Assembly: GCA_964615775.1 (NCBI GenBank)
Contig: CAZTQB010000003.1
Location: 39,172 to 103,171 of the forward strand
Length of the DNA: 64,000 bases
Reading direction: 5' to 3'
DNA from: an uncultured Candidatus Saccharibacteria bacterium
GTDB lineage: Bacteria; Patescibacteriota; Saccharimonadia; Saccharimonadales; 2-12-FULL-41-12
Below the pieces are notes generated by a model that saw only the letters and a list, made by a program, of their open reading frames with translations, was not told the DNA's origin and ran no database searches. Made by a program: the position numbers and the translations under genes. This document shows, one piece after another, positions 1 through 64,000 of this stretch; the first letter of the stretch is position 1, and the number at the start of each line of letters is the position of its first letter.

Positions 1-357
1 GATACAGCTTCGTCAACTGTTAGTGGTGTTGTCAAAGGCGTGAGTGAAGTTGGTGGTGACGTGATTGAAGCTGTCAGCGGCGGGACTCAAGGAGTAGTTA
101 AAGGTGTTAGTGACACTGGTGGTGATGTAGGCAAAGCAGCTGTTGGAGCAGTTGAAGGTGCAATTAAGGCTGCTGGTGATGTTGGTGCAGACACCGCAGA
201 AGCTGCCAAATCAGCTGTTGGCGGAGCCTTAAGGGCTGCTACTGATGTTGGTGGTGATGCTGTTGGTGTAGTTCGTGATGCACTATTGTCGGCAGCATCT
301 TTGCCTCGCGACGTTATCGAGGCAGCTATCAGAGGCTCAGAAGACAAAAAAGACTAG
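1..357 (+). CDS. C-terminal part of a Gly/Ala/Val/Asp-rich repeat protein (5' end lies outside the window)
   Basis: Frame 1 is open from base 1 to TAG at 355-357. The translation is built from degenerate units such as VKGVS(E/D)xGGDV and A(A/T)DVGGDA. No catalytic motif was recognised. Confidence 0.5.
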   Translation, partial: DTASSTVSGVVKGVSEVGGDVIEAVSGGTQGVVKGVSDTGGDVGKAAVGAVEGAIKAAGDVGADTAEAAKSAVGGALRAATDVGGDAVGVVRDALLSAASLPRDVIEAAIRGSEDKKD

Positions 358-380
358 CTTTTTTTAAGACAAATTCTAGA

Positions 381-420
381 GTTAAGACTACTGATGCATT
401 TTAGCACGGGTAGTCTTAAC
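381..420 (+). terminator. Hairpin downstream of the repeat-protein gene
   Basis: GTTAAGACTAC (381-391) pairs with GTAGTCTTAAC (410-420) as an 11-bp perfect inverted repeat. The following T tract is weak (ttattt). Confidence 0.4.
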
Positions 421-445
421 TTATTTCAGTAAACAATTGCATAGT

Positions 446-475
446 TTGACAAAAAGCATCTCTGTTTGCTAGAAT
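446..475 (+). promoter_or_regulatory. Sigma70-type promoter for tRNA-fMet
   Basis: TTGACA (446-451), an 18-nt spacer, then TAGAAT (470-475), about 50 nt upstream of the tRNA. Confidence 0.4.
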
Positions 476-526
476 AGTCAAAGACTAAAACAGGGGTTAA
501 GTAAATTTCTGTCAATTAAATAATAT

Positions 527-601
527 CGCGGGGTAGAGCAGTGGCAGCTCGTGTGGCTCATAACCACAAGGTCGCAGGTTCGAGTCCTGCCCCCGCTACC
601 A
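527..601 (+). tRNA. tRNA-Met (CAU), initiator type
   Basis: Cloverleaf CGCGGGG/CCCCGCT with CAT in the loop CTCATAA and an encoded CCA. It closely resembles the E. coli tRNA-fMet layout, with a C1 mismatch against position 72 and an A11:U24 pair. Confidence 0.85.
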
Positions 602-608
602 AGCTAGG

Positions 609-632
609 AACCGACATAGAAGTCGGTTTTTT
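609..632 (+). terminator. Rho-independent terminator after tRNA-fMet
   Basis: AACCGAC (609-615) pairs with GTCGGTT (623-629) and runs into a T tract. Confidence 0.6.
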
Positions 633-1171
633 GCTTTTTCTTGGCAGTGAATGCTTTTTCCTCTTGACTTGCCGACTGTTCGGCGTGGTATACTTGCATC
701 GGTATCGGAACCCTCGGGGTAGGCCTGCCAGCCTCTGACCCTCGGGGGTTTTTCCTTTCTGTCCCTTATTCCGTCCTCATGGGCGGTTTTTTTATGCCAT
801 TAGCGTACCATTTTTGGTACGATATTAATTTTTGGCTGTACTTAAAATATTTAGCACTAAGTTACCCTACTCTTTCATAAGTGTAGTGCTATGTCTTTTT
901 GTTTGCGTCCGAGGTGTTTGTATGTGATTGACAAAAACAGTTATAAGGCTCAAACTTGCTTGTTGTTACGGTATTTACCTATTTACTTTTGATGCCGATA
1001 CCGCTTTTAACTCTATAAATAAGTAAACTTTAAAATGGTGGAAAAGTTGTTCTATTTTTTGCTTGCAAAAATGATTAAGCTTTATTACACTAGGGGTGTA
1101 GTCGTACAAAAACAAAAATAAAATACGATTTATATACAATACGTCAAATATCATTTTGCGGTTTTTGATAC

Positions 1172-1199
1172 TTGACAAATTTCTCTTTTTGTGTATAAT
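1172..1199 (+). promoter_or_regulatory. Strong sigma70-like promoter inside the 1-kb non-coding region
   Basis: TTGACA (1172-1177), a 16-nt spacer, then TATAAT (1194-1199) preceded by TGTG. No annotated gene lies downstream for about 250 nt. Confidence 0.45.
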
Positions 1200-1456
1200 A
1201 GTAAGTGTTAGTCGACTAAAACAAAAATATCAACACAATTTCTTTCGCTAGCCAAGTACCTATGATTAGTAGATGGCAACTTTTAGTAGTGATTTTGCGG
1301 TTTTCGCTACTAAAAAAATCTCTTTTAGTCTTCTTAGCTAAAAAAAAGATATCTAACTAGCAATATAAAAAGAAGTTGATAAAACATGAGAAACCTTCTT
1401 CGGGGTAGATTGCTGGCATACTTGCCAGACTAACGATCTTCCTCGAGGAGCTACTC

Positions 1457-1561
1457 ATGAGGAGAAACAAAAAAATGAAATCAGTTGTGATGTCATACGA
1501 GTTCTCCGAGACAGAGAACCCCGCCCTACATAAGGTAGATGCGTTATTAAAGCAAGTCTAA
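1457..1561 (+). CDS. Possible 34-aa small ORF (MRRNKKMKSVVMSYEFSETENPALHKVDALLKQV)
   Basis: ATG at 1457 is preceded by GAGGAG (1445-1450) at 6-nt spacing; TAA is at 1559-1561. It is too short for the ORF track and has no homology evidence. Confidence 0.25.
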   Translation: MRRNKKMKSVVMSYEFSETENPALHKVDALLKQV

Positions 1562-1589
1562 AAGCTTGTTTTTAGTAAAAAAGTCTAAA

Positions 1590-2663
1590 TTAATAAGTCC
1601 TTTGAGTTTTAAAAGGGCTTATTTTTTGTTTGTTAATACAATCAATAATTTGCTGATTATATTTGGGTGTTTTGAAGTGAAGACAGATCTCGGCAGTGCC
1701 AAGGCTTACGCCAACTTTGACGAAATTATGGCTACCAAGTAGAGCCTCTTTTTCGTTTAGCAGGACTTTTGCGTGGATATAATTATTGTTTTTTGCTAGT
1801 TCGTTAGCAAAAAGTTTTTTTGGCAAGCGTAGTTGTTCAAATTTTTTTACAAAAAAGTGCAGAATATTCATGGGTGAGGAATGTTTGGCAGGAGAGTTAT
1901 AAAGTAATTTTACATCTACGTTTTTGTTTGTGGCATTTTTGAGTAAGTTGGAGGTTGGGCCGGCTGGAAAGAATTGACAGGTCATAAAAATACTTTTTTG
2001 AGCCGAGTTTATGAGTTTTTGAGTAGTTTCGTAGATAATCGATCGATTCTTCTGACCGGCATCTAGCAGCAAATCTAGTTGGTCGTTAATTTTTATTACC
2101 TTGTCTCTACCAATTACTTTTGTCATGTTGGGATTTTGCTGAGTCTGGGTAGCTAAGTCTCGCATAATCTTAGCTAATTTTTTGTTAGTAATTTTGGCCA
2201 TAATATCGATATCGTAGGTGCTGGATAAATTACAGCCACCAATGTAAGCGGTGTCGTTGATTATACAGTACTTGATGTGTGAGCGACCAGCAATCGAGCT
2301 AGAAAACTTTCGTTTTGGGACGTTAGTTTGGCTCAAGTTTATGCCAGCGGATTTTAACTCTTTTAGTAGTAAGCCAAGCTTACTCCAGAGTCCTTTAGGT
2401 TTGGCGGGCATTTTGGTATTAAAAAATAATGGACCTGGTATGACTTTGTGATATGAAATGAAGTTATAGGCGTCGTAAGCTAGGTAAACATCTGTCCCGT
2501 TTTTGCTAGCTAATTTTAGAGTCTCTGATAAAGTTGTCATTCGATTACCGGCATCGATGTTCATGGTGGCTAGAGCTACAAAATCTTTGCTATGGCACCG
2601 GGCAATATGATTAGTTATTTCGCTAAAATATTCTTGTTTGGATAAAAATTCGATAGTGTTCAA
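1590..2663 (-). CDS. Phospholipase D superfamily protein with two HKD motifs (cardiolipin/phosphatidylserine-synthase-like or PLD-type phosphodiesterase)
   Basis: Two HxK(x4)D-type motifs: HIKYCIINDTAYIGGCNL and HAKVLLNEKEALLGSHNF. No TM segment is obvious. Confidence 0.75.
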   Translation of the reverse strand: MNTIEFLSKQEYFSEITNHIARCHSKDFVALATMNIDAGNRMTTLSETLKLASKNGTDVYLAYDAYNFISYHKVIPGPLFFNTKMPAKPKGLWSKLGLLLKELKSAGINLSQTNVPKRKFSSSIAGRSHIKYCIINDTAYIGGCNLSSTYDIDIMAKITNKKLAKIMRDLATQTQQNPNMTKVIGRDKVIKINDQLDLLLDAGQKNRSIIYETTQKLINSAQKSIFMTCQFFPAGPTSNLLKNATNKNVDVKLLYNSPAKHSSPMNILHFFVKKFEQLRLPKKLFANELAKNNNYIHAKVLLNEKEALLGSHNFVKVGVSLGTAEICLHFKTPKYNQQIIDCINKQKISPFKTQRTY

Positions 2664-2670
2664 AATAAAA

Positions 2671-2747
2671 TGGTAGCAGCGACTGGATTTGAACCAGTGA
2701 CCCCAGGCTTATGAGTCCTGTGCTCTAACCAACTGAGCTACGCTGCC
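2671..2747 (-). tRNA. tRNA-Met (CAU), elongator type
   Basis: The reverse complement is GGCAGCGTAGCTCAGTTGGTTAGAGCACAGGACTCATAAGCCTGGGGTCACTGGTTCAAATCCAGTCGCTGCTACCA. It forms a full cloverleaf similar to E. coli elongator tRNA-Met. A lysidine-type tRNA-Ile2 cannot be excluded. Confidence 0.8.
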
Positions 2748-2800
2748 ACGGTGTACTTTATGATATCACTATGTTTAATTTGTTAATAAAGCAAGACTAA

Positions 2801-2854
2801 AGCAGTTGGTTAGAGTGTGTGCTATTAATAATTTTTCCAACTAAGCTACGCTGC
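2801..2854. pseudogene. tRNA-Met-derived fragments in inverted arrangement
   Basis: The minus-sense sequence GCAGCGTAGCTTAGTTGG (2837-2854) matches tRNA positions 2-19 with one change. The plus-sense sequence AGCAGTTGGTTAGAG (2801-2815) is a D-arm copy in the opposite orientation. The upstream flank ATATCACTA is also duplicated. Confidence 0.45.
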
Positions 2855-2891
2855 TATTTTAACTCATAATATCACTAAACTAAACTGTTAT

Positions 2892-3434
2892 CTAGATGAA
2901 TTTAGTAAGCTCAGCATTCTTAAACGGTGAGCCACGCTTTTTTAGTGACTGGTTTTTGATACGTCTGTGTAGGGCTCGGCCAAAGGCTCCGTGACCGACC
3001 ACCAAAATTGTCTGAGCGTCCAAACTACACAAATATTCATAAAATTCATTAGCACGTTTTTGTAAGTCTTTTAGCTTTTCGACGTCTTTGTACGAGTCGA
3101 TTGCCGACTCGTCAATTGCATATTTGGTTTTGGCAACTAATCTTTTGTTGCCCTCTAGTTCTCCAAAATCTCTTTCTATTGATTCTGGTCGGATGATGAT
3201 TTTTTTGGCATCATACTCTATTTCTTTGCCAAAAATTTCGGCTGTTTGCTTGGCTCTAGATAGATTTGAGGAGATAATCAAGTCAAACTTTAGACCTTTT
3301 TGCTGTGCTAAATATCCAGCTGTCCTAGCCTGCTCTTTACCTTTATCTGTAAGTGGCGTATCGCTAGAACCAGCCCAGGTCCTGGCTTTATTAAACTCAC
3401 TTTCTCCATGTCTAATAAAATACAAATGTTTCAT
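2892..3434 (-). CDS. Histidine phosphatase family protein (phosphoglycerate-mutase-like)
   Basis: N-terminal RHGESEFN motif (RHG catalytic signature) and a later VVGHGAF motif. Confidence 0.8.
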   Translation of the reverse strand: MKHLYFIRHGESEFNKARTWAGSSDTPLTDKGKEQARTAGYLAQQKGLKFDLIISSNLSRAKQTAEIFGKEIEYDAKKIIIRPESIERDFGELEGNKRLVAKTKYAIDESAIDSYKDVEKLKDLQKRANEFYEYLCSLDAQTILVVGHGAFGRALHRRIKNQSLKKRGSPFKNAELTKFI

Positions 3435-3985
3435 ATTTTTTTATACCAATCTAGAAAATCGTCCCAAAGCTTCCGGCCAGCACAATATTTGTCCAGATCT
3501 TTTTTTAAAAGCTCGTTTAGCGGAGTTTTGTCGTCTACAAAACTAGTGACCTGGAGTATCGGGGTACCTGGTCGAGACGATGCTTGGTCGATGAATTTTC
3601 GCTCATGGGTTTCTTCAAAAATAGTAATCAAGCCATTTTTATTGATGTATGCTAGTCTTGCAGTAAGATAAATTGTTTTATCTTGATAGTTCTTCATAAT
3701 TTTTAGCCAGTCGCTAGCAGTAAACCAGTGGTTCATCGACTTCATATACGGTCCCGGAAAGCCATTGAGAGCAGGTATAGACCAGCAATCGTCGCTTACT
3801 AAGAGTGGCTTGTTGATTTTATCAAAAACGCTCTTAGCCTTATGTTTAATAATCTCTATAGGGTCTTCGGACTGCACCTCATCTACTTGATTGTCGATTT
3901 GTTCTAGTTCGACACCGTGTTTTTGGCAGGCGAGCTTGGCAAACTTAAGTTTGTCTGGGTTGGATGTACAGAAAATTAAACTCAT
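3431..3985 (-). CDS. Ham1/RdgB-type non-canonical purine NTP pyrophosphatase (ITPase family), paralogue 1
   Basis: Motifs FCTSNPDKL, DEVQSEDP and NGFPGPYMK. The start was placed at Met14 (3985) because the track start at 4024 would overlap tilS. Confidence 0.75.
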   Translation of the reverse strand: MSLIFCTSNPDKLKFAKLACQKHGVELEQIDNQVDEVQSEDPIEIIKHKAKSVFDKINKPLLVSDDCWSIPALNGFPGPYMKSMNHWFTASDWLKIMKNYQDKTIYLTARLAYINKNGLITIFEETHERKFIDQASSRPGTPILQVTSFVDDKTPLNELLKKDLDKYCAGRKLWDDFLDWYKKI

Positions 3986-4002
3986 ACTGTTAAAATTATA
4001 AG

Positions 4003-4887
4003 ATGAAACTGGATATAGAGTCAAATAAGTATGTTGTGGCGGTAAGCGGTGGTGTGGATTCGGCAGTCTGTTTGGATTTATTAGCTAAGGATAAGGCTCT
4101 TGATTTGGTGGTGGCACATTTTGACCATGGGATTCGTACAGACTCAGAGGCCGACAGAATTTTAGTAGAAAAGTTGGCCAAGAAATATCAGCTGGAGTTC
4201 GAATATAAACGTGAAAATTTAGGTAGTGAAGCGTCGGAAGAACTAGCGAGGAATAGGCGATATAAATTTTTAAATGAAATTAAGGCTCAATGCAGGGCTG
4301 TCAAAATAATCACCGCTCATCATCAAGATGATGTATTAGAAACCGCGACCATTAACTTGCTTAGAGGTACTGGGATTAAGGGGGTGATTGCAATTTATAA
4401 TCCAGAGTATCTTCGGCCGCTACTTGGATTTACTAAGCAAGATATACTAAATTACGCTCGAGACAATAATCTACATTACAGTGAAGATTCCACCAACTCT
4501 TCAACTAAATATTTACGCAATCGAGTTCGCAAAAAGCTAACTGATATAAGTTACGAAGATCGCAAAAAGCTACTGGAGTTAGTCAGGTGCTTGCAACAAA
4601 ATTATGATAGCTCTCAGGAAATCTTAAGTAATATTTGGCAAGATTGTGAGCTAGAGGTTAATACTATAAATCGCAATAAATTTGTAAGCTTACCTCATAA
4701 AGTGGCTTGTGAACTGGTGGTATTTTGGTTGAGGAAGCAGCAGATAAAATTTGATCGTAAATTGATTGAAAAACTGGTTGTAGATTTGAAAGTTGGTAAA
4801 AATTCAAGTTTCTTTGATGTTGATAAATCTGCTCGCTTTTTGGTAACAAAACACAAAATTAGCCTATTAACAGATTACAATGTATAA
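4003..4887 (+). CDS. tilS: tRNA(Ile)-lysidine synthase
   Basis: PP-loop VAVSGGVDS followed by HFDHGIR and TAHHQDD motifs. Confidence 0.8.
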   Translation: MKLDIESNKYVVAVSGGVDSAVCLDLLAKDKALDLVVAHFDHGIRTDSEADRILVEKLAKKYQLEFEYKRENLGSEASEELARNRRYKFLNEIKAQCRAVKIITAHHQDDVLETATINLLRGTGIKGVIAIYNPEYLRPLLGFTKQDILNYARDNNLHYSEDSTNSSTKYLRNRVRKKLTDISYEDRKKLLELVRCLQQNYDSSQEILSNIWQDCELEVNTINRNKFVSLPHKVACELVVFWLRKQQIKFDRKLIEKLVVDLKVGKNSSFFDVDKSARFLVTKHKISLLTDYNV

Positions 4888-4955
4888 TAGTTTTTGTTGA
4901 TTTTAGTAATAATAAATCTACGTCAGAGAAATTTCAGGGAGAATTAGTTTAATTT

Positions 4956-6839
4956 ATGGCAAGTAAATTTAGTCCAAACAAGAAATTGCCCAAGGGCAAG
5001 ATGAACGGTAAAAATAGTATGCTAAAAAATATCGGTTTTGTGATATTGATACTTATTTTCGGATTTATCTTTTATTCATCACTTAATTCTGGTTCGTCAA
5101 AATTAAAAGATGTGCCGTTTTCTGAGGTAATAACTCGGGCCAACAAAGGCGAAGTTAAGAAGATTGAAGTCCAAGATGCCGAAATAAAGATTACGCCCAA
5201 AGACAAAGACAAGCCTACTGAAAAGAGTCGCAAAGACCCTGCATCGAGTATTTATGAGCAGGGTCTAAATGTCGATGCTCCGGTTGAGGTGGTTAATACT
5301 AAGCCGTCGAGCAGCGGAGGAATAATTACGACATTTTTGATTAGTTTTTTGCCAGTGCTTTTGATAATTGGTGTGCTTTTATACATGATGCGTTCAGCCC
5401 AAGGCCAGGGCAATCAAGCCTTAAGTTTTGGTAAAAGTCGAGCTAAACTTTATGGCAATGACAAAGACAAAGTATCTTTTAAAGATATTGCTGGCAACGA
5501 TGAAGCGAAGCAGGACTTAGAAGAAGTTGTCGAATTTTTGAAATATCCGAAAAAGTTTGAAGGCTTGGGTGCCAAAATTCCCAAAGGTGTCTTGTTAGTT
5601 GGTCCTCCAGGAACAGGTAAAACTATGTTAGCTCGAGCTACGGCCGGCGAAGCTAACGCCCCGTTCTTTAGTATTTCTGGTTCGGAGTTTGTGGAGATGT
5701 TTGTGGGTGTTGGTGCATCTAGAGTGCGAGATTTATTTGCCAAGGCAAAAAAGAACGCACCATGTATAATTTTCATAGACGAGATTGATGCTGTAGGACG
5801 TAAGCGTGGTTCTGGCATGGGCGGTGGTCATGATGAAAGGGAACAAACACTTAATCAAATTTTGGTAGAGATGGATGGTTTTGAGCAAGGTCAAAATGTG
5901 ATTGTATTAGCCGCAACCAACCGAGCTGACGTATTGGATCCAGCTTTATTAAGACCTGGTAGGTTTGATAGACGAGTTAACATTAATCTGCCTGACCGCA
6001 AAGATCGACTAGAAATATTAAAAAATCACTTTGCTAAAAAACCGCTGGAAAAATCAGTTGACCTAGATGCATTGGCGGCCAAAACGGCTGGTAGTTCTGG
6101 GGCTGATTTAGCAAATATTGCTAACGAAGCTGCTATTTTAGCGGCTCGCAAAAACCAAAAAACCATTACAAACGATATCGTAACTTCCGCCTTTGAAAAA
6201 GTAGCGATTGGTCCAGAGCGAAAAAGCAAAATCATGAACGATTTTGAAAAGCAGCTGACTGCCTATCATGAAGCAGGACATGCTATAGTTGGACACGTTT
6301 TACCAGATAGCGATTTGGTACATAAAGTTACAATTATTCCGCGTGGTGGTACTGGGGGCGTAACTTGGTTTATCCCGCCAGAAGATAAGAGCTATCATAG
6401 TATAATTGAATATAAGGACGTTTTGGCTCGAATGCTTGGTGGTAGAATCGCTGAGGAAATTATTTATGGCAAAGATCGAGTTACTACAGGAGCAGGTTCT
6501 GACTTACAAAAAGCAGCAGAATTAGCCCGAGAGATGGTTGTCAATCAGGGAATGGGTGATAAATTACGTGATCAAGTTTTTCATGTTGAAAGCGGCATGA
6601 TGTTTGAAAAAATCACGCATGAGAAGCAATATTCAGAGCAGACAGCCAAGGTAATTGATGATGAAGTTGAAGCCTTGATCAGTGAGGCTGCTCGACGAGC
6701 TAGAGAAGTAATCAAGGCTAACCTAACTTACCTAGAAAAGCTGAAAGATGCTTTGATTAAAAGTGAAACTGTCGAAGCTGAAGAAGTGATTAAGATCTTT
6801 GAGGGTACGCACATGCCAAAAAGTGCAAACTTGTATTAA
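4956..6839 (+). CDS. ftsH: ATP-dependent zinc metalloprotease FtsH
   Basis: N-terminal TM pair, Walker A GPPGTGKT, Walker [12 protein letters not shown] region, HEAGH zinc site. Confidence 0.95.
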
Positions 6840-6938
6840 AATTGTCTAGCTAAATCCAAAAAATTCTATCTTAAACGGAACAACAGGTCTATAATTGATA
6901 ACTGAAATATTAATTAAAATTAGATTCATACGAGAGAT

Positions 6939-8549
6939 TTGAGAAAAAGTACACGAATATTTTCCAAAGCCAATAAACGTATAAGCCTCGGTAGTGCTGC
7001 GGCATTATTGATGACGGCTTCGATGCTTGGCCAACTGCTTGGTTTTTTACGTACTAAGTTGGTTAATGCTAACTTCCCAGCTCTTGGTCCTGACAGTACT
7101 GATGCTTATTTTGCCGCCTTTAAAATCCCTGATTTATTCTTTTTTACATTAGCAGCCGGTGCTTTAGGCGTGGCTTTTATTCCTTTTCTGACTGACCATT
7201 TGCAAAAAGGTGACAAAAAATCGGTTTTTGAACTGAGTAGTAGCTTGCTTAATTTTTTGGCAATAGTTATGGCGGTAGTTGGCATAATAATCTTTATTTT
7301 TGCCGAGCCATTGTTGCATTATGTGGTGTCACCAAATCTTAGTCCAGAGCAAATGCATAATGCTAGTACAATTATGCGTCTGATTGCTTTTAACCCACTA
7401 CTATTTACCATTTCGGGTATTTTTACTAGTGTGCAACAGACATTTGGTCGGTTTTTCTTTTATGCGGTAGCTCCACTTTTTTATAATTTGTCGATAATTT
7501 TTGGTATGTATATTTTCAAATCTGAGTTTGGTCTAATCAGCCTTGGCATAGGAGCATTGACAGGAGCAATTCTGCAACTTTTAATTTCAATTTTAGGATT
7601 TATCGGCATGAAGTTTCGCTATCATAGAACAATTATGTGGCATAACTTAGAATTTAGAAGTATTTTGCGGCAGTTACCACCAAGGTCGCTTGATCAGGGT
7701 ATTGATTCGCTAAATAGTATTGTCGAAACAAACTTGGCTCGTCGATTGGGTGACGGAAAGCTAACTTACTACGAAAACGCTTATACGCTACAGTCGGCTC
7801 CTTCGCTACTTATCGGCACGGCCATCTCTACGGCTGCTTTTCCGCGGTTAAGTGAAAGATTGTCGCAAAATCGCAGTGATTTATTCAGAAAAGATTTTCT
7901 TAATATCTTACGTACAATGATTTGGATAATTTTACCGATTGCAATTTTAACGTATTTCTTACGTGGCTATTTGGCTCGTCTGATTTTTGCCAATGATGCA
8001 CCACAGATTGCTATAATTTTAGGATTTTTTGTTGGAGCAATTATTTTTAGGACTATTTATGCGTTGGTTTCACGTTGGTTTTATGCCCAGAAAGATACAA
8101 AAACACCACTTTATGTGTCAGTGTTTTCTATTTTATTAAACGTTGTTTTGGCTTATATTTTGTCCAGGCCTTACAACTATGACGTAGCTGGTTTAGCAAT
8201 GGCTCAGTCATGGGTGGCGGTGGCTGAAGTTGTTATTTTGTTTTCCGTTATGGCTTACCGAGACCATAAGTTAATCGATAGGGAGTTTTGGAGTGCAATT
8301 TATAGGATTTTGTCGGTAGCAGGCTTCACGTTAATTATGGCTTATGTCATGGTTTCTATGTACCCACTTAGTACTTATGACAGAGGTGTATTTACTTTAG
8401 GTGGCAAGTTACTGTTGATTATTGTGCCAACCTCAGCTGTTTATATTGGGTTTTCGTTAATTTTTGGCCTAAAAGAAGCTAAATATGTTCTAAATAAACT
8501 AAAAGATATTATTCTGAAGCCAATCAAGCTGTACTCTGTTAGAATATAA
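6939..8549 (+). CDS. murJ: Lipid II flippase MurJ/MviN family
   Basis: A 536-aa polytopic membrane protein with a typical MurJ N-terminus (FLRTKLVNANFPALGPDSTDAYFAAFKIPD). Confidence 0.8.
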   Translation: MRKSTRIFSKANKRISLGSAAALLMTASMLGQLLGFLRTKLVNANFPALGPDSTDAYFAAFKIPDLFFFTLAAGALGVAFIPFLTDHLQKGDKKSVFELSSSLLNFLAIVMAVVGIIIFIFAEPLLHYVVSPNLSPEQMHNASTIMRLIAFNPLLFTISGIFTSVQQTFGRFFFYAVAPLFYNLSIIFGMYIFKSEFGLISLGIGALTGAILQLLISILGFIGMKFRYHRTIMWHNLEFRSILRQLPPRSLDQGIDSLNSIVETNLARRLGDGKLTYYENAYTLQSAPSLLIGTAISTAAFPRLSERLSQNRSDLFRKDFLNILRTMIWIILPIAILTYFLRGYLARLIFANDAPQIAIILGFFVGAIIFRTIYALVSRWFYAQKDTKTPLYVSVFSILLNVVLAYILSRPYNYDVAGLAMAQSWVAVAEVVILFSVMAYRDHKLIDREFWSAIYRILSVAGFTLIMAYVMVSMYPLSTYDRGVFTLGGKLLLIIVPTSAVYIGFSLIFGLKEAKYVLNKLKDIILKPIKLYSVRI

Positions 8550-8553
8550 CAAC

Positions 8554-10371
8554 ATGAATCAATCAAATATACGAAATTTTTGCATTATTGCACATATCGA
8601 TCATGGCAAAAGTACTTTAGCCGATAGATTATTAGAGATGACGGGTACAGTGCAGAAACGTGACATGAAAGCACAGCTGCTTGATAAAATGGACTTAGAA
8701 CGCGAGAAGGGAATAACTATTAAATTAGCACCAGTCCGTATGAGCTATAGCTATGTCCAGCAGGCCAATGTAGATAGCAGTAGTGGTGTTTATGAGCTGA
8801 ACTTGATAGATACACCAGGACATGTTGATTTTAGCTATGAAGTGTCGCGGAGTTTGCAGGCGTGTGAAGGAGCGATTTTAGTAGTTGACGCATCACAGGG
8901 CATACAAGCTCAAACTCTAGCCAACGTTTACTTGGCAATGGAGGCTGATCTAAAAATAATTCCGGTGCTTAACAAGATTGATTTGCCAGCGGCTGATGTG
9001 CCAAAAGTTACTAGAGAAGTAGTTAGTTTGCTTGGCTGTGATGAGTCAGAAATACTGCACATTAGTGCCAAAACCGGTCAAGGCGTAGAGGCGGTTTTGG
9101 GAGCTGTAGTTGAGCGGGTAGAGCCACCTCGAGAACTAAAGCCCGACCAGACGCGAGCTTTGATATTTGATAGTTATTATGATGACTACAGAGGTGTGAT
9201 ATTGTATGTGCGAGTTGTTGATGGAGTGATCAAAAAAAACGCTGAGATCAAAATGTGTGCCACTGCGGCTACAGGATTAGCACTAGAAGTTGGTCATCTT
9301 TCGCCAGACATGAAGCCTGACCAAGAGCTAAAACCAGGTGAGATTGGCTATATTGTGACTAATCTTCGAACTACACGCGAAGCCAAGGTGGGCGATACGG
9401 TTACTCTGGCAACAAGACCTAGTCCGCTTCCTTTGCCTGGCTATAAAGATGTTAAACCGTTTGTTTACGCTGGCTTTTTTCCGGAGAGTAATGAACAGTA
9501 TCAGGAACTAAAAGATGCGATTGAGAAATTATCACTTAGCGACTCAGCCTTGCAATACGAGCTAGAAAATTCGCCAGTACTAGGTTTTGGTGTAAGGGTT
9601 GGCTTTTTGGGTTTGCTGCATATGGATATTGTGCGTGAGCGGCTGGAACGGGAGTATGATCTTGATCTGATTGTAACTAACCCTAGTACTGACTATCAGA
9701 TTAAATTACTAAATGGTGAAAATTTAGACATAAAAAGTGCAGCTGATTTGCCTGATGCTTCTAAGGTGGCAGAAATTGCTGAGCCGTGGATAAAAGGTGA
9801 AATTGTAGTTCCAAACACTTATGTAGGAGCGGTAATTCAGCTTATTTCATCAAAAAGAGGCGTGCAGAATAATATTAGCTTTGTTGATGAGCAGCTAGCT
9901 TTAATTAGTTTTGATGCTCCGCTAGCTAATCTTTTAACAGATTTTTACGATCAGCTCAAAAGTGTAACTTCTGGCTATGGCAGTTTTAATTATGAGCTGT
10001 CTGAGTACCGCGTAGAAAATTTAGTACGTTTAGACTTTTATGTAGCTGGCGAGATAGTTAACGCGTTAAGTATTATGGTGCATCGTACTGAAGCAGAGAG
10101 TTTAGGGCGAGAAATTGTTAATAAACTTAAAGAAGTTATACCACGGCAAAACTTTCAGATTGCCCTGCAGGCAGGTATTGGCGGGCGATTTATTGCACGT
10201 GAAGACGTAAAAGCTTACCGCAAAGACGTAACAGCTAAACTCTACGGCGGTGATGTCTCGCGTCGCAAAAAGTTATTGGCCAAGCAAAAAAAAGGTAAGG
10301 CCAGAGCTAAGCGATTTGGTAACGTTGATATACCATCTGAAGCATTCACAGTACTTCTAAAACGTGACTAG
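8554..10371 (+). CDS. lepA: Translation elongation factor 4 (LepA)
   Basis: IRNFCIIAHIDHGKSTLADR, DTPGHVDF, NKIDL and the LepA-specific C-terminal region. Confidence 0.95.
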   Translation: MNQSNIRNFCIIAHIDHGKSTLADRLLEMTGTVQKRDMKAQLLDKMDLEREKGITIKLAPVRMSYSYVQQANVDSSSGVYELNLIDTPGHVDFSYEVSRSLQACEGAILVVDASQGIQAQTLANVYLAMEADLKIIPVLNKIDLPAADVPKVTREVVSLLGCDESEILHISAKTGQGVEAVLGAVVERVEPPRELKPDQTRALIFDSYYDDYRGVILYVRVVDGVIKKNAEIKMCATAATGLALEVGHLSPDMKPDQELKPGEIGYIVTNLRTTREAKVGDTVTLATRPSPLPLPGYKDVKPFVYAGFFPESNEQYQELKDAIEKLSLSDSALQYELENSPVLGFGVRVGFLGLLHMDIVRERLEREYDLDLIVTNPSTDYQIKLLNGENLDIKSAADLPDASKVAEIAEPWIKGEIVVPNTYVGAVIQLISSKRGVQNNISFVDEQLALISFDAPLANLLTDFYDQLKSVTSGYGSFNYELSEYRVENLVRLDFYVAGEIVNALSIMVHRTEAESLGREIVNKLKEVIPRQNFQIALQAGIGGRFIAREDVKAYRKDVTAKLYGGDVSRRKKLLAKQKKGKARAKRFGNVDIPSEAFTVLLKRD

Positions 10372-10395
10372 ACTGTGATAAAATAACCTACCATA

Positions 10396-11118
10396 ATGAC
10401 TGATATTGAAGCTAAAATAAGTAATTATTCCCCGCCGGCGAACTTAGTCGAGCAGTTAAAAGGTATAAAACTGGTTTTTTTAGTGGGCATAACCGCTGCC
10501 GGCAAAGACACTATTGCTGGTAAGTTATTTGCATCTGGTAGATACACGAAAATCATATCACATACCACTCGCCTGCCTCGTGAAAATGATGGAGTTATAG
10601 AAGTGGAAGGCGTTAATTACTATTTTGTTGATATGCCTAAAATTGAGAGTATGGTTGATAAAGAAGAGTTTTTTGAGCTGAAATATAATCATGGTAAAGT
10701 TTACGGAACATCACTTATGGCTCTAGCTAAAGTTCGTGATTCGGGTAAAATTGGCTTAAGTGATATTGATGTGCAGGGTGTCAGCGAGTATATGTCTTTG
10801 CTGGCTGGCTATGTAACGCCGGTTTTTATTTTGCCACCAGATTATCAAACTTGGCAGCGTAGGTTTAATAGTCGATATGATGGGTCTGGCGGAGTTGCAG
10901 ATAAGGAGAGGCTAGTTCGTCTTCAGACTGCGGAGTCTGAGCTGAAAGATGCTTTAACGAATGATTATTTTGAATTTGTGATTAATGATGACTTAGCTAG
11001 AGCAGTCGAAGTAGTGGATCAGATTGCTCATGGTCAAACTTCAAGGCATAAAAATACTGAAGCCAAAAGTGTGGCCGAACAACTTTTAAGTGAACTAAGA
11101 AGAGAATTGGTCAGGTGA
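10396..11118 (+). CDS. gmk: Guanylate kinase-like protein
   Basis: P-loop GITAAGKDT and SHTTRLPRENDGVIEVEGVNYYFV (guanylate kinase signature). It is longer than the typical Gmk. Confidence 0.7.
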   Translation: MTDIEAKISNYSPPANLVEQLKGIKLVFLVGITAAGKDTIAGKLFASGRYTKIISHTTRLPRENDGVIEVEGVNYYFVDMPKIESMVDKEEFFELKYNHGKVYGTSLMALAKVRDSGKIGLSDIDVQGVSEYMSLLAGYVTPVFILPPDYQTWQRRFNSRYDGSGGVADKERLVRLQTAESELKDALTNDYFEFVINDDLARAVEVVDQIAHGQTSRHKNTEAKSVAEQLLSELRRELVR

Positions 11119-11122
11119 AATT

Positions 11123-11542
11123 GTGTCAACGGTAGTTGTTGTGTCAGGTATTTTGCTGAAAAATAACAAAATTTTATTAGCCAAAAGGTCGTCGACTAAA
11201 AAAATAGCTCCAGGTGAGTGGCATATTCCAGGTGGACATGTTGAGTTTAGTGAGCATCCAAAACTATCACTGGAGCGTGAGTTTATGGAGGAACTACAAC
11301 TAAAAGTCGAAGTCACAAAGCCATTAGCCGTCCATTCTTTTGTAGAAGATAGTGAGCATGTCATAATCATAACTTTTTTGGTTAGAACAAAAGAAATCCC
11401 AAAAGTTATTAAATTTGATTCAAGTGAGACAGCCGAAGTAACTTGGGCTGATATTACAGAATCACGCCAATTGCTGCCCAAGCAAAAACACGACTACAAA
11501 ACTATCGAAATTATAAACGATTTTGGCACTCTTGATTCTTGA
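11123..11542 (+). CDS. NUDIX hydrolase
   Basis: Nudix box GGHVEFSEHPKLSLEREFMEELQL. GTG start. The 3' end overlaps the hrcA CIRCE element. Confidence 0.8.
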   Translation: MSTVVVVSGILLKNNKILLAKRSSTKKIAPGEWHIPGGHVEFSEHPKLSLEREFMEELQLKVEVTKPLAVHSFVEDSEHVIIITFLVRTKEIPKVIKFDSSETAEVTWADITESRQLLPKQKHDYKTIEIINDFGTLDS

Positions 11543-11549
11543 GTGCCAA
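11523..11549 (+). promoter_or_regulatory. CIRCE operator (HrcA binding site) with embedded promoter for hrcA
   Basis: TTGGCACTC-N9-GAGTGCCAA against the consensus TTAGCACTC-N9-GAGTGCTAA. The loop begins with TTGATT (-35), and TATAAT lies at 11555-11560. Confidence 0.8.
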
Positions 11550-11567
11550 AAAGTTATAATACCTTTT

Positions 11568-12278
11568 ATGATAACTGATAGACAAGCCCAGATTTTGTGT
11601 GCCGTAGTCGAGCAGTATGCCGAGGTAGCTGCCCCTGTAGGTAGTAATTTGTTGGCTAAAGTATTTAACGTATCAAGTGCCACAATTCGCTCAGAAATGG
11701 CAGAGTTAGAGCGAAGTGGCTATATTGAGCAGCCACATACCTCAGCTGGGCGTGTACCGACAGATAAAGGCTATCGTTTTTATGTCAATCAATTCAATGA
11801 GCAAGCCACTAGCTCTAGTTTGGATAGACGAGCAGAACGAGCTTTAGCGGCTAGAGTTGAATCAGGCGGGGCATCGGTTGATAGAACTATTCGTAACGCT
11901 GTCGATACACTTGTGGAATTAACTCACAACTTAGGCATTGGTACTATTGGTGATAGGTTTTATATGTCAGGTTTGACCAATTTATTTAATCAACCAGAAT
12001 TTGCCAGTGGTGAACATGTGCGTGATGTGGCCAGACTGTTAGATAACTTAGAACCATGGCTTTACGAGGTTGCTCCTAATGAGCCGCTAAGTGTTTATAT
12101 TGGTCATGAAAATCCAATTGGTCGTAACAGTGGCTGTAGTCTAATAATTAGCCGATTTAGAAGTCCTTATAGTGACCGAAGCTATGTTGGAGTTCTAGGT
12201 CCGACTCGCCAAAGTTATGGCCAGGTTATGAACTTGGTTAAGCGAACTGGCGAGGCGTTAGAGGAAACGTTATTTTAA
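11568..12278 (+). CDS. hrcA: Heat-inducible transcription repressor HrcA (short form)
   Basis: MITDRQAQILCAVVEQYAEVAAPVGSNLL and the HTSAGRVPTDKGYRFYV winged-helix region. The start was moved to ATG 11568 because the track start (TTG 11523) is the CIRCE arm itself. Confidence 0.85.
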   Translation: MITDRQAQILCAVVEQYAEVAAPVGSNLLAKVFNVSSATIRSEMAELERSGYIEQPHTSAGRVPTDKGYRFYVNQFNEQATSSSLDRRAERALAARVESGGASVDRTIRNAVDTLVELTHNLGIGTIGDRFYMSGLTNLFNQPEFASGEHVRDVARLLDNLEPWLYEVAPNEPLSVYIGHENPIGRNSGCSLIISRFRSPYSDRSYVGVLGPTRQSYGQVMNLVKRTGEALEETLF

Positions 12279-12290
12279 AAGAGGTGATTT

Positions 12291-12770
12291 ATGAGTAAAG
12301 ACAGTAAAAAACCAGTCGACTACCAAAAAGTTGCAGAAGAATTGGCTGCCGAAAATACCGGACTAACCGAGGCACTGCAACGTGAACGAGCTGATGTAAC
12401 CAATATTCGTCGCCGGCATGATGAACAATTATTAAGTTTGAAATCATCGATAAAAGCTCAAGTTATTACTGAGTTACTGCCTGCCCTTGATAATTTAGAG
12501 CGAGCCTTAAAACACACTCCCAAAGATATTGCAGACCATGACTATGTAAAAGGTATAAGTGGTGTAGTTAAACAGTTTGAAAAAACTCTATCCGATATAG
12601 GAGTTGAGCGAATCAAGACTGTTGGCCAGCCATTTGACGCTAATCTGCATGAAGCGGTTAGTATGCAAGAAGCTGGCGGCAAGAAAGAGCTAGTTTCGGA
12701 AGAGCTACAGTCTGGCTATAAGATTGGTGACGATGTGATTCGTCACGCAATGGTAAAAGTTACAAGATAA
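12291..12770 (+). CDS. grpE: Nucleotide exchange factor GrpE
   Basis: RERADVTNIRRR, PALDNLERAL and FDANLHEAV motifs. The position between hrcA and dnaK fits. Confidence 0.9.
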   Translation: MSKDSKKPVDYQKVAEELAAENTGLTEALQRERADVTNIRRRHDEQLLSLKSSIKAQVITELLPALDNLERALKHTPKDIADHDYVKGISGVVKQFEKTLSDIGVERIKTVGQPFDANLHEAVSMQEAGGKKELVSEELQSGYKIGDDVIRHAMVKVTR

Positions 12771-12836
12771 GCCTTTTGAATTTAACATAAGCAGTGTTAC
12801 TATGAGGTTAGTATTTTATTTTAAATCAAAAACAAA

Positions 12837-13478
12837 GTGCCAGCTAGCTCAGTACTCACCAGAGAAAAAATCGATATTCCTGAAGTTTTACAGGGGGTTG
12901 AGAGCTTGGGGGCTACACAGCATTTGTCGTACTTAGGAGAGGTTTCGCCTGACTCATATCGTCATTCACTGGCGGTAGGAAACCTAGTTTTAGGGGCATG
13001 TGATTATTATGGTGTAGGTAGCAAAGACACATATACTGCTGGGGTAGCAGCAGTGTTACATGATATCGGCAAAGCTAATCCAGAGGTTGTAGGTCTTGTT
13101 AATTCCGAACATGAGCTAACAGATAATGAGAGGCAAATTGTGGCTGGCCATACTTTTTCAGGTCAAGTTTTATTGTGCGGCTTGTATAGCCAAGCCAAAC
13201 GAACTGGCTTAAAAGAGTTGTTGATTCAGGCTGAGCATACGGCTGGCTATCATCATACACCAATAAATGAGATCGATAATGACATAACGACTTTAGTTAC
13301 GCTAGCCGATAGAGCTGAGGCCACTTCGGGTCCTTTAAGGCCTTATCAAAGAACAAGATTGGCACTTAAGCCTCATGAGCTGCTATCTGTTGCTGAGCGT
13401 GAAGTTTCAGTTTTTGATCAAGATCCACTAGAGTTAATTAGATTTTTCCAAGCCGCTTGCCTAAAAAACAGAAAATAA
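12837..13478 (+). CDS. HD-domain phosphohydrolase family protein
   Basis: H...HDIGK motif (AVLHDIGKA) plus downstream His-rich GYHHTP. GTG start. It lies inside the heat-shock operon. Confidence 0.6.
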   Translation: MPASSVLTREKIDIPEVLQGVESLGATQHLSYLGEVSPDSYRHSLAVGNLVLGACDYYGVGSKDTYTAGVAAVLHDIGKANPEVVGLVNSEHELTDNERQIVAGHTFSGQVLLCGLYSQAKRTGLKELLIQAEHTAGYHHTPINEIDNDITTLVTLADRAEATSGPLRPYQRTRLALKPHELLSVAEREVSVFDQDPLELIRFFQAACLKNRK

Positions 13479-13481
13479 AAA

Positions 13482-13508
13482 TTAGCACTCTTGACATGTG
13501 AGTGCTAA
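13482..13508 (+). promoter_or_regulatory. CIRCE operator 1 upstream of dnaK, with embedded -35
   Basis: Perfect consensus TTAGCACTC-ttgacatgt-GAGTGCTAA. The loop starts with TTGACA, and TATTAT lies at 13515-13520. Confidence 0.9.
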
Positions 13509-13529
13509 TTTTGGTATTATCTTTAAGTA

Positions 13530-13556
13530 TTGGCACTTACATATATTGAGTGCTAA
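13530..13556 (+). promoter_or_regulatory. CIRCE operator 2 in the dnaK leader
   Basis: TTGGCACTT-acatatatt-GAGTGCTAA, 22 nt after the first CIRCE. Confidence 0.8.
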
Positions 13557-13615
13557 AATATAACTACGAATTTTAATAATTAAATATAAATAAAATATAA
13601 CGACGAGGAGTAAAA

Positions 13616-15520
13616 ATGGGAAAGATAATAGGAATTGATTTAGGTACAACTAACAGTGCGATGGCAGTTATGCAATCTGGCAAACCAGAAATTATTGCTA
13701 ATAGCGAAGGTAATAGAACTACGCCAAGTGTAGTTGCGATTGGCAAAAACAAAGATCGTTTGGTTGGCCAAGTAGCTAACCGTCAACGCGTAACCAATCC
13801 TGAGAACACAATTTTTGGTGTAAAGCGACTAATAGGTCGTAAATTTACGGATAAAGAGGTCCAAAAAGATATCAAACTTATGCCTTTTAAGATTGAGAAA
13901 AAAGGTTCAGGTGTGCAGGTGGAGATGGACGGCAAAGGCTATACCCCAGAGGAAGTCTCGGCTATGATACTTAGTAAGCTTAAGGCTGATGCTGAAGCCT
14001 TCTTGGGTGAGCCAGTAACAGAGGCAGTGATTACCGTACCGGCTTATTTTGATGATTCACAACGTCAGGCTACCAAAGATGCTGGTAAAATTGCAGGACT
14101 AGAAGTTAAGCGTATAATCAATGAGCCAACTGCTGCAGCACTTGCCTATGGGCTGGAAAAAGGCAAGGAAGAGAAAATTGCAGTTTTTGACCTTGGTGGT
14201 GGTACGTTTGATGTGTCAATTTTGCAGCTTGGTGATGGTGTTTTTGAGGTGTTAAGTACTAATGGCGATACACATCTAGGTGGTGAAGATTTTGACCTAC
14301 GGATTGTTAACCATTTTGTTGATGAGTTTAAAAAAGAATCTGGCATAGATGTAACCAACGACAAGGCTGCTATGCAGAGGCTAAAAGAAGAAGCCGAAAA
14401 AGCAAAAAAAGAACTGTCAACTACAGAGGTAGCAGATATTAATTTGCCATTTCTTACGGCTGACGCCGATGGCCCAAAGCACTTCGAGTATAAATTGACT
14501 CGAGCTAAATTGATCGAGCTAGTTGGTGATTTGATTGAGAAAACCGCTGTTCCTTGTGAGAAAGCTCTAAAAGATGCCAAATTGAAAGCTAGTGACATAA
14601 ACGAAGTAATTTTGGTTGGTGGTATGACTCGTATGCCAGCTGTGATTGAGGAAGTTAAGAAGATCTTTGGCAAAGACCCTAAACAAGGCGTTAACCCGGA
14701 TGAAGTTGTAGCAGTTGGTGCGGCTATCCAAGGTGGTGTTTTGCAAGGTGATGTTAAAGATGTGTTACTGCTTGACGTAACTCCTTTGAGTCTTGGTATT
14801 GAAACTATGGGTGGTATTGCCACTAAGCTAATCGAGCGTAATACTACTATTCCAACATCTAAGAGTGAAACATTCTCGACGGCTGCCGACAACCAGCCAA
14901 GTGTAGAAATCCATGTTGTGCAAGGTGAACGCGAAATGGTAACCGACAATAAATCACTAGGCCGATTTGTGCTAGACGGCATTGCTCCAGCACCGCGTGG
15001 GGTACCGCAAATTGAAGTAATATTTAACCTTGATGCTAACGGAATATTGAATGTAACGGCAAAAGATAAAGGTACTGGCAAAGAGCAGAGCATAACTATC
15101 CAAAACAGTGGTAATTTGTCTAAAGATGAAGTTGAAAAAGCAGCTAAAGAAGCTGAAGCACATGCCGAGGAAGATAAGAAAAAACGTGAAGCAATTGAAG
15201 TTCGTAACAACCTTGAAAATGCCATCTATCAGGCAGAAAAGCTGAAGAGTGACAGTAAAGACAAACTATCTGAAGATGACATTAAGTCTATTGAAGAGGC
15301 AACTGAAGTGGCCAAGAAGGTTCAAGTTGACGAAAAAGCTGACAAAGAAGCCATAGAGGCAGCTCTAAAAGAGCTAAATGATAAAATCATGCCAATTGGT
15401 GCAAAAATGTATGAACAGGCCGCCAAAGAAGCTGAAGCCAAGAATAGTGAAGAGTCTGACAAGAAAGCCGATGACAAAGATGAGCCAGTAGAAGGCGAAG
15501 TTGTCGACGACAAAAAGTAG
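13616..15520 (+). CDS. dnaK: Chaperone DnaK (Hsp70)
   Basis: [17 protein letters not shown] and [11 protein letters not shown] signatures. RBS GAGGAG lies upstream. Confidence 0.97.
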
Positions 15521-15550
15521 TTTTTTATTAAATAAACTAAAACTCTACTA

Positions 15551-15592
15551 AATAGCCCCTTAAGGAGTAGTCTACTCCAGGGGCTATTTTAA
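15551..15592 (+). terminator. Rho-independent terminator after dnaK
   Basis: AATAGCCCCT (15551-15560) pairs with AGGGGCTATT (15579-15588), followed by a T tract. Confidence 0.7.
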
Positions 15593-15670
15593 TTGTGCTT
15601 AAATATTTTTAATAGTAGTAGGTTATAAACTAAATAAGGAAAAAGTATGAAACATTGAAATCCAATTATT

Positions 15671-16114
15671 GTGGCACTGCTCATGTTAGTAACACTTGGA
15701 ATCTACCAAATATATTGGGAAGTTGTAACCAAAATAGAAATGACCAAAAAAGGGGCAGACATTCCTACATCGTGGCTTATAATTATACCGATTGTTAACT
15801 TGTGGTGGGCCTATAAGTATTGTACGGGGGTAGAAAAAGTTACTAATGGGAAGATGTCTGGAGTACTGGCACTGGTATTGTATTTTTGTCTGAGCATTAT
15901 TGGTTTGGCGATTATTCAAGATGCCTTCAATAAAGTAGATGCAGTACCAACCATAAGCCAGCTTAACCCACAGGGTCCGTTGCAAAATAATCAATTTACT
16001 TCAACTTCTCAGCCTCAGTCAACACCGGCATCTACTTTCACTAGCTCAGATCAGTTGCAGACTCAATATCAACAGCCTCCAACTAACCCCAGCCTACCTT
16101 TATCACTTGTTTAG
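15671..16114 (+). CDS. DUF4234-like small membrane protein with a Q/P/S/T-rich tail
   Basis: LGIYQIYW motif and two or three TM segments. The GTG start lacks an SD, and an in-frame SD-ATG-AAA-CAT-TGA lies 24 nt upstream (see findings). Confidence 0.55.
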   Translation: MALLMLVTLGIYQIYWEVVTKIEMTKKGADIPTSWLIIIPIVNLWWAYKYCTGVEKVTNGKMSGVLALVLYFCLSIIGLAIIQDAFNKVDAVPTISQLNPQGPLQNNQFTSTSQPQSTPASTFTSSDQLQTQYQQPPTNPSLPLSLV

Positions 16115-16131
16115 AAAGTTTATATTAAAAA

Positions 16132-16166
16132 AGCTAGACTTTGTTTCGTTAGAAATTAGTCTAGCT
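16132..16166. terminator. Bidirectional terminator between convergent genes
   Basis: AGCTAGACT (16132-16140) pairs with AGTCTAGCT (16158-16166), flanked by an A tract and a T tract. Confidence 0.6.
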
Positions 16167-16186
16167 TTTTAGCTTTATCTAGCTGA

Positions 16187-16819
16187 TTACTTCGAGCGGC
16201 GAACCTTGACCTTGGCTGGAGCTGTTGCTCTAACTTTAGTTTGAGCTTCCATGGCTAATGGCACCATCCAACCGGCTACATAAGCACCTAAGACACCACC
16301 GATCAGTGGTCCGATGATTGATGATACAGATGTATTTTGAAGTCCGAATGCGAGAGCTGGATTAACTACACCGCCTAGCATGCAACCCAAGAACAACGAG
16401 CCACCGAAGGCAGCTGCCAGCTGGATACCTTTCAGTCCTTGATTTAGTGCTAGAACTCCACCCATCAAAAATATAGCACCACCTAAAATCTCTATAACTA
16501 AACTTTTGGTGTCAATCGCCGTGAAGTTAAATTTTAGACCAGACATATCGCTGGCACTAATATACTCGTATACTACTTTAGCAATTAAAGCACCGGCTAG
16601 CTGAGCCACCCAGTACATTGCCATCTTAGTAGCATTGATCTTCTTAACAGCTGCTAAGCCTATAGACACTGCTGGGTTAACGTGTGACCCTGAGATGCCT
16701 CCGATAATTAGCATTAAAACACCTAGTGCCACAAATGGGTTAACGCCCATCAGCACCGCCATTGTCAGCAGGAACGTACCAACTAACTCAGCAATGAGTA
16801 TTATGTTATTTTTGTTCAT
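16187..16819 (-). CDS. MIP-family channel (aquaporin/glycerol facilitator)
   Basis: Two NPA boxes (HVNPAVS, VNPALAF) and six TM segments. Strong RBS AAGGAGGG. Confidence 0.9.
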   Translation of the reverse strand: MNKNNIILIAELVGTFLLTMAVLMGVNPFVALGVLMLIIGGISGSHVNPAVSIGLAAVKKINATKMAMYWVAQLAGALIAKVVYEYISASDMSGLKFNFTAIDTKSLVIEILGGAIFLMGGVLALNQGLKGIQLAAAFGGSLFLGCMLGGVVNPALAFGLQNTSVSSIIGPLIGGVLGAYVAGWMVPLAMEAQTKVRATAPAKVKVRRSK

Positions 16820-16957
16820 CTTCCCTCCTTAGTTATGGAATAACTTAAATTAATCATAAAAAATTTCAAAAATCAATAGGTTAGGTAACACATATTTTTA
16901 ATATTTAGGCTTAATAATATAGATACGAGCATAAATCCTAGTAAGGAGGGGAACAAC

Positions 16958-17353
16958 ATGCAAGAAGAACAAACAACAGAAGTAAGAGAAACAAATGCCG
17001 TTGAAGGTGATACTAATATAAAACGTCAAACCGTGGCTACCAGTAATGCTGCGTCGACTACGACAGTAGTTGGCAGATTAATCTGGTTTGTCATTGGATT
17101 TATCATAGTGATGTTAGCCCTGAGAGTTTTACTGCTATTGCTTGGAGCCAATAAAGGAAATGCGTTTGTAGATTTAGTTTATGGTATAAGTGGGGTATTC
17201 GCTTGGCCATTTTATGGAATTTTTGGTTATGAGCCGAGTTATGGTAAATCAGTCTTTGAGGTCAGTTCTGTGGTGGCGATGTTAGTTTATGCCTTGATCG
17301 GCTGGGGTGTTGCTAAGCTGGTAACTATTGGGCAAAAGCACCCAGATGCTTAA
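16958..17353 (+). CDS. Small membrane protein, unknown function
   Basis: Strong RBS AAGGAGGGG and two or three hydrophobic helices. No motif was recognised. Confidence 0.5.
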   Translation: MQEEQTTEVRETNAVEGDTNIKRQTVATSNAASTTTVVGRLIWFVIGFIIVMLALRVLLLLLGANKGNAFVDLVYGISGVFAWPFYGIFGYEPSYGKSVFEVSSVVAMLVYALIGWGVAKLVTIGQKHPDA

Positions 17354-17383
17354 AATCTTTATTATTTAATTAATTTTCAGAAA

Positions 17384-17410
17384 CTAGCACTCTTGAATAT
17401 GGAGTGCTAG
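17384..17410 (+). promoter_or_regulatory. CIRCE operator with embedded promoter for dnaJ
   Basis: CTAGCACTC-ttgaatatg-GAGTGCTAG. The loop starts with TTGAAT (-35), and TATTAT lies at 17416-17421. Confidence 0.8.
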
Positions 17411-17427
17411 TTTTGTATTATATATGT

Positions 17428-18531
17428 ATGTCTAAAAGAGATTATTATGAGGTTTTAGGTATAGCCAAAACTGCCTCTGATGACGAGATAAAAAAAGCTT
17501 TTCGCAGAAAGGCAGTAGAGCATCACCCCGATAAAACCGGTGGTGATGATAAAGCATTTAAAGAGGTGAATGAAGCCTATGAAGTTTTAAAAGACTCTAA
17601 TAAGCGTCAACGTTATGATCAATTTGGCCATGCTGGAGTCGGTGGAGCGTCCGGTGGCAGTAACCCATTCGAAGGTTTTAGTGGTTTTGGTGGCAATGCT
17701 CAGGAAATGCATTTTGATTTTGGTGATATTTTGGGTGATCTTTTTGGGGGTAATTTTGGTGGTAGACAACAAAGAAATACTCGCGAAGCTCGAGGTAACG
17801 ATGTAGAAACAGCTGTAGAAATAACTTTTGAGAATGCAATATTTGGCCTAGAGCATGATCTAAGAATAGACTTGGAAGATGTATGTGAGCATTGCAAGGG
17901 TACAACGGCCGAACCAGGCCATGAATTGAAAGTTTGTGATACCTGCAAAGGTTCCGGCCAAGTAGTACAGGCTGTGCGAACTGTGTTTGGTAATATTCAA
18001 CAAGCTATTACTTGTAAGACCTGCCGTGGAACTGGTAAGGTACCTGAAGTTGCATGTAGTGTTTGTCATGGCAAAGGTACTAAAAAAACCAATCAAGCAA
18101 TCAAGCTTAAAATTCCAGCTGGCATAGATGATGGAGCTACAATTCGTTTAAGCGAAAAAGGTGAGGCAGTTGCTAACGGCAAAAAAGGCGACATGTACGT
18201 GCATGTCAGGGTCAGGCCGCACAAAAAGTTTACACGTGAAGGTCAATTAATACTTAGCCGTGAACATGTTGGCATGGTTGATGCGGTCCTAGGTACTGAT
18301 ATAAAAGTAGACACTGTCGACGGTGAGGTTGTTATGAAAATTCCGGCTGGTACCCAGAGCGGAACTGATTTTAAACTATCTGGTCATGGTGTGCCGCATT
18401 TAAAGACGGGTAATCGTGGATCTCAGATTGTTACAATAATCGTAGATACACCAACTAAAATTTCCAAAAAACAGAAGGAACTTTTAGAAGAGTTTAGAGA
18501 AAGTTCAAAAAAATCATTCTTCGGAATTTAA
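17428..18531 (+). CDS. dnaJ: Co-chaperone DnaJ
   Basis: J domain MSKRDYYEVLG...HPDK, G/F-rich region and four CxxCxGxG zinc-finger repeats. The start was set at ATG 17428. Confidence 0.93.
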   Translation: MSKRDYYEVLGIAKTASDDEIKKAFRRKAVEHHPDKTGGDDKAFKEVNEAYEVLKDSNKRQRYDQFGHAGVGGASGGSNPFEGFSGFGGNAQEMHFDFGDILGDLFGGNFGGRQQRNTREARGNDVETAVEITFENAIFGLEHDLRIDLEDVCEHCKGTTAEPGHELKVCDTCKGSGQVVQAVRTVFGNIQQAITCKTCRGTGKVPEVACSVCHGKGTKKTNQAIKLKIPAGIDDGATIRLSEKGEAVANGKKGDMYVHVRVRPHKKFTREGQLILSREHVGMVDAVLGTDIKVDTVDGEVVMKIPAGTQSGTDFKLSGHGVPHLKTGNRGSQIVTIIVDTPTKISKKQKELLEEFRESSKKSFFGI

Positions 18532-20333
18532 GACTTGATTAATCTTGCTAATTTTTGTGAATATAATTTTGCTGAAAATGCAGTTAGAGATAGGGCTTGA
18601 ATAGTTGCAAATAAGTAAAGTAACTTTTTAGATACTTTTGTTTCGGGCAGTGGGCCAATACCAATATCAATATAATTATTTGGTATTTTTTCACCTTGAA
18701 CAATTTGCGGGCTATCATATTGGTTATCAAAGTTGGTGATTAGCTCAGAGGAAGTATCGATGTTGCCGTCACCATTTATATCGACTGCTACATCATTATT
18801 ACCATCACCATCAAAATCAGCAATGAATTGTCCAGACTGGTTAGGTTTGACTGTATTGGGTATAGGTACAATTTTATTAACCCCTGATCCAGCAATAGTA
18901 ACAAGTGGAACCGAGCTTGGATTGGTTGGGTTATTTGGTGGAGTTGTTGGCGGTGTAATAGGTCCTCCCGGCTGTTGGCTAGAAGAGACCAGACTAAAGT
19001 TTATCCAATTAAGTGTATAGGAAGAGCCTGTTACCTCAGCTCGTAGTTTTTTACCATTGCCTCCAGGTAGGCTAATATTTTGTAAGCTAATTGTTTGGTA
19101 TTTTTGCCACTCACCAGTGTTAGGAATATTGGCAGTTGCGATTGTTGTACCGTCTAGTTTTAAGGTGATTTTACCTGTAGCAATAGCTGATCCAACTCTC
19201 ATATCTATGTTGTATTTGCCAGCCTGTACGTTAGTTGTATATTCTTGCCACTCACCTGGTTCATTCCACCCAACATTAAAGCCTCCCTCGCTAGAATTTT
19301 CTATATCTACCCCGTCAGAACGATATTTGCCGCCCTGATTTGAAGAACTCGAATCATGATAAGCTACACCCTCACCACCTTCGTCGTAGTTTTCAGCTTC
19401 GATCTTGCCAGGTATCGGCCAATTATTGCCTAGGTAAGGTTTACGTTGTTGCTGCTGTGGCGGTGGCTGCGTAGGTACAACTGGTGTACCAGTATTATTA
19501 GTTGGTACACTACCAAGCGATGCTTCGTCCCAAGCCATCTTAAAGCTATCCATATATAAAATAGCTGTCTTTGCTAAATCATCATTTCTGTACATACCGC
19601 CTTTTACATATAGTGGAGGACTAGTAATGTTATCAACCCCAGACTTATCTAGTACTTTACTACCGTTATGCCATAGTTCAATTCTTCCTGAGTCTCCCCA
19701 GGTTACGTGCATTTTAAAGTTGTGCCATGAACCACGATTCATGGGAGCTTGCCAATAGTAATTCCATCTAGAACCATCACTTACCCCAAGAGCAATATTA
19801 TCATTGGAGGCAAAGAAGGCCATTGGTGGTGATACACTGTCATTACCATGCCACTGTAAGAATATTTGCCAGCCACCATTTGCCGGTTGAGTTGGATAAC
19901 TTGGGAAGGTTGGATCAAACATTGATGACCAAGAGTACCAACGATTCTCACCCTTCTGTTCGTTAGTCTGAGTAGTAAACTCACTTCTAGCAGTATTAGC
20001 ACAACACCACTGAGCTAGTGGATTATCTCCCTTTCGGAGTTCAATACGAGCCATACCAGCACCTTGCACAGGCTTTACGCCATTATCCGCTTGAGAAACA
20101 ATCCGTAGTCTGTCAGATGACACTCGTTGTAAACCCTGACCAGAAAAGTCAGTATCAAATGGTATGTTGAGAATCATGCCAGTGGCTGCTTTAGAATCTC
20201 TTGAATGCTGTAATATAGCAAAAGCTCCAAAGGCTGCACCAATAATTATTAATGCCATAGCCAACATTACTAATTTGGAGCTAAATAGTAGGGATTTTCT
20301 GCCTACACCTTTTTGTTGACTATTGGATTTCAT
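18528..20333 (-). CDS. Secreted/anchored jelly-roll (polysaccharide-lyase-like, ConA-fold) protein with CBM6-like module, Ca-binding loops and a C-terminal anchor
   Basis: - N-terminal signal anchor.
- Pattern ARSEF...QWHG...WHNFKMHVTW...IELWHNG...YVKGGMYR, typical of heparinase-I/glucuronan-lyase-type folds.
- CBM6-like IEAENYDEGGEGVAYHD...GEWQEY...TGEWQKY.
- DFDGDGNNDVAVDINGDGNID.
- LPETK followed by a hydrophobic helix and a basic tail. Confidence 0.7.
   Translation of the reverse strand: MKSNSQQKGVGRKSLLFSSKLVMLAMALIIIGAAFGAFAILQHSRDSKAATGMILNIPFDTDFSGQGLQRVSSDRLRIVSQADNGVKPVQGAGMARIELRKGDNPLAQWCCANTARSEFTTQTNEQKGENRWYSWSSMFDPTFPSYPTQPANGGWQIFLQWHGNDSVSPPMAFFASNDNIALGVSDGSRWNYYWQAPMNRGSWHNFKMHVTWGDSGRIELWHNGSKVLDKSGVDNITSPPLYVKGGMYRNDDLAKTAILYMDSFKMAWDEASLGSVPTNNTGTPVVPTQPPPQQQQRKPYLGNNWPIPGKIEAENYDEGGEGVAYHDSSSSNQGGKYRSDGVDIENSSEGGFNVGWNEPGEWQEYTTNVQAGKYNIDMRVGSAIATGKITLKLDGTTIATANIPNTGEWQKYQTISLQNISLPGGNGKKLRAEVTGSSYTLNWINFSLVSSSQQPGGPITPPTTPPNNPTNPSSVPLVTIAGSGVNKIVPIPNTVKPNQSGQFIADFDGDGNNDVAVDINGDGNIDTSSELITNFDNQYDSPQIVQGEKIPNNYIDIGIGPLPETKVSKKLLYLFATIQALSLTAFSAKLYSQKLARLIKS
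19467..20329. repeat. 863-bp direct repeat, copy A (5' two-thirds of the jelly-roll gene)
   Basis: Reads identical base for base to 20952-21814 (offset 1485 bp). The identical antisense ORFs at 19781-20002 and 21266-21487 in the ORF track corroborate this. Confidence 0.9.
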
Positions 20334-20429
20334 TTTAGCTTCAATTATTTTTCAAAACTCATATATAAGATTACTATACACCTTAGTTTGTTAACCTAGA
20401 AGTTTCTTCGAGGTTTATTTATTAAGTTT

Positions 20430-21857
20430 TTAGTAGTTAAATTTATAGTTGGTGACCTGAATCAACCGACTGCTGCCATATGTACTATTACCAAAGCTTG
20501 GAATCGATACATTACCAAAGCAGTATCTAGACTGTTGACCAAGAGTAACTGTTGCGGTCTTTGACTGTGTTTTACCGCCAGTATTATCTATAGTCCATAA
20601 TTTCTTATCAGAATCATCTGCATAGAAGTAAACTGTGTTACCATATTTCGCGTTTACATTAGCTGTGAAGGTTATAGATTTAGGAACTGCTGACCCGGCT
20701 GGTCGTGCAATACAATATCTGCCATATTGATTGGATTTATAACCCCTTTTGTTGCTATCGAATTGTACCAAAAGATTTCTGCTGTTACTTAGTGTCATGG
20801 GTGTTGAAACTGTACTGTTAACCACTCCTTCGCCTTTTTCCCATTTTGACCAGTCGTTGGGAGCAAGTGTAGATGATGTCGCTACGGGTGTAGGAGCTGG
20901 GCTAGGACTAGCAGTGTTGGTCTCTACTGTGGGTGTAGGAGCTGGTGCGGTCTGCGTAGGTACAACTGGTGTACCAGTATTATTAGTTGGTACACTACCA
21001 AGCGATGCTTCGTCCCAAGCCATCTTAAAGCTATCCATATATAAAATAGCTGTCTTTGCTAAATCATCATTTCTGTACATACCGCCTTTTACATATAGTG
21101 GAGGACTAGTAATGTTATCAACCCCAGACTTATCTAGTACTTTACTACCGTTATGCCATAGTTCAATTCTTCCTGAGTCTCCCCAGGTTACGTGCATTTT
21201 AAAGTTGTGCCATGAACCACGATTCATGGGAGCTTGCCAATAGTAATTCCATCTAGAACCATCACTTACCCCAAGAGCAATATTATCATTGGAGGCAAAG
21301 AAGGCCATTGGTGGTGATACACTGTCATTACCATGCCACTGTAAGAATATTTGCCAGCCACCATTTGCCGGTTGAGTTGGATAACTTGGGAAGGTTGGAT
21401 CAAACATTGATGACCAAGAGTACCAACGATTCTCACCCTTCTGTTCGTTAGTCTGAGTAGTAAACTCACTTCTAGCAGTATTAGCACAACACCACTGAGC
21501 TAGTGGATTATCTCCCTTTCGGAGTTCAATACGAGCCATACCAGCACCTTGCACAGGCTTTACGCCATTATCCGCTTGAGAAACAATCCGTAGTCTGTCA
21601 GATGACACTCGTTGTAAACCCTGACCAGAAAAGTCAGTATCAAATGGTATGTTGAGAATCATGCCAGTGGCTGCTTTAGAATCTCTTGAATGCTGTAATA
21701 TAGCAAAAGCTCCAAAGGCTGCACCAATAATTATTAATGCCATAGCCAACATTACTAATTTGGAGCTAAATAGTAGGGATTTTCTGCCTACACCTTTTTG
21801 TTGACTATTGGATTGAAATAGGTTTATTTTGTTTCTTAAGCTAGATTTCTTTTTCAT
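20430..21857 (-). CDS. Secreted jelly-roll (polysaccharide-lyase-like) protein, paralogue with a different C-terminal beta-rich module
   Basis: About 288 aa are identical to the upstream paralogue. A PT-rich linker (TAPAPTPTVETNTASPSPAPTP) follows, then an unrelated 150-aa module. Confidence 0.7.
   Translation of the reverse strand: MKKKSSLRNKINLFQSNSQQKGVGRKSLLFSSKLVMLAMALIIIGAAFGAFAILQHSRDSKAATGMILNIPFDTDFSGQGLQRVSSDRLRIVSQADNGVKPVQGAGMARIELRKGDNPLAQWCCANTARSEFTTQTNEQKGENRWYSWSSMFDPTFPSYPTQPANGGWQIFLQWHGNDSVSPPMAFFASNDNIALGVSDGSRWNYYWQAPMNRGSWHNFKMHVTWGDSGRIELWHNGSKVLDKSGVDNITSPPLYVKGGMYRNDDLAKTAILYMDSFKMAWDEASLGSVPTNNTGTPVVPTQTAPAPTPTVETNTASPSPAPTPVATSSTLAPNDWSKWEKGEGVVNSTVSTPMTLSNSRNLLVQFDSNKRGYKSNQYGRYCIARPAGSAVPKSITFTANVNAKYGNTVYFYADDSDKKLWTIDNTGGKTQSKTATVTLGQQSRYCFGNVSIPSFGNSTYGSSRLIQVTNYKFNY
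20952..21814. repeat. 863-bp direct repeat, copy B
   Basis: See copy A. The boundaries fall at codon 4/17 on the 5' side and at the domain linker (VVPTQ) on the 3' side. Confidence 0.9.
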
Positions 21858-21981
21858 GACCGATTATTCTTCTTATTTTCTTTACTATACTATAACCATA
21901 GCATATGAGTTTTGAAAGTACAAACTACTTGTGGATAAAATTGAAATTTATATAAAAAATTATTATAATTACACCTTAGAT

Positions 21982-22095
21982 ATGAACAGACAAAAAGACC
22001 AAGCTGGCTTTATAACAATGATAGTAGTCATGGTTATACTTATTATTATAGTTGTCGGCCTAGCCTATATGAGAGTCAAGGCCAAACACGGCTAA
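21982..22095 (+). CDS. Possible 37-aa single-TM peptide (MNRQKDQAGFITMIVVMVILIIIVVGLAYMRVKAKHG)
   Basis: TATAAT at 21964-21969, ATG at 21982, TAA at 22093-22095. The polar head, hydrophobic helix and basic tail vaguely resemble a prepilin but lack Glu5. Confidence 0.3.
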   Translation: MNRQKDQAGFITMIVVMVILIIIVVGLAYMRVKAKHG

Positions 22096-22112
22096 AGCCT
22101 AACTTTTTAAAG

Positions 22113-23396
22113 CTATCTTAAGTCTTCAAGTCCTTCAAAAGCTGTATGACTAGGATTGGTAGGATCAAACTTGCCTTGAGTAAGGTAGTCATGGATATCG
22201 TCGATACTATGGCCAGCGGCAAGCTTTTCATTTATAAAGCCTACTACTTTTATATAGCCCTGGTAATAAGCGATATCTTTAGTAAATATAGCCTGAGTAC
22301 CGTCAGCATTATCTTCGCCTTTACTGCCTCTATAGTAGCGAGCAACTTTTTTCCAGCACTTATCTTCAATTTTTTGATAGTCAACTTCTTTTTCTTTTTT
22401 TGATTCGGCTAAGATTGCTTCTGCACGGGCAACCATGAAAAGTTCACCGCGTGTCATTTGCTTGCCGTTTAAAGAACCTAAGGCAAACGCTATTAAGTGA
22501 TAATGAACTGGATCTTTTTCGGAATAGTCTCCGGCTACTGCTTTTTCTGACAATGTAGCAAGCCCTTCCTCGGCATCGATATAATCAGGCAATCCTGTGC
22601 CGAGTAGTTTACCTTTCTTGTACCCATTCACAGATCTTTTTACATGAGTTAATATTTCATGGGTAACTAGAAGTTTAAGTTGTTTTCTACTTACTGGTGG
22701 CTTATTTTTTGCTACGATAATCGTTTTTTCATCGGTATTGACAGCTGTGGATGTTCCTTCGCTTATGTCAACTTTCCAGTCGCTAAAACCGGGGTCATCA
22801 TGGTGACTTAGCCAGTTTAGTACTTCCTCAAAGACTGTAGTTAAGTTTTCTGGGCCATTTTCATCACTATCTAGACCGTCGATATATTCAAAAATCTGAC
22901 CATATCTACCTTGAAGTGATTCCCCGAGTTTTTCTATAACGGTGTTTTGGTCAATTTCTGTCTCAAATGTTTCTTCTGAACATTCCTTTAATTGGTCTGA
23001 GTAAAACTCTCTCAAAAAATTTACTTCTTTTTGTTGCTCTGGGCCAAAATTATCCAAATCATGGAGTCTTTTTCTGACAATATCTACAACTACCGCCTTA
23101 TCAGGTTCGCCGTATAACTCAATTGATGCTTTGGTAAATTGTTCACGAGATTCTTTAGATGGTTGTCTGGTAAGCCTATCTGCATATCTGATTAGACCGC
23201 TGATAGCAACTTCACGAGCAGCAGCTTTCTCGGCAACTGGATCATTACTTCTGTTATATTTGTCCCACCGTTGTGCATCAAGAAATTCTTCTTGCAATGC
23301 GGCATCAGCTAAATGTGGTTGTCCTAAAGTTTCTAAGCCATGTCCAGTAACTGTAAATGCGTGTATGGGTTTTGGTTCGGGTATTCTTGATTTCAT
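22113..23396 (-). CDS. DUF1704-family putative metallocarboxypeptidase (QEGLA-motif protein / MATCAP-like)
   Basis: HExxH zinc motif (THEILTHV) followed by AEEGLATLSE, which corresponds to the family's QEGLA signature. It is divergent from the rimK operon. Confidence 0.6.
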   Translation of the reverse strand: MKSRIPEPKPIHAFTVTGHGLETLGQPHLADAALQEEFLDAQRWDKYNRSNDPVAEKAAAREVAISGLIRYADRLTRQPSKESREQFTKASIELYGEPDKAVVVDIVRKRLHDLDNFGPEQQKEVNFLREFYSDQLKECSEETFETEIDQNTVIEKLGESLQGRYGQIFEYIDGLDSDENGPENLTTVFEEVLNWLSHHDDPGFSDWKVDISEGTSTAVNTDEKTIIVAKNKPPVSRKQLKLLVTHEILTHVKRSVNGYKKGKLLGTGLPDYIDAEEGLATLSEKAVAGDYSEKDPVHYHLIAFALGSLNGKQMTRGELFMVARAEAILAESKKEKEVDYQKIEDKCWKKVARYYRGSKGEDNADGTQAIFTKDIAYYQGYIKVVGFINEKLAAGHSIDDIHDYLTQGKFDPTNPSHTAFEGLEDLR

Positions 23397-23478
23397 ATAC
23401 TATATTGTATCATAAAGTATCATATTTGTAAATATGGTGATATTGATTTTTTGATAAAAAAACACTATAATATATTTA

Positions 23479-23907
23479 ATGGATTCAAAAATAATTGGCA
23501 TAATTGAAAATGTGGTTTTTCCTGATTTTGATAATCTAGAAATTGATGCAAAGATAGACACCGGAGCTTATACTGGGGCTCTACATAGCACCAACATACA
23601 TGTAGAGAGAAAAAACGACAAAAAAGTATTATTCTTTTCGCCATTTGATCATCCAGAAATTGTGCATAAGACCAACGATTTTAAAGTTGGCAATGTAAAA
23701 AGCTCTAATGGCCACATACAGGAGCGTTATTTTATTAAAACTCGGGTAAATGTGAGAGGCAATATTTATCCAATTACGTTAACTCTAACTGATAGGTCGG
23801 AAATGAGATCACAACTACTAATAGGTCGACGGTTTTTAGCAGCTTATGATTTTTTAGTTGACGTGAAGCAGACCTCTGGGATATCTTTAGCTGAAAAGGA
23901 CGATTGA
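23479..23907 (+). CDS. Retropepsin-like putative protease (RimB / PF05618-like)
   Basis: Contains AKIDTGAYTGALH (DTGA aspartic-protease-type motif). Its stop overlaps the rimK start region. Confidence 0.65.
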   Translation: MDSKIIGIIENVVFPDFDNLEIDAKIDTGAYTGALHSTNIHVERKNDKKVLFFSPFDHPEIVHKTNDFKVGNVKSSNGHIQERYFIKTRVNVRGNIYPITLTLTDRSEMRSQLLIGRRFLAAYDFLVDVKQTSGISLAEKDD

Positions 23908-23909
23908 TT

Positions 23910-24812
23910 ATGAAGATAGCGATATTATCTAAAGGACCTGACAATTATTCAACCATGAGACTTAAGCAAGTTGCTGAGAATCGTGGACATGATGTAATGG
24001 TTATAAATTATGCAAAATGTTATGTGACTATTCAGCGAGATGAGCCGGTGATTCGTTATATGGGCGAAGATATTTCAGGCTTTGACGCAATTATTCCGCG
24101 GATTGCTTCTAGCTTGACTAAATACGGTACTGCAATGGTACGGCAATTTGAGGCACAAGGGTCATTTACGACCGCTAGCTCAATTGCAATTGCTCGTTCG
24201 AGAGACAAACTTAGGAGTATTCAAATTTTAGCTAAATCTGGTGTGAGTATCCCAAAAACTGTCTTTGCTCGTGACACTGCCGACTTGGATGATGTGATAG
24301 AACAGGCTGGCGGTACGCCGTTAATTATTAAGGTTGCTCGCGGTACTCATGGCAATGGTGTTGTACTGGCTGAGACTAAAAAAGCAGCTCAAGCTGTAAT
24401 GCAGGCTTTTTATGTGGAGGGAGTGAGCTTTTTAGTACAGGAGTTTATTAAAGAGTCGGCCGGTACAGATATCAGGGCATTTGTAGTTGGTGGTAAGGTG
24501 GTGGCTAGCATGGAGCGTCAGAGCTTAGATGATGACTTTCGATCTAACATACACCAAGGCGGCATGGGTAATCCAGTAAAACTGACTGATGAAGAGCGAA
24601 AGACTGCACAAAGAGCAGCAAAAGCTATGGGTCTACCAATCTGTGGTGTAGATATGATGCGTTCAGAAAGAGGGCCGTTAGTTTTGGAAGTAAATTCAAG
24701 TCCTGGTTTTGCGATAGAGAAAATGACTGGTAGAAATGTAGCCGAGAAAATAATTGAGTATGTAGAAAATAATGCTAAAGGACGTAGACGAAAAGACCGC
24801 GTTGGTGCGTAA
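23910..24812 (+). CDS. rimK: ATP-grasp alpha-L-glutamate ligase RimK
   Basis: MKIAILS..., IIKVARGTHGNGV and LEVNSSPG ATP-grasp motifs. The start was set at ATG 23910. Confidence 0.85.
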   Translation: MKIAILSKGPDNYSTMRLKQVAENRGHDVMVINYAKCYVTIQRDEPVIRYMGEDISGFDAIIPRIASSLTKYGTAMVRQFEAQGSFTTASSIAIARSRDKLRSIQILAKSGVSIPKTVFARDTADLDDVIEQAGGTPLIIKVARGTHGNGVVLAETKKAAQAVMQAFYVEGVSFLVQEFIKESAGTDIRAFVVGGKVVASMERQSLDDDFRSNIHQGGMGNPVKLTDEERKTAQRAAKAMGLPICGVDMMRSERGPLVLEVNSSPGFAIEKMTGRNVAEKIIEYVENNAKGRRRKDRVGA

Positions 24813-25239
24813 TAAATTTTTTATTTTTTTGTGTCTTTTGACGGGTTTAATAATCGGGTTTATTATCTGGAATCAGCAAAATTATAGAAACTGCGTTGGT
24901 GTGCAGGATCAAAGTTGCATAGTCAGGTATGAATTAGCCGATAATGATGCAAAGCGAATAAAAGGGCTTTCTGGAAGAGATAAGCTGCCAGACGAGCGGA
25001 GTATGCTATTTGTATTTGATGAGACCGAAAAACAATGTTTTTGGATGAAAGGCATGAAATTTAATATTGATATAGTCTGGATTGATAAAGATAAAAAGGT
25101 ACTGTCATTAGACGAAAATATTAAACCTAATACTTATCCTGAGACTTTCTGTGAAGATGAAGTAAAGTATGTTTTAGAAGTTAACGCTGGAGTAGTACGG
25201 AAACTAAATATGAGTATTGGCACTCAGCTTACTTTTTGA
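24772..25239 (+). CDS. DUF192 family protein with N-terminal TM
   Basis: ELADNDAKRIKGLSGR...MLFVF...FWMKGMKFNIDIVWID...YVLEVNAG matches the DUF192 pattern. The exact start is uncertain because the ORF overlaps the rimK 3' end. Confidence 0.6.
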   Translation: MLKDVDEKTALVRNKFFIFLCLLTGLIIGFIIWNQQNYRNCVGVQDQSCIVRYELADNDAKRIKGLSGRDKLPDERSMLFVFDETEKQCFWMKGMKFNIDIVWIDKDKKVLSLDENIKPNTYPETFCEDEVKYVLEVNAGVVRKLNMSIGTQLTF

Positions 25240-25275
25240 TAATTTCAATAATTACCCAAACATCATGCTAAAATT

Positions 25276-25761
25276 ATGCTTATGTATAATATGCAAATGA
25301 TTTTGGTTATTGCTGTCTTCTTAGGCATAATTGGCCTAATCTTGTTCTTAAAAGTACCGTCTAGTGCAGTAGTAACAAGTGTATTTGTGGGTTATATCTT
25401 AAGTAGTCAGGCTAGTAGTGACATCTATGGCTTTATTGCTAAAGTTAGCGGTATTGGTGATTATCGTAATATTCAAATTGGACTTCTTGTTCTGCCACTA
25501 GCTTTAAGTATTTTGTTCTTAAAGGGGAGGGCAAAGGGCAAAAAACCTGCTCATATACTCCTAGTAGCGGTGTCAATTGTGCTAGTGGTGATGTTTTTGT
25601 ATAAACTAGTGCCGGTTATTAAAACGAATCTAGATATTGCTAGCTACGGACAGATAGAGAGCTACAAGACTTTTATTATAATTATCTGTAGCTTACTAGC
25701 ACTAGTTTTAATATGGTTAAGTATGCCAAAAGCCCATTACGACGAACACGACAAGAAGTAG
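25276..25761 (+). CDS. Polytopic membrane protein, unknown function
   Basis: Four or five hydrophobic helices and no recognised motif. Confidence 0.5.
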   Translation: MLMYNMQMILVIAVFLGIIGLILFLKVPSSAVVTSVFVGYILSSQASSDIYGFIAKVSGIGDYRNIQIGLLVLPLALSILFLKGRAKGKKPAHILLVAVSIVLVVMFLYKLVPVIKTNLDIASYGQIESYKTFIIIICSLLALVLIWLSMPKAHYDEHDKK

Positions 25762-25791
25762 GTATAAATAATTTTAGTTACTATTTAAGAG

Positions 25792-26175
25792 TTAAGAGTT
25801 CGAAGGAGGTGGTGGAACTACACCGTTATTGTCTGGTGTTTGAGGAGTGATACTTGGATCGCTAGCTGGTGGTTGAGGCTGAGCAATAGAGTCGACACCA
25901 GGCACCGGGTTTATCGGCTGCGGATCAGCTGGCGGCATAGGTGCAGGGCCAAAAGTTGGCTGCATTTGCTCAGTAGGAGTTGGCTGTTGATTGCTGGTGT
26001 CCATAGCTTGTGGCTGGTCTTGTGTTATTGGCTGTTGATCTGGCATAGCTTGAGTGTTGGTATCCAATGGATTATTTGGTGCCATAGGGTTCGCTGGCGG
26101 AGGTGTAGGCTGGCCAGTTTGCATTGAGTTAGAATTGTTTTTTTTGCCGAAGCTAAAGAGATTTGATAATTTCAT
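25792..26175 (-). CDS. Pro/Gln-rich low-complexity protein
   Basis: 127 aa, mostly P/Q/N/T/D. The opposite strand is also open because of the composition. Coding status is moderate. Confidence 0.4.
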   Translation of the reverse strand: MKLSNLFSFGKKNNSNSMQTGQPTPPPANPMAPNNPLDTNTQAMPDQQPITQDQPQAMDTSNQQPTPTEQMQPTFGPAPMPPADPQPINPVPGVDSIAQPQPPASDPSITPQTPDNNGVVPPPPSNS

Positions 26176-26213
26176 ATCTAAACGTTAGCATATTATACGA
26201 TTAATTACAAAAT

Positions 26214-26906
26214 TTATTTGCCAAACCGCCGCGTACGTTTATAAAACTCGCCTATGCAGTTTTTGAGATCTGCGGCAGTAAAATCTGGCCAAAGTTTGTC
26301 TGTAAACACTAGTTCGCTATAAGCTGATTGCCATGTCAAGAAGTTGCTTAGGCGTTGCTCACCAGATGTCCTGATAACTAAATCTGGTGGTGGTATATTG
26401 GGTTGGTATAAATTTTCTTGGACTATGTCGTCGGTAATTTTACTTGAGTCTAGGCCGCTATCAATAATCTTTTTAACTGCATCTGTAATCTCCTGTCGAC
26501 CACCATAATTTATGCAAACTACCACTGTTATTTTGGTATTATTTTTAGTTAATTCTTCAGCTAAGCTTAGGCTTTTGATGATTTCTGGCCTAAGATTATC
26601 TGTGCAGCCGGCAAATAATATACGAACATTTTGTTTGTGAAAGCTCTTTATTTCATTTTTTAGTACCCATAGCAAAAGCTTCATAATGCCGCTTACTTCG
26701 TCGCTACTCCTGGTCCAATTTTCTGATGAAAACACATACGCACTTATGAATTTTACATTTAGCTTAGCGGCGGCTTCGACGATAGTTTTGAGATTTTTGT
26801 ATCCCTGCCTGTGGCCTTCAATGGCTGGAAAACCGTGAGCTTTTGCCCAGCGTCGATTGCCATCCAAAATTAGCCCGATGTGCTTACATTCGTTTCTCAT
26901 TCTCAT
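26214..26906 (-). CDS. uppS: Undecaprenyl-diphosphate synthase (cis-prenyltransferase)
   Basis: HIGLILDGNRRWA, FSSENWTR and RTSGEQRLSNFLTWQSAYSE motifs. Confidence 0.9.
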   Translation of the reverse strand: MRMRNECKHIGLILDGNRRWAKAHGFPAIEGHRQGYKNLKTIVEAAAKLNVKFISAYVFSSENWTRSSDEVSGIMKLLLWVLKNEIKSFHKQNVRILFAGCTDNLRPEIIKSLSLAEELTKNNTKITVVVCINYGGRQEITDAVKKIIDSGLDSSKITDDIVQENLYQPNIPPPDLVIRTSGEQRLSNFLTWQSAYSELVFTDKLWPDFTAADLKNCIGEFYKRTRRFGK

Positions 26907-27102
26907 ATTAATTATAATCTCTCTTTGGTAAAATTTAAAAATTCGACTAAAAATACGATTCGTTCAAGTTGGACATTGACACTTCCTGTTAGAGATACGA
27001 TTGAATATGTCCGTAGGGCTAGAAATTTGAGCCAGCCTGCAACTTTGTGGCTTTGCTGTATATGGATGCTGCACATACTTTAATGAAGCTAACACCCGAA
27101 CT

Positions 27103-27126
27103 AACAAAAAAGCCTCCGAAGAGGCT
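27103..27126 (-). terminator. Terminator downstream of tRNA-Lys
   Basis: AGCCTC-cgaa-GAGGCT (27111-27126). A T tract follows on the minus strand (A6 at 27105-27110). Confidence 0.55.
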
Positions 27127-27138
27127 ATTTAACTAAAC

Positions 27139-27214
27139 TGGAGGGCCCGCCGGGGCTCGAACCCGGGACACGTGGCTTAAAAGGCCACTGCTCTACCAAC
27201 TGAGCTACAGGCCC
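27139..27214 (-). tRNA. tRNA-Lys (UUU)
   Basis: The reverse complement is GGGCCTGTAGCTCAGTTGGTAGAGCAGTGGCCTTTTAAGCCACGTGTCCCGGGTTCGAGCCCCGGCGGGCCCTCCA, with anticodon loop CTTTTAA. Confidence 0.85.
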
Positions 27215-27315
27215 ATAGCAGATTGCATTGCTATGAGATTTTATTATTCTAACAGATGTAAAATGTTAAAATCAACTAAAGCTATTATACACTTTTTGTA
27301 TCAAAAAGCAATAAA

Positions 27316-28014
27316 TCAAACAGATAATTGAACTAAAATTGGGGTGTGGTCTGATAGTTTACTCTTGGGCAAAGCCTTTACGCCTTCGACACAGGCGTTC
27401 ATACTAGTGGCCATATCAAACCTAACGCCTAAGTATTTGTTGAAGTAATAAGTTGGTCGATCACTAAGAGTTAGTTGATAGCCACTTTTCTCGATTCGTA
27501 TCTTTAGACCACGTTTAAATAGTAAATAGTTGTAGTCACCAACCATAACCGTCGGACAGCCATCACTATGCTCTAGTAAAACCTGGTGAGCGGTGCTAAT
27601 CTGGCGTTTGCGTACATAGTTTGTGGCTACGTGACTAGTAGCGTGAAAACCGCCAACACAAACTTCTTTTTGGCTCCAGCGATCATAAATTTTAGTTACT
27701 AGCAGTCTTTCCATTTCTGGCATAAATAACCATTCCAAAAAAGCTTTTTTCAGGACGTGTGAAGTGGAATCGGTTAATGTAAAACGATCTTTGCGGTAAT
27801 AAACAGCGATATTAAGTCGCCAATTTGGTGTTTTGTCGCCTAAAATTAGATTGCCAATTTCATCCGGTAAACGATCGCCGCGACATTCCTGTAGGCATAA
27901 AATATCGGCGTTATATGCTTTTGTTAACTTCTCGAGTTCTACGCCAGCTCGATGATAACGCAGATTATAGCTGATAATTTTGATTTTATTTTGGTTTTTC
28001 ATCATTACTATCAC
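27316..28014 (-). CDS. Endonuclease/exonuclease/phosphatase (EEP) family protein
   Basis: ISYNLRY, DILCLQE, GDYN and SDHTPILVQL motifs. Confidence 0.75.
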   Translation of the reverse strand: MIVMMKNQNKIKIISYNLRYHRAGVELEKLTKAYNADILCLQECRGDRLPDEIGNLILGDKTPNWRLNIAVYYRKDRFTLTDSTSHVLKKAFLEWLFMPEMERLLVTKIYDRWSQKEVCVGGFHATSHVATNYVRKRQISTAHQVLLEHSDGCPTVMVGDYNYLLFKRGLKIRIEKSGYQLTLSDRPTYYFNKYLGVRFDMATSMNACVEGVKALPKSKLSDHTPILVQLSV

Positions 28015-28101
28015 TAATTAAATCACAATGAGCTTGAGCTTTGCAACTGATTTAAGGTGTATTTATGGTATAATCTAAAAAAATATAGCAAAGGAGAAAA
28101 A

Positions 28102-28830
28102 ATGTCTGGACACAGTAAATGGGCAAAAATTCATCGCGGCAAAGCAATTGAGGACGCTAAACGAGGGGCGATTTTTACCAAACTAGGTAACGCGATTGCT
28201 GTGGCTGCTAAGTCGGGTGCTGATCCGGATATGAATTTTACTCTGCGTTTAGCTATTGATAAAGCTAAGACTGCTAATATGCCGGCGAAAAATATCCAAA
28301 ATGCTGTCGATAGAGGTAGTGGCAAACTGGGTGGCGATGCTCTGCAAGAAGTCATGTATGAAGGTTATGGACCAGGAGGCACGGCAGTTTTGGTAGAATG
28401 TGCAACCGATAATGTTAACCGAACACTACCACATGTTAAAACAGCTTTTTCTAAGCACGGCGGCAATCTAGCAGAAAAAGGTTCAGTGGCTTTTCAGTTT
28501 GACCGCAAAGGCGTAATAACGGTGAAAGGTGCTGGTGAAGATTTGCTTTTGCAAGTTTTGGAAGCTGGGGCAGAAGATGCTGAAGAAGATTCAGGAGAAG
28601 TGGTTGTCTATACCGACCCAAAAGAGTTCACTGTTGTCAGAGATAAGTTGAAAGATTCGGGGCTAGAATTAACAGATAGCGAACTTAGTTATGTGCCAAA
28701 AAATATGGTTGTAATTGAAGATGAAGCTACGGCTGGTAAGATTGGTCGTATGATGGACGCAATCGAAGAGCTTGATGACGTGGTGAATACACATGTTAAT
28801 TTTGAGTTTGCTGACGAGCTTGAAGTTTAA
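28102..28830 (+). CDS. yebC: YebC/PmpR family DNA-binding regulator
   Basis: MSGHSKWAKIHRGKA N-terminus with RBS AAGGAG at 28091-28096. The track start at 28057 is unlikely. Confidence 0.9.
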   Translation: MSGHSKWAKIHRGKAIEDAKRGAIFTKLGNAIAVAAKSGADPDMNFTLRLAIDKAKTANMPAKNIQNAVDRGSGKLGGDALQEVMYEGYGPGGTAVLVECATDNVNRTLPHVKTAFSKHGGNLAEKGSVAFQFDRKGVITVKGAGEDLLLQVLEAGAEDAEEDSGEVVVYTDPKEFTVVRDKLKDSGLELTDSELSYVPKNMVVIEDEATAGKIGRMMDAIEELDDVVNTHVNFEFADELEV

Positions 28831-28839
28831 CCTGGCACT

Positions 28840-29475
28840 ATGCGACTTTATTTATCATCGCAAAATGTTGGTAATCATGTACATAGACTGGTAGATATGG
28901 TTGGTAAAAATAGAACGGTCGCCTATATCAGTAATGCCAAAGATTATTCAAGTTTGGAGCGAAGATTGAAAATTCCGGTGCATCGAACTGAGTTTGAGTC
29001 TCTAGGTTTTAAGTTTAAGGAGTATGATCTACGCAAGTATATTGGCAAATCAACTGAACTGGAAGCAGAAATTACTAAATTTGGCTTAGTTTTTGCTACC
29101 GGCGGTAACACATTTTTGCTTCGCAGAGCGATGCACGATTCTGGTTTAGACAAAATTATTATTGAGGGTCTTAAAAAAGATAAGTTTGTATACGGTGGCT
29201 CGAGTGCCGGTTCGATAGTGGCCTGTCCTTCACTTAAAGGCGTAGAAACTGGTGATGATCCAGAGGCAGTAGAAAAAATATACCATAAAGAAGTTATTTG
29301 GGAAGGTTTAAATCTGGTTAACTTTTACCTGTCGGTTCACCATGGCTCAGCTTGGTTTGGTCGCGAGGCAGAGGCAATGGTAGATTTTTTTAAGCTTCAC
29401 AATATGCCTTATAAAACCCTAAGTGATGGGCAAGTATTGGTTGTCGACAACGATAAACAGGAAATATTAGTATGA
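28840..29475 (+). CDS. Peptidase S51 (dipeptidase E-like) family protein
   Basis: VFATGGNTFLL and YGGSSAGSIVA (nucleophile Ser context). Its stop overlaps the ruvC start (ATGA). Confidence 0.7.
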   Translation: MRLYLSSQNVGNHVHRLVDMVGKNRTVAYISNAKDYSSLERRLKIPVHRTEFESLGFKFKEYDLRKYIGKSTELEAEITKFGLVFATGGNTFLLRRAMHDSGLDKIIIEGLKKDKFVYGGSSAGSIVACPSLKGVETGDDPEAVEKIYHKEVIWEGLNLVNFYLSVHHGSAWFGREAEAMVDFFKLHNMPYKTLSDGQVLVVDNDKQEILV

Positions 29476-29942
29476 GAATTTTGGGGATAGATCCGGGTAC
29501 TGGTATTTTGGGCTTTGGTGTGATTGAGGCTAGCGGCTCAGGCAAGGTGAAATTGGTTGATGCTGGGGTAATTACGACTCCGGCTAAGCAAGAAGACAGC
29601 TTACGGCTACTAACAATTTATGATGAATTAACAGAAGTAATTAAGCAAAATAAGCCCGATGTCATGGTAGTGGAGAAATTGTTTTTTGCTCAAAATGTAA
29701 CAACTGCAATGAGTGTTAGTCAGGCTAGAGGAGTTGTACTCTTGGCTGGCATAAAAGCTAAGCTTAGTTTGTATGAGTATACTCCTCTACAGATTAAGCA
29801 GGCATTGACAGGCTATGGTCGAGCCGACAAAAAGCAAATCCAAGAAATGGTTCGGGTTATTTTGGGACTAAAAGAAGCTCCTAGGCCAGATGACTGTGCT
29901 GATGCTTTAGCGGCAGCTATTTGCTACACTATGACAAATTAA
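29472..29942 (+). CDS. ruvC: Holliday junction resolvase RuvC
   Basis: MRILGIDPG, VVEKLFF and DDCADALAAAIC motifs. Confidence 0.9.
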   Translation: MRILGIDPGTGILGFGVIEASGSGKVKLVDAGVITTPAKQEDSLRLLTIYDELTEVIKQNKPDVMVVEKLFFAQNVTTAMSVSQARGVVLLAGIKAKLSLYEYTPLQIKQALTGYGRADKKQIQEMVRVILGLKEAPRPDDCADALAAAICYTMTN

Positions 29943-29960
29943 TCATCGCTATCGCCTCAA

Positions 29961-29985
29961 TGCGTCAAGGTCCGACCTTGACGCA
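29961..29985. repeat. Palindromic hairpin (REP-like), left copy
   Basis: TGCGTCAAGGTC-c-GACCTTGACGCA with 12-nt arms. Confidence 0.9.
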
Positions 29986-29993
29986 AAGTGAAC

Positions 29994-30620
29994 TTATTGA
30001 TCAACTGGACTGGCAAGCTCCCATTTTAGCTCATCGATTATATTTTTTTGACCTTGGTAGTCTTCTAGAAATTTCATATATTCTTTAGGTGACTCAAATA
30101 AAGAAAAAATAGTCTGAGTATCTAGCCAATTGCATTTGCGGTTACCAGAATAAAAATCGATACTTGTATGTTTGTTTTGACGCCAATTTTTGGGATTTAG
30201 ATGAATATAGCGTGATATGTGAATATAGTAATCTTCGGAAGTAATAAGAGATCCAAGGTACTTACTGCCAAATAGTGGGCCACGTCGCTGGTATTTTTTA
30301 TTAAAATATATGCTATAGCTTGTCATTATTGATTGCATAAATTTGGCGATACTGTGAGGGTCTTCTGCTTGATAAATAAATAGATGAATATGGTTTGGCA
30401 TTAGGGCATATGATAATAGTTTTAATTCGTCGGAGAAGCTCTTATATTTGTGACGAGTAGAGCTGATGGCTATCTTTTTAGATAAGTATCTTTTAAATAG
30501 TCCAGTAAACATAGCATAATCTGCTTCATCACGAAAGATTAATTGTTTGTTAACACCCCTGTTGTACACATGATAATAACTGAAAGCCGAGTATTGCTTA
30601 ACTACATTTTTTGTTGGCAT
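29994..30620 (-). CDS. IS200-like / REP-associated tyrosine transposase (HUH, Y1 class)
   Basis: HUH motif in LMPNHIHLFIY and catalytic-Tyr motif SRYIHLNP. The start was set at Met13 (30620) because the track's N-terminal 12 aa are the translation of the hairpin. Confidence 0.75.
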   Translation of the reverse strand: MPTKNVVKQYSAFSYYHVYNRGVNKQLIFRDEADYAMFTGLFKRYLSKKIAISSTRHKYKSFSDELKLLSYALMPNHIHLFIYQAEDPHSIAKFMQSIMTSYSIYFNKKYQRRGPLFGSKYLGSLITSEDYYIHISRYIHLNPKNWRQNKHTSIDFYSGNRKCNWLDTQTIFSLFESPKEYMKFLEDYQGQKNIIDELKWELASPVDQ

Positions 30621-30630
30621 ATTTATATTA

Positions 30631-30655
30631 TGCGTCAAGGTCGGACCTTGACGCA
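30631..30655. repeat. Palindromic hairpin (REP-like), right copy
   Basis: TGCGTCAAGGTC-g-GACCTTGACGCA, the exact reverse complement of the left copy. Confidence 0.9.
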
Positions 30656-30678
30656 AGAGGAGTGTGGGATAATGGGGT

Positions 30679-31260
30679 ATGATTAGTTATCTTTTTGGGG
30701 AAGTTGTAGCCAAGGATTTGGATGAGGTGGTGGTTGATGTGGCTGGAGTTGGCTATGGTATTCGGATGAGTTTAGTGGATTATGAAGCAGTAGTTTTGGG
30801 TAGTAAGACCAAGCTTTTTATCTATGAGAATATTAGAGAAGATAGCTATGATCTGTATGGCTTTTTGGATCAAAGTACGATCAAGTTATTTAATCAGCTG
30901 CTGAGTGTAAAAAACGTTGGACCTAAAGTAGCCTTGGCAATCTTAGGGATTGGTCCACAAAGCGTGGTTAAACAAGCGATTGCCAGTGGTGATATCAAAA
31001 GAATTCAAACTGCCAAAGGCGTAGGCAAGCGAGCATCAGAGCAGATAATTGTTGAATTGCGTGACAAAGTCGGACTCATTAGTAGCGACGAAGCTGAAGG
31101 TGTCGTAACTCGTAGCGGGATTGATCTTGACGACGAAGCTGTGCAGGCTTTAATCGCTCTTGGTTACAGCGAATACGATGCTCAAAAGGCTCTAGCAGCC
31201 ACCGACAAGACTGCCGACACCGAAGCTCGTATCAAACAGGCTTTAAAAAATAGATTTTGA
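30679..31260 (+). CDS. ruvA: Holliday junction branch-migration protein RuvA
   Basis: MISYLFGEV..., HhH motifs (LLSVKNVGPKVALAIL, IQTAKGVGKRASEQII) and a C-terminal domain III. Confidence 0.9.
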   Translation: MISYLFGEVVAKDLDEVVVDVAGVGYGIRMSLVDYEAVVLGSKTKLFIYENIREDSYDLYGFLDQSTIKLFNQLLSVKNVGPKVALAILGIGPQSVVKQAIASGDIKRIQTAKGVGKRASEQIIVELRDKVGLISSDEAEGVVTRSGIDLDDEAVQALIALGYSEYDAQKALAATDKTADTEARIKQALKNRF

Positions 31261-31328
31261 AGCTACTTTTTGCGGTAGTTAAGAAAGTTTTAGTTTAAGT
31301 GCGTATGTGGTGTTAACTGAGCTTGTTG

Positions 31329-32051
31329 CTAGCCATTAAAATCAGCCCAAGGATTCAGAGGAGACATCTGTCTGTAAGAGCTGCCAGTGACAACAAGTTC
31401 ACGTAAAGCATTTTGCGTCCTATCGATAGTTCTTGCTGCCTCTGGCTCATTGCCTGTCGTAGCAGAAAGTATAAATTTACCCAACCTCTCGCTATAGTTT
31501 GTGGTAACAAAAATTCTTCCAGTACCTTGATTATGCATTCGAGTTACTAGCTCCGTAAATTCTTTGCCAGCAAGTGCGTATGGTTGATTGAGGTCATCAA
31601 TAATTATATTTTCTGCAGTAGAAGACGTTATGGAACCCATTCTGGTTGTCGGTACGTTAAAATAATCGATTTTGTCATAACTCTTTAGAGTAATAGCTTT
31701 TGCTAGGCCTATCGCTATGTGGCTTTTACCAACTCCGGCTGGCCCCGAGGACCATAATCCCATGAAAATATTGTGGGTTGCTCCTGCAATGAACGAAGCA
31801 GCTCTTAGTAGCCTCTCTTGGCTAGGGTTTTGAGGCTTATAAGTCTCTAGTCTAGAGGCCGTGTTTTCGGGCGGTAGGTTGTGTGCTAGTGCGAAGTTTA
31901 TGTCTTGAGCTAAATAATCTTCAGGGATTATTGCTTTACCAACCAAAAGACCTTCATGCACTGAAAGGCCGGCGTGAACATTGACTAGTGTACTTGAATA
32001 TTTTTCGGGTACGTCTTTTACGTCTAAATTTATTTCATATATATTTGCCAT
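31329..32051 (-). CDS. DnaC/DnaI/IstB-like AAA+ ATPase (possible helicase loader)
   Basis: Walker A GPAGVGKSH, Walker B IIIDDLN and sensor-like FVTTN. The start was set at ATG 32051, because the track start is the TTG of a TTGACA box followed by an (AAT)7 run. Confidence 0.6.
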   Translation of the reverse strand: MANIYEINLDVKDVPEKYSSTLVNVHAGLSVHEGLLVGKAIIPEDYLAQDINFALAHNLPPENTASRLETYKPQNPSQERLLRAASFIAGATHNIFMGLWSSGPAGVGKSHIAIGLAKAITLKSYDKIDYFNVPTTRMGSITSSTAENIIIDDLNQPYALAGKEFTELVTRMHNQGTGRIFVTTNYSERLGKFILSATTGNEPEAARTIDRTQNALRELVVTGSSYRQMSPLNPWADFNG

Positions 32052-32061
32052 TATTGCAACT

Positions 32062-32090
32062 ATATTATTATTATTATTATTATTTGTCAA
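32062..32090 (-). promoter_or_regulatory. Putative promoter whose spacer is the microsatellite
   Basis: Minus-sense TTGACA (32090-32085), a 17-nt spacer made of AAT repeats, then TAATAT (32067-32062). ATG follows 10 nt later. Confidence 0.4.
32064..32084. repeat. Trinucleotide microsatellite (ATT)7 / (AAT)7
   Basis: Seven perfect units, read directly from the sequence. Confidence 0.95.
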
Positions 32091-32180
32091 GTAATCTTTG
32101 AGCTGACATAATATATTTATGAGCTTACCGCACTGTGATCTACGTTTAACACTTCTTAAGCCTCGGAAGGGGCTTTAGTT

Positions 32181-33215
32181 ATGGCGGTTGAGCGAATAGT
32201 TAATAGTGGAACTGATGGGGTAGACGATTCTGAACAACAGGTAGAGAATAATCTGCGTCCCAAGGATTTTGGTAACTATATTGGTCAAGATAGGCTTAAA
32301 AAACATCTAAAAGTTGCAATTGCGGCTGCCAAAAAGCGTGGCGAGCCGATAGACCATGTGCTGCTTTATGGCCCACCAGGTCTTGGCAAGACCACTATGG
32401 CTAGTGTGATTGCTAATGAAATGGGAGCAAATATCAGGATTACCAGTGGTCCGGCTATTGAACGGGCGGGAGATTTGGCTAGCTTGCTAACAAATCTGCA
32501 GGACGGCGATATCTTATTTATCGATGAAATACATCGTCTACATCGTAGCGTAGAGGAGGTTTTGTATTCAGCGATGGAGGACTTTAAACTTGATATTATG
32601 CTGGGTAAGGGTCCGTCAGCTAGGAGTTTGCGACTGGATTTGCCTAAATTTACGATTATTGGAGCGACGACTAAAACTGGTTCGCTTGCCGCTCCGCTGC
32701 GTGATCGTTTTGGTATTCAGCATCGACTAGAATTTTATACTCAAGGTGATATTACTAAAATTATCGAACGGGCTGCTGGGATTTTGGAGGTGAAAATTAA
32801 TTCGCAGGCAGCCGATAAATTAGCACTACGTTCGCGACTGACTCCCAGGATTGCCAATCGACTTCTGAAGCGAGTTAGGGACTATGCCGACGTAAATGGC
32901 GATGGGATTATTGACACTTCAATTACCGAAAGTGCCATGAATATGCTAGAAATTGATGAATTAGGTTTGGATCCGGCCGATAGGCGGGTATTGGACGCAA
33001 TAATTGAGCATTATGCTGGCGGTCCGGTTGGCCTAGATACCGTAGCGGCTATTACTGGAGATGAACGTAGCACAATTGAAGATTTTTTTGAGCCTTATCT
33101 GATGCAAATCGGCATGTTAGAGCGTACCCCCCGCGGTCGTAGAACAACTCTTAAGGCCTACAAACACTTAGGCAGGAAAATGCCTAGTGACGATAATCAG
33201 GCAAAATTGGTATAA
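32181..33215 (+). CDS. ruvB: Holliday junction DNA helicase RuvB
   Basis: [29 protein letters not shown] and the RuvB C-terminal winged helix. Confidence 0.95.
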
Positions 33216-33234
33216 TATATTAACTAATTAAGTT

Positions 33235-33870
33235 ATGGTAAATTTAGCAGACAAATTTCAGGACAAAGAAGAAACTGACATTATGCCAGATGCAGTCAGG
33301 CATCGACGGCCAGTTTTTAACCCTATGGGCAGGATTGAGAGTTTGGCGGCCGACGAGACCAAAATTGCCGATATAAGGCGTCACCCATTTGGTTTATTTT
33401 TGATTTATATTCAGGTCATGGTCGGTTTAGCTGTAGCAGCTGTCTTTATTTTTGGTTTTTTGCCTTCACTAACTAGTGGTACAGGTAGCATGGGTAGCCA
33501 GATTACGGGTCTTTTTTTAGGTATTGGCTCAATTGTTGTGGTCATGGCTTTAATCATGCTACTTTTAGTTACAAGGATTTACCAATCTAACCAATTAATT
33601 GTTAGTGATGTTAATGTAACTCAGGTACTACAAACTGGTTTGTTCAGCAGGAAGGTATCAGAGCTTTCTATGAACAATATTGAGGATGTGACCTCAGTAC
33701 AGAAAGGTATTCTGCAAACAATGTTTAACTACGGTACATTAATTATCGAGACGGCTGGTGAGCAAAATAACTTTACGTTTCACTATTGTCCCAACCCTAA
33801 TGCTTACGCCAGAGCAATCTTAGACTCCAGGCAGATGTTTATTAGCAAGAATACAGCTAGTTTCCACTAA
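33235..33870 (+). CDS. Membrane protein with bacterial PH (YdbS/YdbT-like) domain
   Basis: RRHPFGLF followed by two TM helices and the C-terminal pattern GILQTMFNYGTLIIETAGEQNNFTFHYCPNP. Confidence 0.6.
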   Translation: MVNLADKFQDKEETDIMPDAVRHRRPVFNPMGRIESLAADETKIADIRRHPFGLFLIYIQVMVGLAVAAVFIFGFLPSLTSGTGSMGSQITGLFLGIGSIVVVMALIMLLLVTRIYQSNQLIVSDVNVTQVLQTGLFSRKVSELSMNNIEDVTSVQKGILQTMFNYGTLIIETAGEQNNFTFHYCPNPNAYARAILDSRQMFISKNTASFH

Positions 33871-33882
33871 AATTTTTCATTA

Positions 33883-34191
33883 TTATTCGTTGAATGGATT
33901 GGTCCTGGCTTGCTCAAATAGACTTTTGACAGTTACATTTTGATCTTCTAGCGATTTCATAGTATTTACAGCATTTTGGTTGACCTTGAGTTTTGTCAAC
34001 TTTTCATTACCGCCGGATAGTTGGTCGGCAGAAGGTTCCTTTTGTGCAGCCTGGCTGATAGCAAAGACCAAAAATCCATAAACACCAAGTACTAAAATTA
34101 TAAAAATAACTATAAAATAGCGGTGAACTTTATTTTCGATAGCAATTAGTTTAGCGAGTAAGATTTTGGGGTTGAGATTTATATCTTTCAT
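33883..34191 (-). CDS. Small single-TM protein, last gene of the pilus operon
   Basis: Overlaps the pilO-like stop by 4 nt. One TM helix and no motif. Confidence 0.45.
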   Translation of the reverse strand: MKDINLNPKILLAKLIAIENKVHRYFIVIFIILVLGVYGFLVFAISQAAQKEPSADQLSGGNEKLTKLKVNQNAVNTMKSLEDQNVTVKSLFEQARTNPFNE

Positions 34192-34820
34192 GGTTTTACG
34201 TATGCGTTTAATTTTAATGAAAAACTGAGCTTATCGGACTTTTTATCTGGTTTTATGGATATGTTAGTTACATGAGCAGTGCGACGATTATTTTCAATTT
34301 TTTCTAGAAATTGGATAAGTGAATCGTAGGCGATTGGATTAGTTTCGTCACTAGCAACATTGATAGGCAGGGCATAGACATTTTTCATGCCATCAACTTT
34401 TTGTAACTGGCTGATTGTTGGAGCTGTAGTGGTTGGAGCGGGTGAGCTAGTAGTGCCAGATGGGGTAGTATTTTTTTGACCCAAGTTAGAAGTGTCGAAA
34501 GAGATTGTCTTGATAGTTATGCCTTTCTCGTTAGCAATTTTATTGATTTCGCGGATAGTTTTTGCCTGATCTTTATCTTGAGGTACGATTGACTGAGCAA
34601 TCATGTTTAGCTCACTGTAATTTTGTAGATCTTTTTTGGCAGTAATGAGTGATATTTGTTGGTCGGAGGCGGTTTTTGCCTGAGCTTTAGCCGACGTTAG
34701 TTTGACGGTCTGTTTATTGATTATATTATAGCCAAAATATGCAACAGCGACGATCAACATCGCCAATAGAATATTAGTACCAATCATAATATAGTGAAAT
34801 TTTTTAGGATTTAATTTCAT
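34188..34820 (-). CDS. pilO: PilO-like pilus assembly protein
   Basis: N-terminal TM plus coiled-coil, and position after pilM-pilN. Sequence similarity was not verifiable. Confidence 0.5.
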   Translation of the reverse strand: MKLNPKKFHYIMIGTNILLAMLIVAVAYFGYNIINKQTVKLTSAKAQAKTASDQQISLITAKKDLQNYSELNMIAQSIVPQDKDQAKTIREINKIANEKGITIKTISFDTSNLGQKNTTPSGTTSSPAPTTTAPTISQLQKVDGMKNVYALPINVASDETNPIAYDSLIQFLEKIENNRRTAHVTNISIKPDKKSDKLSFSLKLNAYVKP

Positions 34821-35434
34821 TGCTTTACCTCTGCTTTTTTGGTTGGATCAATAAATAAGAAAGGATTCTTTTTGTTAAATAGTGCTTTAATCTGTACTGT
34901 GCAAGGATATTTACTAATAGTTTCTGAAGTGTCAGTAGCTGTTGTACAGTTGATGTTTTCAATGTCGGCTTTCTCAAATATTTGGTTTTTAGGATCTTGC
35001 AAGTTTACTTGCACTTGTGAGCCAGCGTTAAAGTTTTTGGCTCCGGCCGACAAACTTACACTACCCTGCAGATCGCTGATTTGCAGGCTTAGCAAAACGC
35101 TATTCTCTGGTAGAGCTGCTCCGAGTTGTGTCAATAATTTAGAAAACAACACTTCTTTAGATAAAACGTCGCTAGCTAGCTTAATGTTGCTAGAGTAATC
35201 TTCAATTTGTTTTTGAGTTTCAGATATTTGTTGCTTTTCTAGTTCGGACTGTTTAAGTAAAGCTTCTTTTTGAAATTTATTGGTGGTGGAGATAAGCAAC
35301 AGCATACCAACGGCAATAATCAAGCAAGCTCCAACTAGTGATGCCGCTAGAGCAAAGGTCCAGTGAAGTAACGTGTTGTTTTTACGAGCAAAAGTTATGT
35401 CTTGTTTGGTTGAGGAAGGGATCAGATTAATCAT
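34817..35434 (-). CDS. pilN: PilN-like pilus assembly protein
   Basis: MINLIPS N-terminus, a single TM and coiled-coil. It is translationally coupled to pilM. Confidence 0.6.
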   Translation of the reverse strand: MINLIPSSTKQDITFARKNNTLLHWTFALAASLVGACLIIAVGMLLLISTTNKFQKEALLKQSELEKQQISETQKQIEDYSSNIKLASDVLSKEVLFSKLLTQLGAALPENSVLLSLQISDLQGSVSLSAGAKNFNAGSQVQVNLQDPKNQIFEKADIENINCTTATDTSETISKYPCTVQIKALFNKKNPFLFIDPTKKAEVKQ

Positions 35435-36507
35435 GAAAATAGCTCCTTTGGCTCAATTAATGATAAACCAGCAGCTGTAACGTAAATTGATCGTTCCAAG
35501 GGGCTAGGAACTCTTAATTTATGAAGACTAAGATTTTGGAATGGCTCGCAGGTTCTGACAGGTAAACGTAGCGAACTAGTCAGGTATTCTGATAATCCTG
35601 GCATGTTTGCACCACCGCCCATTGATACTATTTGCCCAATTTTGTCGGTAGTGCCAGACCTCTCCTCGTAGTATCTAACCATACGTTGGATTTCTTTGAC
35701 CATTTGGTCAAGTGTTGGTTTTAGTACTTCAATTATTTCGTTTTGCTTTTTGCTCTTCCCGATACCGTATTTGGTCTTCACAATGTGAGCTTCTTGGTCG
35801 TTGATATTTAAGGTTTTGGCGATTGTATCGGTGAACATGTCGCCGCCTTTAGACATGGTACTAGTTAGTATCACGGTTTTGTCATGTACGGTGATATCGG
35901 TAGAAATTGAGCCAAAATCAATCAAAATAGCTGGAATATTGCTGTGTTGATCTTGTTTTTGGAATAAACGAGCCGCTGATAAAATACTAGTGTCAAAGCC
36001 AACTGGCTCAAGCCCGATTATTTTGGCAAAATTACTATAACTATCGACTATTTTCTTAGGGGCTCCTACAGCTAGAACTTCAATACCCTGGTCGTTACGG
36101 CTAATAATTGTGTAATCAACATATAAATCTTCGATTGGGATTGGAATATACTGCTCGGCTTCGGTCTGCACGGCATCATCGATCTCTTTGTCTTTTAAAA
36201 CCGGTAAAACGATGGTTCGAGCATAAGTCTTGGCGGCTGGGATAGACATAGCTACACGATGAGAGGTAACTTTGCCAATGATGTGATTGTCAAATAAATT
36301 ATTGGCAGCCTTGGCTAGGGCTTCATAGTCTTTAACAACCCCATCGACGATCGCTTCGGCTGGAAAACCGCTAATACCATAGCCAACTACGCTAAATTTG
36401 TCACGAGTAAACTCCGACTGCATAACTTTTAGTGTGTTATGGCCGATATCAAGTCCGAAAATTGGCTTGTCTTTATAAAAATTGACTGAATTTTGCATTG
36501 ATTCCAC
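35431..36507 (-). CDS. pilM: Type IV pilus assembly ATPase-fold protein PilM
   Basis: Actin-like fold motifs (FGLDIGHNTLKV, IDFGSISTD, SMGGGANMPGL). Confidence 0.8.
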   Translation of the reverse strand: MESMQNSVNFYKDKPIFGLDIGHNTLKVMQSEFTRDKFSVVGYGISGFPAEAIVDGVVKDYEALAKAANNLFDNHIIGKVTSHRVAMSIPAAKTYARTIVLPVLKDKEIDDAVQTEAEQYIPIPIEDLYVDYTIISRNDQGIEVLAVGAPKKIVDSYSNFAKIIGLEPVGFDTSILSAARLFQKQDQHSNIPAILIDFGSISTDITVHDKTVILTSTMSKGGDMFTDTIAKTLNINDQEAHIVKTKYGIGKSKKQNEIIEVLKPTLDQMVKEIQRMVRYYEERSGTTDKIGQIVSMGGGANMPGLSEYLTSSLRLPVRTCEPFQNLSLHKLRVPSPLERSIYVTAAGLSLIEPKELFS

Positions 36508-36560
36508 CGATAATGTTTATGTTTATTATATATTATTTTGCGGTGATTATATACAGCTAA

Positions 36561-38138
36561 TCACGGTTTGGTTAGAACTTCTCGCCAGCTCAAAATACTG
36601 TGTCCACCGACCAGTGGAAAATACGGTGGTGGACCGTAGAGCAAATTATAGTCATATTTGGTTGTATTATTTTTAACACCACTTATATAGCTACCACTAG
36701 AAGAGTCTCGAACGGCTTGCGGACAGCTTCTATTTCCCCAGTCCCATGTCCATGTCCAAGTAGTTCTGGAGGCAATTGATCCATAAAATAAGAATTTTTG
36801 ATTATCGCCGACCCAACCCATTGTGCATTTTGAAGAATTAGAGTGGTACTTATCTGGGTAGCCTACATTGCCCTCTTTGGCAATAATTGACGCGTCTACT
36901 TCAAAGTTAAAATCACCGGTTTGCGGTAAGGCATAAGGTGTTAACTCTACAGAATCTTCGGCAATTAGTCCGATAGCATCGGCACCATTTTTAGTACTGT
37001 ACTTGATGTTATCAATTATTTTAATATTCGCCATTGTGTTGGTAGCTAGTCGTCCGGCAGCAATAGTAATCCTGCCAGAGTAGACTGAGTTGGTTCGCAC
37101 CCAGACGTTATCTTCTACAAACAAGATGCCGTTAGATGGTGGAGCTAAGTTAGAATATAGCAAGGTAGTACGCAGGGCTGAATTGTAGTTTGCTTTCGTA
37201 TCTTTCTCTTGGTCGACCGCGTACATATTGTAGGTGCCGTTAGAATTTAGTTCAATCAAATATCCGCGGTCAACACTAAATGCACCGCTATTACTACGTT
37301 GTGGTAAATAAAATGGTGTTTGAGTCTTTGGTGTCTGTGAGCATGGGCTTGGTTGGGTGGCAAGATTGGCGGTTGACGAGTCGGCGGCAAAAGATACTTT
37401 TTTGATAGTGCAGAGTGTATCGGTGACAACATTGAAGTCAACTAGCGGAGTCGGAAAAATCCAGTCGGTTTTTGGCCGAGTGTTACAGTTTATTGGGGCT
37501 GTAATTGAAGAGTGGCACCAAACACCAGGGTGACTGCTGCCATCACCACCTAAGTTGGTGGGCGGTACATAGGTGGCGTTAGAGCTACTAACGATACTAT
37601 TACTGGCTCCGTCCATTCTAATACCAACATTGGAGTGAACTGGACCGTCGACCGATTCATACTGTCCTACCCAAAAAGGCTGATCTGAGGCAAGAGCAAA
37701 GTTTGCAAAAGACGAAGCTCCAATTTTGGCTTCAATAGTTCTAGTAATATTGGTACCGTTTACCTTACCTATTGACCTGACGGTTGACATGGTCGACCCA
37801 GCATTGTCGGGTTTGATCCATAGGGTGTATGTACCGACTGTCTTAGAATTATCATCTGTGTAGCTATGAACATAAGGTCCGTAGCCGAGGTTAGGGTCAG
37901 GTGTCGCGGGTGTAGTTTGGCCGTCCTTATAATCAGTTGGAGCGTGACTAAGGTGCCACAAGTAGTAGTTTATGCCAGCTTCGGAAATATTAAATGCTTG
38001 TTGACTTTTGATATTGCGGCTAACGATTTGCAGATTTGATTGAATCAGGGTAAAAACTGCTCCAGAAATTATTATAAATGCCAAAATGGCACTCAGTACA
38101 CTTGGCAGAATCATGCCTGATTGATGATTTTTTCTCAT
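36561..38138 (-). CDS. Large PilX-like pilus-associated protein (525 aa)
   Basis: N-terminal hydrophobic segment MRKNHQSGMILPSVLSAILAFIII, typical of the PilX N-terminal domain but lacking Glu5. It overlaps the upstream minor pilin gene by 4 nt. Confidence 0.5.
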   Translation of the reverse strand: MRKNHQSGMILPSVLSAILAFIIISGAVFTLIQSNLQIVSRNIKSQQAFNISEAGINYYLWHLSHAPTDYKDGQTTPATPDPNLGYGPYVHSYTDDNSKTVGTYTLWIKPDNAGSTMSTVRSIGKVNGTNITRTIEAKIGASSFANFALASDQPFWVGQYESVDGPVHSNVGIRMDGASNSIVSSSNATYVPPTNLGGDGSSHPGVWCHSSITAPINCNTRPKTDWIFPTPLVDFNVVTDTLCTIKKVSFAADSSTANLATQPSPCSQTPKTQTPFYLPQRSNSGAFSVDRGYLIELNSNGTYNMYAVDQEKDTKANYNSALRTTLLYSNLAPPSNGILFVEDNVWVRTNSVYSGRITIAAGRLATNTMANIKIIDNIKYSTKNGADAIGLIAEDSVELTPYALPQTGDFNFEVDASIIAKEGNVGYPDKYHSNSSKCTMGWVGDNQKFLFYGSIASRTTWTWTWDWGNRSCPQAVRDSSSGSYISGVKNNTTKYDYNLLYGPPPYFPLVGGHSILSWREVLTKP

Positions 38139-38746
38139 AAGTTGCTCTTTCTGTTCCTAATCGAAACTTGAGTGCTGATGGTTTGAAAGCTATTTTTTAC
38201 ATTGCCATCGCTAGGTGTTTGTAAATTTATACGAAAACCCTTAATTGTGTTTAGATTGCTGATTGGCATAGCTAAATTATTACCAGAGTTGTCTTGATAC
38301 TCGAACAATCTTACCCCACCGGTTTGGTAAAAATATGGAATAACCGTATAGGTTTTTTTGCGAGCTGTATCTTGTACGCCGTCTGGTGGATTAGCCGTCA
38401 TAGGTGTTACATCGGCGTACAGTGTTGTGCGGGCAGGGTTTAGGTAGTAGCGAATGAGCGACACGTAGTTATTATTCGGAAAAAAGTAAGCGTAAACAGT
38501 CACACTATCGCTAGTAGCCTCGGTTACATCAGTTGCACCTCTTAGTACATTTGTAATTCGCTGTGATTGCTGGGTTAAATCCGAAAAAGCTGACCCGTCT
38601 TTTTGTAATCCTAGGTATTGCCTTAGAGTAGTAACAAAAAAAGTTAAGAAAATAACTCCAACGACCGATAAAACTGTCATAGCAATCAGTAATTCAATTA
38701 AACTAAAACCTTTTTGGCTATCAGTAGATTTTTTATGGTACGACAT
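38135..38746 (-). CDS. Minor pilin with prepilin-type N-terminal cleavage/methylation domain
   Basis: QKGFSLIELLIAMTVLSVVG class III signal. Confidence 0.7.
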   Translation of the reverse strand: MSYHKKSTDSQKGFSLIELLIAMTVLSVVGVIFLTFFVTTLRQYLGLQKDGSAFSDLTQQSQRITNVLRGATDVTEATSDSVTVYAYFFPNNNYVSLIRYYLNPARTTLYADVTPMTANPPDGVQDTARKKTYTVIPYFYQTGGVRLFEYQDNSGNNLAMPISNLNTIKGFRINLQTPSDGNVKNSFQTISTQVSIRNRKSNL

Positions 38747-40295
38747 TGATACTTCCTAAACTTAAGTCGCTGGGTGACACATAACTGTCAGAACCGTTAC
38801 TGATAGTTAACTGCGTACTGCCAATTACAGCACCGGTCATATTGGCGGTGCAGTCAAGTTTGTCATTGATGACAGTTGGAGGGTTAGCTCTTGCTCCGTT
38901 GCAGGTTGTTGTAAAGGTGTTGGCACCTTGTTTTATATTTGCCGATGCATTACTGCATGGAGCATTACTGCAAATATTAATACCCTCTACGCGGAAGCTA
39001 AAGCTACTTAGATTGGTTGAACCTAGAGACAGCTCTTGTGGAGTGAAGGCAAATATCCTTACAGCAGATGAGCTATTTGAGAATATCAAGCGGACTTTCT
39101 GAATGTAATCTTGAGAAGAATAGTTAAAAAGTGGGCTTGGTGGCGAGGTTGAGTCATAAGTCGGCACATTAACTGGTGAATAAGAGCTAATGCCAGCGTA
39201 AGGAATAGCCGCGACAAGGTAGTAGGTAGTGGTGCCTATTTTGCAGTTTAAATTTTGATTGTCACCGCAAAAATAGTATGGTCCTGGCACTAAGTCATTG
39301 AAGGCTGCCAACCCGGTTGCGTTAGTAGATGTCCGACTGTCGGTTGGAGTAAAGTTATCAAAGTAATATTCGGTGTTTTTAGGGTCGGAGTATTTTTTAT
39401 AGCCACCTTTGGCATAAAGCTTTAAGTTGGCCAGTGGACTGCCAGATTTATCTAGTGCTTCGGCAATTAAGCTATTTGACGTCATTGGCTTAATCACCAT
39501 AGTCAACATTGATGGCTTTTGAGATAAGATTTTTTGACTTGAAAAAGTAGGCGTTAATGAACCAGACGGCACAATCGTAACTAGCGTTGAAAATCCGTTT
39601 TTTGAAGCGGTTAACTTGTAGTCAAAAGCGTTACTGTCTGGCTTGAGGTTATAAAAAATTGCTACTCCGTTAGAATCGCTTGTATCATTAGCATTAGTGT
39701 TGGGTGTGATGGTGTTGTTAAAAACATTTACGTTGGCACCAGATATAGGATTACCTTTATCATCTACCACAGTAACTACTAATGCACCAGTCGAGCTAGA
39801 AGTTTCGGCTACTTTTGATGAAATTTGAGTGTCCATGGCTGCCAAAACTGTCCCAGAACGGGATTTCACATCGACGTGAGCGATTTTATAATCAGCCGGG
39901 TTGTTATCTGGTAGAGTAATGCTAGCTGGTACTGGCTTGTTGCGGCAAAGTGCTAATACCAAACATCCATCGAAAGCATCATCGATGTAGTTAATACTAG
40001 TGATAATTGTATAATTTGCTCCATCGATTTTTTGTGTACGGCTAGCTGGAATATAGCTAGGGGCGATAATGCTGCCACCGCTAACTGCTAAATTGTCATA
40101 AGGTAAAGATTTTAGATACTCGATTTGATTTGAAGCAAGTGAATTAGCAACAGCTTTTTGTTTGGCCACTACAGCACTATTAACGAGCGAAGTAAAAAGC
40201 CCAAAAAAGCTAAGTACCACAATCGATAGCACGGTTAGGCCAATTACTAGCTCAACTAAAGTAAACCCACTCTGACTATTATTTAGCTTTAGCAT
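38733..40295 (-). CDS. Giant pilin-like protein (520 aa) with prepilin-type N-terminus
   Basis: SQSGFTLVELVIGLTVLSIV signal and an internal carboxypeptidase-regulatory-like beta segment (VTVVDDKGNPISGANVNVF). Confidence 0.7.
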   Translation of the reverse strand: MLKLNNSQSGFTLVELVIGLTVLSIVVLSFFGLFTSLVNSAVVAKQKAVANSLASNQIEYLKSLPYDNLAVSGGSIIAPSYIPASRTQKIDGANYTIITSINYIDDAFDGCLVLALCRNKPVPASITLPDNNPADYKIAHVDVKSRSGTVLAAMDTQISSKVAETSSSTGALVVTVVDDKGNPISGANVNVFNNTITPNTNANDTSDSNGVAIFYNLKPDSNAFDYKLTASKNGFSTLVTIVPSGSLTPTFSSQKILSQKPSMLTMVIKPMTSNSLIAEALDKSGSPLANLKLYAKGGYKKYSDPKNTEYYFDNFTPTDSRTSTNATGLAAFNDLVPGPYYFCGDNQNLNCKIGTTTYYLVAAIPYAGISSYSPVNVPTYDSTSPPSPLFNYSSQDYIQKVRLIFSNSSSAVRIFAFTPQELSLGSTNLSSFSFRVEGINICSNAPCSNASANIKQGANTFTTTCNGARANPPTVINDKLDCTANMTGAVIGSTQLTISNGSDSYVSPSDLSLGSINVVP

Positions 40296-40331
40296 TTAAT
40301 AGTATTTTAACTTAAAATCAACTAATAAAAA

Positions 40332-40369
40332 AGAAACCCCTAAAGTTTACTTACTAGTTAGGGGTTTCT
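40332..40369 (-). terminator. Terminator/attenuator after the major pilin gene
   Basis: AGAAACCCCTAA (40332-40343) pairs with TTAGGGGTTTCT (40358-40369). A T tract follows on the minus strand. Confidence 0.65.
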
Positions 40370-40389
40370 TAGATATTTAAAGCTAAAGC

Positions 40390-40842
40390 TTAGTTGCTAC
40401 TCTTCTTGACGAAGGTACCACCAGATTCTTTTGTGGCAGTTAGTTCGAAGTTGTCACAATCACCGTTTGCGACAGTGTTGTCACAGCCGGTTGGAGTAGC
40501 TACGTAACCATAACTACCGACACTTGAAGTAGCTGTTGGAGCTGAACCTGTAGACCATTTAGGGTCTTTTAGAGCGTTAGCATCAAGGCCTTTTAGATTA
40601 GCCGATACCCATGAAGCATCTTGTAGATTAGCTAACGTTGGATATTTGGCATTTTGAGCGTGATAAGCTTCTACTTGTGCAGCTACTGCTGAAACATCAG
40701 TTTCTCTTTCGCTATCGCGTGCCTTCTTTTGAATACCAGTAAAAGTTGTAATTACAAGCAACGCCAAGATACCAATTACGACGATTACAATCAAAAGTTC
40801 AACTATTGTAAAACCTTGTTCTTTTTTCTTTAGTGAGATCAT
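40390..40842 (-). CDS. pilA: Major type IV pilin
   Basis: KKKEQGFTIVELLIVIVVIGILA prepilin signal. It is 150 aa, has its own terminator, and RBS AAGGAGGGTGGG lies upstream. Confidence 0.85.
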   Translation of the reverse strand: MISLKKKEQGFTIVELLIVIVVIGILALLVITTFTGIQKKARDSERETDVSAVAAQVEAYHAQNAKYPTLANLQDASWVSANLKGLDANALKDPKWSTGSAPTATSSVGSYGYVATPTGCDNTVANGDCDNFELTATKESGGTFVKKSSN

Positions 40843-40945
40843 GAGGACCCACCCTCCTTAATTTAATTATTATTTGTTAAGTGAACCTTTTAGAATAAGG
40901 TATCATAAGCAGTATTATTATACATAAGCGTCATCTAAGTCAATA

Positions 40946-42160
40946 CTAATTACCGCCATTGCCAGCATTTTGGCTTAGACTGGCAATTGGACCCATGACA
41001 CTAGCGGCGATCATACCCACCATTCCACCTAGAACGACTATCATAATTGGTTCGATTAGTGAGCTTAGTCCATCAATCACTGCATCAACTTCTTCATCGT
41101 AAAAATCGGCGACTTTTACCAAAATTGTATCGATTTCGCCAGTTTCCTCACCAATTGCTAGCATCTGTGACACAATTGGTGGAAAATATTTAGACTTAGC
41201 TATTGATTCTGATAATGGTCGACCATTTTTGACATTTTTGGCTGCGGCAACTAAGTCGGCTTCGATAACTTTATTGCCGACTGCTCCACCAGTCACCTGA
41301 AGTGCATCTAAAACGCTAACTCCAGAGGCCATCAGAGAGGCAAATGTTCTGGCAAATCTAGCAACGGCAATTTTAGCAATCACCATCTTTAGTACTGGAA
41401 TTTTTAATAAAAACTTATGGAAGTTGTATTTACCTTTTGGCGTTTTGATGTACCGTCTGAATAGGAATATTCCAATTCCCATCACAATAAAAATTGGAAT
41501 AGCATATTTTTGCATAACGTGACTCATGCTTAGCATAACCACGGTATAAGGAGGCAATTTGGCATCAGGGCCACCAAGATCGGTCAAAATCTTGCCTAGT
41601 TTTGGCATTACAAAAAGCATAATTCCAAAAAAAGCTACCACTGTTATGCCCATAATTGCAATTGGGTAAGCTGAGGCACTTTTGATTTTTTTACGAATTG
41701 AGGCATCTTTTTCAACTTGTGCGGCCAAACGAGCTAAAATTTCGTCTAAAATACCACCGGCTTCACCGGCTTTGACCATATTGACGTATACATCGCTAAA
41801 AACATTTGGATATTTGGCTAGGGCATCATTGAGTGCGATACCAGACTCAATATCTTTAGCCAAGCTACCAATCACATATTTGAAATATTTATTTTCAGTT
41901 TGATTCTGTAATGTATTGAAGGCTCTGGTGATTGGTACGCCAGCCGAGATCATGGTTGATAATTGGCGAGTAAAGACTACTAGGTCTTTAAGCCTTACCT
42001 TACCGCGTTTAGTAGATTTTTTGGCTGAAGTCTCGGTGATAGATACCGGCTTGAGTCCTTGCTTAGACAAGCTAGAAAAGGCTGTGTCTTTGTCGCTAGA
42101 TTCGATTTTACCACGGTAAGTTTTATTATTTTTGGTAGCGGTGTAGCTGAACGTTGCCAT
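40946..42160 (-). CDS. pilC: Type IV pilus platform protein PilC (GspF family)
   Basis: Duplicated GspF domains and three TM regions. The position after pilB fits. Confidence 0.9.
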   Translation of the reverse strand: MATFSYTATKNNKTYRGKIESSDKDTAFSSLSKQGLKPVSITETSAKKSTKRGKVRLKDLVVFTRQLSTMISAGVPITRAFNTLQNQTENKYFKYVIGSLAKDIESGIALNDALAKYPNVFSDVYVNMVKAGEAGGILDEILARLAAQVEKDASIRKKIKSASAYPIAIMGITVVAFFGIMLFVMPKLGKILTDLGGPDAKLPPYTVVMLSMSHVMQKYAIPIFIVMGIGIFLFRRYIKTPKGKYNFHKFLLKIPVLKMVIAKIAVARFARTFASLMASGVSVLDALQVTGGAVGNKVIEADLVAAAKNVKNGRPLSESIAKSKYFPPIVSQMLAIGEETGEIDTILVKVADFYDEEVDAVIDGLSSLIEPIMIVVLGGMVGMIAASVMGPIASLSQNAGNGGN

Positions 42161-42162
42161 AA

Positions 42163-43980
42163 TTAACTTTCGCTAGTCACCCTTAATATCTCTTCGATAC
42201 TAGTCATGCCTCTTAGGGCCTTGATAAAGCCGTCAACTTGCATTGTTACCATGCCTTCAATTATAGCCTGTCTTTGAATATCGTCGCTTGTAGCATTGCT
42301 AACGATTCTTCGTTGAATTTCTTCGGAGTTACCTAGTACTTCGTAAATTCCCATTCGACCACGATAACCCGTGTGATTGCAGGCGTCACAACCTTTCTCT
42401 TTTGGTCGGTATAATTTCTGCAGGCTAGTCTCGGTAGAAGATAATTCACCAGTTTTGTATTTATCAGCTTTGTCTACGGGTTTGCCAATACCGCCTTTTA
42501 GAGCCTCTTTTTCTAGTTGGTTGATCATCTTGATATACTCTGGTGAGTTTATGTGGAAATTTTTGTCGATTTGATGCATAACTGCTTCATCTGGTGTATA
42601 TATCTCACGACATTCTATACACAGTCGACGCACCAATCTTTGACCGATTACACAACGTACAGTCGAAGCGATCAAGAAAGGCTCAATTCCCATATCAAGA
42701 AGACGTGGCAAGCAAGTAGCCGCATTATTTGTGTGTAGGGTTGCAAAAACCAAGTGGCCAGTTAGGGCGGCTTGCACAGCTAGTCCACTGGTCTCGCCAT
42801 CACGAATCTCGCCTACCATAATTATATTTGGATCTTGCCGCAGTAAAGCTCGAAGGCCGTTCGCAAAAGTCATGCCAGCCTTGACGTTAACCTGTGTTTG
42901 GTTAGCACCAGGAATTTTGTACTCGATTGGATCTTCGATTGTAGAGATGTTAACCGATGGCTTATTAAGTAAGCTCAGCGTGCTAAATAGACTAGTAGAC
43001 TTACCGGAACCAGTTGGTCCGGTTACCAAAATCATGCCGTGTGGCTGAAGAATGGCATCGTTAACTGTTTCGAGCGACTTGCCCCAGTAGCCTAGCTCTT
43101 CCAGCGATAGGGCTTTTGACGATTCGCTTAAAATACGCATAACCACTTTCTCACCCTCATTGATAGGCAATGTAGAAACACGTAATGCATAGACAGACGA
43201 GCCAATCTGGATTTTAAATCGGCCATCTTGTGGCACGCGTCGTTCGTCAATTTTTAGATTGCTAAGGATTTTTATGCGGCTTACCAAGGCTCCATGTACC
43301 TTCTTGGGTAATTTATTGGCTTCTTTTAAGATGCCGTCAACTCGGTAGCGTACTATAATATTATCTTCACGTGGCTCAATGTGAATATCGCTGGCACCTG
43401 ACTTAATGGCGTATTCAATTATTAGATTTACGGTTTGGGCAATTGGTGAATCCTCAGCTACATCTTCAGCACTGACACCTAAATCTTCTTCCTCGGATGA
43501 TGTCTCTTCCGAACTGTCTAGAACTTTGGTGAGTTCACTACTGGCATTACCGCGATACTGGTCTATGCCCGTCAAGATATTAGCAGTTGTTGCTAAGTGA
43601 ATTTTTATGTCAGTTCCAAGTTGCTTTTGCAAGAAGTTAATTGCCTGAATATCGTCAGGGTCTTCCATAGCTAATAGCTTAGAACCGTCTTCTTCAACTC
43701 CAAACAAGATCACTTTATATTGTTTGGCAATACGTTCAGGGATAAGCCTTAAGACTTCTCGTGGAATTTCCTTTGGGTTAAGTTCGACATAAGTAATATC
43801 AATCTCATTTGCGTATAGTTTTGCCAAGTCTTTATCAGAAATTAACCCAGCCTTTATCGCAAGATCTTGTAGGGGTTTTTTTTCGGTTTTTTGTTGAGAG
43901 CGGAGTGAAGTTAATTGTTCTTCGTTGGCTTTTTGGGCGTTTCTTAACAATTGCTCCACCAGGCTGTCGGAAATACGCAT
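42163..43980 (-). CDS. pilB: Type IV pilus assembly ATPase PilB (GspE family)
   Basis: Walker A GPTGSGKST, Asp box, Walker B IIMVGEIRD, His box and a tetracysteine motif (CIEC...CDAC). The start was set at ATG 43980 (MRISDSLVEQLL). Confidence 0.9.
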   Translation of the reverse strand: MRISDSLVEQLLRNAQKANEEQLTSLRSQQKTEKKPLQDLAIKAGLISDKDLAKLYANEIDITYVELNPKEIPREVLRLIPERIAKQYKVILFGVEEDGSKLLAMEDPDDIQAINFLQKQLGTDIKIHLATTANILTGIDQYRGNASSELTKVLDSSEETSSEEEDLGVSAEDVAEDSPIAQTVNLIIEYAIKSGASDIHIEPREDNIIVRYRVDGILKEANKLPKKVHGALVSRIKILSNLKIDERRVPQDGRFKIQIGSSVYALRVSTLPINEGEKVVMRILSESSKALSLEELGYWGKSLETVNDAILQPHGMILVTGPTGSGKSTSLFSTLSLLNKPSVNISTIEDPIEYKIPGANQTQVNVKAGMTFANGLRALLRQDPNIIMVGEIRDGETSGLAVQAALTGHLVFATLHTNNAATCLPRLLDMGIEPFLIASTVRCVIGQRLVRRLCIECREIYTPDEAVMHQIDKNFHINSPEYIKMINQLEKEALKGGIGKPVDKADKYKTGELSSTETSLQKLYRPKEKGCDACNHTGYRGRMGIYEVLGNSEEIQRRIVSNATSDDIQRQAIIEGMVTMQVDGFIKALRGMTSIEEILRVTSES

Positions 43981-44117
43981 ATGTTTAATTATATAGTATT
44001 TGTGGTTTTGATATAAGGTTATATAGGAAGATGTGAATTTTACGACTCTTTCATCTGTTGAGTAGTGGTATAATTTTAAGTATCTTAAACTAACCAATGA
44101 GGGGTATGAGGAGTAGT

Positions 44118-45140
44118 ATGGCAGAAAAAACGTCTAAAAAATCAGAAGATTCAGAAGTTGATGGCAAGAAAAAGGCTCTTAGCTTAGCATTAGAAAATAT
44201 TGAAAAACAATTTGGCAAAGGTTCGATTATGAAATTGGGCGAAGCTCATAAAACTAATGTTGAGACTTTTTCGACCGGCTCGATTAGCCTAGATTTAGCT
44301 CTTGGTGGCGGTATTCCAAAGGGTAGAATTATTGAGATTTATGGTCCAGAATCTAGTGGTAAAACTACACTTACTCTTCATGCCATTGCCGAGATTCAAA
44401 AAGCTGGTGGCACGGCAGCTTTCATAGATGCCGAACATGCTTTAGACCCAGCTTATGCTCGTAAGGTTGGAGTAGATACCGACAATTTGCTTATTTCCCA
44501 GCCTGATAACGGTGAGCAAGCTCTCGAGATATGCGAAACTTTGGTTCGTTCATCGGCCGTAGATTTAGTAGTGGTTGACTCAGTAGCTGCCCTTACTCCA
44601 CGGGCCGAAATTGAGGGCGACATGGGTGATAGTCATATGGGTCTTCAGGCAAGGTTAATGAGCCAGGCACTACGCAAACTTACAGGTATTATTAATCGCT
44701 CCAATACCACTGTTATTTTTATCAATCAAATTCGTATGAAGATTGGGGTAATGTTTGGCAATCCAGAAACAACTACTGGCGGCAATGCCCTCAAATTCTA
44801 CGCCAGTGTTCGCATGGATATTCGCCGTATTTCACAGATAAAACAGGGCGAGGAGATTATTGGCAACCGAACGAGAGTGAAGGTGGTCAAAAATAAGATT
44901 GCTCCACCGTTTCGTCAAGCCGAATTTGACATTATGTATAACCAAGGTATTAGTCGAAGTGGCGACATCTTAGACATCGCAGTTGATAAAGGAATCATCG
45001 AGAAATCTGGAGCGTGGTTTGCGTACGGCGAGGGAAAAATAGCTCAAGGCCGTGAATCTGCTAAAACTTACTTAGAAGAAAATCCTAAAATTATGGCTGA
45101 AGTCGAGAAAAAAATTCGTAGTATCAAAACCGAGGATTAA
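44118..45140 (+). CDS. recA: Recombinase RecA
   Basis: [18 protein letters not shown] and VVVDSVAAL motifs. RBS GAGGAG precedes ATG 44118. Confidence 0.97.
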
Positions 45141-45144
45141 ATAA

Positions 45145-45660
45145 ATGCTAGAGATTGATGCCGGTCGATCTTCTGAAATACTGGATGTTTCTAGTGGGTT
45201 CAGAGCAGAAGAAATAATTTCTGCTAGAGTAACTGATGTTTTTAAATTTTTTGCTAACGCTAATGAGCAAAGTTTTGTATCTCCATACTCCGCTGGTAGA
45301 GCAAACAGAACATGGGGCAATAGTAGGAGTGCTGAAAGACAAGCATTGTCGGTTATTGAGGAGGGTACAGATAGCCAGGGCAGTGTTATTGCGAGTATCT
45401 GCACAGCAGCTTTGACTGGTGGAGATTATCCAGCTCCTCGGATAGAAAGATTCAGAGGAGGTCAGCCTGGGAGTCGCCTTGCTAGGTCAGTTAGAGCTTT
45501 AAAAATTTCAGGTTCTCTTTTAAGAGTTGAAGGTTTTTTGTATCAAGTTCACGAAGACTCAAATGTAGCCTATGGTCCTACTAGCTCCCCAATTTGTACT
45601 TTGAGTTCCGAAAGACAAGACGGAAGATTATTGCTTTCAGTAGTTTTCTCGCCGAGATAA
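45145..45660 (+). CDS. Hypothetical 171-aa protein wedged between recA and recX
   Basis: The frame is open for 516 nt and third-codon positions are A/T-biased. RBS GAGGA lies 8 nt upstream, 4 nt after the recA stop and 1 nt before the recX ATG. The composition is atypical (about 17 Arg, 3 Lys). Confidence 0.5.
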   Translation: MLEIDAGRSSEILDVSSGFRAEEIISARVTDVFKFFANANEQSFVSPYSAGRANRTWGNSRSAERQALSVIEEGTDSQGSVIASICTAALTGGDYPAPRIERFRGGQPGSRLARSVRALKISGSLLRVEGFLYQVHEDSNVAYGPTSSPICTLSSERQDGRLLLSVVFSPR

Positions 45661-45661
45661 T

Positions 45662-46267
45662 ATGAAAATTACAGATATACAAAGGCAGGTCAGAGCAGCA
45701 GGACGTTATTCGGTTTTTGTTGATGGTAATTTTGTTTTTGGTTTAAGTGAAACTGGGTTGCTAGAATCGGGCATAAAACTTGGCCAAATAATCGACCAAG
45801 TTGAGCTGAAAAAGCTTAAAAAATTATCTGATACCGATAAATTATATAATCAAACTTTAGGACTGATTGCTCGCAGGCCGCGTAGTCGCAAAGAGATTAA
45901 TGATTATTTAGCTCGCAAAACTGATGATCAACAGGAAATTACACAATTACTTAACAAGTTAAGTAATTTACAGCTAATTGACGATGAAGACTTTGCTCAG
46001 AGGTGGGTAGAAAATCGTCGTCTACTAAAAGCCACCAGCCAACGTAAATTAACCCTAGAACTCAAGCAAAAAGGTATATCAGATGAAACTATCAAACAGG
46101 TTTTAAGCGAAGATGAAACTAACGAACAGGATGTGTTAAGGCGATTAATTATCAAAAAACGTACACAGTCTCGCTATAAAGATGACCAAAAACTGATAGC
46201 CTACCTGGCTCGACAAGGCTTTGGCTACGAAGACATAAAAACTGTTATGCAAAATATCAAGAACTAA
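45662..46267 (+). CDS. recX: RecA regulator RecX
   Basis: GRYSVFVDGNFVFGL N-terminus and repeated three-helix units. The position downstream of recA fits. Confidence 0.85.
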   Translation: MKITDIQRQVRAAGRYSVFVDGNFVFGLSETGLLESGIKLGQIIDQVELKKLKKLSDTDKLYNQTLGLIARRPRSRKEINDYLARKTDDQQEITQLLNKLSNLQLIDDEDFAQRWVENRRLLKATSQRKLTLELKQKGISDETIKQVLSEDETNEQDVLRRLIIKKRTQSRYKDDQKLIAYLARQGFGYEDIKTVMQNIKN

Positions 46268-46413
46268 TCTACTGAACTAGTTCCAATTTATAAAGTATTA
46301 TAAATTGCTATCCAGGAAGATTTTGTATTGTTGCTTAAGTTTTGGCTGACCTTATAGACAGTTTGAGCCAAATTGTAGTAACTTTTGGCGGTGAAGTTTG
46401 TTGAATGAGAAGA

Positions 46414-46932
46414 CTAACTAGCTGTAATTGGCGAAAAGCCTGTTTCTTTGACGATTGGAGCTTCAATAATTATTTCTCGGTCGGTAATCTCTAATATTTG
46501 AGTGCGGTCAATAGTTAGGCTGTTGCCAGAAATGCTTTTTACTAGAGGTTGGGCTGCGTAAATTTTTTTGATATAAAAGCTTTTAGCCTCAAACGCAAAA
46601 TCTATAACCTTGCCATAACTTTGACCATTTTCATCTTTTACTTTTAGGCCTTCAAGTTTAAATTTCAGCTTAATTGTCTCTTGCAAGCGAATCAAGTCTT
46701 TTTCTTCTGTCAAGACATCAAAATCATCAATTGCTAGTCCTTGGGTTAATAAATCTCGAATATCTTGAGTCAGCAGTACCAAAACCGCTTTTGACTGATT
46801 ATCCTGAACTCGCCAAGCTTCAATAAATAGATTGTTGGGGTTGATAATTGGCTCAATTACTACTGCAACTGGCCGTCCAACTCTTAGCGATAGAACTGAT
46901 GTACCCGGGAAGTTCTCGTACAACTTAAGCAT
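46414..46932 (-). CDS. PRC-barrel-like domain protein
   Basis: Two beta-barrel-like halves (VLSLRVGRPVA..., GKVIDFAFEAKSFYIKKIY). The assignment is tentative. Confidence 0.45.
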   Translation of the reverse strand: MLKLYENFPGTSVLSLRVGRPVAVVIEPIINPNNLFIEAWRVQDNQSKAVLVLLTQDIRDLLTQGLAIDDFDVLTEEKDLIRLQETIKLKFKLEGLKVKDENGQSYGKVIDFAFEAKSFYIKKIYAAQPLVKSISGNSLTIDRTQILEITDREIIIEAPIVKETGFSPITAS

Positions 46933-46992
46933 GAGTTTATTATACTACTTATGCTGCTTAAGCAAACGCTACCTGCTATAATCTGCTTAATA

Positions 46993-47430
46993 ATGTACAG
47001 TTTTGAAGTGAAAGAAGAAGCCCAAACGGCCGAACTAGCTAAATTAGTAGCTACTAGTTTGCGTGGTGGCGAAGTATTGGAGCTAATCGGCGACGTAGGA
47101 GCCGGCAAAACTACTTTTGTGCGGTATTTAGTTCAAGCTCTGGGCAGCAGTGACCATGTCTCTAGCCCGACCTTTACGGTTTGTAATCAGTATAAAGCTG
47201 GTCAGCAGATAATCCATCATTGTGATTTTTATCGTTTGGGCAATGATGATAGACTGATTGAGCATGAAATTGCTGAGATGAGGCAACCTAGTGACATTTT
47301 ATTGCTCGAATGGGCTGAAAATACGCGTGTTTTGGACAAAATTAAACCGGTTAGAATTCATATTTCGCTGTTAGATGATGATTTACGGTTGTTTAAAGTA
47401 GAAAATTTACAGATAGAAGGGTTGGCATGA
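46993..47430 (+). CDS. tsaE: tRNA t6A37 biosynthesis ATPase TsaE
   Basis: GDVGAGKTTFVR, SPTFT and HCDFYRL motifs. The start was set at ATG 46993. Confidence 0.8.
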   Translation: MYSFEVKEEAQTAELAKLVATSLRGGEVLELIGDVGAGKTTFVRYLVQALGSSDHVSSPTFTVCNQYKAGQQIIHHCDFYRLGNDDRLIEHEIAEMRQPSDILLLEWAENTRVLDKIKPVRIHISLLDDDLRLFKVENLQIEGLA

Positions 47431-47816
47431 TTCTCGCTATCCGGACAGATAAACCTGAAGCTGAAGTAGGATTGTATAGTCTAAACGGTAAGCAGATAGC
47501 GTGTGAAGTGTGGCAGGCTCATCGTCGGTTGAGTATGACGATTTTTGATAAAATTGAAAGTTTACTAAATCAAAGAGACCTAAAGTATATTGATTTAACG
47601 GGGGTAATCTTTTACGAAGGTCCAGGAAGTTTTACTGGACTTAGGATTGGGGTATCTATAGCCAACGCACTCGCCTTTTCGCTAAATATTCCAATCCAGT
47701 CAGCTACCGGCGAAAATTGGCAAAAAGACGCTATAAATTTGCTGAAAAATAGCCCTAAAACCCAGGTTTTGCCAAGTTATGGAGCTGAACCTCATATTAC
47801 TCAGCCCAAAAAATAA
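47427..47816 (+). CDS. tsaB: TsaB-like t6A37 biosynthesis protein (short)
   Basis: MILAIRT..., GPGSFTGLRIGVSIANALA. It overlaps the tsaE stop (ATGA). Confidence 0.7.
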   Translation: MILAIRTDKPEAEVGLYSLNGKQIACEVWQAHRRLSMTIFDKIESLLNQRDLKYIDLTGVIFYEGPGSFTGLRIGVSIANALAFSLNIPIQSATGENWQKDAINLLKNSPKTQVLPSYGAEPHITQPKK

Positions 47817-47855
47817 GCTTCTAATCTAGATTGTTATTTAGTATTGGTGCGGATT

Positions 47856-48521
47856 TTAGGTTTTTTTAACCTTAAACTTAGCAACTGGGTAAGTCCCTTT
47901 TCGCGAATGAGCCGTTGGCCAAGGCTGAAGACCTCGTGAGCTGTAGGCACGATCAGCTGCCAGCATTTGAGCATTGATTGGCCAATTACCAGCATGTCCC
48001 CATAGTTTGTACGCATTGGGGTTATAGGTTGCTTCAAAAGTTCGGTCCATTTGAAGTCCGCCGTGATAGCCATTGCCTGTTTCACAGTCCCAATATGCCG
48101 GTGCTTTGCCTGTGCCATGTTGGTTGCATTCAGTAGATCTTACATAATTCCACAGCCACTTAATTGGCGAATTGTAGTTTACACCAGCTGCAATCTTATC
48201 TTTATGCAACTGATAGGCTTTTGGGTGGGTCTTGAAATAGATTATTTTCCTATCATTGGCGTCTTCGTGACCTGGCCTGGGCAAGTGATGAGATTTCACC
48301 CAAGAAGGGTGTGTTTTTACTAAATTTTTAAGTACTACCTTGTATTGACATGAGTTGAATGACTCGGGGTCTTTTTTTGTTTGGTTTTCGCATCGTGCTT
48401 GATGATTCACGGGATTTGTAGCTTGTGTGTCTGTTGGGTTTGCAATACCTATAGCTGACAAAACACCTAAAGTACCAATTACTATTTTCCTCGGTGTCAA
48501 TATCTGTTCGTATCTTTCCAT
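47856..48521 (-). CDS. Secreted transglycosylase-like (Rpf-related?) protein
   Basis: N-terminal signal-like helix and ECNQHG...YWDCETGNGYHGGLQMDRTF...GLQPWP, which loosely resembles the Rpf motif ECESGG...[10 protein letters not shown]...GWGAWP. Confidence 0.45.
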   Translation of the reverse strand: MERYEQILTPRKIVIGTLGVLSAIGIANPTDTQATNPVNHQARCENQTKKDPESFNSCQYKVVLKNLVKTHPSWVKSHHLPRPGHEDANDRKIIYFKTHPKAYQLHKDKIAAGVNYNSPIKWLWNYVRSTECNQHGTGKAPAYWDCETGNGYHGGLQMDRTFEATYNPNAYKLWGHAGNWPINAQMLAADRAYSSRGLQPWPTAHSRKGTYPVAKFKVKKT

Positions 48522-48956
48522 AAATTCTCCTTTTCAATTTTAAAAAACCAATTAAAATTGGTGTCTATTTAGTAAAAAAGTCTTTTTTAAAGCAGTATAT
48601 AAGCATCTCTTTGGCCCGCTAAAAAACGGGATTTATGCTCAGATATCACTTTATTTATCCGACAATATGCTTCTTTTTGAGTAGCACTAGGGCTTAGTTT
48701 AACATAAAAACTCTCTTGTTGGGTGGCCACTGTGTCGCTTGTCTTCAAAGTTTAATTTTTATAATCGGATTTTATTTTAGTGTATAATTGGGCTTAAGGC
48801 CGGGGGAGGTATATTTATTTAGATAATAAATGATTTGCTAGCCAGACCTTAGATTAGTTAAATTAATTTTTGAATTTTCAGTTTAATTTTAAAGATAATG
48901 AAGTGATAGTGACTCTTTAAAGGTAGGCTGATAGACCGAAAACAAAAGGAGTAAAT

Positions 48957-50471
48957 ATGGATCCAATAACAATTGCTTTGGTGATTGCTGGTATTGCTGG
49001 TGGTTTTGGAGCTAGCACAGCGGTAGCCAAAAAAAGACAAAGCAGCTTAGAAGAAAAGGCCGAGAAAGAGTCCCAAAAAGTTAAGAAAGAAGCTGAAAAA
49101 CTATTGGCTAAAGCCCGCGAAGAAGCGAGTGAGATTGCCGACACTGCTCGCAAAGACGAGAAATCACGCCGAGCTGAATATAAACAGATTGAACAAAGGT
49201 TACTCGACCGCGAAGAAACTTTGGATAAAAAGCTAGATAACCTAGACAAGCGTACCGATCAACTGCGAAAGGGTGAGGACGAAGTAGAAGCTCTAAAGAA
49301 CGAAATCCGCGATATTCGCACTAAACAGCAGGAAAAGTTGGAAAAGATAGCAAAACTTACCAAAACTGAGGCAGCCGATAAACTTATGCAAATGACAGAG
49401 CGTGACATTAGGGCAGATTTGATAGGTCTAGTTGCCAAGATTCAAAATGAAACCAAAGATCTAGCCGAAGAAAAAGCCAGTACTCTGATAGTTGAAGCGA
49501 TGGAGCGAATGGCTAGCGAAGTAACTGCTGAGCGGACAGTTACCTCTGTAAAATTAGACGACGAGGAAATGAAGGGTCGTATTATTGGTAAAGAAGGTCG
49601 CAATATTCAGGCTTTGCAGCGAGCAACAGGTGTAGATATTATGGTTGATGATACTCCAGGTATGATAATTTTATCTAGCTTTGATCCCGTACGTCGTGAG
49701 GTAGCTAGAGTAGCATTAGAGATGCTGCTAAAAGATGGTCGTGTTCACCCAGGACGCATTGAAGAAGTGGTAGAAAAAGCCCAAAAGCAAGTCCAAAAAG
49801 ACGTTATGCGAACAGCCGAAGATGCGGCTAGAGAAGTAGGTATTGTTGGCATACCTAAGGAAATTTTGCAGTATTTGGGTGAGCTAAAATTTCGTACTAG
49901 TTATGGCCAAAATGTACTGAAGCACTCTACCGAGATGGCTCATATGGCTGGTGTAATTGCTGAGCAGATTGGGGCAGATACCAAGACGGTCAAATATGCA
50001 GCACTGCTACACGATATGGGCAAAGCGTTAACGCATAAAATTGAGGGTAAACATCATCATATTGGTGCTGAAATTGCTCGTAAATATGGCGTGCCAGAGC
50101 CAATAGCCCACGCTATTGAGGCTCACCATGATGATGTCGAAGCAACTACCAAAGAAGCATTGGTTGTACGAGTAGTTGACGCAATTTCGGCAGCTCGCCC
50201 AGGAGCTAGGAATATCTCACAGGAGAATTTTGCAGAGCGTATGCGTGATCTCGAAAACACAGCTAATAGTTTTAAGGGTGTAGACAAAGCTTATGCAATA
50301 AGTGCTGGTCGAGAAGTACGAGTATTTGTAAAGCCAACTTCCCTTGATGATTTGGGAGCTATTAAGTTGGCCCGCGATGTTGCTAACAAGATTGAGTCTA
50401 CCATGCAATATCCTGGTACGATTAAGGTTAATGTTATCCGCGAAACTCGAGCTATTGAATTTGCAAAATAA
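48957..50471 (+). CDS. rny: Ribonuclease Y
   Basis: N-terminal TM, coiled-coil, KH domain (GRIIGKEGRNI) and HD domain (LLHDMGKA). Confidence 0.93.
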   Translation: MDPITIALVIAGIAGGFGASTAVAKKRQSSLEEKAEKESQKVKKEAEKLLAKAREEASEIADTARKDEKSRRAEYKQIEQRLLDREETLDKKLDNLDKRTDQLRKGEDEVEALKNEIRDIRTKQQEKLEKIAKLTKTEAADKLMQMTERDIRADLIGLVAKIQNETKDLAEEKASTLIVEAMERMASEVTAERTVTSVKLDDEEMKGRIIGKEGRNIQALQRATGVDIMVDDTPGMIILSSFDPVRREVARVALEMLLKDGRVHPGRIEEVVEKAQKQVQKDVMRTAEDAAREVGIVGIPKEILQYLGELKFRTSYGQNVLKHSTEMAHMAGVIAEQIGADTKTVKYAALLHDMGKALTHKIEGKHHHIGAEIARKYGVPEPIAHAIEAHHDDVEATTKEALVVRVVDAISAARPGARNISQENFAERMRDLENTANSFKGVDKAYAISAGREVRVFVKPTSLDDLGAIKLARDVANKIESTMQYPGTIKVNVIRETRAIEFAK

Positions 50472-50501
50472 TTTTTAGAAGTTTTTTGAGTAGGACATAA
50501 A

Positions 50502-51290
50502 ATGAAAATTTTGTACTGTGGCGATATTATGGGGTTGGCAGGGCGTAAGGTAATTAGCCAGATTTTGCCAGCTTTTCGTGCAGATAATAGCATTGACTTT
50601 GTGATTGCCCAAGGTGAGAATGCTGGTAACGACGGCAAAGCTCCTTCGCGTTATGAGCTAGAATCATTGCAAAAAAACGGTGTTGATTTCTTTAGTGGCG
50701 GCAATCATAGTTTTAATCATGGTGAAGCTGATGGTGTTTACGAAAACACCGATTTACCAGTAGTAAGACCAGCCAACGTGCTAGCTAGGAATGGCCGTGG
50801 CTACCAGATTGTAGAGCATATGGGTAAGCGAATTTTGATTGCTAGTCTTTTAGGTCAAACAGTCGGCAATCAAAGAGTCGAGATTACGAATCCATTGATA
50901 AAAATCGACGAAATTTTAGCCAAAGAAAAGGCTAATTTTGATGTTTCGATTGTTAATTTTCATGGTGACTTTTCTAGCGAAAAAAGGGTGATTGGCTACT
51001 ATTTAGATGGTCGAGTGTCGGCGGTAATAGGCGATCATTGGCACGTTCCGACGGCCGATGCTATGATCTTGCCAAAAGGTACGGCTCATATCACAGATGT
51101 TGGTATGTGTGGTAGCCTGCATTCATCGTTGGGTGTAAAAACTGATACGATAATTGATCGCTGGCTAAGTGGCCGACCTTCCAAAAATGAAATGTCAGAA
51201 GAAATGCCGTTCCAGTTCAATGCTGTTATTATTGAGCTTGAGGCAAACAATAAACCAGTCTCCATTAGACAAATCCAGAAAATAATCTAA
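50502..51290 (+). CDS. ymdB: YmdB-family metallophosphoesterase (2',3'-cyclic-nucleotide phosphodiesterase)
   Basis: MKILYCGDIMG, AQGENAGNDG and FHGDFSSEK motifs. The rny-ymdB synteny is conserved, as in Firmicutes. Confidence 0.85.
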   Translation: MKILYCGDIMGLAGRKVISQILPAFRADNSIDFVIAQGENAGNDGKAPSRYELESLQKNGVDFFSGGNHSFNHGEADGVYENTDLPVVRPANVLARNGRGYQIVEHMGKRILIASLLGQTVGNQRVEITNPLIKIDEILAKEKANFDVSIVNFHGDFSSEKRVIGYYLDGRVSAVIGDHWHVPTADAMILPKGTAHITDVGMCGSLHSSLGVKTDTIIDRWLSGRPSKNEMSEEMPFQFNAVIIELEANNKPVSIRQIQKII

Positions 51291-51298
51291 AAATCTTT

Positions 51299-52861
51299 TT
51301 AGTACTTATAGCTGATTTTTAGAGCTGGCCTAAACAGAAGCACTACACGGTAATCATTACTACTTTTAATAAAGTATAAAATACCAATTCTTCGCAGAAT
51401 TTCGGCGATATCTTCCCAGTCTTTGCCGTATATTTTCTGCAAATCTTTTTTGCTTAACTTGTGTTTTCCAGCACGACTTAATTTTTCTATATATTTCTGA
51501 TTTTTTGGGAATTCATTGTAAATATCGTTCTCAAGTTTATTTATTGATGCTTTTTCCAACCCTTTTTTCAGTGCCTCTAGTGGAAACACGCATTCTTTAT
51601 CTTCGAAGTTCAGAGAAATCTCTTTCTTCTGGAATTCGGTTGCTTCATTTAACATATCAATCACTGACCTCGGCGTAACAACATCATTGGAATCTTTAAG
51701 TCGGTTATAAATCCAGTGCAGTGAAGTAGAGTTTACTATTTTTTCAGGAAATATTTTATTCCAAATGTCGATTCTTAAGTTTTTGTCACGAAGTTTTTCT
51801 CTTATGTCGAAAGAGGAATCAGCTTTTAAGTCTACGAACTTTCTTAGTTGACTGCTCTGCAAAAGCCGAAATAGTATTAGCTGCTGTATTTCATCTTCTG
51901 ACCAGTTTAAAACTGGCGATTCTTTGGCGAATATGTGAGTCGCAGCGACAAGTGGTCTAATATTTTGGCTTGGGTAATATTGTTTGAACGATTTTTCCTC
52001 AGTCAGGAATTGTTTGATATCGTCACGGAGAAATAACTTTACTCTTATCCGGTTGCTGCTTTCGACTACACCAAAACTTTTATAAGCTTTCAGTAGGCCT
52101 CTTAATCCGTTGAACTCGACCATGCTGTATCTGTCAAAAACTTCATCTAAACGATCCAAGATTATCCATAATTTTAAGTCGCTCTTTTTTAAGATTAAAT
52201 CTAGGGAAGATGCAATTTCACTTATGTAAATAGTGTGTTTTTTTATTTTTGTCTGAGCAGTCTCTTTAAGCTCAAACTCCAGTTCTGCACCAAACAAAGA
52301 TGTATTTGCATTGGCACCCAGGCTGGCCTTGACTCGTTTTATATTTTTCAGTACACCGACCGCCCATTCTAGTATTTGCTTGAGACTTAGTTGAGCTGGG
52401 ATATCTGGTATACCCGCATTATTAGCGTGTTTTTTGAATTTTTCAATCTCGTCCTGGCAGTTCTTTAAATTATTGCTATATTTCTGAGACTTCAAAAACA
52501 AATTATGAGCTAGAGATACAAAGTAGATTTTCCAAAAATTTTCAAAATCATCTTCATTAAAATTTTCAAAATCTTTTTTAAATTCAGCAAATATCGACTC
52601 GGAGCTTGCGTTTACACCACTGATGACAACCAGATCTTCTTTTAGAAATAAATCATCTAGTTTTTCCTTGCCAATTATCCTAAAAATTGCTGTTTTACCA
52701 GCTCCTTTTCTGCCGGTGACAATGTCGTAATCATCATCTAGAACTGCACTAAAAATCGGTGTATCAACCATAGCATCTTTTAGAATAAAATCATGTTCGG
52801 CGACTGAATTGCCGACTTTGAGGCTGTTTATAATCTTTTGGTAGTCGTTTTTACTAATCAT
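51299..52861 (-). CDS. Orphan P-loop NTPase, family unassigned
   Basis: Walker A GRKGAGKT (aa 50-57), Walker-B-like LWIILDRLDE and a long K/E-rich C-terminal region without a recognisable effector domain. Confidence 0.6.
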   Translation of the reverse strand: MISKNDYQKIINSLKVGNSVAEHDFILKDAMVDTPIFSAVLDDDYDIVTGRKGAGKTAIFRIIGKEKLDDLFLKEDLVVISGVNASSESIFAEFKKDFENFNEDDFENFWKIYFVSLAHNLFLKSQKYSNNLKNCQDEIEKFKKHANNAGIPDIPAQLSLKQILEWAVGVLKNIKRVKASLGANANTSLFGAELEFELKETAQTKIKKHTIYISEIASSLDLILKKSDLKLWIILDRLDEVFDRYSMVEFNGLRGLLKAYKSFGVVESSNRIRVKLFLRDDIKQFLTEEKSFKQYYPSQNIRPLVAATHIFAKESPVLNWSEDEIQQLILFRLLQSSQLRKFVDLKADSSFDIREKLRDKNLRIDIWNKIFPEKIVNSTSLHWIYNRLKDSNDVVTPRSVIDMLNEATEFQKKEISLNFEDKECVFPLEALKKGLEKASINKLENDIYNEFPKNQKYIEKLSRAGKHKLSKKDLQKIYGKDWEDIAEILRRIGILYFIKSSNDYRVVLLFRPALKISYKY

Positions 52862-52982
52862 TATAGCGGTGAGTTATGTGGCTATTTTACCACTTTTATA
52901 AGAGTAACTTCTTATTTAACTAGCTAATTTGATTGATATTATCTATATTTTTGATATACTTACCTCTGTTAGTAGTCAATCA

Positions 52983-53059
52983 CGGGGATTGGCGCAGTTG
53001 GCTAGCGCGCGCGGTTTGGGACCGCGAGGTCGAAGGTTCGAGTCCTTTATCCCCGACCA
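52983..53059 (+). tRNA. tRNA-Pro (UGG)
   Basis: CGGGGAT acceptor, anticodon loop TTTGGGA, TTCGAGT T-loop and an encoded CCA. Confidence 0.85.
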
Positions 53060-53080
53060 CGAACGAAATTATTCGATTTT

Positions 53081-53110
53081 ACGAACCCATTCCAGGGTTC
53101 GTTTAATTTA
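53081..53110 (+). terminator. Terminator after tRNA-Pro
   Basis: ACGAACCC (53081-53088) pairs with GGGTTCGT (53095-53102), followed by a T-rich tail. Confidence 0.6.
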
Positions 53111-53431
53111 TGGGTAATACTGTACCCCCGTTTTATCTCGAAACTATCAGCTGTTACAGCAAAGTTCGAGAAGAATACTCGCACAACTGAATCTTCTAGC
53201 TCGCCCTCTTCTTTATTTAATAAAACATTAGCCTAACTTTTAAGGTGTGAAAGCTGTCATAAATCGGTCATTTTCAAAATGCGAGTAAGATGACAAATGA
53301 TTTACATCTCAAGTGATTTAGTAACTTAAATACCCTATCTGGCTGAATTATATAAAAGTAGCTTATTTAGAGCCATTAATAATTTCCGAGTGTATGTAGA
53401 GGAATATTAAACTTCATACTACAATGTAGAG

Positions 53432-55009
53432 GTGAAGAGTGTGTTAGCTAAGGACGATATAAAACAAGTATCGTCACTGAAAGCCAAGTCGAAAAGTTGG
53501 CAAAAAAAACAGCAAAAGTTTAGTTTTATTGATTTGTTTGCAGGGATTGGCGGTTTTCGGATAGCAGCCGAGAGTTTGGGCGGTAGGTGTGTGTTTAGCT
53601 CTGAGTGGGATAAAAATTCAGTGCAGACGTATCTTGCCAACTTTAATGACTTTCCGGAGGGTGATATTACAAAGATTGATGAAACAAAAGTGCCAAATCA
53701 CGACATATTGTTTGCTGGATTCCCCTGCCAATCGTTCAGTATTTCCGGCAAAAAACTTGGCTTTAATGACACCAGAGGTACACTTTTTTTTGATATTGCC
53801 AGGATAATTAGGGCAAAAAAACCAAAAATGTTTTTGCTAGAAAATGTCAAAAATTTCGCAAAACATGACGACGGCAAGACACTAGAAGTTATATTAAATA
53901 CGCTTAAAGATTTGGGATATTCGGTGTTTTATGAAGTGCTGAATTCGAGCGATTATGGTTTGCCGCAGGCCCGCGAAAGAGTTTACATAGTCGGCTTTAA
54001 AAAAAATCTAAAAAATTTTGATTTTCCGGATAAGTTACCTGATTTTAGGTCAACAGTTGTGAGAGATATTTTAGAAAATAGTCCGGTTGAAACTAAAATT
54101 ATTGATAAAAAAATCATAAATTCAAAGCAAAGAAGCCAAGCATCTAAACGAAAACCACTGCGAGTAGGTTATTTTAATAAAGGTGGTCAAGGCGAGCGAG
54201 TTTATAGTGTAGATCACGTTGGCATAACTTTATCAGCTTATGGTGGTGGCTTGGCTAGCAAAACTGGAGCATACTTGATAAATAATATAGTTAGGAAATT
54301 GTCGCCACGTGAAGCTGCCAGAATGCAGGGTTTTCCTGAAGATTTTGAGATTCCAATTTCGACCAATCTTGCTCTTAAACAATTTGGAGATAGTATATCT
54401 ATACCAGTGGTTAAGAAAATAATTATCAAAATGCTAAAAAACGAAAGTACTAGAACAATGAAAAACAATGACCACTTAGTTATCCTTGGTTCAGAAACTG
54501 CCAAAGCTGGTTTCAAGAACGAGCTATATGCGGTAAACGAGTTTAATAATTGGCAAACTAGCAAACTAGCAAAGTTGTGGTTAGAGAAAATGGACTATGA
54601 TTTATCTAGCGTTGATGATGTTAAGGCTGGCAAAGTTACTGGCTCTCATAAAGCCGATATTCAAGTCATGATAAAGCTCAAGAACGCTACCGCTAAGCTT
54701 GAAAATATTCAGGTTAAGCTAGTGTCTAATCCGACAGGCTTTAACCAAATTGACAAAAGGCAGCCAGCAAAATATCAAGAACTTTGGGATATTCCGGATG
54801 ATATTTTACAGCTTCTTAGATATTTTACAGGTGAGTTGCCACCATATAAAAGCAGTACTCGCGATAAAAGGCGTATGTTTATCGACGAATTTACTCCTTC
54901 CGAACAGGTAAAGATAATCAATTTTATTAAAAATAATAAAGACCAAATCGTATCTGACATATTAAAAGGTAGAGGTGAGTTTGCAGCTAAGTGGAGTGGT
55001 GATCATTAA
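53432..55009 (+). CDS. DNA (cytosine-5) methyltransferase continuing in frame into a restriction-endonuclease-like module
   Basis: C5-MTase motifs: I FAGIGGF, IV FPCQSFS, VI ENVKNF, VIII QARERVYIVG, IX RKLSPREAARMQGFP and X GDSISIPV. There is no stop after motif X, and 185 further aa follow from Met343 (54458). Confidence 0.8.
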   Translation: MKSVLAKDDIKQVSSLKAKSKSWQKKQQKFSFIDLFAGIGGFRIAAESLGGRCVFSSEWDKNSVQTYLANFNDFPEGDITKIDETKVPNHDILFAGFPCQSFSISGKKLGFNDTRGTLFFDIARIIRAKKPKMFLLENVKNFAKHDDGKTLEVILNTLKDLGYSVFYEVLNSSDYGLPQARERVYIVGFKKNLKNFDFPDKLPDFRSTVVRDILENSPVETKIIDKKIINSKQRSQASKRKPLRVGYFNKGGQGERVYSVDHVGITLSAYGGGLASKTGAYLINNIVRKLSPREAARMQGFPEDFEIPISTNLALKQFGDSISIPVVKKIIIKMLKNESTRTMKNNDHLVILGSETAKAGFKNELYAVNEFNNWQTSKLAKLWLEKMDYDLSSVDDVKAGKVTGSHKADIQVMIKLKNATAKLENIQVKLVSNPTGFNQIDKRQPAKYQELWDIPDDILQLLRYFTGELPPYKSSTRDKRRMFIDEFTPSEQVKIINFIKNNKDQIVSDILKGRGEFAAKWSGDH

Positions 55010-55235
55010 AAATAAGCTGAATCCAAAAGCTATTTTGTGGGCATTGGAGCCAATAGAAATTGCCATAAATCTGTTTGGCAACGGGTCAGTTATTGCCACC
55101 AAAAGAGGTAGCATAAAGCTTGGTAAAATTACTATGCAGCGAAAGGGGGGTGACAATGGACGCCCATCGGCTAATATGTTGCAATTTAAGATAAATCCGA
55201 CACTGTTAGTAGATAAATCAATTGACGCATCCTAA
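54458..55235 (+). pseudogene. Type II restriction-endonuclease-like module, interrupted by a frameshift near 54975-55009
   Basis: The reading frame ends at TAA 55007-55009. Another frame is open from 54975 to 55235 (VVIIKNKLNPKAILWALEP...ITMQRKGGDNGRPSANMLQFKINP). A D...QVK-like segment (KADIQV...ENIQVKLVS) is compatible with a PD-(D/E)xK core. The family was not identified. Confidence 0.5.
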
Positions 55236-55298
55236 TCTCTAGATTCTAAAAATGAGTAATTTTTGCAGATTGTAAGCATTATTATATAATATACAAAG

Positions 55299-56300
55299 AT
55301 GGATTTTAAAGAAAAAGGGCCAGAATCACAAAATCTGGAAGCTGTAAGCATGTTTGACCAAAAATTGGCTAGACGTCGTAAAGTTTGTGCCATAACGATC
55401 GGTGCATTTACTTTGCTGTCGTCATTTGCTACTACTGCCAGGGAGTTCTTGGTAGACAAGCCCATAACAGCGGTTGAGCCAGATATAGCTATCTCAGATT
55501 TAAACATAAGCTACCTCGATAATGAGACAATAGTTGGCACCTGGAATATGGCAGGAAATTTACTGCCCAAAATGCCTCAAGTAGAGGAAATATACCGTAA
55601 TGAAAGGCTAGATTTTTTTACTTTGCAAGAAGTGAGAAAAAAAGACATAAAGGTACTTGCTGAGTTTTTGAAGAGGTCTGGAGCCGAGTCTTACATTTAC
55701 TTTGTTGAGTCAGATAAATTGTTAGACGGACAGGGTAACTTGATAATTTCGCGGCAACCGGCACTTGGCGAAATTGACTACCAGACTATAAATAGCCGGA
55801 GTGAAGTCGAAAATACCTATACGTCGGTTAAACAATTATTTTTGTCGGCTACGAATGGTGGCGTGAATGACATACCGGATAGAATTGCGAGTAGTTATGA
55901 GGAAAAACGTCGTAATTTTCGTTTTCGAGCTAAGATTATGGATAAAAATGGCAAAATTAGTATAATTTCTATCGGCACTGGACATGTTTCGCCACGGCGA
56001 GATGATGGGATTCATGACGATCAGATTGATAAGGTACTGAGTTTTGCGGCTTCACCAACAGATGATGAAATTAAGCCGACTACTATTTTTTGCTTGGATG
56101 CCAACGAGCAGGACACACAACTAGCCCTTAGGGCAGTAGAGTATAATTTGTTAACGGTTATTTTACCGTCCAACTCATCGCCGTCGGGTGGCAAGATTGA
56201 CACCTGCGTTTATAGGCCGAACAAGACTTTGGGCTTTGGTGTAGCAAAAGTTTTGCCCGAGCTGACAGACCATCATCCGGTAGTGGTAAAATTTGGCTAA
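55299..56300 (+). CDS. Membrane-anchored/secreted EEP-family (endonuclease/exonuclease/phosphatase) protein
   Basis: N-terminal TM, then VGTWNMAGN, FFTLQEV and LTDHHPVVVKFG motifs. Confidence 0.7.
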   Translation: MDFKEKGPESQNLEAVSMFDQKLARRRKVCAITIGAFTLLSSFATTAREFLVDKPITAVEPDIAISDLNISYLDNETIVGTWNMAGNLLPKMPQVEEIYRNERLDFFTLQEVRKKDIKVLAEFLKRSGAESYIYFVESDKLLDGQGNLIISRQPALGEIDYQTINSRSEVENTYTSVKQLFLSATNGGVNDIPDRIASSYEEKRRNFRFRAKIMDKNGKISIISIGTGHVSPRRDDGIHDDQIDKVLSFAASPTDDEIKPTTIFCLDANEQDTQLALRAVEYNLLTVILPSNSSPSGGKIDTCVYRPNKTLGFGVAKVLPELTDHHPVVVKFG

Positions 56301-56348
56301 ATACACTTCTATTGCACATTATACTAATAAGTTGTATAATATATTATT

Positions 56349-57248
56349 ATGACAAATCCAGAAAAAGACCACCGTTTTTATGATATAAATGGCGACGGTA
56401 AAGTAGACACCAGCGATATGCGTGCAACTGCAAATCCGGTAGTTGATGGAGGTATTAGTCGCTTTGATAGGTCTCAAGTGGGTGTAGGTTTTCTTGCAGT
56501 TGCAGCAGCGTGTTTTTTTCTTGTTAGAGGTTGTGACAGTAATGGTCACGCCGAAAAGGGTCCGTTTGAAGCAAAAAATGATGGTGTGACTTTGGTCACA
56601 GATTTGAACAGTCAAACTGCCAAAACAGTTTTTAGCGATGATCGACCGGTCAATGATATGCCAAAGGGTGTGGTATTAGAAAGCTTTACATTTGCGTCTA
56701 GAGTTCAGCCAAAATGTCAGGCAAAAGTTATGGCTGTGAGGAGTAAGCTCGATAACGGTGAAAACAACAAAGGTTTTGTGTATGCGGACCAGACTGCCCA
56801 GAGGCTGGTGCCGCTTAAGCTAAACCCTGAAAATGTAAATAGAATGAACGATTTTGTTAGCTTGTACCAGAAAAAGATGGCCGATATTGGTCAGTCTGGT
56901 AACTCTGTAAGGACAGTCTATAGCACTCCTGTCCGTAAGCGTTTAATGGCACAACTTGCAAAGAATGGGTCTCCTTGCTTTGCAAATTCGTTAGTAAAAA
57001 ATAATCCAGAATATACTGTGGTTATGAATTTACAAACTATAGCCGATAGTTCACCTGGTGAAAATCATCGTTCGCAAAATGGTAAAAATGGTTCAGGATT
57101 TAATCTTACGGAAGCTTTAGGTAAAGTTGATGATAGGTTGGCTTCGTTGGCTAATTTGGCAATTCTTTCAGTATTAATCGGTTCTGTACTATACTTTGCT
57201 GCCGGTAAAAGTGGTCAGTATTTCAAAAATAGGCGTAATTCTAGATGA
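56349..57248 (+). CDS. Bitopic membrane protein with N-terminal dockerin/EF-hand-like Ca-binding loop
   Basis: DINGDGKVDTSD at aa 12-23, a TM helix near aa 46-60, and a C-terminal TM plus basic tail (KNRRNSR). Confidence 0.5.
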   Translation: MTNPEKDHRFYDINGDGKVDTSDMRATANPVVDGGISRFDRSQVGVGFLAVAAACFFLVRGCDSNGHAEKGPFEAKNDGVTLVTDLNSQTAKTVFSDDRPVNDMPKGVVLESFTFASRVQPKCQAKVMAVRSKLDNGENNKGFVYADQTAQRLVPLKLNPENVNRMNDFVSLYQKKMADIGQSGNSVRTVYSTPVRKRLMAQLAKNGSPCFANSLVKNNPEYTVVMNLQTIADSSPGENHRSQNGKNGSGFNLTEALGKVDDRLASLANLAILSVLIGSVLYFAAGKSGQYFKNRRNSR

Positions 57249-57307
57249 CAGATTACGTACTAATCTAAATAGGCTATTGCTTAAGTAACCAAAACATTAT
57301 TATAATT

Positions 57308-57329
57308 ATGCTAAAGTTATGCTAAAGTT
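57308..57329 (+). repeat. Perfect 11-bp tandem duplication spanning the VKOR start codon
   Basis: ATGCTAAAGTT occurs twice (57308-57318 and 57319-57329). The first ATG runs into TAA after 5 codons, and the second opens the VKOR ORF. Confidence 0.9.
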
Positions 57330-57933
57330 TATAAAATCGCGGAAGAGTGGAGTACAGAATTATCTGCCTTTTATTATGATTTTGGTAGCAGTAATTGGCT
57401 TAACGGCGTCGTTTGTGTTGACGGCTGACAAAATCCATGTGTTAAAAGACCCAAATTTTATACCGGAGTGTAATATTAACCCAATTATTAGCTGTGGCTC
57501 GGTTATGACATCTAAGCAAGCCGAAATAGCTGGAGTACCAAATACGGTACTGGGGTTAATCGGCTTTTCTTCGCTTGGTACTATTGGTTTGATGCTGTTA
57601 GCTGGAGCTAGTTTTAAGCGATGGTTCTGGCGGCTAGTTTGGGCAGGTACAATTTTCGGTCTTATTTTTGTTCATTATCTGATGTACGAGAGTATCTTTG
57701 TAATAAAAAGTCTATGTCCATACTGTATGACGGTGTGGGTGTCGACTATTTTGTTATTTTGGTACACGACACTTTATATGTTTAGCGAAGGACACCTTAA
57801 GGTTAGCAAAAAGTATCGTGAAATTGTTGATTTTGCCCAGAAACATCATATTGATATATATGTAGGATGGATATTATTGATAGTTGGGTTAATTATTTAT
57901 AAATTTTGGTACTATTGGCAAACTATTGTCTAG
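57319..57933 (+). CDS. Vitamin K epoxide reductase (VKOR) family disulfide-bond-forming membrane protein
   Basis: Loop Cys pair (CNINPIISC), the CPYC redox motif in a TM helix, and a four- or five-TM layout. Confidence 0.8.
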   Translation: MLKFIKSRKSGVQNYLPFIMILVAVIGLTASFVLTADKIHVLKDPNFIPECNINPIISCGSVMTSKQAEIAGVPNTVLGLIGFSSLGTIGLMLLAGASFKRWFWRLVWAGTIFGLIFVHYLMYESIFVIKSLCPYCMTVWVSTILLFWYTTLYMFSEGHLKVSKKYREIVDFAQKHHIDIYVGWILLIVGLIIYKFWYYWQTIV

Positions 57934-57954
57934 TTGGCCAAAAAAGGAGGGGGA

Positions 57955-59808
57955 ATGCCTGAAGATAACAACAACCAAGATACTTTTGTAGGACAAAATC
58001 CCGAAGTTGCAGACCTGGAATCAGCCAGCACTACTAGTCCTATGCCTAGTGGCATTCCAGCAAAATTAGATGATCATTCAAGTCAGTATATCCCTGACGG
58101 CACACTACCAGTGCAGCCGCATCATTTAAAATCACGAAAAAAACTGTATATATTGATATCGATTGGTTTAACTTTGTTGATATTGATTGGTTTTGGCGTG
58201 TGGTATTACCTAAGCCACAACAAAAAAATTAGTAATAATTCGTCCGCTACAGTTTCGGTTGAGAAAAAGCAGGTAGTAGTAGACAATAAAAAACCACTTG
58301 ACCCAGAGCTTGAGAAGTTTATAAACCCGACAACTGGCGAAAAGTGGCTGCCTGAGCCTAAACAGTTGGCCGACTTAAAACTGTACACAACAGACGTAGA
58401 AGCAAAATATTATGAAGTTGGCTCACGTGGCAATAACAAAATTATAAAGTCTGTATATCTTGCAATGGTCTATGTTTCTGATCTCTTTGAGCAAGATGCT
58501 ACTGGCAAAATAAGCTATATTGTGAAGCCCGATGCCAAAATGGTTATAAATAGCGAAGATTTAAAAAATATTCGCGAAACATTTGTTAACAAAGTTGTGT
58601 TTGATGACAAAACTTCTTACGACTCTTTGACGATCCCTAGCAGTATAGACCTAGGTGGTGGCATTTTATTAAAACGACCTCAGTATACGCTTGGTTACCC
58701 CAAAGACGACACGGATAAAGACTCTAGCAAGCCAGTACTGACTGAGCTTAAGAAATTTGGTCAAAGTACACTTAACAAATCTGTTTATACATCTAACGAA
58801 ACTAAATTAAGTTCAATAAGTTATGAGCTGACTAACCCGATAAAAAACGAGGTTAGCTTAATATATGAGCCAATAGAAACAGATTTATCCAATTATCAAT
58901 GGAAGATTGGCCAGTCGGTTGCTAGTGGCAAGATTTCGCCAATCACTAAAGGTTGTGGTCGTTTAAACCCATCTGTTACAGAAGCCAATAACGTCACTCC
59001 AAGTAACTTAGTAGAGGCCGGAAGATCGCCCTCAGGCAAGCAAGTATACGCTCTTTCCAGCCAGGATCACGAGCTTTTTAAGAAAGCCTATCAAGAATTT
59101 TATGATTTTTACAAAGATGATAAACAAGATAAGTACAAAGCAAGTATGACGCCAGATGATTTTGCCAAAAACCATGCCCTTGTACTTTACAAAGACACTG
59201 GAGGTAAAATATTGGCTTATGTGAACGATGATTATCGTCCGCAGTATGGTTGTGCTAAGCCTGTAGTTTATTTGTACCCGACCTCAACTCGGCAGGTAAA
59301 TGTTAGGGTAGGAGCTGATGTGAAGGTTTCTGAGCCGTTTTATAATCCAGCAACTGGCTGGCAAAACGTTCTAGCTAGCCCTAGTGGCTTGCTTAGTTAT
59401 CAGGGCAGGACGTACAGCTCGCTATTTTGGGAAGGTCCTGGTTATGGCAAGTACCCGCTCATAGATAAGGGTGTAGTTGTGCCAACTTCTGAAGCGATAA
59501 ATACTATAAGATCCCAGCTAAATCAGCAAGGCCTAAATGCAAGAGAAATCGCCGATTTTGTAGAATATTGGCAACCAAATTTGCCCGATAAGCCATATAT
59601 TCGGATCTCATGGCTGAATACAAATCAAATGAATGACTTAGCACCGCTACAGATTTCACCAAGGCCACAAACTATGATACGAGTTTTCTTAGATTTTGAT
59701 GGTTTAGATCAGCCGATTAAGCTTCAGCCGCAAACGTTTAAGGCTCCAAAACGTGATGGTTTTACGGTCGTTGAGTGGGGCGGTCTGTCAAAAAAACAGC
59801 TGTATTGA
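57955..59808 (+). CDS. Large membrane-anchored extracytoplasmic protein, unknown function
   Basis: The strong RBS AAGGAGGGGG before ATG 57955 is preferred over the TTG at 57934. One TM helix lies near aa 70-90, and no motif was recognised. Confidence 0.5.
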   Translation: MPEDNNNQDTFVGQNPEVADLESASTTSPMPSGIPAKLDDHSSQYIPDGTLPVQPHHLKSRKKLYILISIGLTLLILIGFGVWYYLSHNKKISNNSSATVSVEKKQVVVDNKKPLDPELEKFINPTTGEKWLPEPKQLADLKLYTTDVEAKYYEVGSRGNNKIIKSVYLAMVYVSDLFEQDATGKISYIVKPDAKMVINSEDLKNIRETFVNKVVFDDKTSYDSLTIPSSIDLGGGILLKRPQYTLGYPKDDTDKDSSKPVLTELKKFGQSTLNKSVYTSNETKLSSISYELTNPIKNEVSLIYEPIETDLSNYQWKIGQSVASGKISPITKGCGRLNPSVTEANNVTPSNLVEAGRSPSGKQVYALSSQDHELFKKAYQEFYDFYKDDKQDKYKASMTPDDFAKNHALVLYKDTGGKILAYVNDDYRPQYGCAKPVVYLYPTSTRQVNVRVGADVKVSEPFYNPATGWQNVLASPSGLLSYQGRTYSSLFWEGPGYGKYPLIDKGVVVPTSEAINTIRSQLNQQGLNAREIADFVEYWQPNLPDKPYIRISWLNTNQMNDLAPLQISPRPQTMIRVFLDFDGLDQPIKLQPQTFKAPKRDGFTVVEWGGLSKKQLY

Positions 59809-59852
59809 TTTAACATAAGCTAAAGTAATTTTAGGGTACAATAGAAGCTAAG

Positions 59853-60482
59853 ATGATTAATTTATTTGCGGTTTGTGTTGTCATATTTATGGTACTGGTT
59901 TTGTCAGAAAGCTTACATCGCAAAAAACTAGTCAGTATAGAAATTAGCAGAAAACTAGTTCATATTTTTTCGGGAGTAATTGTAGCTTTTATGCCGTTTT
60001 TTGCTAGCTGGCGAGAAATTCAGATTTTAGGGCTAGCGTTTATTGGGGTAATTTTGATTAGCAAGAAGTTAAAGATCTTTCGCTCAATTCACGCTGTTGA
60101 AAGGGTAACATCAGGTGAAATTTTGTTTGCTGTGGCTATAACAACTCTTGCAATTTTGGAGCCAAAAGTTTGGATTTTTACAATCTCAATTTTGCACCTT
60201 GCTGTGGCTGATTCTATGGCTGCAATTGTGGGTGTAAGATGGGGTAAGGTTACTAGCTATAAACTTTTTGGTAACAAAAAATCACTACATGGTAGCTTAG
60301 CATTTTTGCTTACATCAATAGTAATAATGTTAAGTGCTTTTTTGACACATCGCAATGACTATAATATCTGGTATTTAGTTGTCTTTATTCCAATTGTTCT
60401 GACAGCCATTGAAAATATATCTTGGTATGGACTTGATAATTTTTTTATTCCCGTAGCTTGCTTGTATCTATTAAATCTATAA
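59853..60482 (+). CDS. CTP-dependent polyprenol/diacylglycerol kinase-like membrane protein (CdsA/dolichol kinase superfamily)
   Basis: Polytopic, with a VADSMAAIVGVRWGK...SLHGSLAF motif typical of the cytidylyltransferase-family kinases. Confidence 0.55.
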   Translation: MINLFAVCVVIFMVLVLSESLHRKKLVSIEISRKLVHIFSGVIVAFMPFFASWREIQILGLAFIGVILISKKLKIFRSIHAVERVTSGEILFAVAITTLAILEPKVWIFTISILHLAVADSMAAIVGVRWGKVTSYKLFGNKKSLHGSLAFLLTSIVIMLSAFLTHRNDYNIWYLVVFIPIVLTAIENISWYGLDNFFIPVACLYLLNL

Positions 60483-60486
60483 ATAC

Positions 60487-61020
60487 TTAACGCGTTAAGT
60501 ATTTTTTTAATTTGTCGAATGGCTTAAGAGATGTGTAAAAATTATTGTATTCTTGCACGGATAGTTCGGCGTTTGTGTGCTTTTGTCCGTTTTGGATATA
60601 AATACTATCCCAGCCAAATCCACCATCGCCTTTTGGTATTTTAGCAATCTTGCCTTTTGATTCTACTACAAAAATTTTTAGATTTTTGCCGTCAAAATAA
60701 CCGACAGTACTTACAGCCGTTGCATTACGATTTTTTGCGACTAAATTGCAGATTTTTTTCAAGCCTAGTTCTGTAATAAAAAATTTGATAAATGGTCCTG
60801 GTAAGTTGCCTAACTCGTCAATAAATAAGCAAGTATCTTCAACAAAAACTGGTTGACCTACAAGTTCGTAGGCTTGCTTTACCTTATGTTCGGCTATTAG
60901 CTTGGGGTTCAGTGATTGAATTTCATCTAGGTCAAAATTCATTATCTCGAAGCTCAAATCGAAATTTTGTTGTATGAACTTGGCTTTATTATGATTGCCA
61001 GTAATATAGGTTAAATTCAT
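60487..61020 (-). CDS. Ham1/RdgB-type ITPase family protein, paralogue 2
   Basis: ITGNHNK, DEIQS, FVEDTCL, LPGPFIKFF and GGFGWDSIY motifs. Confidence 0.8.
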   Translation of the reverse strand: MNLTYITGNHNKAKFIQQNFDLSFEIMNFDLDEIQSLNPKLIAEHKVKQAYELVGQPVFVEDTCLFIDELGNLPGPFIKFFITELGLKKICNLVAKNRNATAVSTVGYFDGKNLKIFVVESKGKIAKIPKGDGGFGWDSIYIQNGQKHTNAELSVQEYNNFYTSLKPFDKLKKYLTR

Positions 61021-61121
61021 TTATAAACTAATTATATATTGCTAGAAAATTTCGGGAAGCACACCTGTTGTCTGAAACGTAAGTATGCAGATGTCTTCAG
61101 GCTGTTACAGGCATAGCAAAA

Positions 61122-61199
61122 TGGGGTGGCTGACCGGAATTGAACCGGCGACCTTCTGGACCACAATCAGACGCTCTAACCGACTGAGCTACAGCCACC
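61122..61199 (-). tRNA. tRNA-His (GUG) with encoded G-1
   Basis: The reverse complement is G-GTGGCTGTAGCTCAGTCGGTTAGAGCGTCTGATTGTGGTCCAGAAGGTCGCCGGTTCAATTCCGGTCAGCCAC-C-CCA. The extra 5' G opposite C73 is the His identity element. Confidence 0.85.
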
Positions 61200-61524
61200 A
61201 CATTGACTAGAGTAATTATAGATTGTAAAGCGATTATTATCAATATATTTATAACCAAAAAGGCAAAGCAAATTGCTTAAAAACTAAAACATCAATAAAT
61301 TCTACAACACTTAAAAATTAATAGTTGAAAACACTTCTGACTATAATACAACTAATTTGACAACATATTGACATAAAATAAAGTTCTTATTATTCTGAGG
61401 TTTCGTGCATTTTACGTGGAGGTAAGTCGCGAGGGAAAGCCATATTTTTGGTAGCTAACTTTTTAGATAAAAAAATATTAATTAATTTTGCTATTAAAAT
61501 TTGTGGGGTAAGGAAGGAATTTAA

Positions 61525-62145
<621 letters not shown>

Positions 62146-62158
62146 TATAAATTAGTTT

Positions 62159-63604
62159 CTAGATACGTCGTCGCCATCGGCTAAAAACATCTTCGACTTC
62201 TGGATGCATAGACAACGGAGCGTTAATAATCAGATTATCACCGGCCAGTATAATTGTAGAGTGATTTGGCTTAAAGCGTTTTGAGTTACGTACAACGACA
62301 GCAATCTTCGAATTTTTAGGCAAGCCAACTTCTTTAATCATTGCTCCGTTTATAGAATGGTGGTCGGCTACCACGAAGCGAATTTTCTCAATACTATCTT
62401 GATTGGTATTTTTAGAGCCATTTTCAGCAAAATTATCGACTACGCCTAATTTTTTAGCTACCCACTCTAGACTTGTGCCTTGGATTAATGCCGATATCAG
62501 CACAACGAAAAATACAATGTTAAAGATTACTTCGCTTTTCGGTATATTGGCCGATACTGCAAATGTAGCAAGTACAATCGGTACGGCTCCACGTAGTCCA
62601 GCGTAGCCTAAAAGAAGCTTATCTTTGGTAGAAAAATCTAAGTTGAACATAGACAGAAAAACCGAGATTGGACGAATGAAAATTATTAAAAGAGCTGCGA
62701 AAATTATGCTTGGCAAAGCAACTGCTGGCAGATTATGTGGCAAGACAAAAAGTCCCAAAATTATAAACATCAATACTTGTGCTAAGAACGCCAAGCCTTC
62801 ATGAAAGTTTGTTAATTGGCCTCTGTACCTTGATGGCGTACTACCAATAACTAAAGCTACTAAATATATTGCTAAAAACCCACTTCCACCTAATAGGTCA
62901 GTGAATCCGTATACTAATACGCAGGTTGCAATTGATACGACAGGTGCAAATGAGCCGATTGAATTTGGTAACCTGCAGAAAATTTGGCGGGCGATGAATG
63001 CAAATATTAGTCCAGCCGCCAAGCCAATAGTCAGCTCTTTGGCCATCAGTTCGGCTATTTTCCATATTGTTTCTTGTGAATGTTGGACCCAACTGATGAA
63101 TCCCAGAGTTAGGGCAATTGCTACAGGGTCATTAATACCCGTTTCTGCCTCTAAAGTTCTGGCTAGTTTACGCTTAATAGACGTATAGCGAAGCGTAGCA
63201 AAAACGGCTGCTGCGTCGGTAGACGATACTACAGCACCAAGTAGAAAACTGTATTTCCAGGACAAATCAAAAATATAGTGAGATACAAAACCTGCTAAAA
63301 ATGCTGTGATAATCACACCGACAGTACTAAGTAGTATTGCCGGTACAGCAACTGATCGTAGTCGTCTAAATGATGTAGAAAGTCCTCCCTCGAACAAAAT
63401 TGCTATCAGTCCTATCACACCTACGCTCTGAGCAATCTCGGCATTGCTTAGTTGAATTTTGGTGACTCCGTCGCTACCCAAAAGCATGCCAAGAGCCAAA
63501 AACACTACTAATGCTGGCACACCTAAACGGCCAGCAATGTGTGCGATAAACACGCTGGCTGCTAAAATCAAACCGATTATTATGAAAAGTTGCGGTTCAA
63601 TCAT
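62159..63604 (-). CDS. K+/H+ (cation:proton) antiporter with C-terminal TrkA-C-like domain (NhaP2/CvrA type)
   Basis: About 12 TM segments, LFEGGLST and ETGINDP motifs, and a soluble C-terminal regulatory domain. Confidence 0.85.
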   Translation of the reverse strand: MIEPQLFIIIGLILAASVFIAHIAGRLGVPALVVFLALGMLLGSDGVTKIQLSNAEIAQSVGVIGLIAILFEGGLSTSFRRLRSVAVPAILLSTVGVIITAFLAGFVSHYIFDLSWKYSFLLGAVVSSTDAAAVFATLRYTSIKRKLARTLEAETGINDPVAIALTLGFISWVQHSQETIWKIAELMAKELTIGLAAGLIFAFIARQIFCRLPNSIGSFAPVVSIATCVLVYGFTDLLGGSGFLAIYLVALVIGSTPSRYRGQLTNFHEGLAFLAQVLMFIILGLFVLPHNLPAVALPSIIFAALLIIFIRPISVFLSMFNLDFSTKDKLLLGYAGLRGAVPIVLATFAVSANIPKSEVIFNIVFFVVLISALIQGTSLEWVAKKLGVVDNFAENGSKNTNQDSIEKIRFVVADHHSINGAMIKEVGLPKNSKIAVVVRNSKRFKPNHSTIILAGDNLIINAPLSMHPEVEDVFSRWRRRI

Positions 63605-63689
63605 GTGTTTATTATATATAAAAATTTTTAGGCGGTGTTATTCAGATTTTTCTTAAAAGATAAAAACTGCCGGTGTTATAATTAGCGAT

Positions 63690-64000
63690 ATGGAGACACT
63701 TGAGGTTATTTTGTCTAGTGGTGGTCATGCTAACTCGTTGGGTCGAGCCGGTGAAGTTTTGCAGCTAGTTAGATCTAACCCCGAGAGAACTGGTGAACTA
63801 TTTAGATGTATCTACTCTGAAGATGCTTGGGTGAGAATGCGAGCCATTGATACTTTTGAGAAGCTAGTGAGAGAAAATCCTGTACTAGCTGAACCCTATA
63901 TTGATGCAATTTTTGATGATTTGACAAAAATTAACCAAGCGTCAATTCAATGGCACGTTGCTGAATTATTCGTAGAATTGGACCTAACTGAGCCTCAAAA
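63690..64000 (+). CDS. N-terminal part of a HEAT/ARM-repeat protein (AlkD-like DNA alkylation repair family?), truncated by the window end
   Basis: ATG at 63690 and the frame is open to the window end. The translation METLEVILSSGGHANSLGRAGEVLQLV...DAWVRMRAIDTFEKL looks like helical repeats. It is not in the ORF track. Confidence 0.4.
   Translation, partial: METLEVILSSGGHANSLGRAGEVLQLVRSNPERTGELFRCIYSEDAWVRMRAIDTFEKLVRENPVLAEPYIDAIFDDLTKINQASIQWHVAELFVELDLTEPQ

Follow-up and report, generated by a model that had tools for sequence, protein, structure and literature searches.

A RimB-RimK locus with a neighbouring MATCAP-family metallopeptidase gene in a Saccharimonadales bacterium: a candidate system for editing glutamate tails

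The locus described here raises a simple question. In a Saccharimonadales bacterium with a tiny genome, a gene for a DUF1704-type metallopeptidase, a gene for a retropepsin-like protease and rimK lie side by side. Do they encode a system that writes C-terminal amino-acid tails on proteins and erases them again? The original prediction, based on the 64,000-nucleotide stretch of DNA analysed here (the window), saw in them a possible writer-eraser pair that mirrors the cycle of TTL and carboxypeptidase in eukaryotes. The open reading frames were recovered at exactly the coordinates first proposed (Table 1).

Table 1. Features of the locus and of its surroundings in the window.
Feature	Position	Strand	Basis
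MATCAP/DUF1704-type zinc metallopeptidase gene, 427 aa	22113-23396	-	PF08014; HExxxH at 246-251, EEGLA at 276-280
Divergent intergenic spacer, 82 bp, promoter-like sites	23397-23478	.	Sequence and consensus scan
rimB-like gene, retropepsin-type aspartic endopeptidase, 142 aa	23479-23907	+	PF05618; D27-T-G-A
rimK, alpha-L-glutamate ligase (ATP-grasp), 300 aa	23910-24812	+	PF08443 and PF18030
DUF192 protein gene, 155 aa	24772-25239	+	PF02643, E 1.8e-30
Multi-pass membrane protein gene, 161 aa	25276-25761	+	4-5 hydrophobic segments
Remainder of the variable slot from dnaJ to rimB (context only)	18528-22095	-	PF14099, E 4e-33
Tandem pair of polysaccharide-lyase-like paralogs	18528-20333 and 20430-21857	-	PF14099
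ORF of 54 aa	within 18528-22095	+	
Heat-shock cluster (synteny anchor)	11523-18531	+	Pfam
hrcA	11523-12278	+	Pfam
grpE	12291-12770	+	Pfam
dnaK	13616-15520	+	Pfam
dnaJ	17404-18531	+	Pfam

The product of rimK is an ATP-grasp ligase, as had been proposed. It matches PF08443 (E 1.4e-58, 198 bits) and PF18030 (E 8.5e-35, 119 bits), scores 254 bits on TIGR00768 (cut-off 143.4) and aligns end to end with the solved RimKs of Pseudomonas (7QYR, E 4.5e-96) and E. coli (4IWX, E 3e-85). Its score on NF007764, the equivalog of S6-glutamate ligases, is just under the cut-off (325.3 vs 331 bits), and there is a weak match to TTL (PF03133, E 3e-4). The protein is predicted to be cytoplasmic, since it has no hydrophobic segment, and is 74-86% identical to 80 metagenomic relatives. 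One detail of the gene structure had to be revised. The 4-nt overlap described between rimB and rimK requires rimK to start at the TTG at 23904, whereas the ATG at 23910 is better supported: it gives the N-terminus MKIAILS, which aligns to residue 1 of the solved RimKs, and the resulting 300-aa product is also found in the gene calls of four public contigs. The two genes are thus 2 nt apart. Regarding the substrate, tblastn searches with E. coli and B. subtilis queries returned no rpsF, rpsR or ssb (encoding S6, S18 and SSB) in the window and 113 related loci (1.09 Mb), the sole match being a spurious one inside grpE, and no protein of the window ends in Glu-Glu. RimK can also make free poly-alpha-Glu, and the S6 of some RimK-bearing bacteria does not end in Glu (PMC11957791).

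The retropepsin-like gene with a DTGA motif is also as predicted. Its product matches PF05618 (RimB-like; E 1.4e-18, 67.6 bits vs a cut-off of 27), and D27-T28-G29-A30 is invariant among eight RimB-like orthologues. RimB is the best of four retropepsin models, with 73.6 bits (NCBIfam NF052261, E 1.4e-20), far under the equivalog cut-off of 200, against 29-43 bits for RloA1-3; the protein also matches the RloA structures 9G58 and 9G59. The lack of a hydrophobic segment or signal peptide predicts a cytoplasmic location. The role of this protease had been regarded as undefined, but it is already established experimentally for RimB in Pseudomonas, where RimB strips RimK-added glutamates from RpsF and stimulates RimK (PMC7343187, PMC11957791). 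This stimulation extends to the synthesis of poly-alpha-Glu, although cleavage of poly-alpha-glutamate and stimulation of RimK are known only for RimB of P. fluorescens and the RimBK hybrid of D. psychrophila (PMC11957791). Since RimB removes what RimK adds, the established writer-eraser pair is RimK and RimB, to which the DUF1704 protein would add another peptidase. The idea of a ligase/peptidase cycle on C-terminal tails, akin to that of TTL and carboxypeptidase, remains reasonable, but the established eraser in it is RimB and not DUF1704.

What, then, is the 427-aa protein? It matches PF08014 (E 3.9e-19, 69.3 bits vs a cut-off of 27), the family DUF1704 that Pfam currently names 'MATCAP', and this domain is present in all of its 38 homologues. 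The HEILTH motif (H246-E247-x3-H251) is an atypical HExxxH rather than HExxH. In an alignment of 24 MATCAP-like sequences, with identity down to 20%, H246, E247, H251 and E276-E277-G278 (EEG) are invariant, and so are R353, R356, G357, Y377 and G380. The family profile matches the human MATCAP structures 7Z5G, 7Z5H and 7Z6S (E 6.7e-11) over a region spanning both motifs, which align with HEIGTH and TEEGLA of 7Z5G. Membership in DUF1704, with HEILTH and EEGLA, and the kinship of this family with eukaryotic MATCAP thus withstood the profile searches. The similarity is limited to the catalytic core (roughly 170 residues), and the protein is modelled with its own N-terminal helical domain of about 200 residues. 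Its AF2 model has a pLDDT of 91.6; when this confident model was compared with the PDB by Foldseek, MATCAP was not among the matches, which were only weak ones to M3/M32 gluzincins (E > 0.1). The score on the TIGR02421 'QEGLA' equivalog (60.9 bits vs a cut-off of 338.65) places the protein in the same superfamily but outside that subfamily. No hydrophobic segment was found, hence a predicted cytoplasmic location. A profile search for the PF08014 family returned about 3900 clusters at 50% identity, and MATCAP was fused to neither a ligase nor a retropepsin among the 38 homologues or the best 150 of the ~3900 representatives (255-495 aa).

We know of no bacterial DUF1704 protein with a demonstrated activity, and our literature search returned nothing relevant on DUF1704/QEGLA, or on KIAA0895 together with ATP-grasp; Iyer et al. 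reportedly described gene neighbourhoods of such families in 2009. The eukaryotic enzymes are better characterised. TMCP1/MATCAP and TMCP2 take off C-terminal Glu and trim polyglutamate chains; on alpha-tubulin, MATCAP/TMCP1 first cleaves off the terminal Tyr and next Glu, and mutation of the Glu of HExxxH and of the downstream Glu abolishes TMCP activity (PMC10499314). These essential Glu residues are the ones that are invariant in the family of the 427-aa protein. The protein most likely serves as a carboxypeptidase in the cytoplasm, where it would trim poly-glutamate tails or recycle them.

The spacer between the MATCAP-like gene and rimB is 82 bp long and divergent, as predicted. A consensus scan found in it two promoter-like pairs, TTGATT-17-TATAAT on the + strand (23443-23471) and TTTACA-17-TACAAT with TG on the - strand (23432-23404), which each match at 10/12 positions and are consensus matches alone in a region that is, as a whole, modestly enriched in such sites (20 found vs 12.3 expected). 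On both strands the -10 box ends 8 nt ahead of the start codon. The inverted repeats of the spacer are weak and AT-rich only. The divergent orientation is peculiar to the present genome; in all other cases where the two genes are adjacent they are co-directional.

The comparison with about 100 related Saccharimonadales loci revealed a larger conserved unit, in which grpE-dnaK-dnaJ, a variable slot, rimB-rimK, an optional DUF192 gene and a membrane protein gene follow each other; almost all of the long loci have the heat-shock genes on the upstream side of rimB-rimK. The DUF192 gene overlaps the 3' end of rimK by 41 nt and is likely co-transcribed with it. In 35/56 related loci (63%) it separates rimK from the membrane protein gene, and in the window it encodes a protein with a single N-terminal hydrophobic anchor (residues 9-36); a literature search on DUF192 found no function. 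The membrane protein matches no significant Pfam family, and its gene occurs 3' of rimK (or of DUF192) in all 56 related loci that extend 1.2 kb or more downstream. The three genes of the module originally delimited at 22113-24812 are thus correct, but its extent is not, since these two conserved genes trail rimK. The slot between dnaJ and rimB varies in content. In the window it includes the two polysaccharide-lyase-like paralogs, whose N-terminal ~300 aa are identical to each other, and relatives hold other genes: L-amino-acid-ligase-type ATP-grasp_4 genes, additional RimK-like ligases and a gene whose product matches the Mur-like domain of cyanophycin synthetase. A GGDEF cyclase, a c-di-GMP enzyme, is also encoded in the locus of relatives. 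A 590-aa HExxH protein encoded between MATCAP and rimB in three loci (L018, L019 and L022) was considered as a diverged MATCAP and rejected, having neither a profile match nor a Pfam match.

How tightly is the MATCAP-like gene associated with rimB-rimK? The retention of all three genes in a strongly reduced genome had been taken to argue for an important function. Across the clade, retention holds for rimB-rimK, with rimB upstream of rimK in 60/61 related loci, but not for the MATCAP-like gene. It is present near rimK in only 5 of the 29 loci of close relatives with at least 7 kb upstream (8/61 overall); it is absent near rimK in the other 24. Seen from the MATCAP relatives, for which the locus search used a 12-sequence subset of the 24-sequence alignment, rimB-rimK lies within 8 kb in 10/22 loci (binomial P 5e-12, a naive value because it assumes independence, which fails here), and 11/22 have no ATP-grasp gene within that distance. 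One MATCAP subclade (L007-L011, L014 and L015) is situated as an entire group elsewhere in the genome, away from rimB-rimK, and the distant homologues in L030 and L031 have no ligase neighbour; Myxococcota and another distant locus are among the relatives that lack an ATP-grasp neighbour. The rimK-adjacent cases come from several lineages that lie deep within MATCAP, and from paralogs. DUF1704 is also the neighbour of a Glu-ligase-like ATP-grasp (TIGR02291) that is fused to a retropepsin, in Paceibacterota, in Kaiserbacteria and in one further genome; these cassettes also carry an RloB-like 7TM protein. The association of DUF1704, a Glu-ligase-like protein and a retropepsin thus recurs independently in other CPR phyla, and the predicted non-random co-occurrence is upheld. 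The link between MATCAP and rimK exceeds chance, yet the gene is optional in the slot, and much of the adjacency within Saccharimonadales could reflect synteny passed on by descent, with no selection to keep the genes linked.

The locus resembles several known systems without being identical to any of them. One of them is RimABK/RimBK of Pseudomonas, which comprises the S6 glutamate ligase RimK, the retropepsin-like endopeptidase RimB and the EAL phosphodiesterase RimA. The tightly coupled rimB-rimK order, the cytoplasmic DTG-type RimB and the full-length match to 7QYR are common to both, and a c-di-GMP enzyme is found in the locus of relatives, although it is a GGDEF cyclase and there is no RimA (EAL). 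The window differs by its divergent MATCAP-type accessory, by the DUF192 and membrane protein genes conserved after rimK, by its location behind dnaK-dnaJ and by the low RimB score relative to the equivalog cut-off; S6 is here a putative substrate. E. coli RimK has the same orthodox fold and length, but its gene has neither rimB nor any other partner beside it (PMC10092738). The eukaryotic tubulin cycle, with the ATP-grasp ligases TTL/TTLL and the carboxypeptidases MATCAP/TMCP1, TMCP2 (KIAA0895L/KIAA0895) and CCP, likewise combines an ATP-grasp ligase for acidic tails with a PF08014 HExxxH/EEG metallopeptidase, whose carboxypeptidase activity is a prediction in the window. The bacterial system lacks tubulin and presumably targets S6, and the chains made by RimK are alpha-linked and C-terminal, not gamma-branched on side chains. 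Finally, the Rlo operon encodes a secreted retropepsin (RloA), an inactive-transglutaminase 7TM protein (RloB) and a TIGR02291 ATP-grasp (RloC). Together with the TIGR02421 'QEGLA' proteins it shows the same combination of DUF1704, retropepsin and Glu-ligase-like ATP-grasp families, and a cassette of this type adjoins DUF1704 genes of other CPR phyla whose products are distantly related to the window protein. The window, in contrast, has a genuine RimK (TIGR00768, and just under the cut-off of NF007764) instead of TIGR02291 and a retropepsin without signal peptide whose best score is on RimB; none of the three Rlo components occurs in it, and only L029, L032 and L033, the distant CPR loci, contain them.

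The gene families, the intact catalytic motifs, the predicted cytoplasmic location, the rimB-rimK core and the non-random but optional link with MATCAP are directly supported. On this basis we lean towards a Rim module of Saccharimonadales (CPR/Patescibacteria) in which RimK is the writer, RimB the eraser and the MATCAP-like protein an exopeptidase on the same tails. RimK would use ATP to add alpha-linked Glu to a protein C-terminus, most likely that of ribosomal protein S6, and could additionally produce free poly-alpha-glutamate. RimB, encoded just 5' and probably translationally coupled, would cut the tails endoproteolytically in the cytoplasm and modulate RimK. The MATCAP-like protein would most likely shorten acidic tails residue by residue, as a putative deglutamylase, in a manner resembling the shortening of tubulin polyglutamate by eukaryotic MATCAP/TMCP; alternatively, it may degrade the oligo-glutamate released by RimB to free glutamate. 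Its gene and rimB may be co-regulated from their shared spacer. Against this model stands the divergent transcription of the MATCAP-like gene, which is outside the rimB-rimK operon.

The same enzymes might instead act on free amino-acid polymers or peptides and not on ribosomes. RimK, with the extra ATP-grasp or Mur-type ligases of relatives, would synthesise poly-alpha-glutamate or peptides akin to it, RimB together with the MATCAP-like protein would recycle them, in a turnover like that of cyanophycin by cyanophycinase, and DUF192 and the membrane protein would tie the product to the envelope. We regard this as unlikely, in spite of several compatible facts: the stimulation by RimB of free poly-alpha-Glu synthesis (PMC11957791), the ATP-grasp_4, RimK-like and cyanophycin-synthetase-like genes in the slot of relatives, the constant membrane protein and frequent anchored DUF192 after rimK, and the 7TM protein and effects on envelope phenotypes of Rlo-type cassettes with DUF1704 (PMC12239564). 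The proximity of RimK to the S6-ligase equivalog score and its conservation across the clade fit a conserved protein substrate, and neither an exporter nor a gene specific to polymers was identified.

The optional character of the MATCAP-like gene also allows a reading in which the real system is rimB-rimK alone and an independent peptidase merely fills a recombination-prone slot. Its rarity near rimK, its opposite strand here, the unrelated cargo of the slot (such as the polysaccharide lyases), the subclade located elsewhere and the distant homologues devoid of ligase neighbours would all be expected if this were so. We nevertheless hold it to be distinctly unlikely, because adjacency is seen in paralogs and in more than one deep lineage of MATCAP, because at least three other CPR genomes have a separate association with a Glu-ligase-like/retropepsin cassette, and because most other occupants of the slot belong to classes that bear on Rim biology, namely amide ligases or c-di-GMP enzymes. 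One could also place the MATCAP-like carboxypeptidase before RimK, clearing one or more non-Glu C-terminal residues so that the Glu required by RimK becomes accessible, just as the Glu of alpha-tubulin is laid bare by detyrosination. The order in which MATCAP/TMCP1 attacks alpha-tubulin (PMC10499314) and the RimK bacteria whose S6 does not end in Glu (PMC11957791) make this conceivable, but most close relatives have rimB-rimK without the MATCAP-like gene, so that such priming cannot be generally required, and we find it very doubtful. The preferred model can also be stretched. Bacterial MATCAP proteins might be true C-terminal tail trimmers that work with RimK-type ligases and retropepsin, forming in minimal-genome CPR a three-enzyme ribosomal 'tail code' that would be the prokaryotic ancestor of the TTL/TTLL-MATCAP tubulin code, with the dnaJ-rimB slot (MATCAP, GGDEF, extra ligases, cyanophycin-synthetase-like domain) as a toolbox to diversify tail chemistry and control. 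We offer this wider view only tentatively, as possible and yet rather improbable.

The locus is a sensible variant of the known RimB-RimK system and introduces no new principle: that RimK tails are controlled by a writer and an eraser had been established before, and the linkage of DUF1704 with ATP-grasp proteins is already present in curated family annotations. Our literature search found no paper mentioning RimK in Saccharibacteria. The almost universal retention of rimB-rimK, despite genomes of ~0.7-0.8 Mb, suggests that glutamate tailing of ribosomes or poly-glutamate metabolism is important for these Saccharimonadales epibionts. The MATCAP-like neighbour provides a simple, soluble bacterial handle on the large and uncharacterised DUF1704 family, and it bears on whether deglutamylase/detyrosinase chemistry predates tubulin.

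The locus holds a Rim module of the Saccharimonadales type, in which a MATCAP-type peptidase is an optional member (see table for coordinates). An ORF listing reproduced the predicted coordinates, and a profile search bore out that the 427-aa protein belongs to PF08014 (E 3.9e-19, 69 bits vs a gathering score of 27), formerly DUF1704 and presently named MATCAP. On the proteobacterial 'QEGLA' model (TIGR02421) it scores 61 bits, far under the equivalog cut-off of 339. We aligned 24 sequences of its family, with identity down to 20%, and found H246, E247, H251, E276, E277 and G278 to be invariant, as were R353, R356, G357, Y377 and G380. Given the first three of these residues, the first motif, as read from the sequence, is HExxxH, with the atypical MATCAP-family spacing, rather than HExxH. 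A profile of this alignment matches the structures of human MATCAP (KIAA0895L; 7Z5G, 7Z5H and 7Z6S) at E 6.7e-11, over both motifs and the RG...KD..Y..G region. The AlphaFold2 model is confident (pLDDT 91.6, pTM 0.88) and has a helical N-terminal half of ~200 residues ahead of the catalytic domain. Named homologues come nearly all from Candidatus Saccharimonadales/Saccharibacteria, and an identical protein is found on six public metagenomic contigs, with unchanged gene order.

The 142-aa retropepsin-like protein has a PF05618 match. Among the NCBIfam models RimB scores highest (73.6 bits, vs 29-43 bits for RloA1-3), though still short of its equivalog cut-off of 200. The RloA crystal structures 9G58 and 9G59 are matched as well, and the D27-T-G-A motif is invariant across orthologues. 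RimK is orthodox (PF08443 and PF18030; TIGR00768 at 254 bits vs a cut-off of 143), narrowly misses the S6-glutamate ligase equivalog (325 bits vs 331), and aligns end to end with the RimK proteins of Pseudomonas (7QYR, E 4.5e-96) and E. coli (4IWX, E 3e-85). The locus is as originally predicted except in one detail: rimB and rimK are adjacent, but their supposed 4-nt overlap came from a TTG-extended ORF. The alignment to the solved RimKs begins at the ATG at 23910 (MKIAILS), which is also the start used in the gene annotation of four public contigs (300-aa product). The true order is thus stop codon, 2 nt, ATG, which suggests that the two genes are translationally coupled. Hydrophobic segments are absent from the MATCAP-like protein, RimB and RimK alike, and all three are therefore predicted to be cytoplasmic.

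The spacer carries a promoter-like hexamer pair on each strand, each matching 10/12 positions, as consensus matches only; both -10 hexamers end 8 nt ahead of their own start codon. Such distances would mean leaderless or very short-leader transcripts on both sides. From the shared spacer we infer that the two sides would be co-regulated.

Features of the module, its neighbours and the related loci (other genomes or metagenomes, L-numbers)
Source	Feature	Position	Strand	Remarks
Window	hrcA, grpE, dnaK, dnaJ	11523-18531		upstream of rimB-rimK
Window	polysaccharide-lyase-like tandem pair (PF14099)	18528-20333 and 20430-21857	-	
Window	MATCAP-like peptidase	22113-23396	-	427 aa
Window	divergent spacer	23397-23478		82 bp
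Window	-10-to-start intervals	23404-23396 and 23471-23479		
Window	rimB-like retropepsin	23479-23907	+	142 aa
Window	rimK	23910-24812	+	
Window	DUF192 gene	24772-25239		overlaps rimK by 41 nt; N-terminal membrane anchor
Window	multi-pass membrane protein	25276-25761		161 aa; second gene downstream of rimK
Window	Pro/Gln-rich low-complexity ORF	25792-26175	-	127 aa; no family match; just downstream of module, opposite strand
L107	Mur-ligase-like protein	6257-7537		directly upstream of rimB-rimK
L042	GGDEF diguanylate cyclase	6625-7326		233 aa; homologues in L053, L074, L075, L086, L095, L098, L110
L016	RimB::ATP-grasp fusion	1585-2913		~445 aa; also L034, L039, L041, L047, L055, L080, L087 and others
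L018	MATCAP paralogs and HELSH protein	7-2099		
L019	MATCAP paralogs and HELSH protein	6389-11219		
L022	MATCAP paralogs and HELSH protein	6262-10839		

The DUF192 gene and the family-less multi-pass membrane protein gene were not part of the original prediction. Between dnaJ and rimB, the window has a small ORF and three minus-strand genes, namely the polysaccharide-lyase-like pair and the MATCAP gene. The lyase-like proteins share identical first ~300 residues and differ in their C-terminal halves, which looks like a recent tandem duplication; short-read public contigs of this species stop exactly at the repeat.

We scanned one genome per GTDB species and obtained 22 MATCAP loci, whose RimB and RimK neighbours were called by tblastn and ORF clustering. 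In nine (L012, L013, L016-L020, L022 and L028), rimB and rimK follow the MATCAP gene at a distance of a few kb, in the same orientation; in L023 rimK is 7 kb away, L025 has a convergent RimK-like gene, and eleven have no RimK or RimK-like gene within ~8 kb. Finding rimK within 8 kb on either side in 10 of 22 loci has P ~5e-12 for a single-copy gene placed randomly in a 0.8-Mb genome, a value that overstates the case because the loci are related. In a rough neighbour-joining tree, the rimBK-adjacent MATCAPs spread over several deep lineages, and one subclade (L007-L011, L014 and L015) has relocated elsewhere in the genome. What speaks most strongly against mere inherited synteny is the situation in distant relatives from other CPR phyla (Paceibacterota, Kaiserbacteria and a third genome), where DUF1704 adjoins another cassette. 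This cassette combines an RloB-like 7TM protein with a retropepsin fused to a TIGR02291 'alpha-L-glutamate ligase-like' ATP-grasp; L033 has three further ATP-grasp genes beside it. No ligase/retropepsin cassette was found beside the DUF1704 gene of the distant homologues in Myxococcota and L031.

Seen from RimK (80 metagenomic loci, RimK 74-86% identical), rimB is upstream of rimK in 60 of the 61 loci with enough sequence, as a gene of its own or joined to an additional ATP-grasp domain, and the membrane protein gene is downstream in 56/56 (DUF192 in 35/56). A MATCAP relative occurs in only 8/61, and in 5/29 of those with at least 7 kb upstream. Hence rimB-rimK is an obligate pair, and the association between MATCAP, glutamate ligase and retropepsin is real and recurrent, also in other CPR phyla, yet optional. 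Such gene neighbourhoods were reportedly described by Iyer et al. in 2009. Only in the window genome are MATCAP and rimB arranged divergently; wherever else the two are neighbours, they are transcribed in the same direction.

Nearly all long loci have the order grpE-dnaK-dnaJ-[variable slot]-rimB-rimK-[DUF192]-membrane protein. Immediate proximity of rimB-rimK to the 3' side of the heat-shock cluster, found throughout the clade (the window and most long loci), may reflect stress co-regulation or mere conserved gene order. Slot contents, assigned by Pfam and NCBIfam, include one or more of MATCAP (at times two tandem paralogs), additional RimK-like ligases, ATP-grasp_4/L-amino-acid-ligase-type enzymes, an ATP-grasp_3 protein, a Mur-ligase-like protein and a GGDEF cyclase. 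The best match of the Mur-ligase-like protein is to cyanophycin synthetase, in its C-terminal, Mur-like domain (188 bits); this is a hint that the chemistry of some relatives involves branched or mixed amino-acid polymers. The cyclase, present in the slot of eight loci, is reminiscent of Pseudomonas, where RimK is under c-di-GMP control and RimA is an EAL protein. Downstream of the RimB::ATP-grasp fusions (RimBK-type hybrids) lies a canonical RimK as a gene of its own, which gives many relatives two or three consecutive RimK-like ligases. In L018, L019 and L022, two highly diverged tandem MATCAP paralogs and a ~590-aa HELSH-motif protein precede rimB-rimK; the HELSH protein matched no Pfam family, and the MATCAP profile did not detect it.

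The original prediction likened RimK and DUF1704 to the tubulin tail-modification cycle, as a writer-eraser pair, and this reading is borne out in part. Such a pair exists, but published experiments had already established it with RimB as the eraser: RimK extends the RpsF C-terminus with alpha-glutamates and can also make free poly-alpha-glutamate, and RimB, a retropepsin-like endopeptidase, strips these glutamates and stimulates RimK (PMC7343187, PMC11957791, PMC12239564). Eukaryotic MATCAP/TMCP1 and TMCP2 are carboxypeptidases that release Tyr and Glu from C-termini and trim polyglutamate chains, an activity that needs the glutamates equivalent to E247 and E277 (PMC10499314). Together, these activities point to the 427-aa protein as a putative exopeptidase of the cytoplasm, with the acidic tails handled by RimK and RimB as its substrate. 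It would either fine-trim the tails or turn RimB-released oligo-Glu back into free glutamate. S6 would be the presumed RimK substrate in this organism; rpsF, rpsR and ssb were searched for in the window and in 1.09 Mb of related loci, and none was found.

Free-polymer metabolism instead of protein tails remains a competing account, supported by the abundance of ligases in the slot and by the conservation of the membrane proteins. The MATCAP-like protein might also be an independent peptidase and merely a neighbour, an alternative that remains alongside one in which it primes the substrate ahead of RimK.

CPR bacteria have little biosynthetic capacity, and recycling of glutamate by an exopeptidase would help such an organism. 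The interest of the module lies mainly in two points: it makes the function of bacterial DUF1704 proteins accessible to a tractable test, and its rimB-rimK pair has been kept almost universally, behind the dnaK operon, in a lineage with reduced genomes.

Follow-up and report, generated by a model that had tools for sequence, protein, structure and literature searches.

We analysed a 64-kb stretch of Saccharibacteria DNA, referred to here in its whole length as the window, and focused on a 695-bp unit located in it between ruvC and ruvA (Table 1). Every feature that had been predicted for this unit was present in the sequence, i.e., a minus-strand gene with an HUH motif (LMPNHIHL) and a tyrosine motif (SRYIHLNP), both read in a 208-aa ORF, and a 25-nt palindrome on each side of the gene. 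The palindromes, of the general form TGCGTCAAGGTCSGACCTTGACGCA, were separated from the gene by 8 nt on the side of its stop codon (29986-29993) and by 10 nt upstream of its ATG (30621-30630). The left one was 18 nt past the ruvC stop and the right one 23 nt upstream of the ruvA ATG; since their central bases, C and G, are complementary, the two 25-mers were exact reverse complements. The names REP hairpin and RAYT-type gene used for them here are justified below.

Table 1 Features of the ruvC-ruvA junction, in window positions
Feature	Position	Strand	Remarks
ruvC, left neighbour	29472..29942	+	Pfam RuvC, E 1.5e-50
Left REP hairpin site, TGCGTCAAGGTC-C-GACCTTGACGCA	29961..29985		12-nt arms, 1-nt centre
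RAYT-type HUH/Y1 gene, 208 aa	29994..30620	-	ATG 30618-30620, stop 29994-29996
R137-Y138-I-H-L-N142-P143 codons	30192..30212	-	Tyr138 codon 30207-30209
H77-I78-H79 codons, HUH metal-binding motif in LMPNHIHL	30384..30392	-	
Right REP hairpin site, TGCGTCAAGGTC-G-GACCTTGACGCA	30631..30655		12-nt arms, 1-nt centre
TGGGATAAT, extended -10-like element (TG-N-GATAAT)	30665..30673	+	Between right REP and ruvA
ruvA, right neighbour	30679..31260	+	Pfam RuvA_N, HHH_5, RuvA_C; E 1.3e-17

The exact 12-nt arm occurred four times in the 64 kb, always at this locus, and none of 100 shuffles of the window matched the observed count of arms with up to two mismatches. As single-stranded DNA each hairpin folded with -12.9 kcal/mol (z about -7; -7.4 for the left hairpin). 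A terminator scan revealed no terminator-like site at either hairpin, as neither has the T-tract on which intrinsic terminators are called, and an Rfam search gave nothing at E values up to 1. The RAYT gene was present in one copy within the window, where neither a further full near-identical copy of the unit nor additional copies of the palindrome were found. Genes uvrC, dus, trmA-like, truB, smc and uvrB (see below) were sought in the window for an empty-site comparison and none was present. The locus itself recurred, base for base, in five other public contigs with at least 99.7% identity.

The RAYT ORF was intact and, in an alignment with homologues, kept all 32 residues that are invariant in its family. 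Residues H77, H79, Y138 and N142 were invariant in 36 homologues and P143 nearly so; Tyr138 is the presumed catalytic tyrosine. At position 118, where Gln is nearly invariant, the window protein had Gly (FG for FQ). A profile search aligned the HUH motif and the tyrosine of the family with those of ISDra2 TnpA. Scores in domain searches were 35 bits with Pfam Y1_Tnp, over the cut-off, 41.1 bits with NCBIfam REP_Tyr_transpos (NF047646), under its cut-off of 80, and 16 bits with NCBIfam IS200, whose cut-off is 55. The C-terminal residues 142-208 gave no credible Pfam match at E values up to 10. An AF2 model of the protein (pLDDT 88.9) had 4er8_A as its best PDB match in Foldseek (E 2e-6, 171 aligned columns), followed by IS608 and ISDra2 TnpA. 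Only this fold search recovered 4ER8, the E. coli "REP associated tyrosine transposase bound to a REP hairpin" (YafM): a PDB search with the single sequence yielded a marginal IS200 match, and one with the family profile yielded ISDra2 at E 0.004. The window motif RYIHLNP fits Y-x3-NP, the signature of class-2 TnpAY1/RAYT proteins, and not the Y-x3-Q of IS200 (PMC6006769 Table 1). In one relative, CP064992.1 (locus L020), the RAYT gene appeared frameshifted. We considered it as a pseudogene and set this aside, assembly indel errors being likelier since ruvB of the same locus was also fragmented.

When 185,579 species genomes were scanned for TGCGTCARGG-N5-CCYTGACGCA, 56 loci matched, the window's contig not among them; 52 were in CPR genomes and four in other taxa, the latter a number that we estimate to be about the chance level. 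Metagenomes scanned for the window-type 25-mer in its exact form gave no match. Hairpins dispersed without the gene were present in at least 4-21 copies per Saccharibacteria genome (all per-genome copy numbers are lower bounds), e.g., at least 21 copies on 11 contigs in JAEUQV01, at least 10 in JBATSO01 and at least eight, at four loci, in the complete 1.23-Mb sequence CP064992.1. They were arranged as singlets or inverted doublets, and the variant flanking the RAYT gene was also the one dispersed in the same genome, as in MGCQ01 (TCGTA core) and CAYZFT01 (TCSGA core). The window's own variant was found in CAZIID01 as two solitary intergenic copies, and we infer that hairpins are dispersed in the window organism's genome as well. 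The 25-mer was also seen to break short-read assemblies, with contigs of JBATSO01 terminating in it (L024, L032, L046).

Many copies were inside genes: hairpins were in frame in the coding sequences of uvrC, dus, a trmA-like methyltransferase gene, truB, uvrB and smc. Several genomes had a 54-nt REP doublet in frame in uvrC that was missing in a UvrC with 90% identity, as in the majority of the 120 closest UvrC proteins, i.e., both filled and empty alleles of this REP insertion exist. The fold of a doublet had -35 kcal/mol. Among 11 lineage variants, changes on both sides were observed in seven of the 12 stem pairs, and 96.9% of the cells of the stem columns were paired; sliding the partner columns lowered this to about 30%. 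Canonical REPs carry an unpaired 5' GT[AG]G tag, which these hairpins lacked, and the flanks of 69 oriented copies showed no conserved tetranucleotide; the tag is likewise absent in TnpAY1 subclasses 2.6 and 3.

The prediction that the unit interrupts a normally contiguous ruvC-ruvA junction was borne out by a sample of RuvC-anchored metagenome loci: 47 of the 54 that could be resolved lacked the cassette and had a gap of 18-361 nt. Thirteen genomes had the cassette at the junction, as a rule with an inverted doublet on either side of the gene, and its proteins were 47-59% identical to that of the window; since the same family recurs at the same junction with such identities, the unit cannot be put down to a single recent insertion event. 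The first three relatives had suggested universal synteny, an idea overturned when most RuvC-anchored relatives proved to be without the gene and one (L062) had it elsewhere, among glycosyltransferase genes. The homologue in a Paceibacterota genome (L022) was not at ruvC or ruvA. Other genes also occupied the junction, a pilin-like gene in L086 and a membrane protein gene in L081. Relatives free of the cassette had no such hairpin at the junction. The TG-N-GATAAT element, a putative ruvA promoter, was conserved in all loci with the cassette, while in loci free of it the ruvC stop was inside the element; the C-terminus of RuvC was ..YTMTN* in the window as against ..MTVR* in cassette-free relatives. 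The compact junction of most relatives, together with the incongruence between the RAYT and the RuvC/RuvA proteins (see below), suggests that the site was recurrently colonised or that the cassette was repeatedly lost.

We regard the unit as probably a REPtron, that is, an intact and apparently single-copy RAYT-type gene with two cognate REP hairpins, placed at the ruvC-ruvA junction. The original prediction had left the choice between a REPtron and a minimal IS200; the Y-x3-NP signature, the top fold match with 4ER8 and the dispersal of hairpins without the gene in relatives speak for the former. It had also named what would count against it, the loss of catalytic residues or the same gene in all relatives without hairpins; the residues were present in the protein and the hairpins in the relatives. 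By analogy with E. coli TnpA-REP, each 25-mer would fold in single-stranded DNA into a hairpin of 11-12 bp to which the RAYT enzyme would bind. The enzyme would then cut near the hairpin through a 5'-phosphotyrosyl link, with Tyr138 as the nucleophile and the metal held by His77 and His79, and rejoin the strands, so that REP units would be copied or moved round the chromosome. The hairpins would multiply in this way and the RAYT gene itself would not. The E. coli enzyme cleaves and recombines single-stranded REP/BIME DNA (PMC3333891) and is monomeric when bound to the hairpin (PMC3479197); the window protein may similarly bind and cleave single-stranded DNA, and the two hairpins may affect the expression of ruvC or ruvA. 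Counting against a REPtron are the lack of further palindromes in the 64 kb and of matches to the 25-mer in the metagenome scan, the low repeat numbers, the absence of GT[AG]G, the REP_Tyr_transpos score under the cut-off and the change of Gln118 to Gly. In addition, the covariation of the palindrome is as compatible with a symmetric binding site in duplex DNA as with a hairpin, and the nearest non-CPR relatives of the protein belong to subclass 2.1, described as not associated with REPs.

A different reading takes the whole REP-gene-REP cassette as an IS200-like mobile element with one preferred target, several times acquired horizontally, and not as a domesticated resident. Its absence from most of the resolvable loci is in agreement with this, as is the position of its carriers in at least four separate places of a neighbour-joining tree of RuvC+RuvA, a tree that has no support values. 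Identities of the RAYT proteins and of RuvC+RuvA were also discordant, with 75% and 55%, respectively, for the pair L001-L035, 49% and 76% for L035-L064, and 56% and 87% for L003-L077. Both orientations of the cassette occurred at the site (L064), the GC content of the RAYT gene was 33.3% compared with 39.5% for the window (within the lowest 2% of windows of the same size), and the cassette separated the final codons of ruvC from the -10-like element of ruvA, as expected of an insertion. However, there was a single copy per window or locus, and near-identical copies in different genomes were limited to L001 and L042. At the same site the proteins shared about 50% identity and no more, which would make any transfers of the cassette old. 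The length and tyrosine motif of the protein are unlike those of IS200, the ends are identical inverted palindromes and not a distinct LE and RE, and the hairpins are dispersed without the gene. The same pattern could also have arisen had the cassette inserted once, long ago, and then been lost many times, as documented for E. coli tnpA-REP (PMC3333891), with bursts of RAYT/REP co-evolution in addition. We hold an IS200-like element to be unlikely. Somewhat less doubtful, although still speculative, is a REP-RAYT-REP cassette that moves site-specifically as a unit and that arrived or was swapped several times independently at ruvC-ruvA in naturally competent Saccharibacteria, its own hairpins then seeding the in-frame insertions in genes such as uvrC, dus and trmA. 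If this were true, a whole REPtron would move between genomes and home to one chromosomal address, and the large "REP-less" Y1 branch resembling subclass 2.1 would gain a cognate hairpin substrate.

We find it very improbable that the enzyme was domesticated for a host role linked to its neighbours, e.g., processing of hairpins or cruciforms with RuvABC, the dispersed hairpins being its functional substrates. The gene does recur beside ruvC/ruvA in small, streamlined genomes, its protein is intact and conserved, and REP copies are present in the DNA-repair genes uvrC, uvrB and smc; but most relatives with the same ruvCAB genes are without it, L062 and L022 have it elsewhere, and unrelated genes occupy the junction in L086 and L081. 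The least credible reading assigns the palindromes a regulatory role in the host (as a bidirectional terminator or insulator, a stabiliser of the ruvC mRNA 3' end, or the operator of a dimeric regulator) and makes the HUH gene an unrelated passenger: the left hairpin lies between convergent genes just after ruvC and the right one between divergent genes beside a conserved -10-like element, a symmetric duplex operator would show equal stem covariation, and passages of PMC3733652 credit REPs elsewhere with terminator and mRNA-stabilising roles, yet the hairpins have no T-tract, a terminator or operator would be senseless in frame within uvrC, dus, the methyltransferase gene, truB, uvrB and smc, the hairpin variants follow the RAYT lineages, and the junction of cassette-free relatives has no such hairpin. 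A DNA uptake sequence, considered in view of competence and of the enrichment in repair genes, was ruled out, as only 4-21 copies were found per genome and these tracked the Y1 gene.

Our literature search found no paper that ties REP/RAYT systems, or the 25-mer, to Saccharibacteria or CPR, and to our knowledge such systems have been characterised almost wholly in Proteobacteria and a few other phyla. The probable REPtron described here would mean that gene-dense episymbiont genomes of about 1 Mb keep a hairpin-and-enzyme system, whose hairpins land in frame inside conserved genes because there is little intergenic space. As the enzyme is nearest to the "REP-less" subclass 2.1, these hairpins may provide that branch with a candidate cognate repeat. 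A cassette that recurs at one junction and whose gene is incongruent with its hosts makes a tractable case of domestication versus transfer, in bacteria that can be genetically manipulated via natural competence according to passages of PMC10633639. Genes of this family are better annotated as RAYT-like than as a generic "transposase".

The system most similar to the unit is the E. coli REPtron (TnpA-REP/RAYT YafM with REP/BIME, subclass 2.2), which shares an HUH/Y1 gene, apparently in single copy here, inverted flanking hairpins that in relatives of the window organism are also dispersed, the Y-x3-NP motif, the closest structural match, and presence or absence among relatives (PMC3333891). 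Nevertheless, the two proteins were only 13% identical over the structural alignment and that of the window has a C-terminal helical extension of about 65 aa; its hairpin is without the GTAG tag, many copies are intragenic and in frame, and classical REP hosts have hundreds of copies compared with the at least 4-21 per Saccharibacteria genome. In its motifs the protein was closest to TnpAY1 subclass 2.1 (Bertels Group 1; TIRYT/TIRtron, Di Nocera 2013), which is described as being without REPs and has N-H-u-H, FQ, Y[IV]HLNP and [ST]S after the core. Motifs listed for this subclass are NHVH or NH[YF]H, W[EQ] or FQ, and YIELNP or Y[IV]HLNP. The family consensus was NHIH / FQ / YIHLNP, the window protein having FG instead of FQ. 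The nearest non-CPR matches were of the 2.1 type, a 295-aa Sporomusa protein with a Bac_DnaA_C-like tail and a P. aeruginosa protein with YIELNP/WSS, as were the nearest plasmid-borne relatives. Small dispersed families of self-complementary repeats exist whose members flank some of the TIRYT genes. Differences from subclass 2.1 were the identity of only about 27-30%, an extra insertion of 15-20 aa before strand 2 in the window-type protein, and the lack of a C-terminal HTH of the Bac_DnaA_C, HTH_23 or HTH_28 type in a Pfam search of residues 142-208, unlike the Sporomusa relative; moreover, the repeats are perfect or near-perfect hairpins of 21-27 nt and not long TIRs with GGGGWSAS.

The IS200/IS605 TnpA proteins (IS608, ISDra2) share with the window protein the HUH/Y1 fold, the catalytic residues and hairpins by the gene ends. 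They differ in having about 130-150 aa and not 208, and in their LE and RE hairpins, which are subterminal, imperfect and not alike as the ends are here; in addition, the unit has no tnpB, and multicopy identical elements were not seen in the 64-kb window, nor more than one gene copy per locus of the relatives. The Pseudomonas REPIN-RAYT systems (subclass 2.5 / Group 3) are similar in that their repeats form inverted doublets able to fold as a single long hairpin, with copies both dispersed and on the flanks of the RAYT gene, and in that the RAYT occupies a fixed chromosomal site. The repeat population in Saccharibacteria is, however, far smaller, the RAYT subclass is different, GTAG is absent and in-frame coding insertions are frequent. 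CGTC-tagged REPs of the Di Nocera scheme reportedly have an unpaired CGTC followed by a stem of 8-9 bp whose first pairs are A/T, a loop of 4-5 nt and, as a tail, CCA. Membership of the 25-mer in that class was rejected: its arm contains CGTC (positions 3-6), but there it pairs with GACG as part of the stem, and the CCA tail is lacking. Finally, Rickettsia palindromic elements (RPE) and intragenic REPs, as presented in passages of PMC3733652, are also in-frame palindromes in coding genes, including repair genes. RPEs are longer than the window-type hairpins, and RPE-4 and RPE-6, which are CGTC-tagged REPs in the scheme of Di Nocera 2013, have no dedicated transposase, whereas the hairpins described here are accompanied by a cognate Y1 gene.

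The 695-bp unit between ruvC and ruvA in the window is best supported as a REPtron, i.e., a RAYT gene together with its cognate REP palindromes. It comprises a minus-strand ORF separated by 8 and 10 nt from two 25-nt palindromes, which repeat each other perfectly in inverted orientation because their central bases are complementary; Pfam searches identified its neighbours as ruvC and ruvA. Sequence and coordinates of the palindromes, of the ORF with its HUH and tyrosine motifs and of the spacing agreed throughout with the original prediction. The locus was recovered in five independent public assemblies (identity at least 99.7%). The 12-nt arm was absent from the rest of the 64-kb window, and its observed count was matched in 0 of 100 shuffles. 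Folded as single-stranded DNA (-12.9 kcal/mol, z about -7), each palindrome gave a stem of 11 bp and a loop of 3 nt, and no terminator-like character was found in these hairpins. The GC content of the RAYT coding sequence was 33.3%, against 39.5% in the window and 42-43% in ruvC/ruvA, within the lowest 2% of same-size windows.

Positions of the components of the probable REPtron, junction features and in-frame REP copies in the window and in loci of relatives (L-numbers)
Feature	Locus	Coordinates	Strand
Left palindrome, TGCGTCAAGGTC-C-GACCTTGACGCA	window	29961-29985	
Right palindrome, TGCGTCAAGGTC-G-GACCTTGACGCA	window	30631-30655	
RAYT ORF, 208 aa	window	ATG 30620 to stop 29994	minus
TG-N-GATAAT	window	30665-30673	
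253-aa ORF	window	31329-32090	minus
Cassette-free ruvC-ruvA spacer, 131 nt	L072	2963-3092	
Membrane-protein gene with two REP copies	L077	3102-3827 (gene 3154-3789)	minus (gene)
uvrC, 54-nt inverted doublet (18 codons), shared site	L039; L051; L056; L034	5812-5865; 6063-6116; 4960-5013; 7443-7496	
dus, in-frame REP	L052; L011; L060; L055; L058	1387-1411; 5799-5823; 3120-3144; 201-225; 2538-2562	
U5-methyltransferase, in-frame REP	L048; L045; L007	2084-2108; 5469-5493; 2462-2486	
truB, in-frame REP	L059	1321-1345	
uvrB, in-frame REP	L037	1357-1381	
smc, in-frame REP	L036	3645-3669	

The protein matched Pfam Y1_Tnp above the cut-off and scored higher with NCBIfam REP_Tyr_transpos (41 bits) than with IS200 (16 bits), each under its cut-off. 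Alignment with 35 homologues showed H77 and H79 (HUH), Y138 and N142 to be invariant. Its tyrosine motif is RYIHLNP; Y-x3-NP marks class 2 TnpAY1, the RAYT class, whereas IS200 has Y-x3-Q (PMC6006769). The top structural match of the AlphaFold model (pLDDT 88.9) was the E. coli RAYT bound to a REP hairpin (4ER8, E 2e-6), followed by the ISDra2, IS608 and IS200 transposases. A REPtron or a minimal IS200 had been proposed: motif, fold, inverted flanks and dispersal in relatives upheld the former, and IS200 identity was rejected, the motif being Y-x3-NP rather than Y-x3-Q and the IS200 score 16 bits. Judged by its motifs (NHIH, FQ, YIHLNP and a T-S motif past the core), the CPR RAYT family would be closest to subclass 2.1, which corresponds to Bertels Group 1, the TIRYTs (PMC6006769). 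The nearest relatives in a plasmid collection (27-30% identity) were of subclass 2.1 type, one with a DnaA_C-like tail that was not found in the CPR family; the latter has its own insertion ahead of strand 2. The window gene is intact, with Gly replacing the nearly invariant Gln118 of the FQ motif.

About 2,000 RAYT homologues were found (E <= 0.001). Among the best 120, all source-given organism names but one were Saccharibacteria or Saccharimonadales, with 47-59% identity to the window protein (its own protein set aside). All the first relatives examined had RAYT at the ruvC-ruvA junction, on the strand opposite to these two genes; TGCGTCAAGGACGGACCCTGACGCA and its reverse complement flanked it, mostly with an inverted doublet at either end. 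The cassette (REP-RAYT-REP) occupied this junction in 13 genomes, window included. RAYT in L064 lay at the junction on the same strand as ruvC/ruvA, and the perfect palindrome on its flanks was another one, GCTAGAGGAC-W-GTCCTCTAGC; RAYT of one relative (L062) was away from the junction, and a Paceibacterota homologue (L022, 30% identity), not at ruvC/ruvA, was flanked by GCGTCAAGGCG-W-CGCCTTGACGC. In L077, a 211-aa membrane-protein gene between two lineage-type REP copies adjoins RAYT and looks like a passenger within the REPtron.

A scan of one genome per species (185,579 species) with the pattern TGCGTCARGG-N5-CCYTGACGCA gave 56 loci, 52 in CPR and four in other taxa, the latter estimated to be near chance level. 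Within single genomes of relatives the repeat was spread over many contigs. Copy counts, lower bounds because reading was confined to loci retrieved at exact matches of the pattern, were at least 21 on 11 contigs in JAEUQV01, at least 10, 7 and 6 on several contigs each in JBATSO01, JBGAWL01 and CAYROK01, and at least 8 at four loci in the complete 1.23-Mb genome CP064992.1. The hairpin variant flanking RAYT was the one dispersed in the same genome (e.g., MGCQ01 and CAYZFT01), and it is by such a cognate relation that REP/RAYT pairs are defined. Two solitary intergenic copies of the window-type perfect palindrome were present in the genome CAZIID01. Copies were either single or paired as inverted doublets, the latter with spacers of 4-70 nt, and a doublet can form one long hairpin (-35 kcal/mol); some share extended flanks, e.g., ACAAAAWRCGAACA, so the repeated unit may exceed the 25-mer. 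In a comparison of 11 lineage variants, both sides of the stem had changed at 7 of its 12 positions with complementarity kept, and stem pairing was 96.9% versus about 30% with slid partners. This covariation supports selection on self-complementarity, and at the sequence level would fit a hairpin and a symmetric duplex site alike. Several short-read MAG contigs (L024, L032, L046 and L016) terminate exactly in the 25-mer, so the repeat fragments assemblies, and REP may be under-counted in MAGs; the RAYT locus of JBATSO01 was broken across three contigs.

In-frame REP copies are numerous in conserved genes of relatives, and several genomes share the insertion site. The uvrC doublet peptide, ASRTDPDA..LRQGPSLT, was found in 6 of the 120 closest UvrC proteins; the closest (90% identity) has a short uninterrupted linker, as do most of the 120, and a few carry decayed versions of the doublet. 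Filled and empty alleles in close orthologues are a prediction for a mobile repeat. The asymmetric REP core was also observed in opposite orientations at the same codon position of orthologues from different genomes: LRQGRTLTQ (L052) versus LRQGPSLTQ (L011) in dus, and NASRTDPDA (L045) versus VASGSVLDA (L048 and L007) in the methyltransferase, which suggests that the core flipped between the outer arms of 7 nt or that the insertions were independent.

The claim that the cassette interrupts a normally contiguous ruvC-ruvA pair was borne out in RuvC-anchored metagenome contigs, a sample free of RAYT bias: the junction was compact at 47 loci, held RAYT at one (L077) and other inserts at six (e.g., a pilin-like gene in L086 and a membrane protein in L081), counts that leave aside 26 loci without an assigned junction outcome. 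At compact junctions, TG-N-GATAAT contains the stop codon of ruvC, some 8 nt ahead of the ruvA ATG. This element begins or ends within 5-10 nt upstream of the ruvA ATG in the window and at the L066-L118 junctions. Every carrier retains it right of the cassette and has a new ruvC C-terminus; together with the compact junctions of relatives, these features place the insertion at the ruvC 3' end. With an extended -10-like element this near the ATG, the ruvA mRNA would have no leader or a very short one. The cassette-free spacer of L072 contains three unrelated small hairpins (ATCCCAAA/TTTGGGAT, ATCCCGAC/GTCGGGAT and TTCCAGC/GCTGGAA), which with the L086 and L081 inserts suggest that the junction serves generally as a landing site. 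Between ruvA and ruvB of the window, on the opposite strand, lies a 253-aa ORF that encodes a poly-Asn stretch at its N-terminus along with a P-loop (GPAGVGKS); its PF00910 match was sub-threshold, and gene callers left it uncalled on the 99.7%-identical contig L148.

Carriers occupied at least four places among non-carriers in a RuvC+RuvA neighbour-joining tree without support values, and RAYT similarity was incongruent with that of RuvC+RuvA (75% and 55%, respectively, for L001-L035; 49% and 76% for L035-L064; 56% and 87% for L003-L077). The cassette may have been acquired or replaced repeatedly at the junction; a single old insertion, with many losses and bursts of RAYT/REP co-evolution, fits as well. 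The E. coli tnpA-REP gene was gained early and lost later (PMC3333891). That REPtrons move horizontally in a site-specific manner seems rather unlikely.

E. coli TnpA-REP cuts and recombines BIME ssDNA; it engages the hairpin as a monomer that is Mn-dependent and auto-inhibited (PMC3333891, PMC3479197). By analogy, the RAYT enzyme would recognise REP hairpins in single-stranded DNA and would cut and rejoin near them (we infer binding and cleavage, as well as the choice of strand and the position of the cut), so that REP units would spread and the RAYT gene remain single-copy. Effects on ruvC/ruvA expression are possible, with one hairpin after ruvC and the other beside the -10-like element before ruvA.

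No paper in the literature searched was found to link RAYT/REP, or the 25-mer sequence, to Saccharibacteria or CPR, so we take the window REPtron as new there, although of an already known kind of system. Canonical REPs carry a GTAG tag, whereas the window-family hairpins do not; identity as a CGTC-tagged REP was likewise rejected for the window hairpin. The protein falls below the cut-off of the REP_Tyr_transpos equivalog, and subclass 2.1 has an HTH tail and GGGGWSAS TIRs, neither present in the window unit. With known REPtrons it shares the motifs, the fold, the inverted flanking repeats and, in its relatives, the dispersal of the repeat.

Follow-up and report, generated by a model that had tools for sequence, protein, structure and literature searches.

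Organization of the recA–recX Locus

By its gene content and closest relatives, the window (i.e., the whole stretch of 64,000 nucleotides of DNA that was analyzed) belongs to a Saccharibacteria (TM7, candidate phyla radiation) genome. Within it, an open reading frame of 171 codons, hereafter referred to as ORF171, is located between recA and recX, and the features of this locus, some of which are compared with the closest available relative (L010), are as follows:

44066..44074, + strand: candidate extended −10 promoter element TGGTATAAT, as read from the sequence, of a putative recA-ORF171-recX transcript
44097..45140, + strand: recA, longest open reading frame (Pfam RecA, 5.4e-146; RecA_C, 2.5e-24)
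45132..45136, + strand: Shine-Dalgarno-like GAGGA within the Glu-Asp codons that end recA, 8 nt ahead of the ORF171 ATG
45141..45144, + strand: recA/ORF171 junction, ATAA (4 nt), as seen in the sequence; the spacing in L010 is also 4 nt
45145..45660, + strand: ORF171, protein-coding orphan gene of 171 aa (ATG at 45145, TAA at 45658-45660)
45658..45664, + strand: putative coupling junction, as seen in the sequence, consisting of the ORF171 stop codon TAA, 1 nt and the recX ATG
45662..46267, + strand: recX (ATG at 45662; Pfam RecX_HTH1/2/3 domains)

Alignment with relatives suggests that recA is more likely to start at the ATG at 44118 (MAEKTSKK...), ahead of which a GAGGAG is found at 44108-44113, than at the beginning of the longest open reading frame, and its stop codon TAA occupies positions 45138-45140. 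The downstream gene, recX, has 1325 homologs at E ≤ 1e-20, the nearest non-self one being 68% identical. A first-pass annotation of this DNA, made by a model, had reported the coordinates of ORF171, the 4 nt gap after the recA stop, the GAGGA 8 nt upstream of the start codon and the single nucleotide left before the recX ATG, and all of these are borne out by the sequence.

The 4 nt gap between recA and ORF171 would, judging by the spacing, be near enough for termination-reinitiation coupling, and in L010, the end of the ORF171 counterpart (ORF162, see below) overlaps the recX GTG by 4 nt. Tight junctions of this kind are ordinary for the genome, because 17 of the 41 co-directional gene junctions within the window are either ≤5 nt long or overlapping. 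The ending of recA with GAGGA(T/C), moreover, is common to L010, L011 and L016, the second of which has no cargo (i.e., no genes between recA and recX), and this ending therefore predates the cargo. Flanking repeats and insertion scars were looked for, and no repeats were found at the ORF171 boundaries; no integrase is encoded in its neighborhood, no partner gene lies beside it, and neither a paralog nor a source of ORF171 was found elsewhere in the window.

Coding Evidence and the L010 Homolog

The ORF171 region contains no stop codons in frame +1 and 5-19 of them in each of the other five frames, the same being true of ORF162 in L010, and the open frame was kept in 0 of 20,000 composition-preserving shuffles for ORF171 and the 162-codon ORF of L010 alike. 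Codon log-odds are positive in frame 1 (+0.11, the long genes of the window showing 0.06-0.33) and negative in the other five frames; the codon usage of ORF171 is native-like. The A/T-biased third positions, which had been taken as support for coding in the first-pass annotation, are evident from the GC content of the three codon positions (0.49/0.53/0.26), while the accompanying remark that the region looks slightly GC-richer is not meaningful, the GC content being 42.5% for ORF171, 42.3% for recA and 35-45% (median 41%) for the long ORFs of the window. An antisense ORF of 110 aa (45072-45404, − strand) was considered and rejected, as it is not kept in L010, whose longest open run on the antisense strand spans 49 codons.

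At the RNA level, no Rfam matches at E ≤ 1 were obtained over positions 43500-47000, and the whole window yielded only tRNAs located elsewhere when scanned at gathering thresholds; no tmRNA was found by ARAGORN, and the minimum free energy of the ORF171 region is unremarkable (z = −1.5, 8 of the 100 shuffles folding equally well). A structured RNA was ruled out on the basis of these three analyses and the conserved frame. None of the findings that had been named beforehand as speaking against coding (a frame not conserved in relatives, RNA structure, a match in Rfam) was thus obtained, and with its frame kept in the sole relative carrying the gene and its native-like codons, ORF171 is a genuine protein-coding gene and not an RNA, just as the first-pass annotation had it.

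The relative in question, L010, whose RecA and RecX are 94% and 68% identical to those of the window, respectively, encodes a homolog of 162 aa (ORF162, P0122) at the same site and in the same frame, starting 4 nt past the recA stop. The two proteins share 30% identity (BLASTP, E = 6e-19), the gaps in their alignment correspond to whole codons, and the identities at codon positions 1, 2 and 3 are 51%, 56% and 39%. Between the window and L010, dN amounts to 0.69 (0.686) for ORF171, 0.23 (0.233) for recX and 0.039 for recA, and each of the three genes has reached saturation at its synonymous sites (pS about 0.7; for ORF171, pS is 0.73 and dS at least 2.8), which means that the omega of ORF171, estimated from two members with saturated dS, is only bounded, at roughly 0.25-0.35 or lower. 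In the dN/dS comparison suggested at the outset, dN falls short of the saturated dS, and third codon positions are the least conserved; the amino acid sequence of ORF171 is thus under purifying selection, even though it evolves about 3 times as fast as that of RecX and about 18 times as fast as that of RecA. The same strain is represented by eight further metagenome contigs, in which ORF171 shows 0 SNPs, so that pN/pS is uninformative.

A Family Found in Two Genomes

Profile and single-sequence searches of about 5.8 billion proteins returned only ORF171 itself (P0001) and ORF162, and when 1.84 billion cluster representatives were searched exhaustively with hmmsearch, the same two came back together with three long repeat proteins (1400-1750 aa), which were aligned over many short stretches and are regarded as spurious. 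No homolog was found in JGI metagenome contigs and IMG/VR, scanned both with the family profile/pattern and with tblastn, and no homolog of ORF171 was found by tblastn among 50,697 phage genomes. As for known domains, ORF171 matched 0 Pfam-A families at E ≤ 1 (hmmscan) and ORF162 had a single sub-threshold and irrelevant match (Qn_am_d_aIII, E = 0.22), no ORF171 match was obtained in PHROGs, PADLOC or NCBIfam, and a profile search of PDB sequences gave nothing at E ≤ 10. ORF171 and ORF162 constitute a two-member family without a recognizable domain, rapidly evolving and restricted to one narrow clade, and ORF171 belongs to no protein or RNA family described so far. The qualifier “lineage-specific” of the first-pass annotation is therefore apt, only two genomes carrying the gene having been found.

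Product Composition and Predicted Structure

The product of ORF171 has 171 aa (about 18.5 kDa, pI 6.6, GRAVY −0.22), and neither a signal peptide nor a hydrophobic segment could be read from its sequence. It contains 17 Arg (12 of which are encoded by AGA), 25 Ser and 2 Lys, so the approximate first-pass counts were exact for the former two residues and one too high for the latter (about 3 Lys); the corresponding numbers for the L010 homolog are 12 Arg, 11 Ser and 11 Lys. Such an odd composition compared with the homolog could reflect either relaxed constraint or a shift in function. Motifs conserved between the two proteins are SxExxALS..EG, SIC, PRIExFR, LRVxGxL and GPxxxPIC, with two conserved cysteines, one in SIC and one in PIC, and these cysteines and the Arg-rich motifs may serve as leads only. 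Residues 58-74 loosely resemble the Nudix box but do not fit its pattern, and this stretch is not conserved in ORF162; a conserved Nudix box is thus absent.

AlphaFold2 models built from the two-sequence alignment are of low confidence (pLDDT 58 with pTM 0.59 for one, pLDDT 46 for the other), and both show the same order of elements, namely an N-terminal helix (residues ~19-37), a low-confidence linker (39-66) and 7-8 beta-strands. With Foldseek, no entry of PDB or BFVD was matched below E = 0.05 or with a query TM-score above 0.31, the top match by probability being the T6SS immunity protein Tsi3 (a weak one, with a probability of 0.77, E = 0.22 and TM 0.27, for a low-confidence model). The structure prediction called for in the first-pass annotation has, in other words, provided a low-confidence helix-plus-sheet arrangement that matches no known fold, and the product of ORF171 is predicted to be small and soluble, its helix preceding a beta-sheet.

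Variability of the recA–recX Site among Saccharibacteria

The presence/absence survey of the recA–recX spacer, another of the checks suggested at the outset, drew upon contigs encoding RecX homologs and 80 metagenome loci found with RecX alignment, and the counts given below cover the 63 Saccharibacteria-like loci that hold both recA and recX. Without exception (63/63), recA is located upstream of recX on the same strand. The spacer between them is 4-43 nt long in 16 of the 63 loci and 94-122 nt in 2, and in the other 45 it exceeds 150 nt, reaching 2.6 kb at most. When grouped by BLASTP, the 67 ORFs found in the spacers form 34 clusters. The occupants of the site were as follows (loci/ORFs):

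MazG-like: 11
NUDIX: 9
Ser-hydrolase / alpha-beta hydrolase: 8
150-aa membrane protein: 4
Histidine phosphatase: 2
Peptidase S51: 2
ORF171 / ORF162: 2
GNAT, NAD-binding dehydrogenase, PRPP synthase, Phd/YoeB pair: 1 each
Orphans without a domain: about 15

Of about 65 Saccharibacteria-like loci, just 2 carry the ORF171 family, both being the genomes already mentioned, and it is not a conserved component of a recA–recX operon, the site being either empty (16 loci) or filled with members of 33 other clusters. The cargo usually consists of one to three small, apparently promoterless genes on the same strand, separated by gaps of a few nt or overlapping recX: in 27 of 43 loci, the first cargo ORF begins ≤5 nt past the end of recA, and in 20 of 43, the last one shares 4 nt with the start of recX, regardless of its product. 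As a control, inserts longer than 150 nt were also counted at neighboring junctions of the same loci, and these were found in 71% of cases for recA-recX, 6% for tsaE-tsaB and 34% for recX and the PRC-like ORF downstream of it.

Even relatives whose RecX proteins are about 65-67% identical (L011, L102 and L100) differ in what precedes recX, with an empty recA–recX site in the first, an unrelated orphan of 196 aa in the second and the C-terminus of a PRPP synthase directly upstream of recX in the third, whose short contig ends there; in yet another locus (L013), the site is occupied by MazG. A Phd/YoeB pair separates recA from recX in L078, and another is found immediately ahead of recX in L014, with no recA nearby. 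The idea of the site being a defense hotspot was entertained and dropped, PADLOC having given a single candidate match (NUDIX, PDC-S07) for ten of the site occupants. When all 67 spacer ORFs were searched with the ORF171 profile (hmmsearch --max), nothing was found below E = 1, the 196-aa orphan of L102 being unrelated as well, and hhalign showed no relation of ORF171 to three other occupants (L016_245, L017_229 and L009_137); the likeness between “PRIERFRGGQP” of ORF171 and “PRFERKGKKQP” of L016_245 is not significant (probability 0.2%).

The recA–recX junction in Saccharibacteria is hence a highly variable and tightly packed cargo site, the content of which turns over rapidly. A limited search of the literature found no description of genes between recA and recX in Saccharibacteria, which should not be read as proof of novelty.

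Discussion

ORF171 is, in our opinion, probably best seen as a lineage-restricted and fast-evolving coding gene that is but one occupant of the variable recA–recX cargo site and is expressed together with its neighbors as a passenger. A consensus scan for promoters and terminators inside the three-gene block gave none above shuffle expectation, and ORF171, having neither of its own, would be transcribed on the recA–recX message, putatively from the candidate −10 element upstream of recA, which is conserved in L010 as TGGTATACT. Judging by the spacing, ribosomes ending recA could restart 4 nt further on at the ORF171 ATG with the aid of GAGGA, and those ending ORF171 could in turn restart 1 nt further on at the recX ATG. 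With a shared message and a restart after recA, the ORF171 protein would be made whenever RecA is, and its translation would relay ribosomes to recX and so be part of the path setting the RecX dosage. We think, going by this context, that ORF171 encodes a stand-alone accessory protein useful under recA-inducing conditions (e.g., DNA damage or DNA uptake), and the MazG and NUDIX occupants seen in relatives would fit the same accessory pattern.

The first-pass annotation had gone further and had deduced a RecA accessory or regulator from the position of the gene, which is a deduction that the survey does not support: the same site is empty in 16 of 63 loci and otherwise holds 34 unrelated clusters with equally tight junctions, so that the position carries little functional information. 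We do not regard ORF171 as a core partner of either RecA or RecX, since occupants as diverse as those found at this site speak for a passenger accessory instead. Nothing, moreover, sets ORF171 apart from other taxonomically restricted (orphan) genes, with its two known members, fast evolution and lack of a domain, and an ordinary orphan gene of this kind is what we take it to be for now. The commonest occupants of the site, MazG-like and NUDIX pyrophosphohydrolases, share with it the position, size (about 100-190 aa) and coupling, although ORF171 matches neither of them, be it by Pfam or by searching its profile against the spacer ORFs.

Chromosomal hotspots, i.e., variable cargo sites between conserved core genes, are a familiar concept of comparative genomics, and the recA–recX site resembles them in its conserved flanks and gene order, in at least 34 unrelated families being swapped and in its frequent empty state, but differs in lying inside an operon, and neither an integrase nor a tRNA or flanking repeats were seen there. 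Small, unrelated ORFs in one orientation that are passengers of a resident promoter are likewise known from integron gene cassettes and phage “morons”. Unlike in integrons, however, no repeats flank ORF171, neither an attC-like inverted repeat nor a nearby integrase was found for it, and junctions of 1-5 nt or overlaps of 4 nt leave no room for attC-type recombination sites. One might, tentatively and with the odds clearly against it, go as far as to picture the recA–recX junction as a dedicated cassette-like expression site, at which promoterless genes are swapped and new orphans become fixed, being expressed with the DNA-repair/DNA-uptake program and relaying translation into recX; ORF171 and ORF162 would then be newly arisen genes, possibly acting on RecA, RecX or incoming DNA.

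That ORF171 and ORF162 are instead clade-specific modulators of RecA or RecX, binding RecA filaments, RecX or ssDNA and tuning recombination, strikes us as improbable. Their role would be analogous to that of DinI, PsiB and RdgC, and their fast evolution would then represent co-adaptation. Like these proteins and RecX itself, ORF171 is predicted to be a small cytoplasmic protein in the recA transcription unit, for which co-expression is expected; in either carrier genome, it lies precisely between the two genes and is joined to them by coupling junctions, the purifying selection that it is under would suit such a role, and the Arg-rich motifs (PRIExFR, LRV) could suit the binding of nucleic acids or proteins. 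ORF171 differs from the known modulators, however, in its lack of Pfam similarity at E ≤ 1 (neither it nor ORF162 matches the DinI, PsiB, RdgC or RecX models), in its presence in just 2 of about 65 loci and in its unmatched predicted architecture. Relatives with a similar RecX and with RecA of up to 89% identity, moreover, have the site empty or filled with the 33 other clusters, the RecA proteins of the two carriers, 94% identical to each other, show no sign of co-evolution, and the tight junctions are, as said, common throughout the genome.

Quite improbable, too, is the reading in which ORF171 is a translation-relay spacer, whose open frame leading to recX sets the RecX dosage and whose peptide is dispensable or nearly so. 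Its very fast amino acid divergence, with both the frame and the two junctions kept, would be in line with this, as would the drifting composition of the window copy (Lys replaced by Arg encoded by AGA, and extra Ser) and the 4 nt overlap with the recX start being found in 20 of 43 loci irrespective of the product of the last ORF. A neutral peptide, however, would keep no detectable similarity at the saturated pS of 0.73, whereas ORF171 and ORF162 are aligned with 30% identity at E = 6e-19, share conserved Cys, Pro, Gly and Trp residues and blocks of motifs, and are better conserved at codon positions 1 and 2 than at position 3; the 16 loci in which recA lies directly beside recX indicate, furthermore, that a spacer ORF is not needed.

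The other suggestion of the first-pass annotation, a captured foreign gene, is right only to the limited extent that the site does gain and lose genes; composition and codons look native, and no donor or homolog was found in the phage, viral and metagenome collections searched. A recently captured mobile, phage, defense or toxin-antitoxin gene (e.g., one for an immunity or anti-defense protein) is a very improbable identity for ORF171: cargo of a mobile type does occur at the site elsewhere (the Phd/YoeB pair of L078, also found upstream of recX in L014, and the NUDIX matching PDC-S07), genes involved in conflicts typically evolve fast and the top Foldseek match was Tsi3, albeit a weak one, but PADLOC, PHROGs, the IMG/VR contigs and the 50,697 phage genomes hold no match, neither a partner gene nor an integrase or flanking repeat accompanies it, the GC content and codon usage are native-like, and every Foldseek match is non-significant and was obtained with a low-confidence model. 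The reading of the region as a structured non-coding RNA or cis-regulatory element with an accidental ORF, for which the positive GC skew (0.20-0.26) and the failure of the first protein search to return a homolog might be cited, is close to refuted, given that this skew extends over recA and recX too, that Rfam and the folding energies offer nothing in its favor, that frame +1 alone is open in both genomes, and that the two copies resemble each other as proteins, their alignment having gaps of whole codons and third positions being conserved least.

With a co-expressed passenger gene being the reading preferred, we would recommend that ORF171 is kept in annotations as a real hypothetical protein, and that no label of a RecA regulator is assigned to it from its position. 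The more interesting by-product of this analysis, however, is the variable cargo site rather than ORF171 itself: Saccharibacteria have reduced and tightly packed genomes, yet their recA–recX operon tolerates, and often exchanges, small passenger genes. Should the turnover be found to exceed ordinary hotspot behavior, the site would offer a place to study the acquisition, expression and possible origin of genes in minimal genomes, as well as the dosage of RecX via a translational relay through variable upstream ORFs. Roughly half of the at least 34 unrelated families occupying the site are themselves without a known domain.

The recA-recX junction as a site of gene turnover

Features of the window and of related loci (L-numbers; other genomes or metagenome contigs) referred to in the text
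42163-44097, minus strand: type IV pilus/type II secretion ATPase (MshEN + T2SSE), divergent from recA
44097-45140, plus strand: recA, divergently transcribed from the ATPase gene
45141-45661: recA-recX junction, compared with loci L009-L102
46414-46932, minus strand: conserved 172-aa ORF, convergent with recX
L018 3049-3504, L019 3052-3504, L030 and L092: multi-pass hydrophobic ORF (150-156 aa), directly upstream of recX

In Saccharibacteria-like genomes, the stretch between recA and recX is a hotspot of gene turnover. Small genes, one to four per locus, lie between recA and recX in 45 of the 63 loci surveyed and fall into 34 unrelated clusters. MazG, NUDIX and hydrolases are among the occupants, as are Phd/YoeB and about 15 orphans. 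These genes usually begin no more than 5 nt past recA, with a 4-nt overlap into recX. Inserts are present at 71% of recA-recX junctions versus 6% of the neighbouring tsaE-tsaB junctions, which makes the former far more variable.

The hydrophobic ORF recurs at this site in all four loci listed, has no above-threshold Pfam family and is 41% identical between L018 and L019. In L009, a GTDB representative genome, recA has a masked run of N (about 2150-2260), and the annotation of recA and the spacer is therefore unreliable there; a 362-aa minus-strand ORF without any domain also lies in the recA-recX site of this genome.

Composition and recurrence of the orphan gene

ORF171, the orphan gene occupying the junction in the window (45145-45660), contains 2 Lys, 17 Arg and 25 Ser, versus 11, 12 and 11, respectively, in the one sequence available for comparison, its only homologue (L010, 3516-4004). 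AGA encodes 12 of the 17 Arg. The difference looks like a lineage-specific AAA to AGA shift, accompanied by a shift towards Ser. The strain with an identical ORF171 was found again in at least eight independent sequencing runs (L001-L008; ERR106433xx series, DRR438474 and ERZ773355), where the flanking genes carry 3-8 SNPs per contig (2-4 in each recA, 1-3 in each recX) and ORF171 carries none.

Genes surrounding recA and recX

The recA start is ambiguous (44097-44125): the longest ORF opens at 44097 and the gene callers chose 44106; alignment with relatives and a GAGGAG at 44108-44113 favour ATG 44118 (MAEKTSKK...) as the probable start. A T2SSF platform gene comes after the divergent ATPase gene, and the synteny of the two with recA, maintained in most relatives (L010, L011, L013, L017-L019 and L102), hints at DNA uptake or pili being connected with recombination genes.

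The 172-aa ORF lacks a curated domain; its one match, to the PRC-barrel, is weak and sub-threshold (E = 0.008). It is also found downstream of recX in the annotated relatives, where it and the 3' end of recX often share 4 nt.
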